Part shown: positions 1 to 64,000 of the stretch, piece after piece
How the letters are laid out: each line of letters begins with the position of its first letter
How positions within the stretch are numbered: the stretch's first letter is position 1
Source of the DNA: an uncultured Chloroflexia bacterium
Lineage (GTDB): Bacteria; Chloroflexota; Dehalococcoidia; SM23-28-2; RBG-16-64-32
Reading direction: 5' to 3'
Length of the DNA stretch: 64,000 nt
NCBI GenBank assembly: GCA_963717065.1
Contig: CAVQVC010000001.1
Coordinates: 1,873,001-1,937,000 of the forward strand
Notes under the pieces: model-generated
Seen by the model: the letters and a program-made list of their open reading frames with translations, nothing else
Databases searched by the model: none
What the model was told of the DNA's origin: nothing
Translations under genes and position numbers: made by a program

Positions 1-3000
1 AGCGCATCTCAGCTCTTGAGGACAGCCGCGAGGCCCGACGCAAGGCAGCCGAGCAACAGCTCGAGAAGGACATTACCACTGTCCGCGAAGCCGCCATGGG
101 CGAGATGGCGCCGCACCGCAAGAAGGTAAACGAGGAGCGAGACGCCGTCCGCAGTCAGTACCAGGTCCAGATCGAGAAGCTGGAAGACCTGAAAGACCCT
201 GTGAAGGACGACCAGTGTACCCTGCTTCCTGAACCTGAACTGAGGGATTGGAACGAAAAGTACCCGGGCCTGCTCAAGGCCGGCATGGGCGCAGAAGCGC
301 TCATCGGTCTCCTCGAGCGCGTCGACCTGGACGGGCTGAAAGTAAAACTACAGGGCGAGATCCAGAACTTTAGCGGGCAGCGCCGCAAGAAGGCCACAAA
401 GCGCCTCCGCGTCGTCGAGTCGCTCCGCAAGAGCGGCAACAAGCCCGCCTGGATGATCCTTGGCATCCTGCCCGTGCTCCCGCCCGACCTTCGTCCGATG
501 GTCCAGCTGGATGGCGGGCGCTTCGCCACCAGCGACCTTAACGATCTCTACCGGCGCGTTATCAACCGCAACAACCGTCTGAAGAGATTGCTGGAGCTCG
601 GCGCCCCGGAGATCATTATCCGCAACGAAAAGCGCATGCTCCAGGAAGCGGTCGACAGCCTTATCGACAACGGGCGAAGGGGTCGCGCTGTCTCCACCGC
701 CGGTAACCACAAACTGAAGTCCCTGTCCGATATGCTCAAGGGAAAGCAGGGGCGCTTCCGCCAGAACTTGCTGGGAAAGCGCGTCGACTACTCCGGCCGC
801 TCCGTGATCGTCGTGGGCCCGGAGCTCAAGCTCCACCAGTGTGGCCTGCCCAAGCGCATGGCGCTCGAGCTGTTCAAGCCGTTCGTCATGCACGGACTCG
901 TAGCGCGCGGCCTGGCGCACAACATCAAGTCCGCCAAGCGCATCGTCGAGCGGGCTCGCCCCGAAGTCTGGGACATCCTGGATGAGATCATCAAGGACCG
1001 CCCGGTGCTCCTCAACCGCGCCCCCACGCTGCACCGGCTGGGCATCCAGGCCTTCGAGCCCGTGCTCATCGACGGCAGCGCCATTCAGATCCACCCCCTG
1101 GTCTGCACCGCCTTCAATGCGGACTTCGACGGCGACCAAATGGCTGTCCATGTTCCTCTGTCCCGCGCCGCCGTGGCCGAGGGCCGGCAGATCATGCTCT
1201 CAAGCCAGAACCTGCTTTATCCCTCCAACGGAGAGCCCGTGGTAGCGCCGACGCTGGACATCGTCCTCGGGTGCTACTACCTGACGGACGAGACGCCCGG
1301 CGCTAAGGGCGCGTACCAGGACGGCGCACCTCCCAGGGGCGTATATTCGAGCTTCGACGAAGCCAAGATGGCGTATCACGCGGGCCATGTTGACCTCCGC
1401 GCGCCGATTCGGGTGCGGGATGCAAAGCTGGGCGGCGAGCTGCTGATGACCACGGTCGGCCGAATCATCTTCAACGACGTCGTTCCCGAGGAGCTGGGGT
1501 TTCAGAACCGCCTGATGGACAAGAAGGCGATCAAGGACCTCGTGTCGCGCTGCAGCCACACGCTGGACAACGAACGCACCGCGGAGATGGTCGACAAGAT
1601 GAAGGATGTCGGGTTCAGGTACGCAACGCGTTCAGGCATTTCAATCGCCATGAACGACCTTCGAGTCCCCGACGAAAAGGCCGGGCTCCTGGCCGAGGCC
1701 GACAAAGAGATCGAGGAGATCGAAGACCAGTACTCGCAGGGCTTGATCACCGATGACGAGCGCTACGACCACGCTATCCGCATCTGGCGCGACACCACTG
1801 ACCGCGTGCAGGCCGTAATCCAGAACCGCCTTGAGGAATACGGCGGTGTTTACATCATGGCCGTTTCCGGCGCCAAGGGTAACATTAGCCAGATCAGTCA
1901 GATGGCCGGTATGCGCGGCCTCATGAGCGACCCCGCCGGACGAATCATCGACCTCCCCATCCGCTCGTCCTTCCGTGAAGGCCTGAGCGTGCTCGAATAC
2001 TTCATTTCCACCCACGGCGCGCGCAAGGGACTGGCCGACACCGCCCTCCGGACGGCAGACAGCGGTTACCTGACCCGCCGCCTCATTGACGTCGCGCAGG
2101 ACGTCATCATCGTCGAGGACGACTGCGGCACAACCGCCGGCGTGTGGGTAGGGGAATCCACCGACAAGAGTCTCTTCGAATCGCTTGCCGAGCGCATCGT
2201 CGGCCGCTACACCGCGGCCGATGTCGCCGAACCAAAGACCGGCGAGATCATAGTCGAGCGCGGCGAGGAGATCACCGAAGACATCGCCGAACGGATCATG
2301 GCTGCCGGTCTCGACAAGGTATATGTCCGGTCGGCGCTGACTTGCGTGATCCGCCGCGGACTGTGCGCGACTTGCTACGGTCGCGACCTATCCAAGGGTC
2401 GCTTCGTCCAGCACGGCGAAGCCGTCGGCATCATCGGCGCTCAGAGCATCGGCGAGCCCGGCACTCAGCTCACGATGCGCACGTTCCACACCGGCGGAGT
2501 GGCAGGACTCGACATTACATCCGGTCTCCCCCGAGTGGAGGAGCTGTTCGAGGCGCGCGTTCCCAAGGGTTCCGCCCTTATCTCCGAAATCGACGGCCTG
2601 GTGGAGATCGCCCGCGACGGCGACGCCCGCCGGCTCCGTATCATCAGCGCGGAGGCGTACCGCGATGAGTACGAGCTCCCCAAGGGTTCGAAGATCACCG
2701 TCAAGGACGGCGAAGACATCCAGGCCGGCCAGGTGATCGCCACGTTGCCGAAGCCGAAGAAGGGCGAAGAGCCACAGGCCGTGGCGGTCCCGAACGAGAT
2801 TATCGCCCGCGTATCGGGACAGGCTACCGTCCAGCGCGGCGGCAAGCTCTCGATCATTTACGAGGAGCGCGACCAGCGCGAATACATCATCCCTGCCGCC
2901 GCTCGCCTGCGTGTCGGCGACGGCGACAAGGTCTTTGCCGGTGAGCCTCTCACCGAGGGTCCGCTGAACCCGCAGGACATCCTTCGCATCCAGGGCCCGG

Positions 3001-3722
3001 AAAAGGTGCAGATGTACCTCGTCGAGGAAGTCCAGAAGGTCTACAGGTCCCAGGGCGTGACCATCAACGACAAGCACATCGAGGTAATCGTCCGGCAGAT
3101 GCTACGTCGCGTCCGCGTCGACTCCCCGGGCGACACCGAATTGCTACCCGGCGAGCTCGTGGACCGCTTCAAGTTCGAAACGGAAAACGGACGCGTCCTC
3201 GCCGAGGGTGGCGAGCCCGCAACCGCGCAGCCGGTGCTGCTCGGCGTCACCAAGGCCTCGCTGAACACCGACAGCTTCCTGGCTGCCGCCTCCTTCCAGG
3301 AGACGACGCGCGTTCTCACCGAGGCCGCAATCAGTGGCCAGGTGGACCGCCTTCTCGGGCTCAAGGAAAACGTCATCATCGGCAAGCTCATCCCGGCCCG
3401 CGCCAACATCGTTGTCGAGCAGCCGCTCAAGGTCACGGAGATCCCGCTGCCGCCCAGCCTCCTCGGCGAAGGCGATGACGAGGACTTCGAGCTTTTCGAA
3501 AACGACGATGACGACGACTGGGGCATTGGCGAGCCGGAAACACCAGGTACCGGGGAACCTGAAGAAGGCCTCAACACCCTCTCAGGCGCCCTCAGCTCTC
3601 TGTTCGCCGAAGGCGAGAACGGGGCGCCGGACAGCGGCGCTCACATCGAGGCTGAAGAGAGCATCGTCGAAGAGACGCTATCCGAAGTTCTCGAAGAGGA
3701 AGCGGAAGAGCCCGGAGAGTAA
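1..3722 (+). CDS. rpoC: DNA-directed RNA polymerase subunit beta-prime, 5'-truncated by the window edge
   Basis: The frame is open from base 3 with no stop before ORF 96..3722. Bacterial beta-prime hallmarks include the catalytic NADFDGDQM motif and conserved C-terminal core blocks. Acidic C-terminal tail. Confidence 0.95.
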
Positions 3723-3746
3723 CGGAATAGGGAATCACCGGTCACG

Positions 3747-3780
3747 GGGGGCGCGAAAATGCGCCCCCTGTCTCGTTTTC
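3747..3780 (+). terminator. Rho-independent terminator after rpoC
   Basis: Perfect 8-bp GC stem GGGGGCGC / GCGCCCCC with loop GAAAAT, followed by the T-rich tract TGTCTCGTTTTC. Confidence 0.6.
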
Positions 3781-3784
3781 TCAA

Positions 3785-3813
3785 GCGCTGCGCATGGCGG
3801 TGCGCCCTATAAT
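3785..3813 (+). promoter_or_regulatory. Candidate promoter for gdh (perfect -10 TATAAT, poor -35)
   Basis: TATAAT at 3808-3813 lies only 17 nt upstream of the gdh ATG (3831). This implies a very short, SD-less leader. No convincing -35. Confidence 0.3.
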
Positions 3814-3830
3814 GGACACTGCAGGCACGT

Positions 3831-5093
3831 ATGGTCGTAAGACAGCCCGAAGCCTCCGAAGCTCTGAAGACGGCGCTGGCCCAGTTCGATGCCGCCGCCG
3901 ACCGTCTCGGCCTCGATGATGGTGTCCGATCCATGCTCCGCGTCTGCAAGCGTGAGCTGTCCGTCCACTTCCCTGTGCAGATGGATGACGGCGGTATCCG
4001 CGTCTTCACCGGCTACCGCGTCCAGCACAACCTCGCGCGGGGGCCCGCCAAGGGCGGTCTCCGCTACAACATCAACGTGGATCTCGACGAGGTCCGGGCT
4101 CTCGCCATGTGGATGACCTGGAAGAGCGCGGTCATCAACCTCCCGTACGGCGGCGCCAAGGGCGGCGTCATCGTTGATCCCAGGTCGCTTTCAGCCGGCG
4201 AGCTTGAGAACCTCACCCGCCGGTATGCCACCGAAGTCACCATAGTTATCGGCCCAAACGAGGACATCCCCGCGCCCGACATGGGGACCGATGGTCAGAT
4301 CATGGCCTGGATCATGGACACGATCAGCATGCACCGCGGCTACACCACGGCGGGCGTCGTCACAGGCAAGCCGGTCAGCGTCGGCGGCACACTCGGCCGG
4401 CAGGACGCCACGGGCCGCGGTATCCAGTACATCATTCAGGAAGTCGCGAAGGACCACGAAGTTTCGCTGGAAGGCGCCACTGTTGCCGTCCAGGGTTTTG
4501 GTAACGTGGGTGCCGTAGCCGCCCGCCTCCTTCACGAGCTGGGAGCCAAGGTGGTGGCCGCGAGCGACCAGTCCGGCGGCATATACAACGCCGGGGGCCT
4601 CTCCATACCGTCCCTGCTCTCCTACCAGAAGGACCAGGCGCCGCTTTCCAACGCTCCCGGCGGTGATCGCATCTCCAACGAAGAACTGCTCGCCCTTCCC
4701 GTCGACTTCCTGATCCCCGCCGCCCTCGAAGGTCAGATCACGGCGCAGAACGCCCCCGACGTCCGCGCCCGGTTCGTCGTGGAGGGCGCCAACGGCCCGA
4801 CGACTCCCGAGGCCGATGCAATCCTCGCCGAGAAGAACGTCATCGTCGTCCCCGACATCCTGGCCAACGCCGGCGGCGTCATCGTCTCCTACTTTGAGTG
4901 GGTGCAGGACCTCCAGTTCTATTTCTGGGAGGAAACCGAAGTCAACGAGCGCCTCCACCGCATTATCACCCGCGCCTACCGAGACGTCGTCAATACAGCC
5001 GCCCAGCACAGCATCAGCCTCCGCGAAGCCGCGATGGTGCTCGCGGTCGGGCGCGTGGTGGAGGCCTCACGCATCCGCGGCATCTACCCGTAG
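3831..5093 (+). CDS. gdhA: Glutamate dehydrogenase (Glu/Leu/Phe/Val dehydrogenase family)
   Basis: 420-aa intact ORF. Catalytic-lysine block LPYGGAKGG, Rossmann GFGNVG, and C-terminal block ANAGGVxVSYFEWVQ. Confidence 0.92.
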   Translation: MVVRQPEASEALKTALAQFDAAADRLGLDDGVRSMLRVCKRELSVHFPVQMDDGGIRVFTGYRVQHNLARGPAKGGLRYNINVDLDEVRALAMWMTWKSAVINLPYGGAKGGVIVDPRSLSAGELENLTRRYATEVTIVIGPNEDIPAPDMGTDGQIMAWIMDTISMHRGYTTAGVVTGKPVSVGGTLGRQDATGRGIQYIIQEVAKDHEVSLEGATVAVQGFGNVGAVAARLLHELGAKVVAASDQSGGIYNAGGLSIPSLLSYQKDQAPLSNAPGGDRISNEELLALPVDFLIPAALEGQITAQNAPDVRARFVVEGANGPTTPEADAILAEKNVIVVPDILANAGGVIVSYFEWVQDLQFYFWEETEVNERLHRIITRAYRDVVNTAAQHSISLREAAMVLAVGRVVEASRIRGIYP

Positions 5094-5190
5094 TCCATTC
5101 AGGGCGACCTACTCGGGACTTGTAGCAAGATTCGGCGCGCCTGCGTCTATCCATGCGAGGCCGCGGACCGCCTCGAGTGGAGGGACACGA

Positions 5191-5652
5191 ATGCTCAAGA
5201 CGCTTTTCGGCAAACGGCTAAACGGACGGTTCCCCGGCGAAGACTTTGTACTCGCGGAAGGCGAGAGGGAAGGCCTCCCGGCAATAGCTCTGATCAACCG
5301 CGCGTACAAGCGCTACTCATTCACTTCCGAGTACCCCTGGCACGTCGAGATTGAGATCGCCATGCAGGACACCACCGATCTCGGTCTTCCCACAAGCGCT
5401 GAAGCCGACGCCTTGAACGCGCTGGAGGACTATCTCGAGGAAGAGATGACCAAAGCCGGCGCCTTCCACCAGATAGCGCGCCAGACATGGAACCACGTTC
5501 GCATGATCGACTACTACGTCGAGGTCGGCCCCGCGGCCAAGTCACTCCTATCGCGCCTGGCCGATTCCGGCAGCACCACACGACCGTTCACGGTGAAAGT
5601 TGAGCACGATGACGACTGGAGCATCTGCGAAGGCTTTTTCCAGAACCTCTGA
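5191..5652 (+). CDS. DUF695-like hypothetical protein
   Basis: The ATG at 5191 is preceded by GGAGGG. 153 aa with good coding texture. The family assignment is from memory of DUF695-like sequences, not verified. Confidence 0.55.
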   Translation: MLKTLFGKRLNGRFPGEDFVLAEGEREGLPAIALINRAYKRYSFTSEYPWHVEIEIAMQDTTDLGLPTSAEADALNALEDYLEEEMTKAGAFHQIARQTWNHVRMIDYYVEVGPAAKSLLSRLADSGSTTRPFTVKVEHDDDWSICEGFFQNL

Positions 5653-5796
5653 CAAAGATCGTAACCAGCCCGAAACCTTCCCGTAACATCCAGGCCATCC
5701 CGATCTGTCACTCTCGTTCCAGGGCGTCCTTCGGGAACGTCCTTGATTGCGTATTCACCTGCAGCGAGCCCGGTCTTCGGGAGGGAGTGCATAACC

Positions 5797-7625
5797 ATGG
5801 TCACCAGCCAGCGGGTAATCGCTCCGGTGGAGCGATTCCTGAACGATCTCTACGATCGTTACTCAGTCCTTGGTGAGGGAGCCGTGGCGGAGTACATCCC
5901 AGAGCTGTCGAAGGCCGACCCCGGGTGGTTCGGAATCTCGATCGTGATGCTCGACGGCCACGAGTACTCGGTCGGCGACTCAGAAGTACCATTCACCATC
6001 CAGTCCATCTCCAAGCCATTCGTCTACGGTCTCGCCCTCGAGGACAACGGCGAGGAGTACGTCATCGAGCGCGTCGGCCTGGAACCAACGGGCGACGCCT
6101 TCAACGCCATCAGCCTTGATCCCGAGACCGGGCGCCCGGCCAACGCCATGATCAACGCCGGCGCGATCGCAACGTCGGGGATGGTCCGAGGCGGATGGCG
6201 GCGACGCCCCTCGACCGGCTGTTGAACATGTTCTCGCGCTACGCCGGGCGTCAGGTGTCGGTCGACGACGCGGTTTACAGATCGGAGAGCGAGACCGGTC
6301 ACCGCAACCGCGCCATCGGCCATCTGCTGCGAAACTTCGGGATAGTCCTCAGCGACCCCGAGGAGGCGCTGGACCTCTACTTCAACCAGTGCTCGATCTC
6401 GGTTACCTGCCGAGATCTTGCCGTGATGGCAGCATGTCTCGCCAATCAGGGTGTCAACCCCATCACAGGAGAGCGTGCTGTCGATGCGCGCTACGTATCC
6501 AGCGTGCTCAGCGTGATGGGTTCGTGCGGCATGTATGACTATGCCGGTGAGTGGATATACCGCGTCGGAATGCCTGCCAAGAGCGGCGTCTCCGGAGGAG
6601 TGCTGGCTGTCCTTCCGGGACAACTGGGCATCGGCGTGTTCTCCCCTCCGCTCGATGTCCGCGGGAACAGTGTGCGCGGCGTCGGTGTCTGCACCGACTT
6701 CTCCGAAAGCTACAACCTGCACCTCTTCAACGTGCCGCACACATCAGACTCCGGAGTCCGGCACACCTACGACGCGGCCTCCGTGCGCTCCAGGCGCCGG
6801 CGGCAGCCCGCGGCTGCCGAGCTCCTCGCCTGCGAGGGACGGCCGTTGCGCGTCTACGAGCTCCAGGGCGACCAGGTCTTCGCCATGACGGAAGCGTTCT
6901 CACGTGACGTGGTCCGCGACTCCGAAATCTTCGACTTCTTGATCGTCGACCTCCGCCGCGTGGTGAGGATCGACGCCGGCGCCGCGGACCTGCTCCGCAC
7001 GCTCCTATCCGACCTGGCTGAGGCGGGCAAAATCGTCTCGGTCTCTGGCGTCACCACCCTACCGCAGCTCACCAAACAACTCCCGGACGAAATCTCAGTC
7101 CTCCCCACCCTCGACGATGCCCTGGAGTGGTGTGAAGATCAGGTCCTCGCACGCTTCCTTCCAGTGGCGGCGAGCGACGAGGAATTCGTGCCGCCCCGCG
7201 AGAACGAGTTGTGCGAGGGCCTCACAGCGGCTGAGATGACCGCTGTCGAGCGCGTACTCAGGCCGTTGACCGCCCCCTCGGGCGAGCGAATACTCTCCGC
7301 GGGCGACCCAGGCGAAAGTCTATATCTCCTGTGCAAGGGACGCGTCAGCGTCGTCATCGACCAACCGGCCGCAGCCGAGACAAGAGTCGCCACGCTCTGC
7401 CCAGGCATGGTCTTCGGCGAAATGGCGATGCTCGGCGAGCCAGTTCGCGCCGCCAGCGTTCGCGCCGATTCAGACGTTGAATGCCGCGAACTAACGATGG
7501 ATGACCTTAACGCTCTCGCCCGAGTCCACCCCAACCTTCGCGCAGTGATCTATGAGAACCTGGCCCGCAAGTTGACGGTTGCACTGCGCAACGCCAACCG
7601 CGAACTCAGCGCGCTGGCGGGCTAA
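5797..7625 (+). pseudogene. glsA: Glutaminase A fused to STAS and cyclic-nucleotide-binding domains; one frameshift near 6190-6200
   Basis: ORF 5743..6225 carries the glutaminase N-terminus (SISKPFVYGLALE). ORF 6195..7625 carries the rest (MPAKSGVSGG), then a STAS-like segment, then a cNMP-binding domain (FGEMAML...RAASVRA). The ATG at 5797 has a GGGAGGGAG SD. Confidence 0.85.
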
Positions 7626-7647
7626 ACTTAGCCGTTCTGGACTCCGT

Positions 7648-8547
7648 CTACGGCGCCACCTCCGACGCCACCTCCACCAGCCGGCCGCCGCCCGGCCCGT
7701 TGCTGCGGATCGTCGACGGCACCCGTAGTGACTCCTCCGCCTCATATGTTTCCCGTAGCTCTTGGAACGCTTCGTTGTCCTGCGTCAGCGCCCCCACACG
7801 ACTGAGTAGCGCTTCATCGGCTGGTGCGACTTCATTTTCCAGGCCTTCTGCGAGCCCCCAGCCGTCCCACGGCAGCATCTCCATCTTGTTCAGCGCCGCC
7901 ATGTCCCGCACCAAGTTCTGCCGCACCCACCACATTCCGTATTCGTTGATCGGGTGCAGGCCGAAGTCATCAGTATTCGCCTTGCCGGCGCGGCACATCT
8001 CCCAGGCCATCCCGGCGACGACGAAGCGGTCGCGGGGCACGTCGTGCGTGTCAAAGCCTACCTGGAGGACGCCGCGCTGGAGGCTGTCGAGCTGAGCGTC
8101 AACCAGATGCCAGCGCTGCTGTTCCGCATTCCAGTACTCGCAGACCCAGTGGTCCTCGTATTTCCCGGGAAGGAAGTAGGCGCCGAAGCCGCATCGCGCC
8201 CGCGCTGGAACGCCCTGGTGTCGCAGCATTGAACAGAGAAGCATCGTGTGGTCCCGGCAGTTCCCGACCAACCTCCGCTCGGGCGGCCGCACGGCCGTCA
8301 ACGGACTGCCGTCCAGCTCCAGGATTCGGTTCAGCATCAGCGCGACGCGGCGGAGCTGCAGCTCTCCCTCTCTTTCCGGAGACAGAGTCAGCCCGTATTG
8401 CTCCGACCAGAAGGGATGTACGACCAACCCCTGCACCGTCTCGCAGAGCCGCGGAACTTCGGTCGGCAAGCCGTCAAAGAGGCGGGAATTCTTCCCCGGG
8501 TCGGATATCGGGCCCTGGGAGGCATAGTACGCGAGGGGGCCCGACAA
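7648..8547 (-). CDS. Transglutaminase-like cysteine protease domain protein
   Basis: 299-aa intact ORF with a Cys-His-Asp arrangement: GNCRDHTMLL ... EDHWVCEYW ... HLVDAQ. Confidence 0.75.
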   Translation of the reverse strand: MSGPLAYYASQGPISDPGKNSRLFDGLPTEVPRLCETVQGLVVHPFWSEQYGLTLSPEREGELQLRRVALMLNRILELDGSPLTAVRPPERRLVGNCRDHTMLLCSMLRHQGVPARARCGFGAYFLPGKYEDHWVCEYWNAEQQRWHLVDAQLDSLQRGVLQVGFDTHDVPRDRFVVAGMAWEMCRAGKANTDDFGLHPINEYGMWWVRQNLVRDMAALNKMEMLPWDGWGLAEGLENEVAPADEALLSRVGALTQDNEAFQELRETYEAEESLRVPSTIRSNGPGGGRLVEVASEVAP

Positions 8548-8551
8548 GGCC

Positions 8552-9366
8552 TCAGCGTCCCGTGAACTGCGGCTCCCGCCGCTCCATGAACGCCTTCACG
8601 CCCTCCGCGAAGTCCTTCGTGCCGAACAGCGGCAGCAGCTGCAGGAAGACGTGGTGCACGTTCGCCTCGAACGTCTCTTCCAGCGCCCAGGCGCATCATG
8701 CGCTTCGTCGCCTGCACCGCCAGCGGCGCGTTCGCGGCGATCTCCGCCGCCATCGTTCGTGTCGCCTCGGCCATCAGCTCGTCGTGCGGCACGACCTCGT
8801 TCACGAGCCCCAGCTCCAGCGCACTCCTCCGCGCCCAGCGTCTGGCCGCGGAAGGCGATCTCCGCCGCCTTCGCCCAGCCGACGCAGCCGCGGCAGCAGC
8901 CACGAGCCGCCGCTCTCCGGCAGCACGCCGCGCTTCGTGAAGACCGCCGCCAGCTTCGCCTCCGTCGAGGCGATGCGGATGTCGCAGCCCAGCGCCAGGT
9001 CCATGCCGTAGCCGGCGGCCGGGCCGTTCAGCGCGCAGATCACCGGCTTGTCGGTCTTGTGCAGGACGATCGGCGGGCTGTTCGCCAGGTCGAACTTCGC
9101 CGGCCAGACCGCCGCCGCCACCGTTCGAGCCGATTCCCGTCGCCTGCCATCAGGTCCTTCAGGTCGAGCCCGGCGCAGAAGCCCTCGGCCCGCGCCGGTG
9201 AGGATGATCACCCGCACGTCGCGGTCGCTGGTCGGCGTCCCGGAACGCCTCGCGAGAACGACTCCAGCATCGGCCCGCTGATCGCGTTCAGCCGGTCCGG
9301 CCGGTTCAGCGTGATCGTCGCGATGTTGCCGTCGACTTCGTACAGCAGGTCTGCGTATTCAGGCAA
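8552..9366 (-). pseudogene. Enoyl-CoA hydratase/isomerase (crotonase family), multiple frameshifts
   Basis: Crotonase blocks are spread over at least 3 minus-strand frames: N-terminus LPEYADLLYEVDGNIATITLNRPDRLNA, then KPVICALNGPAAGYGMDLALGCDIRIA, then LGLVNEVVPHDELM, then KDFAEGVKAFMERREPQFTGR at the stop. TTG start at 9366 with a GGAGGTG SD. Confidence 0.8.
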
Positions 9367-9522
9367 GAGACACCTCCGGTTCGTTAGTGGCTAGAGGATA
9401 GCACAGGCTGAATAGTCCAACCTCGTTACCTCCGACTTCCCGCTTCCTTCCTCTTCAATCTTCCCGAACTTTCGTTATGTTACCCTGACGAAGGAACCAA
9501 TTTCTCGCCGCTGTCGTTTATT

Positions 9523-10511
9523 TTGCAGACGTCAGAGCCGGGAGGGAGGGCCGCCCCACTGGACCCCAGAGATACCGCCCAACGACTCGTCGAAAACGTC
9601 GAGCGCGTCATCATCGGCAAGCGCGACCAGGTGGAGCTGGCCGTGATGACGCTGATGTGCGGCGGCCACCTGCTGATCGAGGACGTGCCCGGCGTCGGCA
9701 AGACGATGCTGGCCCGCTCCCTCGCCCGGTCCAGCGGCTGCACCTTCAACCGCATCCAGTTCACCCCGGACCTGCTGCCCAGCGACGTGACCGGCGTCTC
9801 CGTCTACAACCAGAAGACCGGCGACTTCGAGTTCCGGCCCGGGCCGGTGCTCTCGCAGATCGTCCTCGCCGACGAGATCAACCGCGCGACGCCGAAGGCG
9901 CAGTCCGCGCTGCTCGAGGCGATGGAGGAGCGCCAGGTGACCGTCGACGGCATCACCCACCGGACGCCGGAGCCGTTCATGGTGATGGCCACGCAGAACC
10001 CGATCGAGTACGAAGGCACATTCCCGCTGCCCGAAGCGCAGCTCGACCGCTTCCTGATCCGCCTGGAGCTCGGCTACCCCTCCGCGCAGGACGAACAGGC
10101 GATGATGGAGCGCCAGCTCCACGGCCACCCCGTCGGGGAGCTGGCGCAGGTCTGCGAGTCGCAGGAAATCCTTGGCCTGCAGGCCGCCGTCCGCGAGGTC
10201 TACGTCGACGTTCTCGTCCAGGAGTACATCGTGAAGCTCGTGGAGGAGACGCGGAACCACGCCGCAACGTTTACCTCGGCGCCTCGCCGCGCGGCTCGCT
10301 CGCGCTCCAGCGTCTGGCACAGGCGAGGGCGATCCTCGACGGCCGCGATTTCGTGCTGCCCGACGACGTCAAGTCGCTGGCGTACGCGGCCCTCGGGCAC
10401 CGCATCATCCTCAACGCGCAGTCGCGCGTGAAGGGGGTCACTCCCCGCCAGGTCGTGGAGGAAGTGTTGGGGCTGCTCACCGTACCCGGCGTCCGCGCGA
10501 GGGCCGGTTGA
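9523..10511 (+). pseudogene. moxR: MoxR-family AAA+ ATPase, one frameshift near 10262
   Basis: Walker A DVPGVGKT and Walker [10 protein letters not shown]. The C-terminal part ([13 protein letters not shown]...GHRIIL) continues in the frame of ORF 9657..10511. Confidence 0.88.
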
Positions 10512-10521
10512 GGCGGCGCGG

Positions 10522-11809
10522 ATGCGGTTCTTCGGACAGAGCATCGGCGCCTTCCTGAGGTTCCTCTACCGGCACCACAATATCCTCATTGTCCTCTGGG
10601 CATTCGGCGACGATGGCCGCCTTCGCCGCGATCACCGGCCACTGGATGTTCTACCGCGCCGCTTACGTCATCGGCGGGCTCATCCCGCTCTGCTTCCTCT
10701 GGGCGCGCATCCAGTCTCGCGGCCTCGAGGTGCACGTCGAACGAACGACTGACCGCCTCCAGGTCGGTCAGCAGGCGGAGACGACGATCCGCCTCAAGAG
10801 CCACAGCGCCTGGACCAAGCTCTGGCTCGAGGTCGAGGACGAGACGAACATGCCCGGCGCCCAGCCACGACCGTCGTCACACTCCCTTCCGCCGGCACCC
10901 GCAACTGGAAGGTGAACATGACCTGCAACCGCCGCGGTGTCTACTCCGCGGGCCCCGTGCGCGTCACCACCGGCGACCCCTTCGGCCTCTTCAAGTTCAG
11001 CCGCACATACGGCGAGCGAGAGTCGCTCATCGTCCTCCCGCAGCCGGAGGAGCTACCGTACTTCTGGGCGCCGGCCGCCCAGCTTCCCGGCGAGGGCGTT
11101 GTCCGCCAGCCGCACGCACTACGTCACGCCCAACGCCGCCGGCATCCGCGAGTACTACCCCGGCGACAGCTACAACCGTATCCACTGGAACTCCACCGCG
11201 CGACTGGGCCGGCTGATGGTGAAGACGTTCGAGATGGACCCGACCAGCAACATCTGGGTACTCCTCGACCTCAATCGCGCAGCCCAACACGGCGAAGGCG
11301 ACGAAAGCACCGAGGAGTACGCCGTCCGCATCGCAGCTTCGATCGCTTACCGCTTCCTCAACGCCAACCGCATGCTCGGTCTGATGATGGTCGGACGCGA
11401 GACTGTCATCCTCGACCCGGCCCGCGGCGGCCAGCAGTACACTCGCATCCTTGAATCGCTCGCCGTTGCCGAAGCCAGCGGCAAGACATCGCTCTCCGAG
11501 GTCATCCAGGAAGAAGGCCGCCGCTTCGGCCGCCACACGACGCTTATCGCGATCACCGCCGATTCCGACGATGAATGGACCGTCGCCCTGCACCAACTCC
11601 TCCGCCAGGGCACACGTGCCGCCGCCGTTCTCCTGGACCCGCAGAGCTTCGGCGCACCCGAGGGCTCCACGCTCCCCATCGATGAGCTACTCTCCGGCAA
11701 CGTGCTGACTTACGTCGTCCCCAACACGTCCGATATTTCGCTCATGCTCGGCCCCGCAGGCGTCGTCGGCGGAGCCACAGCCGAGCGCCAGACGGTGGCG
11801 GTGCGCTAG
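10522..11809 (+). pseudogene. DUF58 domain protein (MoxR partner), about 3 frameshifts
   Basis: Pieces lie in ORFs 10522.., 10589.., 10912.. and 10937..11809. The DUF58 signature REYxPGDxxRxIHW appears as IREYYPGDSYNRIHWNSTAR. Canonical position after moxR. Confidence 0.8.
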
Positions 11810-11811
11810 CG

Positions 11812-14305
11812 ATGGCCGAGATGGAATGGACGCGACCTTCACCCGCCGCGAAGGGACGCGAGCTCCCCGGCTGGCTGCAGTCTTTCGCGGCACGCTACCT
11901 GGACTGGGAGGACTGGCTCACCCTCGCCCTTCTTTCCGGCGCCACCCTTAGCGTTGCCGTAACACTCGAAAACGGCGGCTGGACCCGCGACATGCCTGCC
12001 ATCACTCTCGTCGCCATGCTCGCGATTGTCGCCTCCCTCTTCTTCGCCCGCTCGCGCCTCTCCATGCTGATCGCCTGGCCCTCGGCGATCGCGGTGGGAG
12101 CGCTGGTGGTCGCCTGGCAAACGCTGATCATGGTCGGCCCCGGCAGCCCTGAGCAGCGCATCGATGCCGTATACCATCGCTTCGACGCCTGGCTCGACGC
12201 CGCCTTCAACAACCTCGTCAACAACGACCCGCTGCCCCTCAACGTGCTCACCCTCGGCATCACCTGGCTCGGAGTCTTCCTCTTCGGCTGGAGCGTATTC
12301 CGCTGGAACAACGCCTGGATCGGCCTCATCCCCGGCGGCCTCGCGCTATTCCTCGACCTCGCCTACGTCGGCGACGAACTCTCCGGTGCCGTCCTCGGCT
12401 ACGTGCTCTGCGGCTTCCTCCTCATCATGCGCACCAACCTCGTCGGAAACATCACCCGCTGGCGCAGGGAGGGCGTGTCGTATCCGCCGCTCATCAGCCT
12501 CACCTTCCTGAACTTCAGCTTCTGGGCCCTGCTCCTCGTGCTAATCGGCGCCTGGGTCGCGCCCCTCGGCCCCTTCAGCACGCCGGCGCCGGTACAGCGG
12601 CTCGTCGACGAGTTCCACGAGTTCGGGGCGGGGTTCGTCCGCCTTGCCGGGCCGTTGCACGTGAAGAAAGTCGTCCCTATTCACACGTACGTCGGCGTCC
12701 TCCCCTTCCAGGGCTCCATAGACCTTGGGGAGCGTGAGGTCCTCCTTGTCAGCGTGAACGATCCCACTATCCGCGGCCCGTTCGTCCTTCGCGGCACCTC
12801 CTATGACCGTTACGCCTCCGGAGGTTGGGACACGGGCCCCCGGGACGACGCTTCCCTGTCCCCCTTCTCGCGCGGCTCGATTGAATCTCAGCTTGAGGCC
12901 GGCGAAGTGCAGGGCACGATCGTCCCGATGCATGTCGATGTCCAGGCCAAGAGCGTCGTCGGCAACGTCCTTTTCACCGTGGGGCATCCCCTCACCACGA
13001 ACCCCAAGGTAACCGCGAAAGTCCCCAGCGGCAGCCTCGATGAGGTGTACCCGGACCTTCCCGACCAGGGCCGCAACATGCCCGATTCGCAAATCATGCG
13101 CGACTACCTCGCCGACGGCCTCGTCGGCGTCACCGTGGCCCGCGACGCCACCAATGCGGTGGAATATATCGACGCTTTCGACACCAAGGACGCCCCGGTG
13201 ATGGACACCCTCATGCTCGAACCCGGCTCACGCGTGCGCAAAGGTCAGGGCTACGACATCACATCCTTCGTCCCCACCTACACACCCGAGGGACTTCGAG
13301 CCGCGAACGGCGCCTACCCTTCCTGGATAAGGCAGTACCTCCAGCTTCCCGACGGCCTCCCGAACCGCATCGGTCAGAAGGCGCGGGAAGTTGCCGACAC
13401 CTACGCCGACCACAGCCAGGCCGAGCTTACAAACTATGACGCCGCCAAAGCCATCGAGAGCTATCTCCGCGTCGAATTCCCTCTCAGCTACGACGTGCCC
13501 GAGACTCCTCCCGGCGAAGACACGGTCGATCACTTCCTGTTCGAATCGAAGAAGCGGCTACTTCGACTACCACGCGTCGGCGATGGTTGTGATGCTGCGC
13601 ACGCTCGGCATTCCCGCGCGCCTGGGCATCGGCTTCGTGATCGATGAAGGCGACCTCAACCGCGATGGCGACGCCTACATCGTCCGCGACCGCAACACGT
13701 ACGCCTGGCCCGAGGTCTACTTCCCCGACAACGGCTGGGTCACGTTCAACCCCAGCCCCGACCGCCCCGAAAACCTCAACCCGGTGGTCCGCGAGGATCT
13801 CCCCGGGAGCGACCAGATCGACCCCGACATCCTGAAGAATCTCCCCGTCGGCGCCGACCCCATCTTCGACATCCCCGGCGAGGCGTTCGGAGGCGCCGAC
13901 ACCCCCTCGTCGGCCCAGCCCTCAAGCGACAACAACAACCCCCTGTTTGCGCTGGCCGTTACGGCTGTCGTAGCGATGATCGCCGGCGCCATCTATTTCG
14001 GCTGGCAGCGCTCTGTCAACGGTCTTCCCTGGGCGCAGGCTCATTGGGAGAAGCTCGTCCGCATGTCCTCACTTGCCGGCTACCCGCCGCAGCCAGGCCA
14101 GACGCCGGTAGAGTTTGCCCGCGGGCTCCAGCGCACCCACCGCAGCCTGCGCGGCGTCTCCGTCCTCGCCGCCGCGTACTGCCGCTCCCGCTTCGCCCAC
14201 CGCGAGCCCACCGCGGAAGAGAAAAAGCGCATCAAGGACATGTGGCCCGACATGCGAGGCGCCCTACTCGGCAGGGCTGCCACCCGCTTCTTCCGCCGCC
14301 ATTAG
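11812..14305 (+). pseudogene. Polytopic membrane transglutaminase-domain protein (TgpA-like), one frameshift near 13555
   Basis: N-terminal multi-TM region. The TGase core (GYFDYHASAMVVMLRTLGIPARL...DRNTYAWPEVYF) continues in ORF 13391..14305. Third member of the MoxR/DUF58/TGase operon. Confidence 0.8.
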
Positions 14306-14343
14306 TCCGGACGAAGCGGCGAGATCCCAGTCGTCAACGCCAA

Positions 14344-16275
14344 CTAAGAACGATGCGGCAGGTACCTCAGCGGATCGACCGCGACGCCGTCGCGGTACAG
14401 TTCGAAATGCAGGTGCGTCCCCGTTGAGTGACCCGTGCAACCCAGCGCGCCCACCGGGCGCCCCTGGTCCACGTCCTGGCCTTCCTCGACGTACGTCTTC
14501 GTGAGATGCGCGTAGAGCGATCGCGATCCGTCCTTGTGCGCGATGATGACGTGGTTGCCGTACCCCTCGCTGCTGTAGCCCTCGTCGCCGCTCTCCACCT
14601 CTTCAACGCGGCCCGCGGCGACCGAAAGTACCGGCGTCCCGAACTGGGACAACCCGCCGATGTCGATGGCGTTGTGCACGTACCCCGGCCGCTGCTCTCC
14701 AAAGAACGTCGTTATCGGCCCGTAGAAGGGCCAGATGTAGCCATACTCGGAGGGGTTCGTGTATGCCCAGCGCGCGGCTTCGCTCTGCTTGAACGCCTCC
14801 GGCGGGATCGCCCGCGGTAGTAGCAGCGTCTGCCCCGGGCGGAAGTCGCCAGCGGTCTTCAGTTTGTTCCCCGGATAGGCGACGATCATTCCCACTTCTG
14901 TGCTGTATCTCGCGGCGATGTTAGCCAGCGTCTCGCCTTTGCGAGTCGTATAGACAACACCAGGGTAGCCGGGGAGCACCAGCTCATCCCCCACTCGCAG
15001 CGCATCTCCGATTCCACGCCCGGGATTACTCCACAGGATGTGGTCGGGACATATCCCGAAGGTCTTTCCGATAGACGCCAGGTCATCCCCGGACCTCACC
15101 TCGTACACTACGTACGCTGCCTGCCCCGGCTGGAAGCCGTACTGCCTGGGGTCGGGCGGCGGTGTGGGCGCCGCCGTTGGAGTAGGTGCGGGCGTCGGCT
15201 CCAGCGCTCGCTTGGGCGACAACCTCATCCGCATCATGTACTGGCGCTCCTGGTTGTCCTCCGCTCGTTCGTCCGGCGCTTCGGGCAGCACCACGGGAGG
15301 TCTGAGGTAGGCGAGTATGGCCGGCTGCATGGGTTGAGGAGCCGTCGCCGCCAGCGCGCCGGAATTGTGCGCAGTTCTAAGACCGGCCCCCGCCGCCGCC
15401 GCAAACGCCAGCCCCAGGAACAACACGTGAAGCAGATAGCGGGTTCCCCTCCCCGCTCCATGCGAGGGCAGCGCCACCTCGGGCTCAGCTTCCTCGGCGG
15501 TGCCGGAGACCTCCAGACTCTCGTTCTCGGGCTCGCCGTCTTCGATGGCGTCCGTCGCAGCGCTCACGCTGTGCATCTCCAGGACTTCCTCGGCAGACGC
15601 CGGAGCGCCCGCGACATGGGCTGTCTCCTCGTTCGTCTCCCGATCATCGACGACCGCCTCGACTTCGTCTTCCCAGTCGTCTGTCTCCGCCGCGTCCTTC
15701 GTCTCATCCAGTACCGGGTCTGACAGTTCGACCGAGAAGGTCCCGGCCGGCTCAGCGGGTTCCTCGGGGCTCTCCTCCGCCTCTGCGACCACCTCAACTT
15801 CTGTCTCCGGGTCTGGTTCCGGAGCAGCCGCCTTCAACGAGACCCCCAGCTCCCCACCGATCCCGACCAGGTCCGAGAGCAGGTCCCCTATAGCGATATC
15901 TTCAACCTCGGCAGCCAGGCTGCCCTCCTCAGTCTCCTTCTTCGCGTCCCGGAAGATGTCCAACAGGTCCAGGTCCAGCGAGTCGTCTTTCAGGGCATCC
16001 GCCACCGAAGTGGCGGCGTCGGTGGTTCCTTCACCATTCGCCGCCGGCGCGACCTCCGCCGTCGCCGGCAGATCCACGGCCAGCGCAGCCAGCGGGTCAG
16101 GCGCCCCGGCGGCCTCAATCGCCTCCTCTGGAAGCGCCTCCGGCAGCACAACCGGCTCCGGCTCGTCCAGGCGCGCCCTCATCCGCTCCATCGCACCTTC
16201 ACGCGCCTGACGAAGTGCCTTGGGGTCGCGCTGCGCCCTGCCGTTGTCGCGCTTCATGAAAAATAGCAGTCTCAT
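14344..16275 (-). CDS. Bitopic membrane protein: acidic disordered N-terminal region, one TM, Pro-rich linker, 2x LysM, M23 metallopeptidase
   Basis: 643-aa intact ORF. LysM-like repeats (YEVRSGDDLASIGKTF..., YTTRKGETLANIAARY...). M23 motifs HNAIDIGG and GxTGHSTGTHLHFELY. The start lies 7 nt downstream of the arlJ stop on the same strand. Confidence 0.9.
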   Translation of the reverse strand: MRLLFFMKRDNGRAQRDPKALRQAREGAMERMRARLDEPEPVVLPEALPEEAIEAAGAPDPLAALAVDLPATAEVAPAANGEGTTDAATSVADALKDDSLDLDLLDIFRDAKKETEEGSLAAEVEDIAIGDLLSDLVGIGGELGVSLKAAAPEPDPETEVEVVAEAEESPEEPAEPAGTFSVELSDPVLDETKDAAETDDWEDEVEAVVDDRETNEETAHVAGAPASAEEVLEMHSVSAATDAIEDGEPENESLEVSGTAEEAEPEVALPSHGAGRGTRYLLHVLFLGLAFAAAAGAGLRTAHNSGALAATAPQPMQPAILAYLRPPVVLPEAPDERAEDNQERQYMMRMRLSPKRALEPTPAPTPTAAPTPPPDPRQYGFQPGQAAYVVYEVRSGDDLASIGKTFGICPDHILWSNPGRGIGDALRVGDELVLPGYPGVVYTTRKGETLANIAARYSTEVGMIVAYPGNKLKTAGDFRPGQTLLLPRAIPPEAFKQSEAARWAYTNPSEYGYIWPFYGPITTFFGEQRPGYVHNAIDIGGLSQFGTPVLSVAAGRVEEVESGDEGYSSEGYGNHVIIAHKDGSRSLYAHLTKTYVEEGQDVDQGRPVGALGCTGHSTGTHLHFELYRDGVAVDPLRYLPHRS

Positions 16276-16282
16276 GGCGAAC

Positions 16283-17863
16283 TCACTGTGGCGGCGGCCC
16301 CGGAGTCCCGGACAGGGTGTCCGAGAACATGCTCGCCGCCACTTGCGGCACGATCAACAGGATCAGCCCGCTGCTGATCATCGTTATCGAAAGGAATAGC
16401 GCTGTCTTGTTGCGGTGCCCGCCGGAAGCGGAGCGTGCGGCGAACGCGTTCACAAACGTCAGGGACACGATAACGCCGAGTACGATGATCTTCAGAAAGG
16501 CCGTATCGAACGACTGGAACGCCAGCGCGCCGGGGATGCCGATGTCCTCCGGCCGGATGCTCGCCGTGTTCTCTGTCTGTGACAGCGCCTGCGCGTCCAG
16601 GAGCTTATCGTTGAACGCCGACACCACTTCGGTGATGAAAACAAGCGTCCCCATCAGAGCGATGTGCATGGGAATAACGACGTAGTTGAAAGTGCTCGAG
16701 ACGAGCTTCCGCTTGGCCCGCAGCAACCAGACGCGCAGCGCCATGTCGGAGGCATACTTCCCGACCTTCTCGGGCTCGCCTCCCCAATCGCAACCGTCCC
16801 AGAACGAGCGCACCACGCGGTGCACCAGTTCGCTGCCTGTATCCGCCATGAATCGCGTCCAACAAAGGCTGGTGTTCAGACCGCAGGCTACCCGCGTCAG
16901 CAGGCCTTTCAGCTCGGGCTCCAATGCTCCAATCGCCCGCTGGTCAATGTGGTGCAGGCTCTCGATGACAGTCGCCCCTCGCGCCGCCGTCACGCCGCCC
17001 AGGGAACGCAAGAAGTCCGCGATGTCCCTGTCCCTGGCGTCGATCTTCTGTTCAAGCTTGAGTGTCATGATCCCGACGGGAAGGATGATCAAGCCACCCA
17101 GCACGAACGCAACCGCCACGCCGAACACGAAGTAGGCGCCGGCGCTGACGAGTACCGCCGCCGGTAAGCACGCTTTCGCTACGAGCGATAAACGTTCTTG
17201 TTCCTCCGATCTCATCTCCATGTTGTGGACGATCGGGTCGTATGGAGCGATACGGTAGATCAGGTAAGCGCCCAAAATCGCAGCGATTACGGCCACTCCC
17301 TCGATCATCAGCAGGAAGACTGACCCCAGGTTGTAGATCATGTTCGATATCAGCGCCACCACGACGATCAGAGTGCAGGAGACCATCATCGCCACGAACG
17401 CGTCGGTCCACTTCTTGAGAGCCTCGATCGCCCGCTCGTACTCGTTCGTGTAGTCCTCCATGATCACAGCCGTCTCCCGGGCCAGGAACACGTACTCCGG
17501 CTCGCCGGAAGCCATTGAATTGCCGAAGCGCAGCAAGAACTGCCGGATCACCTCGTCCTTTGTCTTCTTCGCAACCACATGGCAGGCGTGCGAGTAGTCG
17601 TAGCCCAGGGACTGCACGAGGTTGACCACCTGCGCGAAGTACGGCGACGGCGTGTATCCCAGCTTTGAAGCGCTGTCGAAGATCTGCTCCCGGCTCAGGT
17701 TTGCCGTAGAGGTCGACGACAGGTAGGTGAGCACAGTGAGCAGGTCAAACTGGCTGTGGTCCATGTCCAGCAGCCAGCTGCTCTTGATCTCGGCCAGCGC
17801 TGGCGCACGGCCGGACGAGATCGTCTGCGCGTCGGCCTTAGAAGAGGCCTTGCTTCTTAGCAT
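16283..17863 (-). CDS. arlJ: Archaellum polytopic membrane platform protein ArlJ (FlaJ), T2SS-F-like
   Basis: About 525 aa with multiple TM helices and two cytoplasmic T2SSF-like domains. Typical FlaJ size and position after the FlaI-like ATPase. The ATG at 17863 has an AAGGTG SD and overlaps the arlI 3' end by 26 nt. The longest ORF starts at TTG 17899. Confidence 0.85.
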   Translation of the reverse strand: MLRSKASSKADAQTISSGRAPALAEIKSSWLLDMDHSQFDLLTVLTYLSSTSTANLSREQIFDSASKLGYTPSPYFAQVVNLVQSLGYDYSHACHVVAKKTKDEVIRQFLLRFGNSMASGEPEYVFLARETAVIMEDYTNEYERAIEALKKWTDAFVAMMVSCTLIVVVALISNMIYNLGSVFLLMIEGVAVIAAILGAYLIYRIAPYDPIVHNMEMRSEEQERLSLVAKACLPAAVLVSAGAYFVFGVAVAFVLGGLIILPVGIMTLKLEQKIDARDRDIADFLRSLGGVTAARGATVIESLHHIDQRAIGALEPELKGLLTRVACGLNTSLCWTRFMADTGSELVHRVVRSFWDGCDWGGEPEKVGKYASDMALRVWLLRAKRKLVSSTFNYVVIPMHIALMGTLVFITEVVSAFNDKLLDAQALSQTENTASIRPEDIGIPGALAFQSFDTAFLKIIVLGVIVSLTFVNAFAARSASGGHRNKTALFLSITMISSGLILLIVPQVAASMFSDTLSGTPGPPPQ

Positions 17864-19553
17864 TTCCAAGCACCTTGTACAGCTCGTAGAAGTTTGCAAT
17901 GCCGGACGACTTGTGCAGCTTCTCCAGCACCCGCGACCGCCGCTCGATGTCCGCGTAGATTCGGCGCCGCTGCTGCGGCGGGATCCCGCGAGCCGGCGCC
18001 ACCTTGTTCTCCAGCAGGTAGCTGTTCATGTATCCGGTGAACTCGTGCTGGTCCGTGATCGGGTCCCATTTGAACGTCTCTGCATACGAGAAGGAGTCTG
18101 TAACGGAGTCATACCCGAACAGCTCGTTCACAGAAAGAATGCGCCTTCCCAGCTTGCCGTTCGGCAGTTTCACAGCGCTGGCAATCACCACCAGGTTCAG
18201 GTTGTCGATGTAGGACTTCGGCACGCTGATCGGCGGTGCAGTCACGCGCTGGATCAGCTTTTCAACCGTCGCCGCGTGGAACGTGGCCATGCAGGCGTGT
18301 CCCGTCTGCATCGCCTGGAAAGCGATGTTTCCCTCCTCACCGCGGATCTCTCCGACGATGATTTCGTTGGGGCGTTGCCGCAGCGCTGCCTTCAAGAGGT
18401 CGAACATGGTCACGCTGGCCGCCTCACCCGCGGCTCCTCGCACCACTTCGCGCAGCCAGTTCGGGTGCGGAATCTGCACCTCCGGCGTGTCCTCTACAGT
18501 CACGACCTTGGCGTCCGGCTCGATGAACGTCGTCAGGGCGTTGAGGAGTGTCGTCTTGCCCGACGCTGTTTCCCCGGACACCCACATGTTCATCCCCTCT
18601 TCGATCATGATCGAGAGGTACGCGATCATCTGGTAGGTGCAGGCGCCACCGCTAACCACGTCCATTACGCTCAGAGGCGTGGCGCTGAACTTACGGATGG
18701 TGAAGTTGCTTCCCCGCTTCGAGACTTCTTCGCCGTAGACGATGTTCACACGCGAGCCGTCCGGCAGTGTCGCGTCGACGATCGGCTTCCGGTAGGTGAC
18801 CGGCTTGTTGATACGCTCGGAAGTCCGCCGCAAGAACGCGTCCAGGTCTTCGTTCTTGTCGAAGATGATCGTGGATTTGAGCGCCTTGAAGACCTTGTGC
18901 TCGATGAAAATCGGGCCGAGCCCCGCGCAACTGATGTCCTCGATGTTCGGGTCGAGGATCAGCGGGTCCATGATGCCAAGTCCGATCTTGTCGCGGAGCA
19001 TCAGGTATCGGACCGCCTCGATGTCGTCCTGCCCCAGAGCGATCCTTCCCTTCGCCTTCCCCCAGCTGCCGTCTGCATGACGCACGGTTCCCGGGCCCGA
19101 TACGCTCACCACCCGGTCCAGCGAGTTCAGCAAGACTTCACGCTGCTCGTCTATTGTTTGAGGCTGGTGGAACTTGTGCACGGCTCCTATCAGGAGGTCC
19201 TCGACGATCTCCATCAGAGAGTCGTAGTCGCTCAGGATCGTCGGTTCAACCGGCACGTAGTGGTTTCGGGCGTCCTTTGGGTCTGCGATGATGTGCGCGA
19301 ACGTCGCGTTGCCCACCGGATAGATGTAATTGGGGTTGTCGTTGCTTCCCATGGTTCGGTCAAGCTTTTCGACCAGTTCCGGGAACCCCATCTCGCTGCC
19401 CGCCAGGTGGTGGACATAGCGACGCACGTGGGCGTGCTCCTGCGACAGCTCGAGAAGCGCCGCCGGCAGGCTCGCGCAGATGCCGCAGGACGCCTCGATG
19501 TGCGTCAGGTCAGACCAATCGGTCTCTTCAAACGGAAGCGCAACGTATGGCAT
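17838..19553 (-). CDS. arlI: Archaellum assembly/motor ATPase ArlI (FlaI), T2SS-E/VirB11 superfamily
   Basis: 571 aa. Walker A GETASGKTT, Walker B/Asp box IIVGEIRGEE, His box ATFHA. Long FlaI-type N-terminal domain. Confidence 0.92.
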   Translation of the reverse strand: MPYVALPFEETDWSDLTHIEASCGICASLPAALLELSQEHAHVRRYVHHLAGSEMGFPELVEKLDRTMGSNDNPNYIYPVGNATFAHIIADPKDARNHYVPVEPTILSDYDSLMEIVEDLLIGAVHKFHQPQTIDEQREVLLNSLDRVVSVSGPGTVRHADGSWGKAKGRIALGQDDIEAVRYLMLRDKIGLGIMDPLILDPNIEDISCAGLGPIFIEHKVFKALKSTIIFDKNEDLDAFLRRTSERINKPVTYRKPIVDATLPDGSRVNIVYGEEVSKRGSNFTIRKFSATPLSVMDVVSGGACTYQMIAYLSIMIEEGMNMWVSGETASGKTTLLNALTTFIEPDAKVVTVEDTPEVQIPHPNWLREVVRGAAGEAASVTMFDLLKAALRQRPNEIIVGEIRGEEGNIAFQAMQTGHACMATFHAATVEKLIQRVTAPPISVPKSYIDNLNLVVIASAVKLPNGKLGRRILSVNELFGYDSVTDSFSYAETFKWDPITDQHEFTGYMNSYLLENKVAPARGIPPQQRRRIYADIERRSRVLEKLHKSSGIANFYELYKVLGNAKKQGLF

Positions 19554-19559
19554 CGTCGA

Positions 19560-20468
19560 CTACGCCTTCGTCTTCGAAATCGGGACGCTCTTCAAGCCGA
19601 TGCCGGGCTCCACTGTGAAGCTCACGGAATTGGCCACCGTCTTCACGGCCCCGCGGATCTTGGAGACCTCAAGCGTGCGCACTACCTGCTTGCCCAACTC
19701 CTCGATTCGCAGCCGCAGGTGGGCGTCTACGATCGAGTCCGCGCGCAGCCGCAGCGACTCGTTGATGGCATAGGAATGCAGCGTGACGAGGATCGTCTTC
19801 CCCAGGTTCGCCAGCTCCTTGCAGGTCGCGAGGAACGAGAGCACGTACCGGGCGTCGAACTGAAAGAGCAGCGCCGTCATCGAGTCAAAGATGATTACGT
19901 CCGGCCCGTCTGCCGCCTCGATGTACTTCAGGAGCCGTCTCATCAAGTGCTCGGCCTTCTCCTGCTCGATGCGCAGGTTGACAGGGTAAAGCGCCAGCCG
20001 TCGCACGAGGTAGTAGTCGGTGCTCTGCATCCCCAGGCTCTGCATCTGGTCCAGAAACTCCCTTACCGTCGTCTCCGAGAGGAAGGCGACGACCGTCAGC
20101 CCGCCCTTGAGGGCGTTGTAGGCGAGCTGTTCCACGACCACGCTCTTTCCCGACTCAGGGTCGCCCTCCACCAGGGTGATGGTGTCCAGGGGAAGCCCGC
20201 CGCCGAGCTTCTTATCCACATCCATCACGCCCATGGCGATCAGCCGGGGAATTTCCTCGTCTTCCTCTTCGGGCTGCTCCGGTTCGTCTTCCACCATCGG
20301 CTCCGCCGCGAACAGGGCGGCAGGGTCTACGGGCGTAACAGCAGGCAACGGTTCGGCGCCAGCTGATTCGATGTTCTCAGGCGACACCACTTTGACGGGC
20401 GCCGCCGGAGCCTGTTCGCCTTCGGCTTCAGACGTGGTCGGTTCTTCAAGCTTGACTTCTGCTTCCAT
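19560..20468 (-). CDS. arlH: Archaellum KaiC/RecA-like ATP-binding protein ArlH (FlaH) with an acidic ~75-aa N-terminal extension
   Basis: Walker A GDPESGKS and a RecA/KaiC-like fold pattern (IIFDSMTAL, LVTLH). Position between arlG and arlI. Confidence 0.85.
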   Translation of the reverse strand: MEAEVKLEEPTTSEAEGEQAPAAPVKVVSPENIESAGAEPLPAVTPVDPAALFAAEPMVEDEPEQPEEEDEEIPRLIAMGVMDVDKKLGGGLPLDTITLVEGDPESGKSVVVEQLAYNALKGGLTVVAFLSETTVREFLDQMQSLGMQSTDYYLVRRLALYPVNLRIEQEKAEHLMRRLLKYIEAADGPDVIIFDSMTALLFQFDARYVLSFLATCKELANLGKTILVTLHSYAINESLRLRADSIVDAHLRLRIEELGKQVVRTLEVSKIRGAVKTVANSVSFTVEPGIGLKSVPISKTKA

Positions 20469-20478
20469 CAGAGCCTCG

Positions 20479-20982
20479 CTAGAAGTAGACCGTGTACGCT
20501 ACGCCGGTTCCCGTGGACAGCACCAGCCACCGGTCCGGGCTGGCGACCGTTACCGGGCTCACCCGAATTCGGATCGTCATCTCCTCGCCCGTGTCGACGA
20601 TGCGTGGATTGTGGTAGTCGTTTGATATGCCGGTGATTGACCACGAGTTGTCGGGTTGCGAGGGGCTCTCGTCAAACGGCAGCCATATTTGGTGACGCTG
20701 CGAGTCCGAGCCGTCGTAGCTCACTATCAGGTCCATGTGGCTAAAGTCGGAGACCTGCGTCCTGCCCTGGTTGCGGACCTGCGCGGTGATTTCCGCACCG
20801 GATCCGTCCACGGATGTTGACACCACCGCGAGGTCAGTGCCTAACCGCTCCTCGGAGATCACTTCCATCTCTCTCCAGGAGCTGTTCACGTTATTAACGG
20901 ACGAGTTCGTCACCCCGGCGATGAGGACGCCGCCGACGATGATGATCGATGCAATGAGGAGCGCCGGTATTGTGTGTTCCAT
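20479..20982 (-). CDS. arlG: ArlG-like (FlaG) archaellum stator-type protein
   Basis: 167 aa. Single N-terminal hydrophobic helix (IPALLIASIIIVGGVLIAGV) followed by a beta-rich domain. The F versus G assignment rests only on the euryarchaeal gene order. Confidence 0.6.
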   Translation of the reverse strand: MEHTIPALLIASIIIVGGVLIAGVTNSSVNNVNSSWREMEVISEERLGTDLAVVSTSVDGSGAEITAQVRNQGRTQVSDFSHMDLIVSYDGSDSQRHQIWLPFDESPSQPDNSWSITGISNDYHNPRIVDTGEEMTIRIRVSPVTVASPDRWLVLSTGTGVAYTVYF

Positions 20983-20984
20983 GG

Positions 20985-21491
20985 CTAAGACACGCTGAAA
21001 GTCTTGCTGGCCGTTATCCCATTCGGCAGCACGATCGTGACGATGTACTCGGAACCGGAGGCCAGGTCATAGTCGAGATAAAGGGACAGCCGCACCGTGG
21101 CAAAAGGTGACCACTCCGTTGCATTTTCGATTTGGTACTGCCAGCACGGCGTCGCGCGGGGCGGGGATGGGGGCGTGACACAGTCGACCGTGTCGTCGTA
21201 GGGTACCCGCTCGAAATTGGCGGTCGGCCCGAAGAAGACGTCGAGTTTGTCGATCTGGGAGATGTCGGCAGCGCCGACGTTCTTCGCCCAGATGTCCACC
21301 TGGTCGTTGCCGTCGACCCCTGTCGCCTCGATGACCTTTACATCGCTGCGGAGGCGGGTACCGACGACATCGCTTGCGGCGACTATGTCGCTGCTTGTTC
21401 GCTGCACGCTGGGCAGAACAGAGTTAATCACGACAACCGTCGAAACGATTGCCGCGATCATCAGCAGCATGGACGTTATTACTTTGTCCAC
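20985..21491 (-). CDS. arlF: ArlF-like (FlaF) archaellum stator-type protein
   Basis: 168 aa. GTG start with a GGGGG SD. N-terminal helix (ITSMLLMIAAIVSTVVVI) followed by a beta-rich domain. 2-nt gap to the next gene. Confidence 0.6.
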   Translation of the reverse strand: MDKVITSMLLMIAAIVSTVVVINSVLPSVQRTSSDIVAASDVVGTRLRSDVKVIEATGVDGNDQVDIWAKNVGAADISQIDKLDVFFGPTANFERVPYDDTVDCVTPPSPPRATPCWQYQIENATEWSPFATVRLSLYLDYDLASGSEYIVTIVLPNGITASKTFSVS

Positions 21492-21526
21492 GGTCTACCC
21501 CCGGCAGTGGATGAATGCGTTGGATG

Positions 21527-22315
21527 TCAGAGCGCGGCCAGCCGGTCGAGGTCTTGCATGACCTTTAGCCAGGGCGGGTCACTCTCCTCACTGGAGTTCA
21601 ACAGCTCCTGCAGGTAGGCGAGAGCTCGGCTGATGTTGGGCGGCATGTTGCCCCACAGCCGGTGAATGGCAATGATCCGCTCCAGCTCGTGCGGACCAAC
21701 GGTTGACAGAGCTTCCGTCAGCCATTCCGAAATGGTGATTGTGCCGCTGAGCGGCATCAGTGGGTCGGCCTGGTACATGGGCGGGATCTCCGTGGGCAGC
21801 GGCGCGTCCAGATCCACTTCGGCTGAAGGCTTTCTGAGCTGCCGTTTCACGACCTTTGGTGCCGGCGCATCCTCCGGATCGTCCTCGGCGCCAGTGCCTT
21901 CGTCGCTCGCTTCGATGGGCTCGGGGATCTCTGCTTCTTCCGACGACTCCACGTCCTCAGCTCGGACCACCTCGATGCCATTCGGAAGGGCGGGGGCATC
22001 GTCGGCTGCCTCGGCGTCGCCATCCTCAGCGTCAGTCGCCTCGGATCCGTCCGGGTGCGCGGCCTCATGGGTGTGCGCGGGCACTTCGTGATCACCTTCG
22101 CCGGCGTTCATGGCCTCCTTGGCAACCGCCTCCGATGCCATCGCACGCGCCGTCGTGTTCAGGTCCATGCGGATGAACGCAGACTCGTGCTCCTCGGCCA
22201 ACGGATTGCTCCGCTCGAGGATCACCTCGCGGATATCCAGGAGGACGTTACGTATCTCGGCCTTGAGAACCTTGAACTCGTCTTCCAGTTCCTTGATCTT
22301 GGCGTCGACTTCCAT
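21527..22315 (-). CDS. ArlC/D/E-like archaellum accessory protein (coiled coil, acidic linker, conserved C-terminal domain)
   Basis: 262 aa. N-terminal heptad coiled coil (KIKELEDEFKVLKAEIRNVLLDIREV), an E/D/A/P-rich linker of roughly 110 aa, and a globular C-terminus (WLTEALSTVGPHELERIIAIHRLWGNMPPNISRAL). Sits between the archaellins and arlF, as flaC/D/E do. Family call from memory and synteny. Confidence 0.5.
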   Translation of the reverse strand: MEVDAKIKELEDEFKVLKAEIRNVLLDIREVILERSNPLAEEHESAFIRMDLNTTARAMASEAVAKEAMNAGEGDHEVPAHTHEAAHPDGSEATDAEDGDAEAADDAPALPNGIEVVRAEDVESSEEAEIPEPIEASDEGTGAEDDPEDAPAPKVVKRQLRKPSAEVDLDAPLPTEIPPMYQADPLMPLSGTITISEWLTEALSTVGPHELERIIAIHRLWGNMPPNISRALAYLQELLNSSEESDPPWLKVMQDLDRLAAL

Positions 22316-22352
22316 CTAAATCCCGACCCATCCATCCAAAAGATCCAGCGGC

Positions 22353-22386
22353 GCCGGGCCGCCCGTCTGAGGCAAGACGGCCCGGC
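22353..22386 (-). terminator. GC-rich hairpin between arlB and the accessory genes (possible attenuator)
   Basis: Arms GCCGGGCCG(CC)CGTC / GACGGCCCGGC with an 8-nt loop, just downstream of the arlB stop. A TCTTTTGG tract follows about 9 nt later on the transcript, so this is not a textbook terminator. Confidence 0.3.
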
Positions 22387-22401
22387 TTCGCTGAATGCGG
22401 T

Positions 22402-22995
22402 CTAGTGCAGGTCCATTACGAGGTCGACTTCCGGGGGCATGGTCCGCTCGATCAGGAGCGTTCCACCCTGCGAAGGGACGACCTCAAGCGTGAAGATCTC
22501 GTTCGTGGCCAGCGTCGAACCGGTCGGCGGGTTCACGGTGACCTCGAAGAGCTCACCGTTCTCCAGCAGGTTGTCGCCGTCACCCTGGATCTGGTTGACC
22601 GTGTACGTCGTGTCGGCCACGCGGTCCTGGGCGTCGATGTAGTTGATGACAACCGAGTTGCTGGTCGCCGCCGGGTCAACGAGGACCGGGAAGCCGCCGG
22701 CGGCGTTGGCCAGGTTGAAGATGATCTCGTCGTCATCCCCAATCGTGCCCACCGTCGCGCCGGAGTCCGACACCGTGACGGCGCCGCGGACTTCCAGGTT
22801 GCCCCGAGCCTTCTCCAGACCGGCGAAGACAGTCTCTTTGCCTCGCTCGGCGCTGAACAGACCCGTGCTGAGAACGACGAACGCGAACACCGAAGCGACG
22901 ATCACGAATGCGATTAGAATGATCGCCGTCTCCAGGCCCGTGATTCCGTCCTCGCGCTTGTGAAGCTGGCTAAGCAGCTTGATAAACTTGGACAT
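22402..22995 (-). CDS. arlB: Archaellin (archaeal flagellin) with class III signal peptide, copy 1
   Basis: 197 aa. MSKFIKLLSQLHKREDG|ITGLETAIILIAFVIVASVFAFVVL is the type-IV-pilin-like archaellin N-terminus. Beta-rich C-terminal domain. Confidence 0.9.
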   Translation of the reverse strand: MSKFIKLLSQLHKREDGITGLETAIILIAFVIVASVFAFVVLSTGLFSAERGKETVFAGLEKARGNLEVRGAVTVSDSGATVGTIGDDDEIIFNLANAAGGFPVLVDPAATSNSVVINYIDAQDRVADTTYTVNQIQGDGDNLLENGELFEVTVNPPTGSTLATNEIFTLEVVPSQGGTLLIERTMPPEVDLVMDLH

Positions 22996-23031
22996 TACTT
23001 ACCCCTACTTTCCGTGAGCATCCTGCACGTT

Positions 23032-23616
23032 CTAGTGCAGGTCCATCACTACGTCGACCTCAGGCGGCATGGTGCGCTCGATGAGCAGCGTGCCACCCAG
23101 CGGCGGAACGACTTCGACGGTGAAGGTCTCGTTCGGGTCCAGCGCCCCACCCGGAGCAACGTTCGCCTCGAAAAGCTCACCGTTCTCCAGAAGGTTGTCG
23201 CCGTCGCCCTGGATCTCCGTCACCGTGTACGTTATGTCCGCCGTGCGGGCCTGAGCGTCGATAAAGTTCATGACTACCGAATTGGTCGTGGCAGCCGGGT
23301 CGACCAGGACGGGGAACCCGCCCGCGGCGTTAGCCAGGTTGAACTCAATGTTGTCGGCGGCCGTGATCGTGCCGGACGCGTCTGTGTCCGTCACCGTCAC
23401 CGCACCGCGGACTTCCAGGTTGCCCCGAGCCTTCTCCAGACCGGCGAAGACAGTCTCTTTGCCTCGCTCGGCGCTGAACAGACCCGTGCTCAGTACGACG
23501 AAGGCGAACACCGAAGCGACGATCACGAATGCGATGAGGATGATCGCCGTCTCGAGGCCCGTGATGCCTTCCTCTTTCTTGTTCAGGCTGCCAAGCAGCC
23601 TCAGAAGCTTGCTCAT
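23032..23616 (-). CDS. arlB: Archaellin with class III signal peptide, copy 2 (first gene of the operon)
   Basis: 194 aa. From GITGLETAIIL to RGAVTV it is identical to copy 1. Strong SD AAGGAGGGG upstream of the ATG. Confidence 0.9.
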   Translation of the reverse strand: MSKLLRLLGSLNKKEEGITGLETAIILIAFVIVASVFAFVVLSTGLFSAERGKETVFAGLEKARGNLEVRGAVTVTDTDASGTITAADNIEFNLANAAGGFPVLVDPAATTNSVVMNFIDAQARTADITYTVTEIQGDGDNLLENGELFEANVAPGGALDPNETFTVEVVPPLGGTLLIERTMPPEVDVVMDLH

Positions 23617-24018
23617 CTACCCCTCCTTGGGGAATCTGCCCGCAGGTTGAATTTCTGCGCTGTAGGCGCAGGCCGGCGGGCGCTATCTGCGTGTTTATTT
23701 GGACCTATGCACTTAGACCTGCGATCACCCCTTCCATGTCGGGATTTCTCAATTGAATTTGACGTTATTGACGCGCAAATGTTGCTAATCAGTGCCGTGC
23801 GGCCGACCCAAAACTATGTAATGGGTTAACGAAGGTGTATGGCCGGTTAATTGGCTCTCGTCGCGCCCGTTCCATGTGACGGCCGTGTTAACGCGTGTAA
23901 AACTGTGACCCCCGTCACAGTCGCGGCGTACCCCACAGGGGTATAAAAGAAACCAAGCGAATGCTTAATTAGCGCCCCGATCCTTCCCGCAAGGACGGGC
24001 ACGCGAAAGGAGCGGACA

Positions 24019-24201
24019 ATGTCTTCCTTCATCACAGAAGAGCTGATCTGGGCCACAATCTGCGACCGTCAGGAAGAGGTCCGCCGCGTCCGGCCGCACA
24101 CCGAGCAGCGGCTCCCCTCGGAAGCAGCTTCCACGCCGCCACCGTCCAAGACGGCCGGCCGCCCCTCCTGGCTCTCCCTCCAGCCCTCCCTGAACCGTTG
24201 A
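24019..24201 (+). CDS. Small hypothetical protein (60 aa)
   Basis: Strong SD GAAAGGAG 7 nt upstream of the ATG. No recognisable domain. Coding status uncertain. Confidence 0.3.
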   Translation: MSSFITEELIWATICDRQEEVRRVRPHTEQRLPSEAASTPPPSKTAGRPSWLSLQPSLNR

Positions 24202-24280
24202 TGTCGATTCGCAGACTGTCGGTCGTCGTAGTATTGAGCGGAGACAGCCGCCGGCCGCTCAGCTCAATTAGAGGTGCGCC

Positions 24281-26551
24281 ATGAGTTTTCTTTCCACTGA
24301 ATCAATAGCCCGCGCCAGCGCCCGCCGGCCCTGGACCGGTGGTGGGCATCTGGATCGCCGTGATCGTCGTGTCCGTCGCCGCCATCGCCACCCTCCTCGC
24401 CTCCGGTCTCACCACGAAGGTCGCGCTCACCAATAACCCGGAGTCCGCGCGCGCCGAGAACCTCCTCGAGGATCACCTGCGCGGACCCGAGCCCACGAAC
24501 GAGATCGTTATCGTGCGCTCCGACACCGCCACCGTGAACGACCCGCAGTTCCGCGCTACCGTCGAGGGGCTGTACAGCGATATCTCCGCCCTCGGGCCCG
24601 AGATCGTCGCCGGCGGCACCAATTTCTACCAGTCCAACGACCCTTCCCTCGTGTCCGAGGACCGCCACACCACGATCCTCCCGTTCGTGATGGCCGGCGA
24701 CGAGCAGGAAGCCGAGGACAACATCGGCGAGGTGCTGGACATCGTCGACAACGCCGACGGCAGCACCCGGGCATCGAAGTCCTGATCGCCGGCGGCGCCA
24801 GCCTCGGCGACGAGTTCCAGACCCAGGCCCAGAACGACCTCGAGCGCGGCGAGTCCTTCGGGATACCGATCGCCCTGCTCGTGCTCATCCTCGTCTTCGG
24901 GTCGCTCGTTGCGGCCGGCATGCCGCTCGTTCTCGGCATCCTCGCGATCCTCGTCGCCATCGGCATCTCCGCGCTGCTCGGCCAGGTTTTCCAGCTCTCG
25001 TTCTTCGTCACCAACGTCATCACGATGATGGGCCTCGCCGTCGGCATCGACTACTCGCTGTTCATCGTCTCCCGCTACCGCGAGGAGCGCGGCACGGGCC
25101 TCGACAAAGTACGACGCGATCGCCGCCACCGGCTCCACCGCCAGCCGCGCCGTGTTCTTCAGCGGCATGACGGTCGTCGTCGCGCTGCTGGGCATGCTGC
25201 TCATCCCCTCCACGATCTTCCGCAGCCTCGGCGCCGGCGCCATCATCGTCGTCCTCGTCTCCGTCATCGTGTCGCTGACGCTGCTGCCGGCCATGCTCGG
25301 GCTGCTCGGCGACAAGGTGAACGCGCTCAAGGTGCCGTTCATCGGCAAGGGCGCCGATCGCCGCCGACCACGAGAAGCGCGGCGGCTTCTGGGACCGCGT
25401 CACCGGCGTTGTCATGAAGTTACCCGGTGGTCAGCCTCGTCGCCTCCGCGGCGATCCTGATCGCCCTCGCCATCCCCTACCTCGACATCAACACCGGCTC
25501 CGCCGGCGTCAGCACGCTGCCGGAGAGCCTGCGCGCCCGCCAGGGCTTCGAGATCCTGCAGGACGAGTTCTCCGCCGGTCTCGTGACGCCGGCCGAGATC
25601 GCGATCGACGGCGACGTCAACGGCGACGGCCGTCCAGGGCGGCATCGACCAACCTCGACGCCGATCCTCGCCGAGCACCCGGAGTTCGGGCAGGGCACGT
25701 TCACGGCCAACGAGGACGGCACCGTCGCCCTCTACGCCGTCCCGATCAACGGCGACGCCACCCCAACGAGACGCTGGACTCCGTGCGCGCGCTGCGCGAC
25801 GAGCTACATCCCCGCAGGCGTTCGCAGGCGTCGACGCCGAGGTGCTCGTCGGCGGCGCAGACCGCCGGCGCCATCGACTACATCGACACGACGGCCGACT
25901 ACACGCCGATCGTCATCGGCTTCGTGCTGCTGCCTCAGCTTCGTCCTGCTGACGGTCGTCTTCCGCTCGATCGTCGTGCCGATCAAGGCGATCATCATGA
26001 ACCTGCTCTCGGTCGGCGCCGCCTACGGCATCCTCGTGCTCGTCTTCCAGGAGGGCGTCGGCACCGAGCTCCTCGGCTTCCAGCAGGTGGACATCATCGA
26101 GGCCTGGGTGCCGCTCTGGACGTTCTCGATCCTCTTCGGGCTATCGATGGACTACCACGTCTTCCTGCTCAGCCGCATCCGCGAGCGCTACGACCACACC
26201 GGCGACAACCGGGAGTCCGTCGCCTTCGGGGTGCGCTCGACGGCCGGCATCATCACCGGCGCGGCGCTGATCATGGCCACCGTGTTCGTGGGCGTGGCGC
26301 TGGGCGAGCTCGTGATGTTCCAGCAGATGGGCTTCGGGCTGGCCGTCGCCGTCCTCCTGGACGCGACGATCGTCCGCTCCGTCCTGGTGCCGGCGACGAT
26401 GGTCCTGCTCGGCAAGGCGAACTGGTACCTGCCGAGCTGGCTCAACTGGCTGCCCGACCTGCGCGAGCGGGAAGGCCGCGAAGAGGCGGTCGCCGCGAAC
26501 GGCCAGCCGGCCCAGCAGCGCGGCGCGACAGGAGGGGCCGAAGCCTCGTAG
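24281..26551 (+). pseudogene. MMPL/RND-superfamily membrane transporter, at least 6 frameshifts
   Basis: Homologous blocks are distributed over ORFs 24339.., 24881.., 25152.., 25427..26551 and unlisted pieces. Two 6-TM bundles (e.g. GIDYSLFIVSRYREE and GLSMDYHVFLLSRIRE) typical of MMPL. Confidence 0.8.
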
Positions 26552-26640
26552 GGCGCGGCGAAGGCTGACTACTGACGACTGACAACTGATAACCAACCGG
26601 AGGCCTTGCCCCCCAGGGCCCCCGACCACAACCCCCCGGG

Positions 26641-26670
26641 AAGGGCCCCACGCAGTTGGGGCCCTTTTCC
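26641..26670 (+). terminator. Rho-independent terminator after the MMPL gene
   Basis: 10-bp perfect stem AAGGGCCCCA / TGGGGCCCTT with loop CGCAGT, followed by TTCC. Confidence 0.65.
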
Positions 26671-26716
26671 GTTAGCTGCCCAGCCAGTTGCACAGGGACT
26701 GAGGTAACATTGCTGC

Positions 26717-27034
26717 ATGAAGCTCAACGGTTCCATCGAAGTCGCGGACGAAGCGATCGCCGAGTTCTGCAAGAAGTGGCGGATCACGGAGTTCGCGTTG
26801 TTCGGCTCCGTCCTGCGAGACGACTTCGGCCCCGAAAGCGATGTCGACGTACTGGTCAAGTTTGAGGCTGACGCGCCGTGGACTCTGTTCGACATGGTAC
26901 GGATGGAAGACGAGCTGTCGCGGGTCCTGGACCGCAGGGTTGACCTGATAAGTAAGCGGGCCGTGGAGAACAGCGAGAACTGGATTCGCCGCAAAGCGAT
27001 CTTGAATGCCGCCCGGACCATCTATGCGCGATGA
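26717..27034 (+). CDS. mntA: MntA-type nucleotidyltransferase antitoxin
   Basis: 105 aa. Minimal nucleotidyltransferase motif GSVLRDDFGPESDVDVLV. Overlaps the downstream HepT gene. Confidence 0.85.
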   Translation: MKLNGSIEVADEAIAEFCKKWRITEFALFGSVLRDDFGPESDVDVLVKFEADAPWTLFDMVRMEDELSRVLDRRVDLISKRAVENSENWIRRKAILNAARTIYAR

Positions 27035-27368
27035 CGACGCCACGCTACTGGACCTCGCGGCGGCTTGTCGGTTGGTTCTGGAGTTCAGCGCGGGGTTCGA
27101 CCGCGAGACGTTCCTGCGCGACCGCAAGACCCAGTCCGCAGTGCTCCACCAGTTGCTTCTCCTCGGCGAGGGGGCAAAGCGCCTGTCGGATGAGTTCAGA
27201 GCAGAGCACGGCGCGATCGACTGGAGATCGATCGCCGGCATGCGGGACAAGCTGATCCACCAGTATGATCAGGTGGACATTGAGCAGGTTTGGCTAGCGG
27301 TGGCCGAAGACGTGCCACGCCTCTCGGCCGACCTGGCCCCTCTACTTCCAACCGAGGATAGTGACTGA
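27024..27368 (+). CDS. hepT: HepT (DUF86) RNase toxin
   Basis: Rx4HxY motif present as RDKLIHQY. The ATG at 27024 overlaps mntA by 11 nt (the longest ORF starts at 27006). Confidence 0.85.
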   Translation: MRDDDATLLDLAAACRLVLEFSAGFDRETFLRDRKTQSAVLHQLLLLGEGAKRLSDEFRAEHGAIDWRSIAGMRDKLIHQYDQVDIEQVWLAVAEDVPRLSADLAPLLPTEDSD

Positions 27369-27452
27369 GGGCACGGCCACGTTCTGATTGAAACGGGGTT
27401 CCTTCGCGTTCCCTAAGGACAGGCCCTTCGCGTTGTGGTGAGGGGCGACTCC

Positions 27453-27767
27453 TCAGGGCTGGGGGCCCACGAAGGCGTTGACCCGCCAGACCTTGATCGG
27501 CGCCCGCTCCCCCGTCGACACCGCCATGATCGCCGCCAGCGCCTCCTTGAACGCCGCCGACTCCGGCATCTGCGCCGCCTGCTCCTCCGTCTCCCAGATC
27601 TGGATCATCATTCCGTGGCCGCTCTCCCGGTCCTCGAGGTTCAGCGCTCCCACGAACCCCTCCTGGGCCCGCAGGGCGGGGATCAGCAGCTCGTGGACCA
27701 CGCGGTTCATCTCGTCCCGTTTGTCGGGCGTCGTGCCGCCCTGTACGACCTGTGCGTGCATGTGCAC
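27453..27767 (-). CDS. ABM/Dabb-like (antibiotic biosynthesis monooxygenase fold) small protein
   Basis: 104 aa with a ferredoxin-like pattern (GFVGALNLEDRESGHGMMIQIWETEEQA). Family call tentative. Confidence 0.5.
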   Translation of the reverse strand: MHMHAQVVQGGTTPDKRDEMNRVVHELLIPALRAQEGFVGALNLEDRESGHGMMIQIWETEEQAAQMPESAAFKEALAAIMAVSTGERAPIKVWRVNAFVGPQP

Positions 27768-27829
27768 CTCCTTCGGTTAACGGTCGGTCCTGCCGCAATG
27801 TACCCCGATTGGCTCGTCAGACGACGTTT

Positions 27830-28009
27830 CAATCAACCGGATTTCGTATCTGATTTCTGATTGTTTGCGCGGGGTTGTATCTAAACGTTTGATTGTTGGC
27901 CGGCGAAATCGAAGAAACCAGTGGCCGACAGTGTCTGCGCGGATGCTCGGAGGGCCGGATTTCTTTGATTGATGGACCAACTAGAGAAGGACCGCGAGCG
28001 ATCAATCAG
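27830..28009. repeat. Array of five (T/C)TGATTG motifs plus two CCGGATTTC motifs in a non-coding region
   Basis: TTGATTG or CTGATTG at 27857-63, 27889-95 and 27965-71 (plus orientation), and at 27830-36 and 28003-09 (minus orientation). CCGGATTTC at 27837-45 and 27955-63. TGATTGAT/ATCAATCA inverted pair at 27966-73 and 28001-08. Confidence 0.6.
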
Positions 28010-28149
28010 AGGCCCGCGTCCGGGGGTTGGTGTGGCTGCGAGATAAGGCATCGTGATGGCTCCGGAGGCGGGTCCGCAGACGGCGGGACGGGCCTCCGGG
28101 TACAGGGTAGCGGATCGTGTGGGTGATCTCGAAGGGAATGTGTCAGTAG

Positions 28150-28404
28150 TCAGGTAGCCGACGTGCCGTTCGCCTGCTCCACCAATGTCGGCAACGAGTA
28201 GCCCACCAGGTAGATAAACACGTTGTTTATCGTCTGCCGCTCCGCTTCACCCGCCGCACGATAGAACTCCAACAGCTTCGGCCAGTCGTAGGCATCATCT
28301 GTGATCCATAGCGTGCCGAAGTGGGTTCCGTATCGAGCGTCTTCGTCCTCGAAGTCCGTGTCGGGCGGCAAGTCGCGGGTCATGAAGTCTTGCTCAGTCG
28401 CCAT
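28150..28404 (-). CDS. Acidic hypothetical protein (84 aa), last gene of the McrBC-like operon
   Basis: The ATG is preceded by a GGAGG SD located within the end of the upstream gene (3-nt gap). No recognisable domain. Confidence 0.5.
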   Translation of the reverse strand: MATEQDFMTRDLPPDTDFEDEDARYGTHFGTLWITDDAYDWPKLLEFYRAAGEAERQTINNVFIYLVGYSLPTLVEQANGTSAT

Positions 28405-28407
28405 GGG

Positions 28408-28996
28408 TTACCTCCATGGAAACGGAACTAATGCCTTCAACAAGTCGCGGAGGGCAAGGACCCGAGGAACGGGCGATTGACGTCCCAGGTTCCCGACCGG
28501 TCGATGCCTGCGATCAGATTCGAATCTCTCGATTTCGTCCATAACCAGATCGCCTTCCCAACGACAATCGTGCCAGTCAACGTCATCGGTCGTCTTGAAC
28601 ACCGCATAGATGTAGTCCTGTTCTTTCGCACTGGAGCGGTCCCAGGCGGTGAGTGCGGACGTCGCCCGCATTCGCGACAGGATGGTGCGCACACCGGCTC
28701 TGGTGTGCACCTGAAAACCAGGTTCAGTGAGCAAGATCAAGCCCGGAGCTACCGCGCCACGGTGGGAGCGCAGGAGGATGTCGACGCACCCCTGAAATAT
28801 CGGGATGAACATGCAACGACCCGCGTCGGTCTCCCAGTCGGACGAAGGCTATGCCCTCCGTCATTCGCGCGAGCTCGACTTGCTCGGGATACTCGTACCA
28901 AGCGACCAGCACCATGTGTTCGGCGGGTGGCAACGCGCGGTACTCGCGTCCGAACAGTTCGTCTATCTCTTCTAATGCCTGCCGCGCCGTAGCCAA
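28408..28996 (-). pseudogene. Hypothetical protein, probably one ~195-aa gene split by a frameshift near 28815-28850
   Basis: ORFs 28724..28996 and 28408..28812 overlap. The downstream frame stays open upstream of its ATG (..SSDWETDAGRCMFIPIF..), consistent with a single gene. No domain recognised. Confidence 0.4.
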
Positions 28997-29038
28997 CGGG
29001 AGGCTCCTTCAATCTATAGGCGTCGCCAATGTGATATG

Positions 29039-30910
29039 TCACCCGTTCTCGAGATGTGGTGCGGTTGGAGAGATGCCCGATGACGTCGTCAAGGAATCGT
29101 GATATCGAGGCGATCCCCGAGCATTCCCTTGTGAATCGGGACGAACAGCGAACGCTCCGAGCCCTGGTAAGACCTCGTGGAACCCTAGATGAGTTTGATC
29201 ATCACCCGGCGTGCCCGGATAAAGGACATAGGCTCCAGCTGTTCGCCGTATGGCATCACGATAGGCGTGCATCTTGAGGAGATCATCGTATTTGGCCGCA
29301 GTCTGGGTGTCCGTAATCAAGTCGTCCGTGTTTTCAGTGGTATCGTCGTCTGTTCTTTCGCCGAGGATTTCGCCGACACGTTCAACCCGATACTTCGCAT
29401 CGAAGTGAATGTGAACCATCAGCTCATTAGCCTCAGCTTCTTCGCGCTTGTATTCAGCGGGCCAAACGCTGATCGTGTAGTCGGGCCGAACGGCGCGTGT
29501 CCAGCTACTGGCGCGAGTATGATCCCGATCACGGCGAACATGGAAGGTTCGGTTGAAATGGAACTCAGCGTTGAGATTTCTACCCGCCGTTTCAGACCAT
29601 GTTCCAGAAACGGGCGTCTTGAGCTCGACACCGCGTTTGAGATTCAGTTGGGGTGGAACCTTCGTCTTGTCGATGACTACCGCGTGGAGAGGTTGATCGC
29701 AGGAGAATTTTTGCCGGAAGAGTTGTTGGAGTTGGAAGAACAGCCAGTATTCGTAAAGGGTAGCGACATCACGCGCACCGGCATGAAAGACATCCGTGCC
29801 TCCGTCCCACATCAACTGGGACCCAGCGTGGAATTGCAGCCAGTCTAGGGACAGCTCTCGATACCCCGCTTTCCGCTGCAACACAGGGCTGGCGAACGGG
29901 AGCACGTCCGGATGCGATACTTCAGGGAAGAACCCACGCGAGAGGTAACCGTCCAGGAGCGCGCGTAGCCGCGTGCAGTCGTTGATCAGACGTCGCTGGT
30001 CTGGCCGATCAATGCCGCGATTATTGCTGACCACCAAGTGGGCCAACACATCCGAGAAAAAGTTTCGGAATTCGACGAGGACCATTTTGGCGAACCGGTT
30101 CTCGGCAGTGTCCAAGAAATCAGTGCGGTGGCGCACGCTGATTGATGTTGGTAGAGACTCAATGCCGATAGTCCGCGGAGCAGGAACGCGCCTTGATGCA
30201 GCCTCGATTTGTCTAACGAACAGTTTGTCTGGTTTGAATGGCTTGGAGATGTCGCGGTCCTCCCGCTCATCTTCCATTCTGCGATGGGGATTGCGGAGTA
30301 TCTCGTTGACGGCCGCGCCGAATTGTACTGATTCAACGGTGTGGCGAAGGAACTCAAGCTGTTGTTCGAGTACGCGCGTGTTCTGGCGCCACAGGATGTC
30401 AAGGCGAACTTGGGTTGGTGCGCGACAATCCATCAGTAGGGCTGAACTTTGACGAGCGATGAACGACAGCATGCCTCGATAGTGATCCCGATACCCTAGC
30501 TTCGCCGAACGCACTTCGACCGCCCCGGTGGCGAGGGGACGCTGCGTCTCATCATCGCGTCGGACAACGATGAGGGCAGCAGGCCGACAGTAATCCTGAG
30601 GCTCGATGAAACCCTCCTGCCCGTACGGTGAGTCGATTTCGCTTGGCTGTGTACCCCTCGCTGACAGCGCCAAGTCCATGACTACGCCAGGTGCAGGGGT
30701 GAGACGGTACTGGTAGCGTTCGCGTTCACGAAGCTGTAAACGCTCTTCTCCGAACAGCGCCGCTTCCTCCACGGGAAGAGAAATCAGTGGGTCTTGTTCC
30801 AGCGAAGTCGGCGCGTTGCCAACGCGGGCGAAGATCTCAACGGTCGCGAGCACGCGACCCTCTGGAGTTTTGCACTCCACCACATCTCGGCGCCTGGCCT
30901 CAGGCGGCAC
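29039..30910 (-). CDS. mcrC: McrC-like nuclease subunit (DUF2357-like N-region plus PD-(D/E)xK nuclease)
   Basis: 623-aa intact ORF. RPDYTI ... HIHFDAKY forms a PD...(D/E)xK motif. Starts 1 nt after the AAA+ McrB-like gene. Confidence 0.75.
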   Translation of the reverse strand: MPPEARRRDVVECKTPEGRVLATVEIFARVGNAPTSLEQDPLISLPVEEAALFGEERLQLRERERYQYRLTPAPGVVMDLALSARGTQPSEIDSPYGQEGFIEPQDYCRPAALIVVRRDDETQRPLATGAVEVRSAKLGYRDHYRGMLSFIARQSSALLMDCRAPTQVRLDILWRQNTRVLEQQLEFLRHTVESVQFGAAVNEILRNPHRRMEDEREDRDISKPFKPDKLFVRQIEAASRRVPAPRTIGIESLPTSISVRHRTDFLDTAENRFAKMVLVEFRNFFSDVLAHLVVSNNRGIDRPDQRRLINDCTRLRALLDGYLSRGFFPEVSHPDVLPFASPVLQRKAGYRELSLDWLQFHAGSQLMWDGGTDVFHAGARDVATLYEYWLFFQLQQLFRQKFSCDQPLHAVVIDKTKVPPQLNLKRGVELKTPVSGTWSETAGRNLNAEFHFNRTFHVRRDRDHTRASSWTRAVRPDYTISVWPAEYKREEAEANELMVHIHFDAKYRVERVGEILGERTDDDTTENTDDLITDTQTAAKYDDLLKMHAYRDAIRRTAGAYVLYPGTPGDDQTHLGFHEVLPGLGAFAVRPDSQGNARGSPRYHDSLTTSSGISPTAPHLENG

Positions 30911-30911
30911 G

Positions 30912-32788
30912 CTAGGCCTCAGCGAAGGTTACGAACTGGTCTCGGATCAACCGCTGCCACATTCGCATCACCTTATCGTGGCTTAGTGGATAAATGGCGC
31001 CAGTTGTCGGAGCTTCGCTGGCGATGAGCGCTAAGATCCTTTCCGGCCCATGGTTCAATTCATCGAATGCCTGACCTGCATTCGCCAATTGCCCTACGAA
31101 ATCGATGCCGTCGCGGCCTTTGCGTTCAAGTCCACAAGCCCAGGCTAGTGCCCAGAGGAGGCGTTCAAGCTTCGCGCGAGAGCCATGCAGTTTCGGTAGG
31201 AGCTTCTGGACTATGACTGCATCGAACGCAGGGTTGAACCAAGAATCGGTGCGATAAGAACCGAGTTCCTTGTAATGATGTAGGAATCGGGCGGACTCAT
31301 ATATGACTCGATACCCGAATTCGGCGTCATGGCTACGCAAGAGGTCGAAGAACAGTGACATCTCTTGGCGGAATTTCTGTGCATCGGACGTCGTGAGCTC
31401 GACATCTTGTTTAGACGCTGACAGGACGAACTGTTCCCCAAAGCCGACACCCCGCGCGTCAAGCCTTCCCAGGTCTGTGGCTTGCGGATTTGCGAGGAAT
31501 GCGTCCACGTCTGCCGAATCCAACCTGAATTCAATAACATTCGCCCTGTCCAACACTTTTGGCGAGAACATGTAAGTCGTCTCGTCGACATTTACGGTCC
31601 CGATGATGAACAGATTCTCGGGTAGCTCAATGGCTTCGGGAACGCCGGATCGTATAACCTTCTCGCCCTTCTTATCCCAGCCTGCCTTATAGAGAGGGAT
31701 TTCTTCGCCTGACTCAATTGCTGAGAGCAAGTCTGCGAAATAGCGCTCGACGTGGGAGAGATTCATTTCGTCCAAGACCAGGAAATACGGAGAGCGCGGG
31801 TTCTCGGTAGCAGCCTTTATGAGCTCAAGTGCTGGCGTCGTCACGTAAGCGTCGGAGATGAGCCCGTTAGGGTAGCCGACGATGTTGTCATTGCTTGTCC
31901 AGTCAGCGCCAACTGGCAACAGAACATACTGAGACCGCTGACGGGGCGTGATCCACCGGGCGAATGCCTGGGCAAGCCTCGTCTTCCCGGAGCCTGCCAG
32001 CCCCGTAAGAATCAAGAAGCGCTTTGACAGGAGCGACGCTAGCATCCGCACAATGTGCTCTTCAGAGACCCTAAGATTCGCAGAGGTGGCATCAGCGCGA
32101 AAGGCGGCGACCAAATCCGACGAGTCTCCAGTGCTAACTGGAGGCGGCTGTCTCTCAATCGGAGGAGGGGATTCGGGCGGAACGTCCGCGACGTATGAAT
32201 CGTATGCCGACAAGACGGCCTCGAGGTCGTCAAGCAGCTGTGATTCGGGGGTACATTGGCAGCCTCGTAGAACTTGTGAGCGATGGTAGAGACTTCATAA
32301 TCCGCACCTAAGCCTCGTTTGGCTCGCAGGTCTATGTCGTTAGCAAGGGAAAACGCCCGGGCCTCGAGCGACCGACTTGTGGACCGGATTGAGTCCGCCC
32401 GGCGTCTCAACTCCTCATATCCGACACGCACGCCGCGCTTCTTTGGTTCAGTGACGCCCTGGTTGAACGTGAGGTAGACACCGGTCATGTCCTCACGGAA
32501 CAGGTAGACGCAATAGACGCCATCCTGAATCGACTTTGCAGCGCGTTTGTCGAGAAGGGCAATCCACGGCACTTTTGCCCAATTCCCTTGGCCCATACTC
32601 CACTCGACGCGCAGTTGGGGGCGTTTCCGGACCGGGGAAGATGCCCGAAGTTCGTCTCCGATGCGCCTAAATACGTCCCGAATCGGGTGGCGGGTGAACG
32701 CCTGCTTGCTAGCCTGCGGGTAGTCGTTCAGGATGCGATTTAGCTCTTGCTGCATGATGCTCGCGGGAATTCTATCACGCGAAATCAT
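30912..32788 (-). pseudogene. mcrB: McrB-like AAA+ GTPase with N-terminal DUF3578 (MrcB_N-type) DNA reader; one frameshift in a C5 run at 32247-32251
   Basis: N-domain GQGNWAKVPWIALLD...GVYCVYLFRED. AAA+ part with Walker A GLAGSGKT, Walker B FLVLDEMN and the McrB-type block IIGTVNVDE...KVLDRANVIEF. The frames join as ..AANVPP|ESQLLDDLEAV.. if one C is added. Confidence 0.8.
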
Positions 32789-32833
32789 TGTGTTGCGGGC
32801 GGATTATCTCGAACGAAGCTGTAGGCGAGCCCG

Positions 32834-34206
32834 CTACTCCTCCGCGAAGTAGTCGGCGTCCAGCTCGCGGGTCGCGAGGCCGGCTTCGGTGGTCGCACGG
32901 GCGACGGCGCGGGCGACGGCCTGGTGGACGCGGCGGTCGAGGGGGTTCGGCAGCAGGTGGCCGTGCTCGGTGACGGCGACGAGGGCCTCCGAGGCGGCGC
33001 GGAAGATGTCCGGGTGGTTGCGGCGGGCGCCGGCGTCGAGGAGGCCGCGGCAGGCGCCCGGGTAGCAGAGGAGGTTGTTGATGGCGGCGCCGCTCTCGGC
33101 GATGCGGGCGCCGGCGTTGATCGCCTCGGTGGCGTCGATCTCGGGGCGCGGGTTGCGAGAGCGCGAAGATGATCTGGCCGTCGCGTATCTGCTCCGGCTT
33201 GATGAGGCCGGGCGACGCCGGTGGTGGCGATGACGACGTCGCAGGTGCGGATGATCTCCTCGAGGCCGCTGGGGATGCCGCCGAAGGCGGCGAGACGGCG
33301 GACGGCGGCCTCGGTGCGGTCGCAGCCGCAGACGGGGGCGTCGGTGTAGTGCATGATGGCGCGGGCGATGGCGAGCCCGGCGGCGCCGAGGCCGACCTGC
33401 CCGATGCGCAGCTGCGCGGGGCTGGTCTCGGCGAGGTGGCAGGCGTTGATCAGCGCGGCGAGGACGACGGCGGCGGTGCCGTGCTGGTCGTCGTGGAAGA
33501 CGGCGACGTCGACCTTCTCCTGGAGGCGGGGCTCGACGTCGAAGCACTTGGGGGAGGCGATGTCCTCGAGCTGGATGACGCCGAAGGTGGTGGAGATGGC
33601 GGCGGAGGTGGCGACGATGTCGTCGGCGTTCTGGCTCTTGATGGCGATGGGGATGGCGTTGACGTCGGCGAGGTAGGCGAGGAGCGCGCACTTGCCCTCG
33701 AGGACGGGCATGGCGGCGAGGGGGCCGAGGTTGCCGAGGCCGAGGACGGCGGAACCGTCGCTGATGATGGCGCAGGTGTTGGGGATGATCGTGTAGTGGT
33801 CGGCGAGCCGCGGGTCCTCCTGGATGCGCCGGCAGACCTCGCCGACGCCGGGGGTGTAGATGCGGCCGAGGTCGGCGAAGGAGTCGATCGGGTTCTGGGA
33901 GACGACCTTGATCTTGCCGCCGACGTGCGCCGTCAGCACCTCGTCGCGCAGCTCGACGACCGTGGTGGCCTTGGCCAGCTCGTCGACGATGACGTCGAGC
34001 TCGGCGAGCGACTCGACGATGAGGTCGATGTCACGGGTGACGTAGGTGCGGGAGTGGTGGACGGTGCGGATGTCGCCGACGGAGCCGCCGTGGCGGGCGA
34101 TGACGGTGAGCACGGAGGCGAGGACGCCGACCTGGTTCACGTTCTTCACGCGCAGGGTGCGGAAGAACTGTGGGACCTGGGCGTCGCGCGGCATGGCGTG
34201 TTCCAT
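32834..34206 (-). pseudogene. maeA: NAD(P)-dependent malic enzyme with N-terminal ACT domain; 2 frameshifts near 33160-33215
   Basis: ACT-like N-terminus, then malic-enzyme blocks (YTPGVGEVC, FHDDQHGTA, GLGAAGLAIA). The C-terminus (NPRPEIDATEAINAG...) lies in the frame of ORF 32834..33691. Confidence 0.85.
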
Positions 34207-34371
34207 TATAGGATGAGCGGTCGATCAGGACTCGGCGAGATCGGGACGTCAAGCTGTAGCGGAGCCTGTCGACCGACCCGAAGACGGACGGATGCGGCGG
34301 CGGCCCCCCAACAGGGCGGGTTCTGGAGGCATGACGGCCTCCGCTCAGGGTGATCAGGGCGTCGCCTGCTG

Positions 34372-35948
34372 CTACGTGATGACCGAGGGCATCACGACGG
34401 CGACGGCGAAGAAGAAGAGCGCGCTGATGATCGCCGTGCAGAAGGCGGACTGGCGGTCCAGCTCGAAGGCGATCTCGGTGGCCTTGATGCTGGTGATCGC
34501 GATCCAGATGAAGGCGGCGAGCACGAACATCGGGCCGTAGATCGGGATGACGCCGAGGATCACGAGGAATCCGGGTGAGGCGGCGAGTCCGAGCCTCTGG
34601 AGGTAGAGCGCGAGGTCGCCGCGCTCCATGCGCCCCGGGAAGAGCTGCGTGGCGAGGCAGTAGATCAGGCCGGCGTAGATGGCGGCGCCGAGGCCCGCGA
34701 AGAAGGCGAATACGAAGAAGCCGATGGGGCCGGCCGTGAAGAAGCCGGTCATCGCGGCGCAGAAGATGCCGATGCTAACGATGAGCTGGGCGCGGCCGGT
34801 GGCGTAAGGGTCGCTGCGGACGTCGTCGTAGGTCTGCCAGCGCAGGATCATGGCCTGGGTCATGTGCGGGCCCATGCCGTCCCACCCGGGCCAGCTGCGC
34901 AGCCGCTGGAAGAAGCCCATGCCATCCGGCGGTGGCGGCGGCTGCTGCTTTTCGGTCTTGCCGGGTGTCTGCGAAGGCGCGTACGCGTCGAGCTGCGCCA
35001 TGCCGGAAGCGAAGGCGTTGGTGTCGGCGGCGCCGTAGCCGGTCTGCGCCGGTGCCGGGTGTAGGCCGGTTGCGGCGCGGGCGCTGGCGGCGGTGGCGGC
35101 GCCTGGTAGGCGGGCTGAGCCGGTGGCGGGCTGGTAGGCGGGCGCGGGGGTGGCGCCGGGGCCACGTACTCGGGCTGCGGCGGAGGCGCAGGCTCCTGGT
35201 AGACGGGCGGAGGCGGCGCGGCGGGCGCCTGGTTTCGCGGTTCCTGCTGGAAAGCGGGCGTCGGCCGGCCAAACGCCGACCCGTCCTGGGCCGGCGGCTC
35301 CGGGAAAGCCGGCTCGGGGGGTGACTCGTTTTCAGGAGGTGTCTCCGGCTGGCCGTTTGTCGGGCTGCGGGTCACGGAAACCAGCGGGAGGTCCTGGGCG
35401 GGCGGCGGCGCCGGGGCGCCGGTCTGCCACTCGTTGAGGACGGCCGCCGGCCGGTCCATGAGCTCGTCCTGGTACTGAGCACCGTTCATCGGCGACTCGA
35501 AGAGCGCGACGGGCTCGGCCCAGAAGACGAGTACGAGGTTCAGGTTGAGGCCGCGCATCCCCTCCGCACGCACGAAGGCGTGGGCCGTATCGATGTCAAC
35601 GAAGGAGTAGAGGTGAACCGTGCCGTGGCGCTCCGGGTCTCGGACCAGCACGACGGCCTCGATCGGGCCGGGAGCGCGGGGGTCCGGGTTGCGCGGCAGG
35701 TTGGGTAGGGCGCGGAAGCAGATCAGCCGGTCCTGCTGCCCGGGGAAGTGCTCGGCGCAGTAAGCGGAAGCGGCGTCGGTGTAGGGGAAGGCGAGCAGGC
35801 GGAAGGCGAAACCGCCCTCGCTGGGAACGAGCACGAGGATACGCTCCCGCGGGCCCGCGTAAACCGGCCTGGGGGCGGCGGCGACCGTCTCGTCGCCGGT
35901 ATGTTCCTTTTGCTGCTTCCCTAGGGCTTTGCCGAGCAGCCTCACCAT
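34372..35948 (-). pseudogene. Pro-rich N-terminal domain fused to a Yip1-like multi-TM domain; one frameshift near 35055 in a C run
   Basis: ORF 34860..35948 (globular N-domain plus PPPP-rich linker) joins ORF 34372..35001 (4-5 TM, Yip1-like) if ACCCGG is read as ACCCCGG. This gives ..PAYTPAPAQTGYGAADTNAFASGMAQLD... Confidence 0.6.
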
Positions 35949-36108
35949 TCAGTTCCTCCAGAGAATACGACTCAGTACCTGAGACTATTGTTACGAGGGG
36001 CTCTGACCAATTTCTCGCCCAAATCTTTACTTTGGTGTCGTGGAACCACGAAGACACGACGACGCAAAGGCGTTGAGGAACCGCTTTGACGTTCTTCGGG
36101 AGGCGTCG

Positions 36109-36999
36109 CTAGGGCGCCGTCGGGTGCACCAGGAGGCAGGGGATCTCGGCCCGGCGGACGACGGCGTTGGCGACGGAGCCGAGGACGGCGCGGCCAAGCC
36201 CTGAGCGCCCGTGGGTGCCGATGGCGATGAGTCCGGCATTGGCTCGCTTCGTGGCATCCAGGATGCCGTCAGCGGCCAGGGCCATAGATACGTCCGCCGT
36301 GGCGTGGAACCCCTCAGCCTCGAGGTCCTTAGCGGTCGCGGCCAGCATCGTCTGGGCTTCCGTCTGCATCGTCTCCAGCAGCTCGCCCATGATCTGTGCG
36401 TTCGCCGACTCGAAGCTGGGGTAGGCGCCGGTGGTGGATACGGCGTGGTAAAGCACGAGATCGGAGTTGAACAGGCGGGCGAAGTCCTTGACGAAGGGGA
36501 GAGCTTTGGCCGCCACGTCTGAGCCGTCCAGCGGGACGAGGATGCGCTCGAACCTGGGCGGCGGATCGTCGCGGTCTTCACGAGGGCGGATGAGCAGCAC
36601 GGGGACGGGGCTGAGCTGAATCACGCGATCCGCAATCGAGCCCAGCAGCCAGCGCATGATCCCGGAGCGGCCATGCGTACTCATCGTGATCAGATCCGCC
36701 TTCTCTTTCTCGGCGGCGCCGAGGATCGCTTCGGCCGCTTCGCCCTGGAGGGGTAGCGTGCGAACGTTGTGACCATCGGCGGTAAGACGTTCCTGGACCG
36801 TCGTCAGGTAGGTCTTCGCGGCCTGCTCTTCGCGTTCCCAGTTGATGGCCGTCGCGGTGGCGTCCCAGACTCCAACCGGTTGAAGCGAGCTGGTGAGCAC
36901 GATCTCGGCCTTAGCGCGGCGGGCAACCTCGGTGGCATAGGGCAGAATTCGCTCCGACAGATCGGAGCCATCGAGCGGGACGAGGATTTTCTTGATCAA
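36109..36999 (-). CDS. Tandem universal stress protein (2x UspA domain)
   Basis: 296-aa intact ORF. Two repeats each ending in the GxHGRSG...GSVA motif (STHGRSGIMRWLLGSIA and GTHGRSGLGRAVLGSVA). Confidence 0.88.
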   Translation of the reverse strand: MIKKILVPLDGSDLSERILPYATEVARRAKAEIVLTSSLQPVGVWDATATAINWEREEQAAKTYLTTVQERLTADGHNVRTLPLQGEAAEAILGAAEKEKADLITMSTHGRSGIMRWLLGSIADRVIQLSPVPVLLIRPREDRDDPPPRFERILVPLDGSDVAAKALPFVKDFARLFNSDLVLYHAVSTTGAYPSFESANAQIMGELLETMQTEAQTMLAATAKDLEAEGFHATADVSMALAADGILDATKRANAGLIAIGTHGRSGLGRAVLGSVANAVVRRAEIPCLLVHPTAP

Positions 37000-37162
37000 G
37001 CGGCGTTCCTCCGTTGAGCGGTCGTTGCGGCACTAGTATGGCGCAACAAGGTCAGCGCGGGAAACACCGCGGGCGCGTTCTTCGCAAATACACAAATACA
37101 GGCGTTTGAGGCGTGTGTGCACGCGAGGGACGCCAGAAACTGCCGCCTGATAGAAGCGACGC

Positions 37163-37363
37163 TTAGCTGGCGAGGAGCTTACCCGAGGAGCCCATAGAAG
37201 GCGGCGGCGGTAGCACCATAGGCGTAACCGCGGCAGGTAAAGCGGGAACGGGCAGTTCAGCCCGCTGATGGCACTGAACGCAGAGCAGATACCCCCCTTG
37301 CGCGTCCGTCTGCGTGACCATGTCGCCCAGGCAGACCGGGCAAATCTTGAGGGTCGAGGCCAA
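37163..37363 (-). CDS. Possible small zinc-ribbon protein (CxxC...CxxC)
   Basis: ICPVCLG...LCVQCHQ pattern. Start uncertain: the TTG at 37363 is a guess, and the longest ORF begins at 37477. Confidence 0.25.
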   Translation of the reverse strand: MASTLKICPVCLGDMVTQTDAQGGYLLCVQCHQRAELPVPALPAAVTPMVLPPPPSMGSSGKLLAS

Positions 37364-37746
37364 GTTGAGCCTCGTGCCAGCCCTTCGGGGAGCGTACGGC
37401 AATGCACTCCTCCTTGTGTGTCGGGCCGCCGCTACGCGGCTGGCGGGGCGCCATTGGCGCGCGTCGAGCCCTCTCACTCGGCCTACGGGGTTAGCTGACG
37501 GGTTAGGACAGGGAGGTTGCCCCTCCTTCCGATGAAGGATTCACCCCTGGGGGCGTCTGGGTCCCCCGTTCCCCCGACTGCGGTCAGGGGATTCGGCCGT
37601 TCCGCGTTTATTGAACCACCGAACCGGAAAGCTGTCAACAGAAAAGATGTTGCGGAAATATGACAGTAGCGTTGCGTGCGCACGGGCGGGCTGCGTATTG
37701 TTGCCCGTGGGCGCCTTTCCGGCGCCCGGCCAATGAGGAGGGATCG

Positions 37747-38664
37747 ATGAAAGTAGCGATATTCTTTGGCGGCGCACAGGACGTTAAAGGACAGGTGCAG
37801 GCTGTCGTCGACGCCGAAAAGGACGGATTCGACGGCATCTGGTTCGGTCAGATCTTCGGCCCGGACGCGATGACGGTCTTGGCCATCGCCGGCACGAAAA
37901 CGAGCAAAATCGAGCTGGGCACGTCCGTTGTCCCCACATACACCCGGCACCCGCACGTAATGGCACAGCAGGCCCTGACCACGCAGGCCGCGTCAGACGG
38001 GCGTTTCAACCTGGGGATCGGGCTCTCGCACGCGCAGGTGGTGGAAGGGATGTGGGGCATGTCCTACGACAAGCCGGCGGTGCACATGCGCGAGTACCTG
38101 TCCGTGCTGCTGCCGCTGGTGCGCGAGGGCCGTGCCGGCTTCAACGGTGAGCTGTTCCGGGTGAACGCCACTGTCTCCGTGCCGGACGCGAAGCCGATGC
38201 CGGTGCTCATCGCCGCGCTGGCGCCGATGATGCTGCGGATGGCGGGTGAGATGACCGACGGCACGATCACCTGGATGGTGGGCCCCAAAACGCTGGAGAC
38301 GCACATCGTGCCGCGCATCAACAAGGCCGCCGAGGGGGCGGGACGCCCGACGCCGCGCGTGGTCGTGGGGCTGCCGGTGGCGGTGACGGACAACCCCGAG
38401 GAGGCAAAAGAGAAGGCCGGTCGGTCGTTCCAGCTCTACGGAGCGTTGCCGAACTACCGGCGGGTGCTGGACATCGAGGGCGCGGCGGGGCCCGCCGATG
38501 TGGCGATCGTGGGGAACGAGGCGGAGGTCGAGAAGCAGATCCGCGAAGTTGCCTCTGCGGGTACGACGGACTTCCTGGCCGCATCATTCCCGGTGGGCGA
38601 CGACCCGCAGGCCTCGCTGGCGCGGACTCGTGCGTGCGTGCAGGGTTTGATCGGAAAGGTGTGA
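37747..38664 (+). CDS. LLM-class (luciferase-like) F420-dependent oxidoreductase
   Basis: 305 aa. The ATG has a GGAGGG SD. Typical LLM TIM-barrel blocks (FDGIWFGQIFG, RFNLGIGLSH). Confidence 0.8.
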   Translation: MKVAIFFGGAQDVKGQVQAVVDAEKDGFDGIWFGQIFGPDAMTVLAIAGTKTSKIELGTSVVPTYTRHPHVMAQQALTTQAASDGRFNLGIGLSHAQVVEGMWGMSYDKPAVHMREYLSVLLPLVREGRAGFNGELFRVNATVSVPDAKPMPVLIAALAPMMLRMAGEMTDGTITWMVGPKTLETHIVPRINKAAEGAGRPTPRVVVGLPVAVTDNPEEAKEKAGRSFQLYGALPNYRRVLDIEGAAGPADVAIVGNEAEVEKQIREVASAGTTDFLAASFPVGDDPQASLARTRACVQGLIGKV

Positions 38665-38773
38665 GCAGGGGCGACCTTGGTACCTCGGGACAACAACACC
38701 GTCCACTCCCCACGCCCCACCAGATTCCTTCGCGGAGTTGCCTGATGCCGACAAGACCGCTATTTCGCTCAGA

Positions 38774-39733
38774 ATGACAAGAGAACCGCCGTCCGACCTG
38801 GCCGACCTGCCGAAGGCGGAGCTGCACGTCCACCTGGAGGGGACAGTTCGCCCCTCCACTCAGGAGGAGTGGGTATCGCGTACGGTGGTTGACCGGCCGC
38901 CCGAATTCACCGACCTGCCGTCGTTCGTCGAGATGTACGTCTATTACTGGCGGACTATGAACACGCCGGGGGACTACGCGCGCCTGGTGCGCGAGTACTG
39001 CGAGGACGCGGCGCGCGGCGGGATCAAGTATGCGGAGATCCAGTTGGCCACGACAGCCCGTCCCTACGCCGCCCTCGAAGAAGCGGTCCGAGAGGCGCAG
39101 CAACAGAAGGACGTAATCGTGCGCTTCGTCATCGATGTTCCCCGCTCGCTGCCAATCGAGGTCGGCTCGGCGATGCTGGAGGCGGCGAAGGGCGTGCCGG
39201 ACGTGGTCGGGATCGGCCTGGGCGGGCCCGAGACCGGATTTCCGCCGGAACCGTTCGCCGAGCTGTTCGCGGAGGGCCGCAACCGCGGTCTGCACTCCAT
39301 ACCACATGCCGGCGAGGAGGCAGGGCCGGAGTCGGTGCGCGGTGCGATCGAGGCGCTGGGAGCAGAGCGGATCGTGCACGGAGTGCGATCGGTCGAAGAC
39401 GCGGCACTGGTGTCCGAACTCGCGGAGTCGGGCCTGTCACTGGCCGTATGCCTGCACTCGAACCTGCGGTTGGGCGTCTGCCAGTCGCTGGAACAGCACC
39501 AGATTCGCGACCTGTGGGAAGCCGGCGTCAATCTTTCTGTGAACACCGACGATCCAGGCTTCTTCCACGCCAGCATCATCGACGAGTACGCAGAGGCTGG
39601 CCGACTGCTGGGGCTGGACCGCGAGGGATACGGGCGGCTGGCGCTGAACTCGGTGGAGGGATCGTTCGCGCCGGAGGCGCTGAAGTCGGAGATGCGATCA
39701 GGGATCGCGGAATGGGTGGCGAGGGGCGCATGA
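38774..39733 (+). CDS. add: Adenosine/adenine deaminase family protein
   Basis: LPKAELHVHLEG metal-binding motif near the N-terminus, HAGE and NTDDP blocks. Alternative TTG start at 38738. Confidence 0.85.
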   Translation: MTREPPSDLADLPKAELHVHLEGTVRPSTQEEWVSRTVVDRPPEFTDLPSFVEMYVYYWRTMNTPGDYARLVREYCEDAARGGIKYAEIQLATTARPYAALEEAVREAQQQKDVIVRFVIDVPRSLPIEVGSAMLEAAKGVPDVVGIGLGGPETGFPPEPFAELFAEGRNRGLHSIPHAGEEAGPESVRGAIEALGAERIVHGVRSVEDAALVSELAESGLSLAVCLHSNLRLGVCQSLEQHQIRDLWEAGVNLSVNTDDPGFFHASIIDEYAEAGRLLGLDREGYGRLALNSVEGSFAPEALKSEMRSGIAEWVARGA

Positions 39734-40986
39734 CGGCGTCCTGGTTCGACACCGCCCGCTTCGGGCTGTTCGTGCACTGGGGGCACTCCAGCCAGCAGAA
39801 GATCGAGCTGTCCTGGCCGCTCGTCGGTGGGGTGATGGCCCTGCCGGAGTGCACGGCGGTGCCCGTCGAGCAATACCACTCGTCGGCGGCTACGTTCGAC
39901 CCGAAGGGCTGGGACGCGCGCGAGCTGGCCGCGCTGGCGAAGCGCTGCGGTATGACGTACACGGTGCTGACGACGAAGCACCACGACGGCTACGCCATGT
40001 TCGACACAAAGACGTCGGACTACGGTGTGATGCGCTCGCCGTACGGACGCGACATCGTGCGCGAGTCCGTGGAGGCGATGCGGGCCGAGGGCATCCGCGT
40101 CGGCCTGTACTTCTCGCTGATCGACTGGCACCACCCGGACTACCCGGCGTTTCGGCAGGAGGACGCGCCTTACAGGCTCCCGCGCGGCGTCCCACTCGAC
40201 CCGGAGCGCTGGCCGCGTTTCGTCGAGGCGATGTTCGAGCAGATGCGGGAGTTGCTGACGAACTACGGACAGATCGACCTCCTCTGGTTCGACGGCGGCT
40301 GGGAGCGCACGCCGGAGGAGTGGCGGGCGCGCGCGTTCCACGAGATGATCCGCGGGCTGCAACCGGACGTCGTGATAAACGACCGGCTTCCCGGGTTCGG
40401 AGACTACAAGACGCCCGAGCAGTTCGTGCCGGCGGCGCCGCCCGAGGGCCCGTGGGAGACCTGCCTGACGATGAACGAGAGCTGGGGCTACAACCCTTCA
40501 GACACGAGGCTCAAGAGCACGCGGCAACTCATCCACACCGTTTGCGAGGTGGCGGGCAAGGGCGGCAATCTCCTCCTCAACGTGAGTCCGATGGGCGATG
40601 GGCGGCTGCCCCCGGAGCAGCTCGAACGCCTGGAGGCGATCGCGGCGTGGATGGCGGCGAACGGAGATAGCATCACGGGCACAACCCCGGGGCTTGAACC
40701 ATGGCAGTGGTACGGGCCCTCGACGCGCCGTGACGGAACTGTCTACCTGCACGCTCTGATGCGGCCATACGAATCGGTGACGGTCCGCGGCGTCTACATC
40801 AAGCGGGTGAAGTCGGTGCGGGCGCTCTCGACGGGCGCTGCGCTGGCATACACAACGCGCTGCTCCATCCCCGACCGGATCCTGAACTCGGACCCGATGG
40901 GCGAGCTAACGATCGAGGTGCCGGAGGCCGCAGTCGACCCCTATGCGACCGTGATTGGGGTGGAATTCGTGGACCGACCGGTGTAG
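39730..40986 (+). CDS. Alpha-L-fucosidase (GH29)
   Basis: ATGA overlap with the add stop. GH29 blocks FGLFVHWG and TKHHDGYAMFDT. 418 aa, intact. Confidence 0.85.
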   Translation: MTASWFDTARFGLFVHWGHSSQQKIELSWPLVGGVMALPECTAVPVEQYHSSAATFDPKGWDARELAALAKRCGMTYTVLTTKHHDGYAMFDTKTSDYGVMRSPYGRDIVRESVEAMRAEGIRVGLYFSLIDWHHPDYPAFRQEDAPYRLPRGVPLDPERWPRFVEAMFEQMRELLTNYGQIDLLWFDGGWERTPEEWRARAFHEMIRGLQPDVVINDRLPGFGDYKTPEQFVPAAPPEGPWETCLTMNESWGYNPSDTRLKSTRQLIHTVCEVAGKGGNLLLNVSPMGDGRLPPEQLERLEAIAAWMAANGDSITGTTPGLEPWQWYGPSTRRDGTVYLHALMRPYESVTVRGVYIKRVKSVRALSTGAALAYTTRCSIPDRILNSDPMGELTIEVPEAAVDPYATVIGVEFVDRPV

Positions 40987-41068
40987 GCAGTATTTCGGAC
41001 GCCACCACGCGGGTCTCACGTGCGGCGGTAGTGACTACGTGCATTGCCCTCCGATGTACGATATTAGG

Positions 41069-41476
41069 ATGTCAACGACCCTTCGGAGTGTCGGCTTCGT
41101 GTTCTGCGGTATTGCCCTCGTGATCAGCGTTTCCGCAGGCGCCTGGGGTTCTGCGTCCGTTGCGGCGATACTGATTACCATTCTCGTTGTCAGCCTAGGC
41201 AGGAACAACGCGCCGAATCTTGAACGAGATGATCGGAAGGCGCACGTCTCGACGCAGGAGATAATCGATCAAATCTTTGGCGTTTCGTTCAAATGGGTGA
41301 TCTTGAGTCTTGCTCTAGCCACCTTCGTGATCGCCCTTTCCGTATGGGAATATGGCGGCATTGACGCTGGGTCGGTGGTGTTAGGAGTTCTGGCAGTAAC
41401 CTATGTGATGCTTGTGGTCGCATATCGGTTATGGCACCGGCTTCGCGCTCAAGGAGAAAGTTCTAGAAACGAATGA
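41069..41476 (+). CDS. Small membrane protein (3-4 TM) on a lower-GC insert
   Basis: 135 aa (alternative ATG at 41054). Hydrophobic helices. Composition visibly lower in GC than the flanks. Confidence 0.5.
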   Translation: MSTTLRSVGFVFCGIALVISVSAGAWGSASVAAILITILVVSLGRNNAPNLERDDRKAHVSTQEIIDQIFGVSFKWVILSLALATFVIALSVWEYGGIDAGSVVLGVLAVTYVMLVVAYRLWHRLRAQGESSRNE

Positions 41477-41525
41477 GCATTCACTGGCAAATTCCCGTTC
41501 TCCTAAGGCTCCCCCGCACCACCGT

Positions 41526-41651
41526 TGCTCGATTCCAGCCGGGATGCTGAACCCGGACAGGGCCGGCGAGCTGACGATCGAGGTGGCGGAGAGCGCAGTC
41601 GACCCGTATGCGACCGTATTCGCGGTGGAGGTCGCGGAACTTTCAGTGTAA
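41526..41651 (+). pseudogene. Remnant 3' end of a second GH29 fucosidase gene
   Basis: Encodes CSIPAGMLNPDRAGELTIEVAESAVDPYATVFAVEVAELSV, parallel to the true C-terminus CSIPDRILNSDPMGELTIEVPEAAVDPYATVIGVEFVDRPV (40860-40986). No upstream catalytic part. Confidence 0.7.
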
Positions 41652-41676
41652 CCAGCTGAGCATCCGGGCACGCTTG

Positions 41677-41705
41677 TTGCTGGCCCGTTATACACGGTGT
41701 AGAAT
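41677..41705 (+). promoter_or_regulatory. Sigma70-type promoter for the histidine kinase operon
   Basis: TTGCTG, 17-nt spacer, TAGAAT, about 70 nt upstream of the ATG at 41774. Confidence 0.45.
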
Positions 41706-41773
41706 CACGGGACTGAAGACGCTTCGGCCGAGGCATCTTACAGCGTTGGCCTGAAGACTGGGGGTGGTGACCC

Positions 41774-43783
41774 ATGGCTGGCCCCGCGAGCGACAGGCGC
41801 GGCGTCCTGATTTGGCTCGCACAGGTTGGTGCTATCGCGGCTCTTTACTACGGCGCGGGCCGGCTTGGCCTATCTCTGGCGCTGCCGCCCGGACACGCGA
41901 CGGCGGTGTGGCCGCCCTCCGGGATCGCATTGGCGGCGCTGCTGCTCCTTGGTTATCGTGTTTGGCCAGGCATTTGGCTTGGAGCGTTTCTCACTAACAT
42001 CCAGGACTTGGTCGGCGATGCGAGCGCTCCCAACGTGGCCGAGTCCTTTGTAGTAGCCACGAGCATCGGGGCCGGTTCAACGCTTCAGGCGCTCGTCGCG
42101 GCGGCGCTCATCAGCCGCTTCACCGAATTTCAGAAGCTGTTCGACCGCGCTGTCGATGTCTTCAGATTCGCCGGCATCGCGGCCGTGTGCTATCCCCTTG
42201 GTGCAATTATCGGCGTGACCAGTCTGTGCCTCGCCGGATTCGTCGCGTGGGATGCTTATCTTGACAACCTACGTACATGGTGGCTCGGCGACCTGGCCGG
42301 CGTCCTGATTGTCGCTCCTTTGATTCTGGTATGGAGCCGGCGCATCCCCTGGACGCGACATGAAGCCGGGGAGACCGCCGGCGTTCTGGTGCTCGCGTGC
42401 AGTGCGAGCGCCGCTGTGTTTTGGGGGCTAGTGCCCGACTCCAGCGACCGCTACACGCTATCCTTCGTGCTGATTCCGTTCGTCGTCTGGGCAGGATTTC
42501 GGCTTGGTCAACACGCTGTCGTGCTGACGACGGCTGCGATATCGGGGATTGCCATTGTGGGAGCGGCCGAAGGGGTGAGCAGTTTCTCGGGGATGACTCA
42601 AAACGCGGCCCTGTTGACGCTTCAGGCGTTCGTGGGGGTCGTTACGATGACAGGGTTGGCGCTCGCCGCTGCAGTCGCGGAGCGAGAGCGGGCGGCAGAG
42701 CATTTTCGCGTGCTCGTGCAGGCCGCGCCGGAGGCGATAGTCATGGTTGACCAGGGCGGGCGGATTACGCAGCTCAATCCCAGAATGGAGAAACTGTTTG
42801 GATATACGCGCCGCCAATTGATCGGCCAGCAGATTGACCGGCTGGTCCCACACCGGTCCCAATCGGACCATCACGGCTACAGGGCAAGCTTCCTTGCTGA
42901 CCCCCAGGTACGTGCCATGGGAACAGGTCGTGACCTTTTTGGACTTCGCAGGGACGGTCGCGAGGTTGCGGTCGAAATCGGCCTGAGCCCGATTACTACT
43001 AACGAGGGCACGTTCGTCATCGCGGTAATCGTTGACATTACTGAACGCAAGCGGCTTGAGGACGAGTCAAGACTGTACGCTGAAGAACTGGCACGCTCGA
43101 ATGCAGACCTGGAACAGTTCGCCTATGTCGCTTCACACGACCTCCAGGAGCCGCTGCGCATGGTCACCAGCTACTGCGACCTGCTGCAGCAGCGGTACAG
43201 GGGCCGGCTAGATAAGGACGCAGATGACTTCATCGGCTTCGCCGTGGAGGGGGCCAACCGCATGCGTGCCCTCGTGCAAGACCTGCTCGCTTACGCCAGA
43301 GTGAGTGGCGATCGCCGGCTAGACGCACCTGTCGACTGTAACGAGGCGCTGGACCGAGCGCTGATTGACCTGCATAGCGCCGTGCAGGACAGCAGCGCCC
43401 ACGTCACCAGTGATCGTCTGCCTATCGTCTCCGCTGACGCCAGGCAGATGGAGCAGCTGTTTCAGAACCTGATCGGCAATGCCATCAAGTTCCGTCGCGA
43501 AGAGCAGCCGGCGATCCAGGTGGGCGCGGACCGGGAGGACGGCGTCTGGCTATTCTCAGTCGCCGACAATGGAATCGGGATCGACCCGAAATATTCCGAT
43601 AAGATATTCGAGATGTTTCAACGCCTACATGGTCGCAGCGAATATTCTGGAACAGGTGTTGGTCTGGCGATTTGTAGAAAGATCGTGGAGCGTCACGGCG
43701 GGCGCATCTGGTTTGACTCGCAGCCCGGCGAGGGGTCGACGTTTTACTTCACACTTCCAGCTAAGAACGGAGACGGCTCGTGA
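41774..43783 (+). CDS. Sensor histidine kinase (MASE1 membrane domain, PAS, HisKA, HATPase_c)
   Basis: 669-aa intact ORF. N-terminal multi-TM MASE1-like region, PAS (VMVDQGGRITQLNPRMEKLFGY), H-box SHDLQEPL, and N/G boxes NAIKF and GTGVGLAIC. Confidence 0.88.
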   Translation: MAGPASDRRGVLIWLAQVGAIAALYYGAGRLGLSLALPPGHATAVWPPSGIALAALLLLGYRVWPGIWLGAFLTNIQDLVGDASAPNVAESFVVATSIGAGSTLQALVAAALISRFTEFQKLFDRAVDVFRFAGIAAVCYPLGAIIGVTSLCLAGFVAWDAYLDNLRTWWLGDLAGVLIVAPLILVWSRRIPWTRHEAGETAGVLVLACSASAAVFWGLVPDSSDRYTLSFVLIPFVVWAGFRLGQHAVVLTTAAISGIAIVGAAEGVSSFSGMTQNAALLTLQAFVGVVTMTGLALAAAVAERERAAEHFRVLVQAAPEAIVMVDQGGRITQLNPRMEKLFGYTRRQLIGQQIDRLVPHRSQSDHHGYRASFLADPQVRAMGTGRDLFGLRRDGREVAVEIGLSPITTNEGTFVIAVIVDITERKRLEDESRLYAEELARSNADLEQFAYVASHDLQEPLRMVTSYCDLLQQRYRGRLDKDADDFIGFAVEGANRMRALVQDLLAYARVSGDRRLDAPVDCNEALDRALIDLHSAVQDSSAHVTSDRLPIVSADARQMEQLFQNLIGNAIKFRREEQPAIQVGADREDGVWLFSVADNGIGIDPKYSDKIFEMFQRLHGRSEYSGTGVGLAICRKIVERHGGRIWFDSQPGEGSTFYFTLPAKNGDGS

Positions 43784-44241
43784 AGAACGGACGCGCCTCC
43801 GGACTGGAGTTCCTCCTGGTGGAGGACAACCCGGGTGACGTGCGGTTGATGAGGGAGGCGCTGAAAGAAGGTGGATTTCCGGGCAACATAAGTGTTGTCG
43901 TGGATGGCGAGGAGGCACTCGCTTTCCTTCGTGGAGAAGGAGAGCACGCCGGTGCGCCGCGTCCTGGCCTCGTATTCCTTGATCTGAACTTGCCAAAAAA
44001 AGACGGCATGAAAGTCCTGGAGGAGATCAAGCTCGACGCCGACCTCCGGACCATCCCGGTAATCGTGCTCACGACGTCGGCCTCCCACGAAGACGTTGAG
44101 CTGGTCTACAGGCTGAATGCAAACAGCTACATCACAAAGCCGGACGGAATCGAGGGCTTCGTGACGATGGTGAGGGCCATCCAGTACTTCTGGTCCGCCG
44201 TTTACTTCTGGTCCCCGGTCGACCGCCGCCGGCGAAGATAA
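43780..44241 (+). CDS. Stand-alone response regulator receiver protein
   Basis: Overlaps the HK stop (GTGA). FLDLNLPKKDG contains the phospho-acceptor Asp. Conserved T (LTTS) and K (YITKP). Confidence 0.85.
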   Translation: MKNGRASGLEFLLVEDNPGDVRLMREALKEGGFPGNISVVVDGEEALAFLRGEGEHAGAPRPGLVFLDLNLPKKDGMKVLEEIKLDADLRTIPVIVLTTSASHEDVELVYRLNANSYITKPDGIEGFVTMVRAIQYFWSAVYFWSPVDRRRRR

Positions 44242-44250
44242 TCGCTACAG

Positions 44251-44631
44251 CTATAAGCACTGGCTGTACGCCTGATCCGGCGCCAGCGCCTCCAGGGCAA
44301 ACGGCGGCGATGTGGCCGAAACGTAAGTCAGCATTTCGTCGCCGGTGTTGTGGATGGCGTGCGGCGTGCCCGGCGGCGCGAAGACGAGCGTTCCCGGCCC
44401 GACCTCCTGCTCCTCCGCTCCGGCCCTCATCAGCCCGCTTCCGCGGACGATCACATAGACCTGTTCCTGCGACTCGTGCGAGTGCTGGCGCTGCTCGCTG
44501 GCCGGCGCGCAGTCCACCCAGGTGACGCTGAGGTGCCGCGAGCCGAACTGACCGCGCGCGAGTAGCAGATAGGAGTCCTGGCCGTCGCCGGGGCGGTTGA
44601 TAGGGGCGGCGGAGATGTGCTGGGTGTGCAT
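44251..44631 (-). CDS. Cupin-domain protein
   Basis: 126 aa from the internal ATG at 44631. Cupin motifs HSHESQEQVYVIVRG and PGTPHAIHN. The upstream part of ORF 44251..44895 looks non-coding. Confidence 0.7.
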   Translation of the reverse strand: MHTQHISAAPINRPGDGQDSYLLLARGQFGSRHLSVTWVDCAPASEQRQHSHESQEQVYVIVRGSGLMRAGAEEQEVGPGTLVFAPPGTPHAIHNTGDEMLTYVSATSPPFALEALAPDQAYSQCL

Positions 44632-44641
44632 CGGTTCGACG

Positions 44642-45043
44642 TTAGGTCCAGAAGGCGTCGACGGCGTAGCGGTCCTCGACCATGAACCAGAACTCGGCGA
44701 TCTTGCCGTCCTCGATGCGGTAGGTGAACGCCTGGAACTGTCCGCCGAGGGTCTTCCCCTCCCGCTCAGCGTGGACGCGGACGAGGGCGATGCCGTAGTT
44801 GTCGCTGCCGAGCACGTCCAGCAGTTCCGTGCGCACCGTACCGCCCGAAAGCTCTCGCGCTCTCGCCCAGAAGCCCGCGACCTCCGCCTTCCCATGGTAG
44901 TCGCGGGATATCAGGTTCTTGCCCGGCACATGCCAGACGATGTCGTCGGCGAGCAAGTCCATCAGGACGGACGGGTCGCCGCGCTGCTGCGCTTCGTGAA
45001 AGCGGCGGACAAGTTCAGCGTTTGGATTCATGGCGCTCGCCAT
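44642..45043 (-). CDS. SnoaL/NTF2-like small protein
   Basis: 133 aa from the ATG at 45043, with an NTF2-like pattern (VRRFHEAQQRGD...DDIVWHVPG). The remainder of the 483-aa ORF is antisense to the patatin gene. Confidence 0.6.
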   Translation of the reverse strand: MASAMNPNAELVRRFHEAQQRGDPSVLMDLLADDIVWHVPGKNLISRDYHGKAEVAGFWARARELSGGTVRTELLDVLGSDNYGIALVRVHAEREGKTLGGQFQAFTYRIEDGKIAEFWFMVEDRYAVDAFWT

Positions 45044-45118
45044 TATAGCTGACTGCCGTTTGCCGCCCGCTGACTGCTCCGATTTATGGTATCGTCGGGG
45101 CAACCAAAGGAGGATTCG

Positions 45119-45991
45119 ATGGCGAAGAACGCACTGGTTTTGGGCGGCGGCGGAGCGCTGGGCGTGGCCTGGGAGACCGGCCTGTTGACAGGGCTGCGCG
45201 ACGCCGGTGTTGACCCCGGCGCGGCCGACCTCGTGGTCGGAACGTCGGCGGGGTCGATTGTGGGCACATACGTGACGGCGGGGAAGCTGGACGAGGGCCG
45301 CGCTATCCAGTCGCAAGCGGGGGACCCGGTGATTACCGAGATGATCGCCGACGCGGACGTCCCGAACCTGTTGCAGGTGTTCGCGCGCTGGGCGGCACTG
45401 CCTGAACTGACGCAAGAATCGATGGCCGAGATCGGCCAGATGGCGCTCTCTTCGAAAACGACGACCGAGGACAACTGGACTTCGTACTTCCGCGACATGG
45501 TGCCCGTCGATGAGTGGCCGGAGACTCCACTGAAACTGACGGCGGTCGAAGCGGCGACCGGCGGCTTCCAGGTGTGGGACCGCGATTCCGCCGTGCCGCT
45601 TCACGTGGCGGCGGCTTCGAGCTGCTCGGTCCCGGGCCTGTTCCCGCCGGTGACGATCAACGGCAAACGATACACGGACGGCGGCGTGCGCTCGGGCACG
45701 AGCGCGGACCTGGCGACGGGCTACGATTCGGTGCTGATCATCGCGCCGATCGGCGGCGGCAAGGATGGGATCGACCCGCTGCTGGGCCGGACCGCGCGCG
45801 CCGAGGTGGACGCGCTGCTCGCGGCGGGCAGCCGCGTTGAGCTGGTGTTCCCGGACGAGGGCTCGGTGGAGGCGATCGGTGTCAACCGGATGGACTCCTC
45901 GCGCCGCCCGCAGAGCATCGAGGCGGGGATGCGCCAGGGAAAGGCGCTCGCGGCAACGGTTTCCGGCCTCTGGGTCGGCGTTACCGCTTAG
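45119..45991 (+). CDS. Patatin-like phospholipase
   Basis: GGGxxG oxyanion motif (LGGGGALG), GTSAG nucleophile elbow, and catalytic Asp in DGG (YTDGGV). SD AAGGAGGA. Confidence 0.85.
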   Translation: MAKNALVLGGGGALGVAWETGLLTGLRDAGVDPGAADLVVGTSAGSIVGTYVTAGKLDEGRAIQSQAGDPVITEMIADADVPNLLQVFARWAALPELTQESMAEIGQMALSSKTTTEDNWTSYFRDMVPVDEWPETPLKLTAVEAATGGFQVWDRDSAVPLHVAAASSCSVPGLFPPVTINGKRYTDGGVRSGTSADLATGYDSVLIIAPIGGGKDGIDPLLGRTARAEVDALLAAGSRVELVFPDEGSVEAIGVNRMDSSRRPQSIEAGMRQGKALAATVSGLWVGVTA

Positions 45992-46018
45992 TCCCGGGTC
46001 CACCACAGCACCCCTGTC

Positions 46019-46546
46019 ATGCTGTACCGCCGGGCAACGGCCGAGGACGTCGAGGCCATAGCGGCGCTGCACGCCGATAGCTGGCGTCGCCATTACCGCG
46101 GCGCGTACTCGGACGAGTTCCTCGACGGGCCCGTATTAGCTGACCGGCTGGCCGTCTGGAGCGAACGGCTTTCGCGGCCGGATGAGACTGCCTGCACGAT
46201 CGTCGCAGAGTTAGACGGCGTCATCGTGGGCCTCGCGCACACGATCTTCGACGAGGAGCCTGAATACGGTGCGCTGCTGGACAACCTGCACGTGAGGCAC
46301 GACCTGCAGCGTGGTGGAGTCGGCCGGCGGCTGATGTCCGAGACTGCGCGGGCGCTGATAGAGCGCCGGCCGGGCTCGGGGCTGCACCTGTGGGTGCTGG
46401 AGCAGAATACGGCTGCCCAGGCCTTCTACGAGGCGCAGGGCGGCAGGGAAGCCGGTCGGAAGGTCAGCGACGCGCCGGGCGGGGGTGAGATCGCAGCGTT
46501 TCGTTACACCTGGGCCGATCCGGCTGTGTTGCTGGCGGTTGGCTGA
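46019..46546 (+). CDS. GNAT family N-acetyltransferase
   Basis: 175 aa. Acetyl-CoA binding motif QRGGVGRRLM. Confidence 0.8.
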   Translation: MLYRRATAEDVEAIAALHADSWRRHYRGAYSDEFLDGPVLADRLAVWSERLSRPDETACTIVAELDGVIVGLAHTIFDEEPEYGALLDNLHVRHDLQRGGVGRRLMSETARALIERRPGSGLHLWVLEQNTAAQAFYEAQGGREAGRKVSDAPGGGEIAAFRYTWADPAVLLAVG

Positions 46547-46607
46547 CCGCGTCTGTATAGACGAATCCGGCGCGAGAGCATACTCTTGGTCGTGAAGGAG
46601 AAAGACC

Positions 46608-48485
46608 ATGGCTATCGAGACTGATCCGAGGGAGAAACGGGGGGCTGCCGAGAAGCCGCGGGCTGCCTACCAGCCCGAGAGAGTGGACGACCTCCCCTTC
46701 AATACTCCCGAGAAGACCGGACGCTACGCAACGGAGCGCTTCTACGGCGCGACCGGTCTCAACTGGTACGACTGCGACCCGACGCTGCAGCGCGCGATGC
46801 GCTACTACCTCACGCCGGCCGAACTGAAGTGGGCGGAGCCGCACCTGGTCAGCCTGGGAGCGCTGATGGGCGGGCCGATCGCGGAGCGGGCGAGATGACC
46901 GACAAGAACCCGCCGCGGCTCGTGAAGTACGACCGTTGGGGCCACGACGTCAGCGAGGTGCATGCTCCCCGAATCGGCCATGCAGACGAAGAACGACCTC
47001 GTCAGAACACGGCTTCATCGGCGCCGACGTTCCGGCGGGAAGCCGAGGCGCAGGCGTGCAGCACAGGGCCGCTGACGATGGCCTCCGGTTACCTGCTGAA
47101 CCAGGCGGAGATCGGCATGTCCTGCGCGATGGGCGCCGACGCCGGCATGGTCCAGGCGCATGACCGAGCGGTTCGCGCCGCCGGACGTGCGCGAGTGCGC
47201 TGCTCCCGAAGCTCGAGTCCGGCGAGTGGGTAGGGCTGACCGGGCAGTTCTTCACCGAGCGCACCGGCGGCTCCGACCTCGGCGCGCTGGAGACGACCGC
47301 GACGCCGCGACGCGACGATGCCTGGACGCTCAACGGCTTCAAGTGGTTCGCCTCCAACGTCGACGGCGAGGCGTTCGTCGTCCTGGCCAAGCCCGAGGGC
47401 GCGCCCGACGACGTCAAGGGCATCACCGCCTTCCTCGTCCTCAAGCAGCGCCGCGACGGCACTCGCAACGGCATCCGCATCCGCCAGCTCAAGGACAAGC
47501 TCGGCACCAACGCCGTCGCCTTCCGGCGAGGTCGAGTTCGTGGACGCCGAGGCGTTCATGCTGGCGCCGCCTCCGCGCGAGGGCGAGGGCGACGGCGGCC
47601 CCAGCGACGGCCGCAGGATGGCGCGCCTGATGGCGATGACCAACGGCGCACGCCTCGGCGTCGCGATGATGGGCCTCGGCTGCGCTCGGCGCGCGCTCGT
47701 CGAGTCGCTCTGCTACACGCGGGCCCGCAGCGCCTGGAAGAAGCGCCTGATCGACCACCCGCTGATGAAGCGCAAGCTCGCCGAGATGATCGTCGACGTC
47801 GAGGCCGTGCAGGCGATGCTCTTCGAAGGCTACGGCTACCCCAACCACCAGCGCCGAGCACGCCGACGAGACCGCCGCGCATCGTGCCGCCGCTGGCCAA
47901 GCTGAAGGCGCGCTCGACTCGGCATCACGATGGCCAGCGACGCGATCGAGATCCACGGCGGCAACGGCTACATCGAGACGTGGCCGGTCGCCCGCATCCT
48001 CCGCGACGCGCAGATCAACACGCTCTGGGAAGGGCCCGGACAACATCCTCTGCCTCGACGTCCGCCGCGCCATCGAGCGCGAGAACGCCGACGAGCCGTT
48101 CCTCGCGCGCCTGCGCGAGGCGCTGTCGACAACGCCGGCGAGGCCATGCCGGCGGCGCGCATCGTGCCGCGACCGGATCGAGAAGACCTGGCCGCGGCGA
48201 TCGAGGCCTGGAAGCAGCTCGACGGCGAGACGCCGAGGCGCGCCTCTTCCCGCTCGCGCAGTTCATGGCCGAGACGTTCGCCGCCGCGCATCCTCTGCGA
48301 GCGCGCGGAGTGGGAGCTGCGCGAGTTCGGCGACGACCGCAAGTGCGTGGTCGCCATCGCTGTACACCGAGCGCTACCTGGGCGAGCCCGACCGGCTGCG
48401 CGGGATCGACGCACCGTCGAACCTGGCGATCGAGCGCTTCGACGACCTCGTCGCCGGCGCGCTGATCGACGACCGGCCGCGCTGA
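46608..48485 (+). pseudogene. AidB-like acyl-CoA dehydrogenase, at least 5 frameshifts
   Basis: N-terminus YATERFYGATGLNWYDCDPTLQRA. ACAD-like blocks recur in shifting frames (LVKYDRWGH, FFTERTGGSDLGALETTA, GFKWFASNVDGE, IEIHGGNGYIETWPVARILRDAQINTLWEG). Confidence 0.7.
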
Positions 48486-48489
48486 GCCT

Positions 48490-49551
48490 GTGGCGACGGA
48501 GACGCAGTCCGCCCGCCAGGTCGCCGCGCGGATGACCGAAGCGGCGCTGACGTTCCTCGACGGCCTCGACGAGGCTCAGCGCGCGAAAGCCTCGTTCGCG
48601 CTCGACAACACGAACGAACGCACAGACTGGGCGTACTTCCCGCGCCAGCACAAAGGCCTGCCCCTGCTGGAGATGACGCCTAAGCAGCAGAAGAACGCGC
48701 ACGCGCTCGTCGCCGGCGCGCTGAGCCTGCCCGCGTACGCACGCGCTTGCTCGATCATGGCGCTGGAGAGCGTCCTCAACTTGATCGAGGAGCGCCGGAT
48801 TGACGCGGCGCGCGACCCCGGGCGCTACTTCGTGAGCACCTTTGGCTCTCCGAACGATCCCGCCTGGGGCTGGCGACTCGAGGGCCACCACGTCAATCTC
48901 AATTACACGGTCGCGGGCGGCGAGATCGTCTCTGCGACGCCGCTATTCCTCGGCGCGAACCCCTCTGAGGTCGAGCACGGCGACACGGCGGTGTTTCGGC
49001 CCTGCGGGGAGGAAGAGGACATCGGCCGCGAGCTGCTGCTGTCGCTGGATCCGGGCAGGCGCGAGCAAGCGATGATCTGCGAGGTGGCGCCACCGGACTT
49101 CGTGATGATGAACGCTCCGCTGGTGCCCGACGACTACCTGCCACCCGACGGCTTCGGAGCGATGAACCCGCGGCCAAACCCGATGACAGACGACGAGAAG
49201 CAGGCCGTGCGCTTCGAGCGTGCCGTTCCCAAAGGGCTGTCGGCGGTGGCGATGACGCCCGCCCAGCGCACCACTCTAGATGAGCTCGTCGATCTGTACG
49301 TCGAGCGCCTGCCCGAGCCGCTCGCGGAGGTCGAGCGCGGACGCATCGATACAGACGAGGTGTACTTCGCCTGGGCGGGAGGCTCAGAGCGGCGACAGGG
49401 GCATTACTACCGGCTGCAGGGGCCGTCGTTCCTGGTCGAGTACGACAACACACAGGACGGGGCGAACCACATTCACGCGGTCTGGCGGGACATGGCGCGG
49501 GACTTCGGGTTGGACGCGCTGCGGACCCACGCTGCGAGCGCCCACGGATAG
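48490..49551 (+). CDS. DUF3500 domain protein
   Basis: 353-aa intact ORF with GTG start. Blocks WRLEGHHVNLNY and HYYRLQGPSFLVEYDNTQDGANHIH are typical of DUF3500 (from memory). Confidence 0.65.
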   Translation: MATETQSARQVAARMTEAALTFLDGLDEAQRAKASFALDNTNERTDWAYFPRQHKGLPLLEMTPKQQKNAHALVAGALSLPAYARACSIMALESVLNLIEERRIDAARDPGRYFVSTFGSPNDPAWGWRLEGHHVNLNYTVAGGEIVSATPLFLGANPSEVEHGDTAVFRPCGEEEDIGRELLLSLDPGRREQAMICEVAPPDFVMMNAPLVPDDYLPPDGFGAMNPRPNPMTDDEKQAVRFERAVPKGLSAVAMTPAQRTTLDELVDLYVERLPEPLAEVERGRIDTDEVYFAWAGGSERRQGHYYRLQGPSFLVEYDNTQDGANHIHAVWRDMARDFGLDALRTHAASAHG

Positions 49552-49591
49552 GCCAACAGAAGGTATAGAGGGATAGGGAAGGCCGCAGAAG

Positions 49592-50212
49592 GTGGGAATG
49601 ATCGATCACCTCGTGTTTGCCGCGCCCGACCTCGACCAGGGCGTCGCGTTGATCGAGGAGAAACTCGGCGTGCGGGCCGCGGCGGGCGGAAAGCACGTTG
49701 GGCGGGGCACGCATAACGCGCTGCTCTCATTCGGCAACGGCGCGTACCTGGAGATCATCGCACCGGACCCGGAGCAAGGGGGAGTGACGATGCCGCTGCC
49801 GTTCGGGCTAGACGCCAACGGACCGTCCCGCCTCGTGACATGGGCTGCGCAGGCGCCGGATATCGAGCGGCGGCTGGAAGCGGCGCGAGCAGCGGGATAC
49901 GAGGGTCAGCTCCTGACGATGAGCCGCGAGCTACCGGACGGCAGCCGGTTGGCATGGTCGCTCACGTTCCCGCCGCCGAAGCTGGGAGGGGGCGTCGTGC
50001 CGTTCCTTATCCGGTGGGAGCCGGGGCCTCACCCCTCGGAGACATCACCGGGCGGCTGCGAACTGGTGGACCTGCGCGGCGAGCACCCCGACGCGGAGCC
50101 CGTGCGAAAGTTGTTGCAAGCGATGGATGTTGAGCTTCCGATCGCGGAAGGACCGGCACCGGCATTGATCGCGACGGTCCGCGGCCCGAACGGCGTCGTC
50201 GAGCTGCGCTAG
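49592..50212 (+). CDS. VOC/glyoxalase-like domain protein
   Basis: 206 aa. IDHLVFAAPDL...GTHNALLSFGNGAYLEIIAPDP is a glyoxalase-like pattern. Confidence 0.65.
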   Translation: MGMIDHLVFAAPDLDQGVALIEEKLGVRAAAGGKHVGRGTHNALLSFGNGAYLEIIAPDPEQGGVTMPLPFGLDANGPSRLVTWAAQAPDIERRLEAARAAGYEGQLLTMSRELPDGSRLAWSLTFPPPKLGGGVVPFLIRWEPGPHPSETSPGGCELVDLRGEHPDAEPVRKLLQAMDVELPIAEGPAPALIATVRGPNGVVELR

Positions 50213-50262
50213 CGCACTTGTGCGCGCATCATCGCTGTGGCATCGTGGTCTGCGCCGAAGCC

Positions 50263-50763
50263 ATGAGCGACTTCAACGCCACCGACTACACCCTCATCCG
50301 CCACGGGCACACGTTCGAGGAGTTCGAGGTGGGCCGCGACTTCGAGCACCACTGGGGCCGCACGCTCACCGAAGGCGACAACGCGCTCTTCACGACGACG
50401 ACGCTCGCCTACAACCCGCTCTACTTCAACGCCGAGTACGCCCGCGCGAACGGGCCACCCCGGCATCGTCGTCAACCCGATGCTCGTGCTGTGCACCGTC
50501 GTCGGGCTCTCCGTCGAGGACCTGAGCGAGGCCGGCGGCCCGTTCCTCGGCGTCGACGAGCTGCACGTTCCACCGCCCCGTCTACCCCGGCGACACGCTG
50601 ACAGCGCGCGAGCACCGTCGTCTCGGCGCGCGAGTCGGAGTCGCGGCCCGGAGTTCGGCATCGTCACGTGGCACACGGAGGGCCGCAACCAGCGCGGCGA
50701 GACTCGTCGTCGACTACAAGCGCAGCAACCTCGTCGCGAAGACGCGGGCAGCGCGAGCGATGA
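50263..50763 (+). pseudogene. MaoC-like (R)-hydratase/dehydratase, about 4 frameshifts
   Basis: HHWGRTLTEGDNALFTTTTLAYNPLYFN, then VVNPMLVLCTVVGLSVEDLSE, then GIVTWHTEGRNQRGE, in different frames. Presumed native TGA overlaps the next ATG (ATGA). Confidence 0.65.
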
Positions 50764-52017
50764 CGGCGAGCCCGTACCTCACGGACGAGCGCCTCGCGAT
50801 CCAGGCGAAGGCGCGCCGCTTCGCGATGGACGAAGTGCTGCCGCTCGCCAACGAGCTCGACAAGCAGAAGGCCGACATCCCGCGCGACTTCCTGCCGCCG
50901 CATCGGCGCGATGGGCTACTTCGGCATCATGATCGGCCGCGAGTACGGCGGCATGGGCCACGGCGTCTTCGAGTACGCGCTGATCACGGAGGAGCTGGCG
51001 CGCGCGTGGATGAGCGTCGCCAGCATCATCGCCCGCGGCAACGGCATGGGGACGCACGTCCGACGATCCGGAGCGACGCGCCGAGCTGCTGCGCCGCAGC
51101 GCCGCCGGCGAGTGGATCGGCGCGGCGGCGCTCTCCGAGCCGGGCGCCGGCTCCGATCTCGCGAACGTGCAGTGCCGCGCGACGCGCGACGGCGACGAGT
51201 ACGTGATCACCGGCGAGAAGCGCTGGTGCGGCAACGCGCTCGCCGCCGACTTCATCATGCTGCTGGCACGCACCGCCGACCCGGCGCAGGGCGAGAACCG
51301 CTCGCGCGGGCTCGAGAGCTTCCTCATCGAGAAGGAGCGCGACCGCTTCCCGAAGGGACTGACCGGCACGCCGATCGACAAGATCGGCTACTACGGCATC
51401 ACGACGTTCCACCTCGTGTTCGACGGTCTGCGCGTGCCCGCCGACACCCTGCTGGGCGCGCGGGCGCACGCATGCACGCGGGCACACGCCGCGACGGCGC
51501 AGGGCCGCGCGTTCAACGCGACGATGCACGGGCTCAACGTCGCGCGCATCCACACGGCCGCGCGGGCGATCGGACTCGCGCGCGGCGCGCTCGAGGACTC
51601 GCTCGCCTACGCGCAGGAGCGCGTGCAGTTCGGGCGGCCGATCGGCGACGTTCCAGGCGATCCGCTTCAAGCTCGCCGACATGGCGACGCAGATCGAGGC
51701 GGCGCGCGCGCTGATGTACCAGGTCGCCCAGCGCTGCGACGCCGGCGAATCGATCGAGAACGAAGCGGCGATGGCGAAGCTGTTCGCGACCGAGATGGCG
51801 GAGCGCGTGACCAGCGAAGGCGATCCAGGTCCACGGCGGCAACGGCTACACGACGGAGCGCTCGGTCGAACGCTACTGGCGCGACGCCCGCCTGACGACG
51901 ATCTTCGAGGGCACGTCGGAGATCCAGCGCGTGATCATCTCCGACCGCCTGCTGGGCGCGCGGATGAGCCTTCCGGCGTCTCTATGGGACCACCGCAAGC
52001 TCAGGGGCACGTACTGA
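50760..52017 (+). pseudogene. Acyl-CoA dehydrogenase, at least 5 frameshifts
   Basis: Blocks GYFGIMIGREYGG, AAALSEPGAGSDL, YVITGEKRWCGNA, FGRPIGDFQAIRFKLADM and [32 protein letters not shown] are spread over the three frames. Confidence 0.75.
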
Positions 52018-52021
52018 GCCG

Positions 52022-52501
52022 ATGACTGAGGCGCTGACCGGCAGCGGCAATTACTTCGAGGACTTCAAGGTCGGGCGACGTATCCGACACGCGCGCGGCA
52101 CGACCGTCGGCGAGGTCGAGAACCAGCTGCTGACGAAGCTCGTGATGAACACCGCGCAGGCGCACTTCAACGAGCACGCGATGCGAAGACGCCGTTCGGA
52201 CGCCGGCTCGTCTTCGGACTCGTCACGGGCTCGATCGTCATCGGGCTCGCGACGCAGGACACCGCCGAGAACGCGATCGCGGAAGTGGGCCTCGACAAGC
52301 TGCGCTTCACAGCGCCCGTCTTCCACGGCGATACGCTGTACGCCTACACCGAGGTGCTCTCGAAAGACGGAAGGCGAGCGGCCGCGACGCCGGCATCGTG
52401 CGCTTCAAGCACTGGGGCGTGAACCAGGACGGCAGCGTCGTCTTCGAGGGCGAGCGCACGGTGCTGATCAAGCGGCGCCAGGACGGAGGGCAGAAGTGAG
52501 C
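52022..52501 (+). pseudogene. Second MaoC-like hydratase, about 2-3 frameshifts
   Basis: N-terminus YFEDFKVGRRIRHARGTTVGEVENQLLTKLVMNTAQAHFNE. Later blocks (RFTAPVFHGDTLYAYTEVL, VRFKHWGVNQDG) lie in other frames. The stop overlaps the next GTG start (GTGA). Confidence 0.65.
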
Positions 52502-53702
52502 GAACGGATCGGCCCACTCGCCGACGTGCGCGTCATCGATCTCACGCAGGCGCTGGCGGGGCCGTTCTGCACGATGCTGCTCGCCGACCTCGGCGCGGAC
52601 GTGATCAAGGTGGAGCCGCCGCGCGGCGAGATGACGCGATTCTCCGGGCCGTTCACAGACGACGACGAGACGCGCGCGTTCGGCGGCTACTTCGCCAGCC
52701 TCAACCGCAACAAGCGTAGCCTGATGCTGGACATCAAATCACCCGGCGGCCGGGAGGCGCTCCTCCGCCTTGCCGACAAGTCGGACGCTCTCGTCGAGAA
52801 CTTCGCCGCGGGAGTGATGGACCGTCTCGGCCTGGCTTACGAGACGCTCGGCCAGCGCAACCCGCAGCTCGTCTACGCGGCGATCCGCGGCTTCGGCGAT
52901 CCGCGCACAGGCGAGAGCCCGTACGTCGACTGGCCTGCGTATGACATCGTCGCGCAGGCTATGGGCGGCCTCGTCGGTGTCACCGGCTCGCCGGAGATGG
53001 GCGGCCTCCGCTGCGGCGCCGAGCGTCGGCGACATCATGCCCGGCACCCTGGCGGCCGTCGGCATCGTTTCGGCGGTACATGCACGCGCGGCGCGACGGG
53101 CGAAGGCCAGTTCCTTGACGTGGCGATGTACGACGCCGTTCTCAGCCTCTGCGAACACTACGTCTACCTCTACTCCTACGGCGGCGAGAACCCGGGGCCG
53201 CTCGGAAACGCACACCCGTTCCTCTGCCCGTTCGACGTCTTCGAGGCGAGCGACGGCCAGATCGCCATCGCGGCGCCGACGGATAAGCACTGGCGGCTCC
53301 TCTGCGACCTGATCGGCCGCGCCGGAACTTGGGAACCGACCCGAAGTTCGAGACGAACGAAGGGCGGCAGAAGCACGCGGCGGAGATCCGCGGCATAGTC
53401 AGCGACTGGACAGCGGCACATACTCGGGAGGAGATCGTCGAGCGACTGGGTATGCTGCGTCGCGGCCGGGCCCGTGAACACCATGGCGGACATCTTCGCT
53501 GACCCGCACGTGGCGGCGCGCGAGATGCTGCCGGAGATCGAACAGGAAGGGGCGCGCCCGGTGAAGCTCGCCGGACAGCCGATCAAGCTCACGAAGACGC
53601 CATCGAGATCTACACGCCGGGCGCCAGTGCTCGGGGAACACAACGAGGAGATCCTGGGGGAGATCGGCATGTCAGACAGAGATCTGGAGGCGACCGAAAT
53701 GA
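52498..53702 (+). pseudogene. Family III CoA-transferase (CaiB/BaiF type), several frameshifts
   Basis: VRVIDLTQALAGPFCTMLLADLGADVIKVEPP..., FASLNRNKRS, ENFAAGVMDRLGL, and C-terminal VLGEHNEEILGEIG. Presumed stop in an ATGA overlap with the next gene. Confidence 0.75.
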
Positions 53703-54608
53703 CCGCCCGCCTCCGCCGCTCAGAGCTTGCAGTCCCCGGCTCGAACGAGAGGATGATGGAGAAGGCGGCGAGCAGTGCTGCCGACCTCGTGTTCCTCGAC
53801 CTCGAGGACGCCGTTGCCCCCGCGCAGAAGGAGGAGGCGCGCGAGAAGGTCATCGCGGCGCTGAACCGCCATGACTGGGGACGCCACACAGTGTGCCGTC
53901 CGCATGAACGCGGTCGGTACGGTCTGGGCACTCGACGACGTGCTCCAGGTAGTGGAGCGCGCGGGCGAAAAACTGGACGTGATCATCATCCCGAAGGTAA
54001 AAGCACCCCGCGACGTCTGGTTCGTGGAAACGCTCCTCGACCAGCTCGAGGTCAAGCTCGGGCTCTCGAAGCGAGTCGGCCTCGAGGTTTTGATCGAGGA
54101 GGTGGAGGCGCTGGCGCGCGTGGACGAGATCGCGGCGTCCTCCGCGAGGCTGGAGGCGCTGATCCTGGGTGTCGGCGATCTCTCAGCGAGCCAGGGCGTC
54201 CGTATGGGCCACGTCAGCGACCCCGTTCTGCGTTATCCCGGCGACATCTGGCACTACGCCCGCGTGCGGATGATCGTGGCCGCTCGCAGCAACGGCCTTG
54301 ACGCGATCGACGGTCCGTTTCCGGACTACCGTGACGGCGACGGCTATCGCCGCGAAGCGACGCACGGGAGCACCCTCGGCTGCGTCGGGAAATGGGCGAT
54401 CCACCCGGACCAAGTGCCGATCGCGAACGAAGTGTACGCCCCGACCGAGAAGGAGATCGCGCTGGCGCGACGCATGGTCGAAGCGTACGAAGCCGCCCAG
54501 AGCGGCGGCGCGGGCGCGGGGAGCGCCGCCGGCGTACTCGTGGACGCGGCGAGCGTCCGCATCTTCCAGGCCGTGCTCGACCGGGCGCGGCTGGTGGGCG
54601 AGTCGTAG
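53699..54608 (+). pseudogene. CitE/HpcH-family acyl-CoA lyase (malyl/citramalyl-CoA lyase-like), one frameshift near 53885
   Basis: RRSELAVPGSNERMMEKA, DLVFLDLEDAV, then (ORF 53871..) VRMNAVGTVW, IIPKV, EEVEAL, GDLSAS, and IHPDQV. Confidence 0.8.
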
Positions 54609-54612
54609 CCGT

Positions 54613-55686
54613 TCACCGTCCCCGCGCCTTCATCCGACGACGGTTCTCCTTGTGTATTTGCTTCCAGCGGCGAGTCTCCTCAATCTGCAGCGACCTGTCG
54701 TGCTTCCGCGCGATGTACATGCGTTCGCGCTCCAGCTTGCGATAGCTGCTGAAACGGTCCTCGTCCAGGCTCTCTTCGTCGATCGCGGCGCGTACGGCGC
54801 AACCCGGCTCAGCTTCGTGGCGACAATCGCTGAACGCGCAGGCCGCGGCGAGTTCCTCGATGTCCGCGAACACCGACGACGCGCCGTTGCCGCCGTCCCA
54901 TAGCTGCAGTTCGCGCAACCCCGGTGTGTCGATGATGACGCCGCGGCCTGGCAGCACGAGCATCTGCCGGCTGGTCGTTGTGTGACGCCCGCGGTCGTCG
55001 GCGGCACGGATGTCGTTCACGACCTGCGAGTCCTCTCCGGTGATGCGATTGATCAAGCTGGACTTGCCGACGCCCGAGGAGCCCACGAACACAGCCGTCT
55101 CTCCCATTCGGAGGTGGGACGCGATTTCATCGACGCCATCACCGGTCACCGCGCTCGTGGCCAATACGGGAACAGCTGGGGCGATTGCCTCGACGTCGTC
55201 GAGCAGGCGGGCCGCGTCGTCTGCCAGATCCGACTTGTTCAACGCGATCACCGGGCGGGCGCCGCTCTCCCAAACCGCTGTGAGATAGCGCTCGATACGG
55301 CGCAGGTTCAGCTCTTTGTTGAGCGAGGCAACCAGGACGACAGCATCGACGTTTGCGGCGAGGATCTGCTCGCCGGTCTTCTCGCCAGCCTGTTGGCGGG
55401 ACAGTTTTGTGCGCCGGTCGAGCAGGTCGACGACTAGCATGCGATCTTCGCCGGGCAGCCGCCCCGCGAGCACCCAGTCGCCAACGGCGGGGAGGTCGTC
55501 ACGTCCGGAAGCACGGTGCAGCAGGCGACCGGGAACTATCGCAGGGACAATGCCGGAGGGAGTGACGACGCGATAGGCGCCCTTCAACTCCTCAGCGACG
55601 CGTACGGGGGCCGCGCCAGCCGGGTTCAGTTGTTCAAGTTGTTGCTGAAAGTGGGCGCTCCAGCCCAGGTCTTCGAGTGTGTACAA
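54613..55686 (-). CDS. rsgA: Ribosome small-subunit biogenesis GTPase RsgA
   Basis: 357-aa intact ORF. Circularly permuted GTPase (NKSDL before GSSGVGKSSL) and a C-terminal Zn-finger C..C.H....C (AACAFSDCRHEAEPGCAV). TTG start with a GGAG SD. Confidence 0.9.
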   Translation of the reverse strand: MYTLEDLGWSAHFQQQLEQLNPAGAAPVRVAEELKGAYRVVTPSGIVPAIVPGRLLHRASGRDDLPAVGDWVLAGRLPGEDRMLVVDLLDRRTKLSRQQAGEKTGEQILAANVDAVVLVASLNKELNLRRIERYLTAVWESGARPVIALNKSDLADDAARLLDDVEAIAPAVPVLATSAVTGDGVDEIASHLRMGETAVFVGSSGVGKSSLINRITGEDSQVVNDIRAADDRGRHTTTSRQMLVLPGRGVIIDTPGLRELQLWDGGNGASSVFADIEELAAACAFSDCRHEAEPGCAVRAAIDEESLDEDRFSSYRKLERERMYIARKHDRSLQIEETRRWKQIHKENRRRMKARGR

Positions 55687-55959
55687 CGGTAAGCTCCTGA
55701 TTTCGATGCAAACGAGAGATCGATGGGAGTCTTGCGGGCTTACCGCGCGTTTCCGGAGACAGACAGACGGACTTAAGTTAAAGTCGGGCTGCCTGGAAAC
55801 GATCGCCTAGACGGCGAAGACGGAAGGCACGGGCTCGCCCGCGCATACGTGCGCTGAATCTCTATTCATCTGGCCAAGCCCTCCTTCCGTTCAAAGATGA
55901 CGCCAGATTACCCGAGGAACGACTGCCTGTCAACGGGCGAGTGTGACCTCCGTCACGTG

Positions 55960-56850
55960 CTAGCTTTGCGTGCCGACGTCGGGACAAGGGTCGTTCTGTT
56001 GGACCGACAGCGAGGCGCCGAAACGCAAGAGCTTGAGCGCATCGACGGCATTTACGGCATCGCTGCAGTCGACGTCGCCCTGCAATTCACCGTTGCCGAG
56101 CGCCGTCCCAAGGTCCTCGCAGGCATCAGGCTCCGGGCCAATCTGCTGCACCGGCAAAGAAGCGCCAAACCTGAGCACCTTCAGGGCATCGACCGCGTTG
56201 ACGCCCCCGCTGCAATCTACATCGCCGAAGGACACGGGGCACGATTCGCTGATCGCCACGGTGGCGTTATTGATGACGTTCGGCGGGTAACTGTCATTAA
56301 GCGCGTCGATGTGGGCAGCGTTTGTCAGGGTCAAATTGTGCACACCGTTCGTTACCGGCTGCTTGATGTTAAGTGTGATACGAGCGAGGACGCCAGACCC
56401 CGTCTCTCCAGGCGTTCCACTGACATCTGCTGCGTTGTATCCGAAAGCACCGTCTGAGTCCGGCAGGGGGTCCGGTATAGCAAAAATGCTACTGTCAGGG
56501 TCGGCGACAAGGAGGAAGTTCCCGTTAGCCGCAGTGACAGTGAACACATCAGGATCGTAGTTCAGGACCAAAGTGAATCCGAGCATCGCCGTGGACGCCG
56601 GAATGTTGAGAGCCGTGACATCGACCACGACATTGCCGGAGGCAGCCGAGACGCAGCTGTTCACCGGCCCCAGCGACGTGGCGCTATTCCCGGAAGTTAT
56701 CGCGTCGATGGTCATCGCATCCATCGATTCCGGGTCACCGGCATGCGTGTCCGTCACGTCAAAGCCCCAGAAACCCGTGAGCGCGGTCAGTGTGACAAGC
56801 ACGAGCGTGATTGCGGAAACGGCACCCGCGCGCAGTCCGAGGTGAGCCAT
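55960..56850 (-). CDS. Secreted cohesin-domain protein with two C-terminal dockerin-type repeats
   Basis: The ATG at 56850 has a GGGGAGGG SD. Signal/TM peptide, cohesin-like beta domain, then the duplicated segment GDVDCSGGVNAVDALKVLRFGASL / GDVDCSDAVNAVDALKLLRFGASL. Confidence 0.7.
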   Translation of the reverse strand: MAHLGLRAGAVSAITLVLVTLTALTGFWGFDVTDTHAGDPESMDAMTIDAITSGNSATSLGPVNSCVSAASGNVVVDVTALNIPASTAMLGFTLVLNYDPDVFTVTAANGNFLLVADPDSSIFAIPDPLPDSDGAFGYNAADVSGTPGETGSGVLARITLNIKQPVTNGVHNLTLTNAAHIDALNDSYPPNVINNATVAISESCPVSFGDVDCSGGVNAVDALKVLRFGASLPVQQIGPEPDACEDLGTALGNGELQGDVDCSDAVNAVDALKLLRFGASLSVQQNDPCPDVGTQS

Positions 56851-56955
56851 CAGCCACCCTCCCCAGCTAGCCCCCTCAGCTGTGTTATGTACAGTATTGC
56901 ACGGGCGTCCCGCGCCGTCTACGTCGCTCTGCATCATCATTTCCTCACTCTACGA

Positions 56956-57762
56956 CTACTGCTCGTTCAATGGCCGCGCGCTCTTCAGGTACTCGCGCAT
57001 GAGGCGAGACGCGTCCTCGGAGCGCATCGTCTGCCAGAACGCAGTCTGCTCGTACTTCAAGGCGTCGAGCAAGGGCATCTCGCTGCCCTGGAGGATGCAC
57101 TGCTTGATCAGCGCCACGCTGAGCCGAGGCCGTTCAGCCAACTGCTCTGCCAGCGCCAGGGCCTCCGACATCAGCTGCCCAGGCTCGACTGCGCGGTGGA
57201 CCAAACCGATCCGCTCCGCCGTCTCCGGATCCACCGCGTTCCCCAGCAGCATTAGCTCCATCGCCTTCGCTACCCCGAGTAGCCGCGTCATACGCTGGGT
57301 GCCGCCCGCGCCGGGGAGTATACCCACCCGCACCTCAGGCAGTCCGATCACGGCGCCGTGATGCTTCGCCATCAGCCGGAAATCAGAGGCCAACGCCAGC
57401 TCACAGCCGCCACCCATGGCTGTCCCGTTAATCGCGGCGATCACCGGTTGCGGCAGCGACTGCAGCTTGAGCAAGAGCTTGTGCATGCCGTGCAGTTCTT
57501 CGCCGCCCGGTGTGGCCGTCGCCCCCTGCATGCGGTCCGAGAGTCCGGACAGCTCGCCAACGTCGTAATGTGTGATGAAAATACCGTCGGCGCCCCCTGT
57601 CAGGATGAGTGCGCGGACGTCGCTGTCGTTCTCCAGCTCTCCGGCGAGCGCCGTCAACTCTGCGACCATCGTCGCGTTCAGCAAATTGCGCGGCGGGTTG
57701 CTCATCGTCGCCACGAGGGCCGCTCCATCGCGGCGGATCTGGAGATTCTGGTATTTGGTCAT
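56956..57762 (-). CDS. Enoyl-CoA hydratase/isomerase family protein (intact)
   Basis: 268 aa from the ATG at 57762. Crotonase blocks VIAAINGTAMGGGCELALASDFRLM and GLPEVRVGILPGAGGTQR. Confidence 0.85.
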   Translation of the reverse strand: MTKYQNLQIRRDGAALVATMSNPPRNLLNATMVAELTALAGELENDSDVRALILTGGADGIFITHYDVGELSGLSDRMQGATATPGGEELHGMHKLLLKLQSLPQPVIAAINGTAMGGGCELALASDFRLMAKHHGAVIGLPEVRVGILPGAGGTQRMTRLLGVAKAMELMLLGNAVDPETAERIGLVHRAVEPGQLMSEALALAEQLAERPRLSVALIKQCILQGSEMPLLDALKYEQTAFWQTMRSEDASRLMREYLKSARPLNEQ

Positions 57763-57769
57763 GTCGCGT

Positions 57770-58624
57770 TCAGGCGCCAGCCCTAGCGAACTCCCTCGTG
57801 ACACCCGCGTAGCGATCGAGGAGGACCTGCGCGTCTCCCTCCACGACGGGCGGGATGAAGAAGACACAGCGCTGAACGCCGATCTTGTCGAAGCCTTCGA
57901 TCACCTCGGGTTTCGGAGGAACGCCAAAGCATGACACAGGTATGGGTCCGCGTCCGGCTTCTGCCGCCATGCTATTAAGCTCCTTGATCCGCTCTTCCAG
58001 ACGGCCGGGCCCTCGCATCGGGATGGGCATCCACTCGTCGCCGTAGCTGACCACGCGCTTAAGCGTGTGCTCGCCGTCACCACCGACGAGAATCGGCGGG
58101 TGCGGCTTCTGGACCGGCTTCGGCCAGGACCACGTCGGCGGGAAATCCACGAACTCGCCGTGATATTCGGCCTCGTCCTTGGTCCAGATCTCTTTCATTG
58201 CCTCTATTCGCTCGCGAAGCACCTTCCAGCGACGCCTCGGGTCGGTGCCGTGATCCTCCATCTCTTCCTCATTCCAGCCGCCACCAATCCCGAACAGGAA
58301 GCGGCCGTTCGAGATGAAGTCGGCGCTGGCGACCTCCTTGCCGAGGGTAATCGGATCCCGCTGGATGACCAGACAGATACCAGTGCCGAGCTTGAGGTCC
58401 TTCGTGACTGCCGCCGCGGCGCCGATGGCTACGAACGGGTCCAGCGTGTGCGAGTATTCGCGCGGCAACTCCGCCCCGCCGGGCCAGGGTGTGCGTCGGC
58501 TCGTCGGGATGTGGGTGTGCTCTGGAAAGAAAAGCGAGTCGAAGCCGCGGCTCTCCACTTCCCGGGCCAGAGTGGCAGCATCGATCGCATAGTCCGTCGG
58601 AAACATCGTAATTCCGAACTTCAC
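57770..58624 (-). CDS. LLM-class F420-dependent oxidoreductase
   Basis: 284-aa intact ORF. MKFGITMFPTDY...FDSLFFPEHTHIP...GRFLFGIGGGWN is typical of the F420-linked LLM subfamily. Confidence 0.8.
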   Translation of the reverse strand: MKFGITMFPTDYAIDAATLAREVESRGFDSLFFPEHTHIPTSRRTPWPGGAELPREYSHTLDPFVAIGAAAAVTKDLKLGTGICLVIQRDPITLGKEVASADFISNGRFLFGIGGGWNEEEMEDHGTDPRRRWKVLRERIEAMKEIWTKDEAEYHGEFVDFPPTWSWPKPVQKPHPPILVGGDGEHTLKRVVSYGDEWMPIPMRGPGRLEERIKELNSMAAEAGRGPIPVSCFGVPPKPEVIEGFDKIGVQRCVFFIPPVVEGDAQVLLDRYAGVTREFARAGA

Positions 58625-58771
58625 TTGGGACCTCCTTGGTCGGCGGGCCGGCCGAGTGGCCGCCTGTGGGTTGGGCGTTCCGCAACCGGAAGAATATCAC
58701 TTTGACGTGTCGCGGGGGAGAAGCGCGACGAAATTGTGGAGAGATGCGAGTAAACCGTAGACCCCCCCCGT

Positions 58772-59878
58772 GTGTTACTACTAAATGAACCCGTGAACGA
58801 TCGCAGATACCGCTTTACGCCCCGCCGCAAAACGCCTGCCCGGAGCTATGGCGTGCACCCTATCCTCCTGCCGGTGGCGCTGGGCGTGCTCGTCGTCGCG
58901 AGCTTCTGGCTGCTGCGCGGCAACGGCGGAGACAGCGAAGCCACGTCCGCCACGGAAACTCCCGGTCATTCCGTCGCCGTCCTCGGACCGTCCTGTGCCC
59001 CCTGGCAGCGCTGCGGCACGACGCCGGATCCAGCCCCGCGCGGTGTGGCGGCCGCAGCCGCACCAACGCCGACTGGACCCGCGACACCGATAGAGGAAGC
59101 CGATCCACCAGAGATCACGGGCGTGGCCGCGGTGGTGATGGAAGACCAATGCGCCAAGGTGCTCTACTCCCACAACGAGTCGATGGAACGGGCGCCTGCC
59201 AGCCTGACGAAGATCATGACTGCGCTCGTGGCCGAGGAGCATAGCTCCATGGATGAGCTGGTCCCGATCACGGTTAACGGCTCGGAATTCTCCCTGGAGA
59301 CAGACTCCACCATCATGGGGCTTGAGCCAGGCCAGACGTTGACCATGCGCGACCTCCTGTATGGCCTACTCCTTCCATCCGGGAACGACGCCGCGATTCA
59401 GATAGCGGAACACGTCGGCGGGAGCGTGCCTGAGTTCGTCGAGATGATGAACCTCAAGGCCCGCGAACTGGGGCTCGAACACACGCATTTCGCGAACCCT
59501 CACGGACTCGACGACGAAGGTCACTACACATCTGCACACGACATCGCGATTCTCGGCCGCGAACTCCTCCGCCGCCCGGCACTGGCCGAAATCGTCGGCA
59601 CCCAGGCCTACCAGCCGGGCTGGGACGGCCCCGCCATCGGGAATCTCAACCAGCTGTTGAGCTTCTATCCCGGTACCATCGGCGTGAAGACCGGATACAC
59701 GCCGCTCGCCGGTCAGACGATCGTCGGCGCCGCCGAACAGGGAGGACGCACGATTATCGTTTCTGTGCTGGGGAGCCATTGGGATATCTATAAGGACGTG
59801 AGCGCCTTGCTTGACTGGGCTTTCCAGAGTACCGAGCCGGCCTGCGGGACGGACAGCCTCAGCCTGGCGCCCCGGTAG
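58772..59878 (+). CDS. dacB: D-alanyl-D-alanine carboxypeptidase (S11, PBP5-like)
   Basis: SxxK (ASLTK), SGN (PSGNDAA) and KTG (VKTGYT) motifs, with an N-terminal TM/signal anchor. The GTG start at 58772 is tentative. Confidence 0.85.
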   Translation: MLLLNEPVNDRRYRFTPRRKTPARSYGVHPILLPVALGVLVVASFWLLRGNGGDSEATSATETPGHSVAVLGPSCAPWQRCGTTPDPAPRGVAAAAAPTPTGPATPIEEADPPEITGVAAVVMEDQCAKVLYSHNESMERAPASLTKIMTALVAEEHSSMDELVPITVNGSEFSLETDSTIMGLEPGQTLTMRDLLYGLLLPSGNDAAIQIAEHVGGSVPEFVEMMNLKARELGLEHTHFANPHGLDDEGHYTSAHDIAILGRELLRRPALAEIVGTQAYQPGWDGPAIGNLNQLLSFYPGTIGVKTGYTPLAGQTIVGAAEQGGRTIIVSVLGSHWDIYKDVSALLDWAFQSTEPACGTDSLSLAPR

Positions 59879-60015
59879 GGGCGTTCCTCGAAGAGTCCCC
59901 CCGGACCGAGGTCGTGGCGAGAAAGCGGCGAGCGCGACCGCGGATACTGGCCACAAGAGACAAGCGCCGCCCAGCGCCCCGGGTGGTGCGACGGCGAGAG
60001 CAGGAGGAGGTCGCA

Positions 60016-60141
60016 ATGCTTGACGACATACAGTTCAACAGCCTGAGGATGGGAGCCCAGCTCCGGACGGGCGGCGTGCTGGCCGCGCTGCTGGCGGCGA
60101 TGGCGCTGCTCGGAGCCATCATCTCCGCAACATTCGGCTAG
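60016..60141 (+). CDS. Small hydrophobic protein (41 aa)
   Basis: Strong SD GGAGGAGG 5 nt before the ATG. C-terminal TM helix. A hairpin terminator follows. Confidence 0.4.
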   Translation: MLDDIQFNSLRMGAQLRTGGVLAALLAAMALLGAIISATFG

Positions 60142-60168
60142 ACTCTCTCAGCTCTCACGAAATCGGAA

Positions 60169-60198
60169 AGGGGCCGCCCTCGGGTGGCCCCTTCTTGG
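60169..60198 (+). terminator. Hairpin terminator
   Basis: AGGGGCC / GGCCCCT arms around GCCCTCGGGT, followed by TCTTGG. Confidence 0.45.
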
Positions 60199-60223
60199 CG
60201 TCCATGGCCCACGCGCCGCCATG

Positions 60224-60252
60224 TTGACAATAAGGCAGGCCAACCACATAAT
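60224..60252 (+). promoter_or_regulatory. Sigma70-type promoter for the PT-repeat surface protein gene
   Basis: TTGACA (60224-29), 17-nt spacer, CATAAT (60247-52), 44 nt upstream of the ATG at 60296. Confidence 0.6.
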
Positions 60253-60295
60253 GCGTTGCATTCGTCCCCCGTAAGCGGCCCAGGAAGGAAGGTCG

Positions 60296-61297
60296 ATGCA
60301 CGCGCCCCGTGGTCACCGAGGTCCGCACGACGCTAGCTGGTCGTGGGAGTACGAGCGGCGGATGGCCCGGCGCCGGGGTCTCTTCCTGGAGCTATCGCTG
60401 GCCGTGCAGGTTGCCCTGCTTATCGGCGTCTTCGTCTTCCTGACATCGTTCGGCAACGGAGGGCCCCCGCCGACAACAAACTGCGTTGTCAACACGGAGT
60501 CCGGCCCGCAGAATAACAACTGCCCTACTCCGGAGCCTACGCCCTCTCCCTGCCCCAACCCATACGGTCACTTCCAAACGCCGACCCCGAAGCCCTGCAA
60601 GACACCCAGCCCAACACCCTACAAGACGGCAACACCAACTCCAGACGCCACCCCGACACCAACCCCTCAGGGCTCGCCAACACCTCCCGGTTCACCGACT
60701 CCGCCGGGTTCACCCACGCCACCCGGCTCTCCAACGCCTCCCGGTTCACCCACGCCTCCTGGTTCACCCACGCCTCCTGGCTCGCCCACACCCCCAGGTT
60801 CGCCGACTCCGCCGGGCTCTCCCACGCCGCCTGGTTCACCGACACCGCCGGGATCACCCACGCCTCCCGGATCACCGACTCCGCCGGGATCGCCAACGCC
60901 TCCCGGATCACCCACTCCACCGGGATCGCCAACCCCTCCCGGATCACCACACCGCCGGTTCGCCAACTCCTCCGGATCCCCCACGCCACCGGGCTCACCG
61001 ACTCCGCCGGGATCGCCAACGCCTCCCGGATCACCCACTCCGCCGGGATCCATGACACCAACGCCTCCCGGATCGGTCACGCCGACTCCGCCACATGGAT
61101 CGCGCACGCCTACCCGCAGCCCAATGCCTTCCTCGACGCCGGTCCACAGCTCAACTCCCACGTCCACGGCGCTGACGGTCCCACCGACCGGTGGCCCGCC
61201 TGAGAGCGCTCGCACGATCACGATCTTCCTGCTTTCCGGGCTTGCTCTGATAGCCGCGGGCGGCGCGCTCGTACTGCTGCAACGCCCTCGCGGATAG
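60296..61297 (+). CDS. Pro/Thr-rich repeat surface protein with LPXTG-like C-terminal sorting signal
   Basis: N-terminal TM anchor and about 20 GSPTPP repeats. The C-terminus VPPTGG, hydrophobic helix and RPRG tail resemble a sortase substrate signal. Confidence 0.75.
60671..61047 (+). repeat. 18-bp in-frame tandem repeat (GSPTPP units)
   Basis: 15 uninterrupted units from 60671, a disturbed stretch at 60941-60991, then more units. Codon variants differ between units. Confidence 0.9.
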
Positions 61298-61334
61298 ACT
61301 CTCTCGTATCTGTCCGAGCGACACAAACAAACGT

Positions 61335-61393
61335 TTGACAGACAACCTCCGCGTGGTTGAAAATGCACCCACCGACTCGCCCCAGGGGCGAGT
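61335..61393 (+). promoter_or_regulatory. Sigma70-type promoter plus a 19-bp perfect palindrome upstream of the hydantoinase-like operon
   Basis: TTGACA (61335-40), 18-nt spacer, GAAAAT. Palindrome ACTCGCCCC-A-GGGGCGAGT at 61375-61393. SD GAAGGAGGG before the ATG at 61426. Confidence 0.5.
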
Positions 61394-61425
61394 TCACATC
61401 GCCCACTGAAGGAGGGACCGCCCCC

Positions 61426-63599
61426 ATGACCCGCTACCTCGTCGCCTGCGACGCCGGCGGCACGATGACCGACGTCATCGTCGTCGACGAAGCAGGGACG
61501 CTTCGTCATCGGCAAGGCGCCGACCACGCCCCACGACGAGAGCATCGGCTACATGGAGTCGCTCGATGAGGCGCTCAGCTACTGGGACATCGAGCTGGCG
61601 CGACGGCCGCGACGTTCTGCCGAGCACATCGAGACGGCGATCTACACCGGCACGAGCATGCTGAACACGCTGATCAACCTGAACGGCCTGAAGACCGGGC
61701 TCATCGTCACGCGCGGCTTCGAGGACATGATCGTCCAGGGCCGCGGCTCGCAGACCTTCATCGGCTACCGAGTGGTCCGAGATCATGCACATGCAGTACC
61801 GCAAGCACCGCACGCCGCTCGTGCCGCGCCAGCTCACGCGCGGCGTGACCGAGCGCATCGACATGTTCGGCCAGGCGGTGATCCCGATGTACGAGCACGA
61901 GGTGCGAAGCAGGCGTGCGCGAGCTGCTCGACGCAGGGCGTCGAGTCGCATCGCCATCGTCTTCCTGCTACTCGTTCGCCAACCCGGCGCACGAGCAGCG
62001 CTGCGCCGAGATCGCCCGCGAAGTGATGCACGAGCGTCGGGCAAGCGACGATCCCGATCGTCGCTCTCCAGCGAGGTGGCGCCGATCATGCGCGAGGTCT
62101 CGCGCGCCAACGCGACGGTCATCCAGGCCTACGCTGCGGAGCCGGCGCGCAAGCAGCTCCTACGCGTCGAGGAGAAGCTCTCGCGAGATCGGCTACGACG
62201 CACTCGCTGAAGACGGTGCTCTGCTACGGCGGCGTCACCAACATCCGCTACCCGCGCCTGTTCGAGACCGTGATGTCCGGCCCCGTCGGCGGCATGATGG
62301 GCGGCCACTACCTGGCGAACAACGTCGGCATCGAGAACCTCGTCTGCTCCGACATCGGCGGCACCAGCTTCGACGCCGGCTGCATCACCGCCGGCATCCT
62401 GCCGATCAACCGCGAGCCGCCGTTCCAGCAGATGTACGTGAACGTGCCGATGCTCGACATCCAGTCGATCGGCGCCGGCACCGGCACCTACATCCGCGCT
62501 CGATCCGCACACCAAGCGCCTCAAGCTCGGGCCGGACAGCGCCGGCGGCACGCCGGGCCCGGTCTTCCAGGAGCAGGCAACGAGATCCCGACCATCGGCG
62601 ACTGCGACCTGCTCCTCGGCATCATCAATCCGGACTACTACCTGGGCGGCCGCGTCAAGGTGAACAAGGAAAAGTCGCGAGGCGATCTTCACAGGAGAAG
62701 GTCGCGGGGCCACTCGGACTCGACATGCACACGGCCGCCGAGCAGTGCGTCGATCTCGTCAACGTCATGATGCGCGAGCACCTGGTCCGCACGCTGATGC
62801 TCGGCTACGACATCCGCGACTACGTGCTGCTCGGGCTACGGCGGCGCGCGGGCCGATGCACCTCTGCGGCTACGCCGGCGACTACCCGTGGAAGGGCGTG
62901 CTGCACGGTGCCGTACGCGGCCGCGTTCTCGCGCCTGGGGCTGCGCGTGCATGGACTACGCCCACCGCCGCCACCGGAGCGTCTCGGCGATGATCGCTTA
63001 CGGCGCCGACGAAGGCGCCAAGATGTACACGGCAGGCGCCATCGTCAGCGCGGCTGGGAGGAGCTGGAGAAGCAGCTGCTGGAGGAGCTGACGAGCGAAG
63101 GCTTCAGCGCGCGACCAGATCACGCTCAAGCAGATCGTCTACATGCGCTACTACGGCCAGCTCGAGGACGTCGAGGTGGAGTCGCCGGTCACCCGACTTA
63201 CCTCGGCCGACGACGTCGACAAGGCTGACGGCAGCGTTCGAGGACGTCTTCACCACGCATGTACACGCTCGCCGGCAAGCCGCCCTACGCCGACCTACCT
63301 GATCACCGAGGTCGCCGTGATCGCGCAGGTGGAGCACGGTGAAGCCGACGATCGTGAAGTTCGACTCGGAAGGCCCGGAGCCGCCGAAGGCAGCCTTCAA
63401 GGAGAAGCGCCAGATCTTCCAGCACGGCCAGTGGCACGACGCCAACATCTACGAGATGGACGAGCTGCGGCCCGGGAACGAGATCGACGGGCTCGCCGTC
63501 ATCGAGGCGCCAAGCACGACGCTGTTCGTGCCCCTCGACTGGCGCGCGCGAATCGACGAGAACCTGATCTTCTGGCTGACGAGAGGAGCGCAGGGATGA
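61426..63599 (+). pseudogene. Hydantoinase A/oxoprolinase family protein (acetone-carboxylase beta-like), many frameshifts
   Basis: N-terminus YLVACDAGGTMTDVIVVDE, then GTSMLNTLINLNGLKTGLIVTRGFEDM, SDIGGTSFDAG, and C-terminal GLAVIEAPSTTLFVP in ORF 63339..63599. Pieces lie in all three frames. Confidence 0.7.
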
Positions 63600-64000
63600 C
63601 GCCAGACTCGTTGAACGGACGCCAGCTAAAGGACGAGCTGCAGGCGGAACGAACGGCTGTTCCAGGAGACGGGCTGCCTGTTCGGGCTCCAGGACGCTCA
63701 AGCGCAAGGCAGGAAGACCCGGGCACGTACGAGGCCGTCTGGCACATCCTGCTGAACATCTGCAACACGGCCTGGGCAGTCGGCTGCCGCGTGTCCTCTT
63801 CGCCGATCGCCGTCGAGGGCGGCGACGCGCTCTGGGCCTGCACCTGCCGACCGGCGAGGCCGTGTGCCACCTCGAAGGGCATCACCGCCCACCCGGGCCT
63901 GCTCGCAGCCTTCATCCGCTCGCTGATCGAGCATGGGCTACGAGCAGACTCCGGGCATCGAGCACGGCGACATCTTCGAGAACAACGACGCGCACTACGG
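63596..64000 (+). pseudogene. Hydantoinase B/oxoprolinase family protein (acetone-carboxylase alpha-like), frameshifted and 3'-truncated by the window edge
   Basis: ATGA overlap with the upstream gene. Fragments such as YEAVWHILLNICNTAW and ITAHPGLLAAFIRSLIEH occur in shifting frames. The assignment rests mostly on synteny with the HyuA-like gene. Confidence 0.45.

Follow-up and report, generated by a model that had tools for sequence, protein, structure and literature searches.

The gene at 14344..16275 of the window (the whole 64,000-nucleotide stretch of DNA analysed here) encodes a bitopic membrane protein and is the final gene of an archaellum operon, as its domain architecture and operon membership show. 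Among the sampled bacterial archaellum loci, the constant element of this gene is a cytoplasmic motif of ~50 amino acids, while the wall-directed part is exchanged between clades. We read the product as an archaellum-dedicated envelope adaptor, docked to the motor and binding or locally cutting peptidoglycan; this role is inferred, there being no expression, interaction or activity data, and we hold it to be somewhat more likely than not.

The archaellum was built for wall-less, S-layer-covered archaea, and the discovery that it also works in bacteria dates only from 2025. The way in which it crosses peptidoglycan or is braced against it was stated in 2026 to be unknown for most archaellated Chloroflexota (PMC13319060). 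The gene family described here provides, at every informative locus sampled, a concrete and testable candidate for the fitting of the archaellum into a peptidoglycan wall. An earlier note, made from the window's letters without database searches, was not aware of such a component at an archaellum locus, and this held in the literature we searched, where no published description of a post-arlJ adaptor was found. The component after arlJ is new, while the general concept of a LysM peptidoglycan anchor for a bacterial archaellum has already been published for Litorilinea.

The archaellum operon and its last gene

The genes upstream of 14344..16275 are genuine archaellum genes and make up a complete operon of the arl2 type. 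Their bacterial host belongs to the Chloroflexota and is Dehalococcoidia-like. In order of transcription, the features are as follows.

22402-22995 and 23032-23616, minus strand: two archaellin genes, arlB (PF01917, TIGR02537)
21527..22315, minus strand: 262-aa gene in the arlC/D/E position (position conserved in loci L005 and L006)
20985..21491, minus strand: arlG-like stator gene (ArlG 37 bits, weak; Pfam Arch_flagellin)
20479..20982, minus strand: arlF-like stator gene (weak ArlF/ArlG NCBIfam matches)
19560..20468, minus strand: arlH, KaiC-like (FlaH, 225 bits against a cut-off of 194)
17838..19553, minus strand: arlI, motor and assembly ATPase (NF058587, 653 bits against a cut-off of 550)
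16283..17899, minus strand: arlJ, membrane platform protein (NCBIfam ArlJ/FlaJ top match, 433 bits; Pfam T2SSF)
16276..16282, minus strand: 7-nt spacer GTTCGCC from the arlJ stop to the next ATG (read from the sequence)
14344..16275, minus strand: whole gene of the proposed adaptor, 643 aa, ATG start (open reading frame; Pfam M23 and LysM; 22-member family alignment)

The gene order arlB-B-x-G-F-H-I-J agrees with the arl2 type (PMC12488501). The 262-aa gene has no Pfam or NCBIfam family match. The true start of arlJ is likely to lie near 17863, giving an overlap of ~26 nt with arlI as in L005. It should also be noted that the arlH product carries an acidic N-terminal extension of ~75 amino acids. 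Past the adaptor gene lie MoxR/DUF58/transglutaminase genes, which are convergent and unrelated.

The end of arlJ reads ...CCA CAG TGA, with the stop at 16283-16285, and is followed by GTTCGCC and then by the ATG at 16275. The claim of the earlier note that a 643-aa frame begins 7 nt past the arlJ stop on the same strand therefore held. Its two further claims, translational coupling to arlJ and the absence of room for an independent promoter, were not demonstrated: coupling remains an inference, and although a search of the spacer between the two genes revealed no sigma-70-like or terminator-like site, a promoter inside arlJ is possible and has not been excluded. The deposited protein (P0001, 637 aa) begins at Met7 of the 643-aa frame. 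We prefer Met1, because the N-terminus M-R/K-L-x-R-L-L is common to all 21 of the 21 homologues in the family alignment.

Parts of the 643-aa protein

The following parts were recognised, all encoded on the minus strand.

Residues 1-37, 16165..16275, minus strand: N-terminal hydrophobic-basic peptide MRLLFFMKR..., then a conserved helix ARE.AME.MRAR (family conservation)
Residues 38-277, 15445..16164, minus strand: acidic, mostly disordered cytoplasmic region (composition, AlphaFold2 pLDDT)
Residues 96-150, 15826..15990, minus strand: conserved cytoplasmic motif, Nmotif (alignment, AlphaFold2)
Residues 278-298, 15382..15444, minus strand: single transmembrane helix with invariant His283 (hydropathy, model, conservation)
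Residues 299-385, 15121..15381, minus strand: conserved juxtamembrane stretch ILAYL.PPVV, then a Pro/Thr-rich linker (alignment, composition)
Residues 386-436, 14968..15120, minus strand: LysM domain 1, divergent, signature ICPDHILWSNP (AlphaFold2, Ecp6 match)
Residues 437-490, 14806..14967, minus strand: LysM domain 2 (Pfam PF01476)
Residues 505-640, 14356..14763, minus strand: M23 (LytM-type) metallopeptidase domain (PF01551, invariant residues, structure matches)

The architecture proposed earlier, with an acidic disordered N-terminus, one transmembrane helix, a Pro-rich spacer, two LysM repeats and an M23 domain, held on all parts. Residues 1-277 contain 27% D+E, with a net charge of -55 and a pI of 4.05, and the AlphaFold2 pLDDT of the acidic region is below 50 for most of its length, the motif excepted. 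In the same model residues 18-37 form a helix; the small motif proteins of other clades begin similarly, with M-x-L-F-R-L-R-R. The transmembrane helix is the sole hydrophobic segment (Kyte-Doolittle maximum at 281-299, helix at 278-296 in the AlphaFold2 model), and the stretch that follows it, residues 299-385, contains 18 Pro.

The consensus of the Nmotif is D.LD.DLLDIFRDAK.E.EE.SLA.E.EDV.I.DLL.DL..I...LG, and L104, D106, F108, R109, L120, L132, L143 and G144 are invariant in the family alignment. AlphaFold2 predicts two amphipathic helices, 102-116 and 129-142, with moderate confidence (pLDDT 56-72). No match to the motif was found in Pfam, NCBIfam or PDB sequences; at E <= 1, neither residues 1-335 nor the small motif proteins matched NCBIfam. 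Comparison with the 262-aa ArlCDE-like protein of the locus indicated no relationship (hhalign probability 0.1%).

Pfam detects only one of the two LysM domains, the second (PF01476 at 442-487, 34.2 bits against a cut-off of 20.9, E = 2.4e-8; pLDDT >90). The other rests on the AlphaFold2 model, which gives a beta-alpha-alpha-beta fold at ~388-435 with pLDDT ~90, and on the alignment of residues 383-488 with the two LysM domains of Ecp6. The M23 domain matches PF01551 at 533-635 (91.6 bits against a cut-off of 28.7) and is modelled as a LytM beta-sheet fold with pLDDT ~90. H534xxxD538, H590 and H621xH623 are invariant across 22 homologues; these residues, which we take from knowledge of LytM and lysostaphin to be the M23 zinc and catalytic set, are complete. 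The domain also has PDB sequence matches, and Foldseek matched it to LytM, lysostaphin, ShyA, EnvC, DipM and EnpA, with target TM-scores of 0.7-0.8 for EnvC, EnpA, lysostaphin and LytM. The protein thus meets the domain criteria for M23 and LysM; cleavage and binding of peptidoglycan are inferred, without activity data.

The nearest sequence and structure matches are NlpD, EnvC, DipM and ActS, with LysM and the M23/LytM fold. These proteins have degenerate active sites and serve as amidase activators in division, whereas the adaptor has intact zinc and catalytic residues and belongs to an archaellum operon. We reject its assignment as a degenerate LytM activator, since its active site is intact and its scores lie below the family cut-offs (DipM 91 against 900, ActS 77 against 375, NlpD 74 against 311).

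Conservation after arlJ and exchange of the outside domains

The sample comprised 88 bacterial archaellum loci, or 46 ArlJ lineages (90% clusters), with 39-76% ArlJ identity to the window; at the floor of 39%, the SAR202, Litorilinea and archaeal loci remain outside it. Lineages with at least 490 nt downstream of arlJ were treated as informative, and there were 35 of these. A motif gene lies directly 3' of arlJ on the same strand in all 35, with gaps of 5-70 nt; an iterated motif HMM matches 34, and the remaining one (L079) shows the motif by eye. Counted by locus, the Nmotif follows arlJ in 72 of 87, and the loci without it are truncated in every case but one. Neither the 692 kb of loci nor the 64-kb window contains a motif match at any other place. 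With 35/35 informative lineages, the gene counts as encoded within the conserved cluster of the machine.

Synteny breaks off right after the adaptor module in the sampled loci: of 190 pairs of representative loci, only 9 have any ORF in common within 3 kb past the module, and each of these pairs consists of close relatives. Even where ArlJ identity has fallen to 39%, the gene still adjoins arlJ, and every other neighbour has changed. The module classes track the ArlJ tree, indicating that the module was inherited together with the machine. The earlier note had asked whether a LysM/M23 gene is conserved immediately after arlJ and had regarded a lack of such adjacency in related genomes as refuting its reading. 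No such refutation was obtained, and adjacency and motif are kept throughout; the check came out in favour of the note, with the correction that the LysM-M23 form itself is confined to the window's clade (9 lineages).

An exhaustive profile search found the N-terminal module in only 70 clusters (50% identity) of 1.84 billion proteins, and the Pfam domains fused to it were only LysM (21), M23 (15) and one stray DsrC. A 34-sequence motif alignment run against a 5.8-billion-protein collection returned three short proteins; the word-based step of that search fails on a 50-aa motif.

These data bear on a first alternative, in which the protein is a housekeeping wall hydrolase of the MepM/ShyA/DipM/NlpD kind that stands at the operon end by chance and has no physical link to the machine. 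In its favour, the pairing of LysM with M23 is common among division and elongation enzymes, and the best NCBIfam matches are DipM, ActS and NlpD. Against it, those scores fall well under the cut-offs, the N-terminal module is limited to the 70 clusters, and in the loci examined this module occurs only after arlJ, to which it stays adjacent down to the identity floor. We consider this alternative very unlikely.

The form of the outside part differs by clade: LysM2-M23 in one fusion, LysM2 alone, SLT-M23, another M23 form, and Amidase_3. In the SLT-M23, related M23 and Amidase_3 classes the motif is carried by a separate, adjoining small acidic protein, so that motif and wall enzyme, one polypeptide in the window's clade, are elsewhere two genes that overlap or lie 3-25 nt apart. 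Catalytic residues are retained in the M23 and Amidase_3 variants. The motif is paired with a peptidoglycan-directed domain in 22 of the 29 lineages with enough sequence. The exchanged, non-orthologous enzymes have one substrate in common, which makes peptidoglycan the likely target. Cutting cannot be the common function, because the most numerous sampled class has LysM without a hydrolase; classes D and E have hydrolases without LysM. A weak 'Amidase3' signal given by our own HMM in the L064-type M23 proteins was not confirmed by Pfam and is taken as unproven.

In one clade (Group C; 7 lineages, L054-L063, L068 and L088) the motif sits on a TM/beta-rich/TM protein without a recognisable wall domain and without a Pfam match even at E <= 5; contact with peptidoglycan is therefore not universal. 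An inactive signal-peptidase-like fold is a possibility here, suspected from sequence alone.

The constancy of the motif suggests a second alternative, a purely cytoplasmic function as a motor component or regulator (an ArlX-like scaffold, a brake or an ArlJ assembly chaperone), in which the transmembrane helix and external domain merely keep the protein membrane-bound or are an extra peculiar to the lineage. In its favour, no element other than the motif occurs in every class; the motif is there even in the clade that lacks a wall domain and on small soluble proteins that stand free, and Group B has two motif copies, one of them soluble. However, in the 22 of 29 lineages the partner is peptidoglycan-directed, and it is swapped for other such domains rather than for random ones, so we judge this alternative unlikely.

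A third alternative gives the protein a part in transmembrane signalling or regulation, either in the manner of an anti-sigma factor or by sensing the state of the wall, so that expression or activity of the archaellum would respond to the condition of the envelope. In its layout the protein resembles anti-sigma factors, being bitopic with a ligand-binding domain outside the cytoplasm and a peptide motif within it, and the small soluble motif proteins might be released partners. On the other hand, the loci examined do not share a sigma factor or regulator gene beside the adaptor gene, and a sensor has no need of the catalytic residues retained in M23 and Amidase_3. This explanation seems to us very improbable.

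Proposed role and comparison with known systems

The favoured reading remains that of an envelope adaptor, of which motor docking, enzymatic activity and the passage and anchoring roles are inferred only. The N-terminus would be cytoplasmic, and the basic peptide and the two-helix motif, on a long acidic flexible tether, would dock onto the motor complex of the archaellum; candidate docking sites are ArlJ, ArlH/I and an ArlCDE-like ring, and no partner has been identified. The single helix would span the membrane beside the platform. Outside, the two LysM domains would hold on to peptidoglycan by its glycan strands, and at that place the active M23 endopeptidase would cleave peptide cross-links, opening and maintaining a gap wide enough for a roughly 10-nm filament. 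The adaptor would also tie the motor to the wall. The earlier note had inferred contact of the acidic region with ArlH/I/J, which remains an inference, and a passage cut through peptidoglycan, anchoring to it, or both; the latter is supported as a reading, with wall cutting still inferred. That the host has a wall follows from an S11 D-Ala-D-Ala carboxypeptidase gene at 58754-59878 of the window and from the encoding of peptidoglycan synthesis in 235 of 244 archaellated Chloroflexota (PMC13319060).

FimV, HubP and TspA resemble the adaptor in that LysM lies outside, one helix crosses the membrane, and the strongly acidic cytoplasmic region has at its terminus a short conserved motif for partner binding. 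This suggests a fourth alternative, a polar landmark or hub of the FimV/HubP style, in which wall-bound LysM, acidic region and motif bring the motor to the pole and the peptidase is incidental. The mirrored topology (LysM outside; acidic tether and ~50-aa conserved motif inside) and the reported polar position of the Litorilinea archaellum (PMC13319060) speak for it. Against it, the sequence matched neither the FimV C-terminal domain nor another NCBIfam model at E <= 1, classes D and E have hydrolases without LysM, and the operon position is typical of a structural or assembly gene. Unlike in those proteins, the order is reversed (motif N-terminal, LysM C-terminal) and a peptidase with intact active-site residues is attached. 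Homology to FimV/HubP was rejected on the NCBIfam result for residues 1-335 and the small motif proteins, and the hub role appears unlikely.

The adaptor reading finds functional parallels among wall-lytic enzymes encoded with rotary machines and presumed to be targeted for wall crossing, namely the muramidase domain of FlgJ, SltF of Rhodobacter and PleA of Caulobacter. These enzymes, which serve the flagellar rod, are glycosidases that reach their site by export or by recruitment within the periplasm, whereas the adaptor is a bitopic protein with an M23 endopeptidase domain and a cytoplasmic motif, encoded with an archaellum; there is no sequence homology beyond generic domains. VirB1, EtgA, Gram-positive PrgK, TraG of pIP501 and CwlT are likewise machine-linked, modular and often N-terminally membrane-anchored, and such secretion and conjugation hydrolases have interchangeable SLT, M23/LytM and CHAP domains, comparable to the SLT-M23, M23 and Amidase_3 variants after arlJ. 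However, they serve type III/IV secretion rather than the rotary motor of a type IV filament, and none has an acidic tether with a conserved motif.

For Litorilinea aerophila, PilO-LysM with PilN has been proposed as a peptidoglycan anchor (PMC12488501, PMC13319060); with this pair and with TsaP of type IV pili, the adaptor shares a LysM protein at a type IV filament locus and a proposed tie to peptidoglycan. The genes for PilO-LysM and PilN precede the arl locus, and PilO-LysM near arl genes is reported from only 3 organisms (PMC12488501, PMC13319060), whereas the adaptor module follows arlJ in every informative lineage sampled and may carry hydrolases. A PilO/PilN homologue was rejected: there is no PF04350 or PF05137 match at E <= 0.01, and only ~87 residues separate the transmembrane helix from LysM.

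A bolder reading is that the motif module is a universal, so far unrecognised bacterial archaellum component, a cytoplasmic docking element coupling the archaeal motor to a host-suited ectodomain (LysM, M23, SLT, Amidase_3 or other), and that the invention of the motif or its fusion to wall enzymes enabled the archaeal machine to operate behind peptidoglycan after cross-domain transfer. Taken jointly, we regard these propositions as slightly less likely than not. Should the role proposed for this gene family hold, it would be a clear example of a horizontally acquired nanomachine adapted to a foreign cell envelope via one added modular gene. The new conserved motif can be used for finding the motor-side partner, and the lineage-dependent external domain is a natural experiment that can be compared with envelope type.

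With the OmpA-like anchors of MotB/PomB and the S-layer anchoring of ArlF/ArlG, the adaptor shares the concept of fixing the static part of a motor to a rigid wall layer; Pfam finds no OmpA-like domain in the 643-aa protein. Since the operon retains its ArlF/G homologues, the adaptor adds to the stator and does not replace it.

Conservation of a motif gene directly after arlJ

A stretch of about 50 residues in the cytoplasmic part of the protein encoded by ORF 14344–16275 (−) (the motif, window residues 96–150) recurs directly 3' of arlJ in HMM searches of other bacterial archaellum loci. We compared 87 such loci, comprising 4 genomes, 3 homologue-bearing contigs and 80 loci from a metagenome scan whose query was an ArlJ alignment spanning 39–76% identity to the window. 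HMMs made from sections of the family alignment were searched against all six-frame ORFs, and the motif HMM was iterated for three to four rounds, after which 72 of the 87 loci were positive. Fourteen of the 15 negative loci break off less than 450 nt past arlJ, and in the remaining one, L079, the same motif is visible by eye slightly under the threshold. Clustering of ArlJ at 90% identity gave 46 lineages, 35 of them informative, and in every informative lineage (35/35) the motif gene follows arlJ on the same strand at a gap of 5–70 nt. This conservation is shown for the loci sampled, all with ArlJ at least 39% identical to that of the window; SAR202, Litorilinea and archaeal loci are not in the set.

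Neither the loci (692 kb) nor the 64-kb window contained any other match to the motif HMM. A similar ORF in the 3 kb past the module (the motif-bearing gene or genes after arlJ with any wall-directed partner) occurs in only 9 of 190 representative locus pairs, all close relatives; since this flank is rarely common to the loci, the module marks where conservation of the cluster stops and does not owe its presence to general synteny. Archaeal arl operons canonically end at arlJ. The specificity data count against the reading in which a housekeeping hydrolase is located here by chance, which we regard as very unlikely.

The earlier note had proposed a LysM-M23 protein after arlJ as a candidate peptidoglycan adaptor. 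Its check for a gene at this position in other bacterial loci held in all informative lineages, while LysM and M23 as the conserved element held only in part: the motif is common to all, and the wall domains vary by class.

Searched exhaustively with a profile covering the first 335 residues, a set of 1.84 billion representative proteins yielded only 70 clusters at E ≤ 0.001, with lengths fitting module classes A–E described below; apart from one stray DsrC, Pfam assigns them only LysM (21) and M23 (15). The N-terminal region and the small motif proteins gave no Pfam or NCBIfam match, and the motif profile gave none among PDB sequences. Kinship of the motif with the ArlCDE-like protein of the locus was rejected, as the comparison revealed no relation.

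Operon setting and architecture of ORF 14344–16275

The window is bacterial, as judged from its single-chain beta-prime RNA polymerase subunit and from relatives labelled Dehalococcoidia or Chloroflexota, and an S11 D-Ala-D-Ala carboxypeptidase gene (58754–59878 (+), 198 bits) indicates a peptidoglycan wall in the host. 5' of the ORF, its strand carries in succession two archaellin genes, a 262-aa gene, arlG-like, arlF-like, arlH (225 bits, cut-off 194), arlI (653 bits, cut-off 550) and arlJ (433 bits, the best match), an order of the arl2 type described for Chloroflexota (PMC12488501). Genes are spaced by 2–36 nt or overlap, except that 86 nt separate the second archaellin gene from the next one. 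The genes past the ORF (MoxR ATPase, DUF58, transglutaminase) are convergent and unrelated, so the ORF is the last gene of the operon.

The arlJ frame ends in CCA CAG TGA at 16283–16285, followed by GTTCGCC and by the ATG at 16275; the 7-nt spacing and common strand read earlier thus held. No sigma-70-like or terminator-like site was found between arlJ and the ORF, which is compatible with shared transcription and is not proof of it.

Further features of the operon are as follows.
21527–22315 (−): the 262-aa gene in the arlC/D/E position, which is kept in related loci; Pfam and NCBIfam searches give no match
22347–22363 (−): terminator-like GC hairpin with T-run, in the 86-nt gap before the 262-aa gene; it may attenuate transcription past the highly expressed filament genes
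20246–20468 (−): acidic extension of about 75 aa at the N-terminus of ArlH (302 aa in total)

The ORF encodes 643 aa from an ATG. An identical public protein (P0001, 100%) is annotated from Met7; Met1 is the likelier start because all 21 homologues in the family alignment (21/21) open with the same M-R/K-L-x-R-L-L peptide. The architecture proposed earlier (acidic N-terminus, one TM helix, Pro-rich spacer, two LysM, M23) held and is shown. Residues 1–277 contain 27% Asp+Glu, with a net charge of −55, and mostly have pLDDT <50 in an AlphaFold2 model made from the family alignment. The single hydrophobic segment (281–299 by hydropathy, helix 278–296 in the model) carries an invariant His283 and is followed by a conserved juxtamembrane ILAYL.PPVV, and 18 Pro lie within 299–385. 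Pfam finds one LysM at 442–487; the other is modelled as beta-alpha-alpha-beta with pLDDT of about 90, and 383–488 aligns with two LysM domains of Ecp6. With no signal peptide in the protein, the N-terminus is inferred to be cytoplasmic and the LysM-M23 part to lie outside the membrane.

The M23 domain scores 91.6 bits (Pfam cut-off 28.7). Its motifs H534xxxD538, H590 and H621xH623, which we take to be zinc ligands and catalytic histidines from what is known of LytM and lysostaphin, are complete and invariant in 22 sequences, so the domain looks active, although activity is only inferred. The LytM domains of EnvC, NlpD and DipM are its nearest structural matches but are degenerate.

This layout of LysM, TM helix, acidic region and motif is the mirror image of that of FimV/HubP, which would suit a polar hub; however, there is no sequence relation to FimV/HubP, and we consider this reading unlikely. 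That the protein is a regulatory transmembrane protein is very unlikely. PilO or PilN identity was rejected, neither domain being found by Pfam.

Module classes and a putative envelope adaptor

The motif has the consensus D.LD.DLLDIFRDAK.E.EE.SLA.E.EDV.I.DLL.DL..I...LG and is predicted by the model to form two amphipathic helices.

Module classes after arlJ
Class A (window clade, 9 lineages): a single polypeptide with motif, acidic tether, TM, 2 LysM and M23
Class B (sister clade, most numerous sampled): small, soluble, acidic protein with the motif at its C-terminal end, followed by a motif-TM-2 LysM protein without peptidase
Class C (7 lineages): a single polypeptide with TM, beta-rich external segment of about 100 aa, TM, acidic tether and C-terminal motif; no recognisable wall domain
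Class D (L067, L074): TM protein with SLT+M23, preceded by a small acidic motif protein
Class D (L064 group): small acidic motif protein, then a TM protein with another M23 form
Class E (L075, L079, L082): small motif protein, then a TM Amidase_3 protein (107–122 bits)

In class D the second gene lies 3–25 nt behind the small motif gene or overlaps it. Among the 29 lineages for which 2.2 kb or more of downstream sequence is available, 22 pair the motif with a peptidoglycan-directed domain. The classes track the ArlJ tree; the module was therefore inherited with the machine, and exchanges of its external domain fall at deep nodes; the exchange itself is shown.

Two patterns argue, by inference, that the motif and the wall domain act jointly, with peptidoglycan as the target. 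They are fused in one clade and occur as adjacent, tightly spaced genes in others, and the wall enzyme is replaced by non-homologous wall enzymes. A purely cytoplasmic role, as motor scaffold or regulator, would fit class C, which lacks a wall domain, and the free small motif proteins; we nevertheless hold it unlikely to be the conserved role.

We modestly favour the window protein being an archaellum-dedicated envelope adaptor. Every functional statement on it, including docking, enzymatic activity and passage or anchoring, is inference. As an adaptor, its N-terminal peptide and two-helix motif would dock on the motor (partner unidentified) from a long acidic tether, the TM helix would be placed next to the platform, LysM would bind glycan strands and M23 would make local cuts in the cross-links. 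The archaellum filament, at about 10 nm, is wider than peptidoglycan pores, which measure a few nanometres, so a local gap is needed, as for flagella and secretion systems. In working it would resemble the dedicated wall hydrolases of flagella (FlgJ, SltF, PleA), VirB1, EtgA, PrgK and TraG of secretion and conjugation, TsaP of type IV pili and the stator protein MotB, but it belongs to none of these families.

In the literature searched, the only wall proteins named for bacterial archaella are PilO-LysM and PilN, upstream of the Litorilinea aerophila locus; PilO-LysM lies near arl genes in just 3 organisms, and anchoring in other peptidoglycan-bearing Chloroflexota is stated as unknown (PMC12488501, PMC13319060). 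SAR202 is reported to lack peptidoglycan synthesis (PMC10444878). That search found no relevant paper on archaellum, M23 and peptidoglycan together, and a post-arlJ wall gene goes unmentioned in two recent preprints on archaellum loci. Dedicated wall hydrolases and anchors are already known; new here are the motif, its universal position after arlJ in the loci sampled and the interchangeable wall domains.

Further observations in the loci and the window

In the sister clade the motif occurs twice (L028, genes 7597–8046 and 8052–9083; likewise L002, L003 and L019–L053), in a free acidic protein of about 150 aa and in the TM-LysM2 protein of the next gene, a pattern suggestive of tandem duplication of the N-terminal module. 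No family matches the beta-rich external segment of class C proteins (L054, L056, L062, L088; for example, L088 11584–12648), and the sequence bears a loose resemblance to an inactive signal-peptidase-like fold, which is inferred and no more than possible. ArlH of class C loci has 248 aa without the acidic extension (L088), and the extension could co-vary with module class.

Malic enzyme and universal-stress-protein genes adjoin the arl locus in L005 (1–2023) and lie about 10 kb off in the window (32788–37032 (−)), conceivably left over from more extended synteny. A c-di-AMP (ydaO-type) riboswitch (RF00379, 37466–37608 (−), 87 bits against a gathering score of 38) lies just upstream of the tandem universal-stress-protein gene 36112–37032 (−). 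The MMPL transporter gene 24339–26551 (+) is broken across three reading frames and the transglutaminase/DUF4129 gene 11812–14305 (+) across two; they are frameshifted pseudogenes or assembly errors. A low-GC stretch at 28000–32800 (0.56–0.58 vs about 0.65 elsewhere) is likely an acquired defence island and holds a McrBC-like restriction system:
32039–32788 (−): MrcB_N
30912–32213 (−): AAA_5 ATPase
29039–30910 (−): DUF2357 + PD-(D/E)XK

Follow-up and report, generated by a model that had tools for sequence, protein, structure and literature searches.

The bacterial Tad/Flp pilus (CpaF/TadA, TadB/C) is derived from an archaeal pilus, and an archaellum cluster in the Chloroflexota was reportedly described by Hug in 2013. 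Chloroflexota archaellum clusters have since been found in 243 of 3,780 genomes, with arlG followed by arlF, and the archaellum of Litorilinea aerophila is functional and solved by cryoEM (archaellin PDB 9SIE/9SII); its archaella form on soft agar only, not in liquid culture, and CheF is absent from the Chloroflexota (Sivabalasarma et al., Nat Microbiol 2025, PMC12488501). In SAR202 isolates the order is flaGFHIJ (Lim et al., Nat Commun 2023, PMC10444878). A first reading of the present DNA, made from the sequence alone, had suspected a prior report and possibly a functional case in the Chloroflexota, and these two papers bear it out.

Here, an archaellum cluster is described within a 64 kb stretch of DNA (the window) from a Dehalococcoidia/SAR202-like chromosome. 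The cluster is new as a locus, Chloroflexota archaellum clusters as such having been described between 2013 and 2025. It is very probably an arl2-type operon of the Chloroflexota archaellum clade, inherited vertically within its host lineage after an ancient transfer from the Euryarchaeota; placement in that clade is based on score ranking and the published tree.

Results

Gene content and order

Eight co-directional minus-strand arl ORFs occupy 16283-23616 with intergenic gaps of 2-86 nt, and their coordinates, given already in the sequence-only reading, were re-checked on the sequence. That reading ended the cluster at eight genes; all eight stand, but a ninth, 7 nt further on, also belongs and extends the cluster to 14344. 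From 5' to 3' on the minus strand the features are:

23617..24338, minus strand: upstream non-coding region, 722 nt (non-coding by frame segmentation)
23032..23616, minus strand: arlB1, archaellin, 194 aa (PF01917, 1.7e-22; TIGR02537 N-terminal domain)
22402..22995, minus strand: arlB2, second archaellin, 197 aa (PF01917, 1.2e-21)
22347..22363, minus strand: GC-rich, terminator-like hairpin with a T-run after it, in the gap from arlB2 to the ArlD/E-type gene (pattern scan)
21527..22315, minus strand: divergent, putative ArlD/E-type gene, 262 aa (two-step profile chain to PF04659)
20985..21491, minus strand: arlG, 168 aa from GTG or 161 aa from ATG at 21470 (profiles, PDB)
20479..20982, minus strand: arlF, 167 aa (NCBIfam ArlF, family profile)
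19560..20468, minus strand: arlH, KaiC-like ATP-binding regulator, 302 aa (NF004723 FlaH)
17838..19553, minus strand: arlI, hexameric assembly and rotation ATPase, 571 aa (NF058587 FlaI equivalog)
16283..17899, minus strand: arlJ, polytopic membrane platform (NF004703, PF00482)
14344..16275, minus strand: ninth gene, 643 aa (Pfam M23, 3.7e-26; LysM, 2.4e-8)

The archaellin signal-peptide motifs read KKEEG/ITGLETAIILIAF and KREDG/ITGLE... (slash, predicted cleavage). ArlB1 has a class III signal peptide, predicted to be cleaved between G17 and I18, and among PDB entries it is closest to L. aerophila ArlB (9i5h/9SIE/9SII, E 8e-38), the first mature residue of which aligns with I18. ArlB2 shares 80% identity with ArlB1 (157/197, pairwise alignment), with no difference over residues 17-74, which comprise G17 and the 57 mature residues that follow it. 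The pilin-like proteins of the window match PF01917 and solved archaellins only. The arlB1 ATG is preceded, at a distance of 3 nt, by a strong Shine-Dalgarno-like AAGGAGGGG; the upstream region shows no nucleotide-level conservation in the nearest relative (L001), and no match to the sigma-70 consensus was detected anywhere in 14000-24500. The hairpin is possibly an attenuator setting the archaellin:motor transcript ratio, the scan being a consensus match only that found 11 such sites against 6.1 expected.

ArlI carries Walker A (GETASGKTT), Walker B (IIVGEIRGEE) and His box (ATFHA) motifs and scores 653 bits against the FlaI equivalog (cut-off 550), compared with 169 for bindosome BasE, 155 for TadA and 56 for PilB. 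Against the PDB, Sulfolobus acidocaldarius FlaI (4II7, 424 bits) ranks above an archaeal GspE-like ATPase (2OAP, 308) and bacterial CpaF (150). ArlH, with Walker A GDPESGKS, scores 225 bits against NF004723 (cut-off 194), and FlaH structures (4YDS, 1e-26; 4WIA) are its best PDB matches, with KaiC behind; an unusual acidic N-terminal extension of ~75 aa precedes the part homologous in other loci, which starts from about residue 70-77. Candidate arlJ starts are TTG 17899, ATG 17863 and ATG 17764, the last being favoured because homology begins near residue 49. ArlJ matches NF004703 ArlJ/FlaJ at E 1e-129 and 433 bits, under the 570 cut-off, and is over the cut-off for PF00482 T2SSF.

ArlG and ArlF each have one N-terminal TM helix and an Ig-like domain, and are predicted to be the stator filament protein and the stator cap or envelope-binding protein, respectively. 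ArlG matches NCBIfam ArlG (2.7e-9, under cut-off) and PDB FlaG 5TUG (3.5e-6), and its family profile (A6) has FlaG as the sole significant match (5.6e-12); the 161 aa form is the gene call in independent assemblies. ArlF matches NCBIfam ArlF (1e-5, under cut-off); as a single sequence it is weak against FlaF 4P94 (E 0.27), and its family profile (A5) finds 4P94 first (6.6e-12) and FlaG second (6.5e-5). By these profiles arlG precedes arlF, the reverse of what the sequence-only reading proposed, which makes the cluster arl2-type and not of the Methanococcus/Pyrococcus type whose euryarchaeal order had been cited.

The gene between arlB2 and arlG encodes a protein with no direct Pfam, NCBIfam or PDB match, modelled (AF2) as an N-terminal coiled-coil helix, an acidic disordered linker and a C-terminal four-helix domain. 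An HMM of its N-domain matched ORFs in 62 of 80 Chloroflexota loci, those inspected sitting in the arlCDE slot, and its C-domain profile matches a domain of the proteins that fill this slot elsewhere (hhalign 96.5%, E 8e-10). Among 40 members of that slot-protein family, PF04659 Arch_fla_DE is the commonest Pfam match (4/40, best E 8.6e-4), and the L055 slot ORF matches it at E 0.0053. Through this two-step profile chain, in which the Pfam link is weak, the protein is classed as probably ArlD/E-type. Every motif quoted in the sequence-only reading (GDPESGKS, GETASGKTT, IVGEIRGEE, ATFHA, NADFDGD and the class III signal peptides) was located, and the family identities hold in profile-HMM searches.

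Genomic setting, relatives and selection

Pfam searches bore out the bacterial neighbours named earlier, i.e. rpoC (single-chain beta-prime, NADFDGD present), RsgA, Peptidase_S11 (DD-carboxypeptidase) and LysM+M23, and a c-di-AMP riboswitch also lies within the window. As had been claimed for flg/fli and type IV pilus genes, none was found among ~58 window ORFs or frames searched with Pfam. Prepilin peptidase and che genes are likewise missing from the 64 kb window; the operon had been called complete, which is accurate for the arl components but not for the peptidase.

The best 80 genomic ArlI loci are all from Chloroflexota MAGs (80/80, ArlI identity 47-82%), and arlH recurs in 76 of them, arlJ in 74, arlG in 61 and arlB in 57. 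Nearest relatives of every arl gene are on Chloroflexota contigs, some over 1 Mb. Window positions 9256-26480 are collinear with contig CAZLDI010000016.1 from an independent Dehalococcoidia MAG (L001), both junctions included; there too the block lies between MoxR-DUF58-transglutaminase and MMPL. Two separate Logan assemblies also have the order ArlD/E-type ORF-arlG-arlF. In GC3 the arl genes (0.76-0.85) are equal to host genes and thus give no sign of recent transfer. All nine cluster genes are under purifying selection (dN/dS 0.11-0.39 against L001, approximate values with dS of 0.7-1.8 near saturation). L001 has four archaellin genes, the window two.

The sequence-only reading contrasted the intact arl genes with indel-bearing neighbours. 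The indels are real: relative to an intact relative, MMPL is in 6 frame pieces, transglutaminase in 2 and DUF58 in 3, and dozens of apparent frameshifts cluster at 8.5-11.1, 24.3-26.5, 46.5-53.5 and 61.4-64 kb. The argument is nevertheless weak, as several other 4-10 kb stretches are equally clean, and the contrast reflects patchy, assembly-type frameshifts rather than selection.

Discussion

The ninth gene

The ninth-gene protein comprises, in this order, a basic N-terminus, an acidic cytoplasmic region with the conserved post-arl motif at residues 94-140, a TM segment (280-302), a Pro-rich linker, two LysM domains and an M23 metallopeptidase with intact HNAID and HLH motifs. Members of the post-arl family are acidic, have no Pfam domain and share a C-terminal motif; they are encoded directly after the last arl gene in 71/80 loci. 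It could be that the gene encodes no more than a cell-wall or division hydrolase that happens to lie next to the cluster and that its motif match is coincidental in an acidic low-complexity region, a reading to which we give somewhat less than an even chance. M23 similarity adjoins arlJ in only 2 of 74 other arlJ-bearing loci (L001 and L016), the window's motif match has a modest E-value (0.0026-0.011), the N-terminal 300 aa retrieved no homologue from a 5.8-billion-protein index, and dN/dS is the highest of the block (0.39). Conversely, a motif profile trained without the window and L001 picked out this gene alone among window ORFs (E 0.0026) and matched its L001 orthologue, with the same LysM-LysM-M23 fusion, at 1.4e-4; none of 5000 composition-preserving shuffles reached the motif score for either. 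Furthermore, the gene has the position seen in the 71 loci (after the last arl gene, same strand, here a 7-nt gap), and its basic N-terminus (MRLLFFMKR...) resembles those of other family members (MRFKSLK..., MKFKGFK...). The ninth gene is taken to belong to the arl cluster, and its product is a candidate link between motor and peptidoglycan. The one possibly new point is this fusion, in which a conserved module associated with the motor is coupled to an enzyme that binds the cell wall.

Mechanism and use of the cluster

By analogy with archaeal and L. aerophila systems, we infer that the cluster is expressed, assembles a filament and drives swimming. ArlB1 and ArlB2 would each lose a class III signal peptide of 17 residues, cleaved after G17 by an A24 prepilin peptidase whose gene would lie elsewhere in the genome. 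An ArlI hexamer would dock on the ArlJ platform, modulated by KaiC-like ArlH, and spend ATP first on archaellin filament assembly and then on rotation. ArlG and ArlF, each with one N-terminal helix anchor, would form the stator, which would have to be fixed to a rigid envelope layer, and the ArlD/E-type protein would be part of a cytoplasmic ring or switch. More tentatively, the ninth gene might couple the cytoplasmic module, a conserved ending of almost all Chloroflexota arl operons, to the extracellular LysM-LysM-M23, and so anchor the motor in peptidoglycan, make a local opening for it there, or do both.

Counting against a functional archaellum operon are the lack of prepilin peptidase and che genes in the window and of a sigma-70-like promoter in 14000-24500, the sub-threshold equivalog scores of ArlJ, ArlG and ArlF, and the weak Pfam link of the ArlD/E assignment. 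The cluster may instead be kept under selection without serving for swimming in this lineage, perhaps by building an adhesive or uptake filament that does not rotate or by being expressed only under rare conditions, which we regard as unlikely though deserving of weight. SAR202 isolates with complete clusters are filament-free and described as non-motile (PMC10444878), che genes and CheF are absent from the window, CheF also from the Chloroflexota as a whole (PMC12488501), and the ArlD/E-type protein is highly diverged. However, ArlH, ArlG and ArlF, rotation and stator components specific to archaella, are all encoded and under purifying selection, and the homologous cluster of L. aerophila drives swimming in a bacterium that likewise lacks archaella in liquid culture and forms them on soft agar only (PMC12488501). 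The original proposal of an archaeal-derived, probably functional archaellum in a peptidoglycan-bearing bacterium is supported, also by the FlaI equivalog score (653 against 550 bits).

Two further readings are barely credible. A bacterial Tad/Flp, type IV or archaeal-type adhesion pilus misread as an archaellum would share the T2SSE/T2SSF superfamilies of ArlI and ArlJ, but is ruled out by the family scores of ArlI, the archaellin-only matches and the presence of ArlH, ArlG and ArlF. An archaeal contig mis-joined into a bacterial MAG would fit the imperfect assembly and the block's slightly lower GC (0.60-0.62, flanks 0.65-0.67), but is rejected by the reproduction of both junctions (near 14.3 and 23.6-24.3 kb) with the same flanking genes in the independent MAG, the Chloroflexota relatives, the host-like GC3 and the bacterial LysM and M23 domains 7 nt from arlJ.

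Comparison with known systems

Tad/Flp pili and the window cluster both belong to the type-IV-filament superfamily and are of archaeal origin in bacteria, but the ArlI score for CpaF/TadA is 3-4 times below that for FlaI, and the cluster has ArlH, ArlF and ArlG and no Flp pilin. Arl2-type archaeal clusters (e.g. Archaeoglobus fulgidus, Methanotecta) share the arlG-arlF order, and the best structures for ArlI, ArlH, ArlG and ArlF are from S. acidocaldarius (4II7, 4YDS, 5TUG, 4P94). In contrast to these archaea, with an S-layer only, the window host has peptidoglycan, its ArlD/E-type protein is beyond Pfam recognition, ArlH has the acidic extension and an extra conserved post-arl gene is present, known from a comparison confined to Chloroflexota loci.

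'Candidatus Lucifugimonas marina' of SAR202 is likewise in the class Dehalococcoidia, with flaB copies followed by flaG-F-H-I-J and an A24 peptidase encoded elsewhere, but has six tandem and six scattered flaB genes to the window's two, and no filaments were seen in its isolates (PMC10444878). The Chloroflexota clusters of PMC12488501 agree with the window in arlB copies, an ArlCDE-type gene, arlG before arlF and arlH-I-J, as well as in a prepilin peptidase outside the locus, no CheF and peptidoglycan genes in the host. L. aerophila ArlB is the best solved relative of the window archaellin, with the same predicted cleavage before I-T-x-L-E-T-A-I-I-L-I-A-F. L. aerophila belongs to the Caldilineales whereas the window host is Dehalococcoidia-like, and the window cluster has two archaellin genes. 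In a further difference from the clusters of PMC12488501, no PilN or PilO-LysM homologue is found among the window ORFs scanned; in their stead, the conserved gene after arlJ carries a fused LysM-LysM-M23 ectodomain.

An archaellum cluster of the arl2 type

Profile searches confirm that the eight ORFs packed closely on the minus strand at 16283-23616, with gaps of 2-86 nt, form an archaellum cluster; the sequence-only reading, which had proposed one, was essentially right. A ninth gene follows, encoding a probable member of the family termed here post-arl, i.e. Pfam-less acidic proteins encoded after the last arl gene.

Genes of the archaellum cluster and the gene that follows it (window positions)
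23032-23616, minus strand: arlB1, archaellin; PF01917 at 1.7e-22, over its 29.5-bit cut-off, and TIGR02537 (archaellin/type IV pilin N-terminal model) above cut-off
22402-22995, minus strand: arlB2, archaellin; PF01917 at 1.2e-21, over the 29.5-bit cut-off; also matches the N-terminal model
21527-22315, minus strand: putative divergent D/E-type gene (ORF3), 262 aa, named via a profile chain through other Chloroflexota loci
20985-21491, minus strand: arlG; the single sequence matches the soluble domain of Sulfolobus acidocaldarius FlaG at 3.5e-6
20479-20982, minus strand: arlF; single-sequence match weak, family profile matches FlaF (4P94) at 6.6e-12
19560-20468, minus strand: arlH, KaiC-like; NF004723 at 225 bits (cut-off 194), best PDB matches FlaH 4YDS and 4WIA
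17838-19553, minus strand: arlI; NF058587 FlaI equivalog at 653 bits (cut-off 550)
16283-17899, minus strand: arlJ; full-length NF004703 match, E 1e-129, 433 bits, below the curated 570-bit equivalog cut-off; PF00482 above cut-off
14344-16275, minus strand: ninth gene, starting 7 nt after arlJ; post-arl motif at residues 94-140

The motor proteins separate the cluster from related filament systems. After FlaI, the next-best NCBIfam family for ArlI scores 169 bits, and among PDB sequences S. acidocaldarius FlaI (424 bits) ranks above the archaeal GspE-like ATPase 2OAP (308 bits). The archaeal pili that are not archaella (Aap, Ups, bindosome) are rejected because the BasE model reaches 169 bits against a cut-off of 1000 bits and because ArlH, ArlG and ArlF are present. 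A bacterial Tad/Flp or type IVa pilus is dismissed by the scores for TadA (155 bits) and PilB (56 bits) against that for the FlaI equivalog, and for CpaF (150 bits) against that for the FlaI structure. Among NCBIfam matches, ArlJ is hit by ArlJ/FlaJ models only; its start is uncertain, and since homology begins near residue 49, the ATG at 17764 is favoured. ArlH carries an acidic, proline-rich N-terminal extension of about 75 residues (1-75) that archaeal FlaH structures lack; homology to other Chloroflexota ArlH proteins begins at residues 70-77, and the extension is present in diverged form at L001 (CAZLDI010000016.1), a Dehalococcoidia MAG locus and the closest of the 80 best Chloroflexota genomic loci for ArlI.

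The two archaellins are 80% identical in pairwise alignment, and residues 17-74, i.e. G17 and the first 57 mature residues, are the same in both. Their closest solved structure is the Litorilinea aerophila archaellin (E 8e-38), under which name PDB 9SIE/9SII are described (PMC12488501). That protein's mature chain, which starts I-T-A-L-E-T-A-I-I-L-I-A-F, matches the window archaellin from I18 onwards, so cleavage of the class III signal peptide, which had already been recognised in the sequence, is predicted at KKEEG|ITGLE (G17|I18). Flp or type IVa pilins can be set aside, as matches are confined to archaellin families. Copy number differs between close relatives, with four tandem arlB genes at L001:4604-7186 versus two at 22402-23616, and twelve archaellin copies have been described in SAR202 isolates (PMC10444878).

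ArlG and ArlF each have one N-terminal hydrophobic helix and as single sequences score under the NCBIfam cut-offs. A profile of Chloroflexota ArlG orthologues has FlaG 5TUG as its sole significant match (5.6e-12), while the ArlF family profile finds FlaG second, at 6.5e-5, after FlaF. The upstream gene is therefore arlG and the downstream gene arlF, the reverse of the assignment made in the sequence-only reading, and the order is B-B-(D/E)-G-F-H-I-J. This is the arl2 type rather than the Methanococcus/Pyrococcus type. The arl2 arrangement is typical of Chloroflexota (Sivabalasarma et al., PMC12488501), and SAR202 isolates have the order flaGFHIJ (Lim et al., PMC10444878), so G before F is common to these clusters and the one in the window. 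Two architectures occur in the Dehalococcoidia: B-(D/E)-G-F-H-I-J, as in the window (L008, L009, L012, L021, L025 and others among the related loci), versus B-G-F-J-(small coiled-coil ORF and D/E-type ORF)-H-I (L004, L018, L040 and others). In both, the post-arl gene comes after whichever arl gene ends the operon.

The third gene

Even at E up to 10, ORF3 has no match in Pfam, NCBIfam or PDB sequence searches. Its AF2 model, in which an acidic disordered linker joins a long N-terminal helix to a four-helix C-terminal domain, likewise gave no match to the PDB with Foldseek. Its 194 homologues are from Dehalococcoidia wherever they are named, and one bears the JGI label 'FlaD/FlaE'. With an HMM of the N-terminal domain, 62 of the 80 related loci yield ORFs, and the ones inspected sit in the arlCDE slot. 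The C-terminal domain HMM returned 21 matches only from 1.84 billion representatives, none with a recognisable archaeal link. The name rests on a chain of profiles: one built solely from the slot proteins of other loci reaches ORF3 at E 0.003-0.007 and most ORF3 homologues below 1e-3; hhalign pairs the ORF3 C-terminal domain with the slot-protein domain at 96.5% probability (E 8e-10); and the commonest Pfam match of the slot-protein family is PF04659 (Arch_fla_DE), albeit in 4 of 40 members only and with a best E of 8.6e-4. ORF3 is therefore termed a divergent ArlD/E-type protein, with support, though no proof, for its link to Archaea.

Bacterial context, assembly and origin

Of the bacterial genes that had been noted on the same contig, the flanks hold rpoC, coding for a single-chain beta-prime subunit with NADFDGD, the RsgA GTPase and an S11 DD-carboxypeptidase; they also contain glutamate dehydrogenase, a MoxR-DUF58-transglutaminase set, an MMPL transporter and a c-di-AMP riboswitch. 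An assembly chimera is excluded. L001, from an independent assembly, is collinear with 9256-26480 of the window, with the same bacterial genes flanking the cluster on both sides, and in GC3 the arl genes do not differ from host genes. The proteins of the window map to an NCBI/ENA contig of 2.78 Mb. The order ORF3-arlG-arlF also recurs in two assemblies from unrelated read sets.

The best 80 genomic ArlI loci share 47-82% identity with the window protein, and every one is from a MAG of the Chloroflexota (Dehalococcoidia, SAR202). The cluster looks to have been acquired anciently and maintained vertically since, the same view as that reached by the published phylogeny (PMC12488501), in which Chloroflexota ArlI and ArlJ are nested within Archaea.

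The arl genes had been described as intact among neighbours ridden with indels. The broken neighbours are real: relative to intact L001 orthologues, the window MMPL gene is in six frame pieces, DUF58 in three and the transglutaminase in two. The arl block, however, is not uniquely clean. Codon-usage Viterbi segmentation places frame-switch patches at 8.5-11.1, 24.3-26.5, 46.5-53.5 and 61.4-64 kb, and clean stretches at 1-3.7, 14.4-23.6, 27-34, 36-46.5 and 54.6-59.9 kb. With indels this patchy, a uniform (Poisson) indel model fails as an argument for selection on the block. Evidence for such selection is instead provided by the dN/dS estimates against L001, which lie at 0.11-0.39 across all nine genes, dS being close to saturation, and not by contrast with broken neighbours. 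Dozens of frameshifts lie in sequence with a strong coding signal, and consensus errors are therefore favoured over decay: the patches look like local consensus or polishing errors, not pseudogenisation. Homopolymer errors do not explain them, as 5 frame switches fall in the MMPL region, where homopolymers of 5 or more bases are lacking. The patched genes (MMPL, DUF58, MoxR, acyl-CoA dehydrogenases, CoA-transferase, hydantoinase) are otherwise well conserved. Elsewhere, a tRNA-Phe gene (6065-6138, minus strand) lies within a glutaminase-cNMP-binding gene on the opposite strand (5665-7625, plus strand); the N-terminal part of the latter is apparently in another frame there, possibly through truncation or mis-assembly.

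Accessory functions and other features of the window

No che, flagellar or type IV pilus genes were found in Pfam scans of the window, bearing out the earlier observation that flg/fli and pilus genes are missing from it. Neither Pfam scans nor an A24 HMM and tblastn found a Peptidase_A24 gene within the 64 kb; the Chloroflexota prepilin peptidase is encoded outside the arl locus, and CheF is missing from the phylum (PMC12488501). Among the 80 related loci, 14 carry an A24 gene no more than 3 kb downstream of arlJ, all of them belonging to the 45 in which arlJ comes directly after arlI. Upstream of the operon a scan gave no match to the sigma-70 consensus; arlB1 has a strong Shine-Dalgarno sequence and a hairpin resembling a terminator is present 3' of arlB2, ahead of the following gene, while Rfam gave no match in or near the cluster.

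Several other features were recorded. A MASE1-PAS histidine kinase followed by a stand-alone receiver-domain protein of CheY-like architecture (41771-44223, plus strand) lies 18 kb from the arl cluster, and response-regulator, PAS or kinase genes come after arlJ in 14 related loci. The c-di-AMP (ydaO-type) riboswitch (37466-37608, minus strand, 87 bits) precedes a tandem universal-stress-protein gene (36109-37032) by about 430 nt, and a gene of this kind is unusual downstream of this riboswitch class. A low-GC island (29039-32788, minus strand, GC 0.55-0.59) encodes an McrBC-like restriction system with MrcB_N, an AAA_5 McrB-type GTPase and a DUF2357/PD-(D/E)XK McrC-like nuclease, and is probably a defence island of recent acquisition; adjoining it is a nucleotidyltransferase (MNT) and HepT-like ribonuclease toxin-antitoxin pair (26717-27344, plus strand).

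A conserved operon-terminal gene and its LysM-M23 fusion

When the ORFs 3' of arlJ were clustered, recurrent acidic-protein clusters emerged, and a profile built from one of them was iterated over the 80 loci. At 71 of these, the last arl gene (arlJ in 39, arlI in 32) is immediately followed on its own strand by a post-arl gene; the median gap is 12 nt and, as stop-to-stop ORFs, the median length is 220 aa; most of the other nine loci end at a contig edge. Examples are L009:11802-12461, L018:13132-13839 and L054:11759-12388. From a basic N-terminus the proteins run through an acidic, disordered middle to a C-terminal motif, about 50 aa long, with the form L-x-D-L-F...(D/N)P...L...PDV...EL..EL. 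They belong to no Pfam family, a PDB profile search found no relatives, and the motif profile brought up 11 short, unnamed fragments in a word-index protein search.

The ninth gene probably belongs to this family. When it and its L001 orthologue were left out of training, the profile hit it alone among the ORFs of the window (E 0.0026) and hit the L001 protein at 1.4e-4, and none of 5,000 composition-preserving shuffles reached its motif score. A protein-index search with its N-terminal 300 aa returned no homologue. Beyond the motif, the window and L001 proteins alone continue, by way of a transmembrane helix and a proline-rich linker, into two LysM domains and an M23 peptidase, the HNAID and HLH motifs of which are intact in the ninth gene. 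A LysM-M23 protein beside arlJ is not a general Chloroflexota trait, being seen otherwise only at L001 and, as a separate TM-M23 gene, at one further locus, L016. There, a motif-like acidic ORF accompanies the TM-M23 gene 3' of arlJ, although it is not a clear member of the family: the HMM misses it and the alignment is marginal, with 5 of 1000 and 31 of 1000 shuffles reaching its score.

Comparison with known archaella

The presence of archaellum clusters in the Chloroflexota was reportedly published by Hug in 2013. The sequence-only reading had suspected earlier reports, possibly including a functional case, and this proved correct: Sivabalasarma et al. 2025 (PMC12488501) covered 243 genomes and a functional filament of solved structure, and Lim et al. 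2023 (PMC10444878) also documented the system. An assembled, rotating filament and swimming have been demonstrated for L. aerophila only (PMC12488501). The cluster described here is another Dehalococcoidia locus beside about 243 documented Chloroflexota genomes, and its value is confirmatory: a whole rotary machine appears to have moved across domains and to have been kept vertically under purifying selection.

Only the post-arl gene and its LysM-M23 fusion may be new. A term search of Sivabalasarma et al. 2025 (PMC12488501) turned up no gene like it. Our tentative proposal, which we hold to be somewhat improbable as a whole, is that an operon-terminal gene near-universal in Chloroflexota arl operons, and so far undescribed, has in this lineage gained, by way of a transmembrane helix, a LysM-LysM-M23 ectodomain that would bind and cleave peptidoglycan; if the cytoplasmic motor is where the post-arl module docks, the fusion would represent a bacterial invention, serving to tether an archaeal rotary motor to the murein sacculus or to cut a passage for it. 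The 2026 study of the L. aerophila envelope (PMC13319060) states as an open question how the stator of an archaeal motor is held in an envelope with murein. PilO-LysM, the current anchor candidate, is close to arl genes in no more than 3 of 244 genomes, whereas a post-arl gene is present at 71 of the 80 loci. The fusion is therefore a plausible alternative, either as a tether or as a device that opens peptidoglycan, even though the M23 association is rare. If true, it would be one answer to the anchoring of an archaellum without an archaeal S-layer. The ninth gene is thus the part of this locus that could matter, in that the conservation of post-arl and the LysM-M23 fusion together offer a concrete, testable alternative to PilO-LysM.
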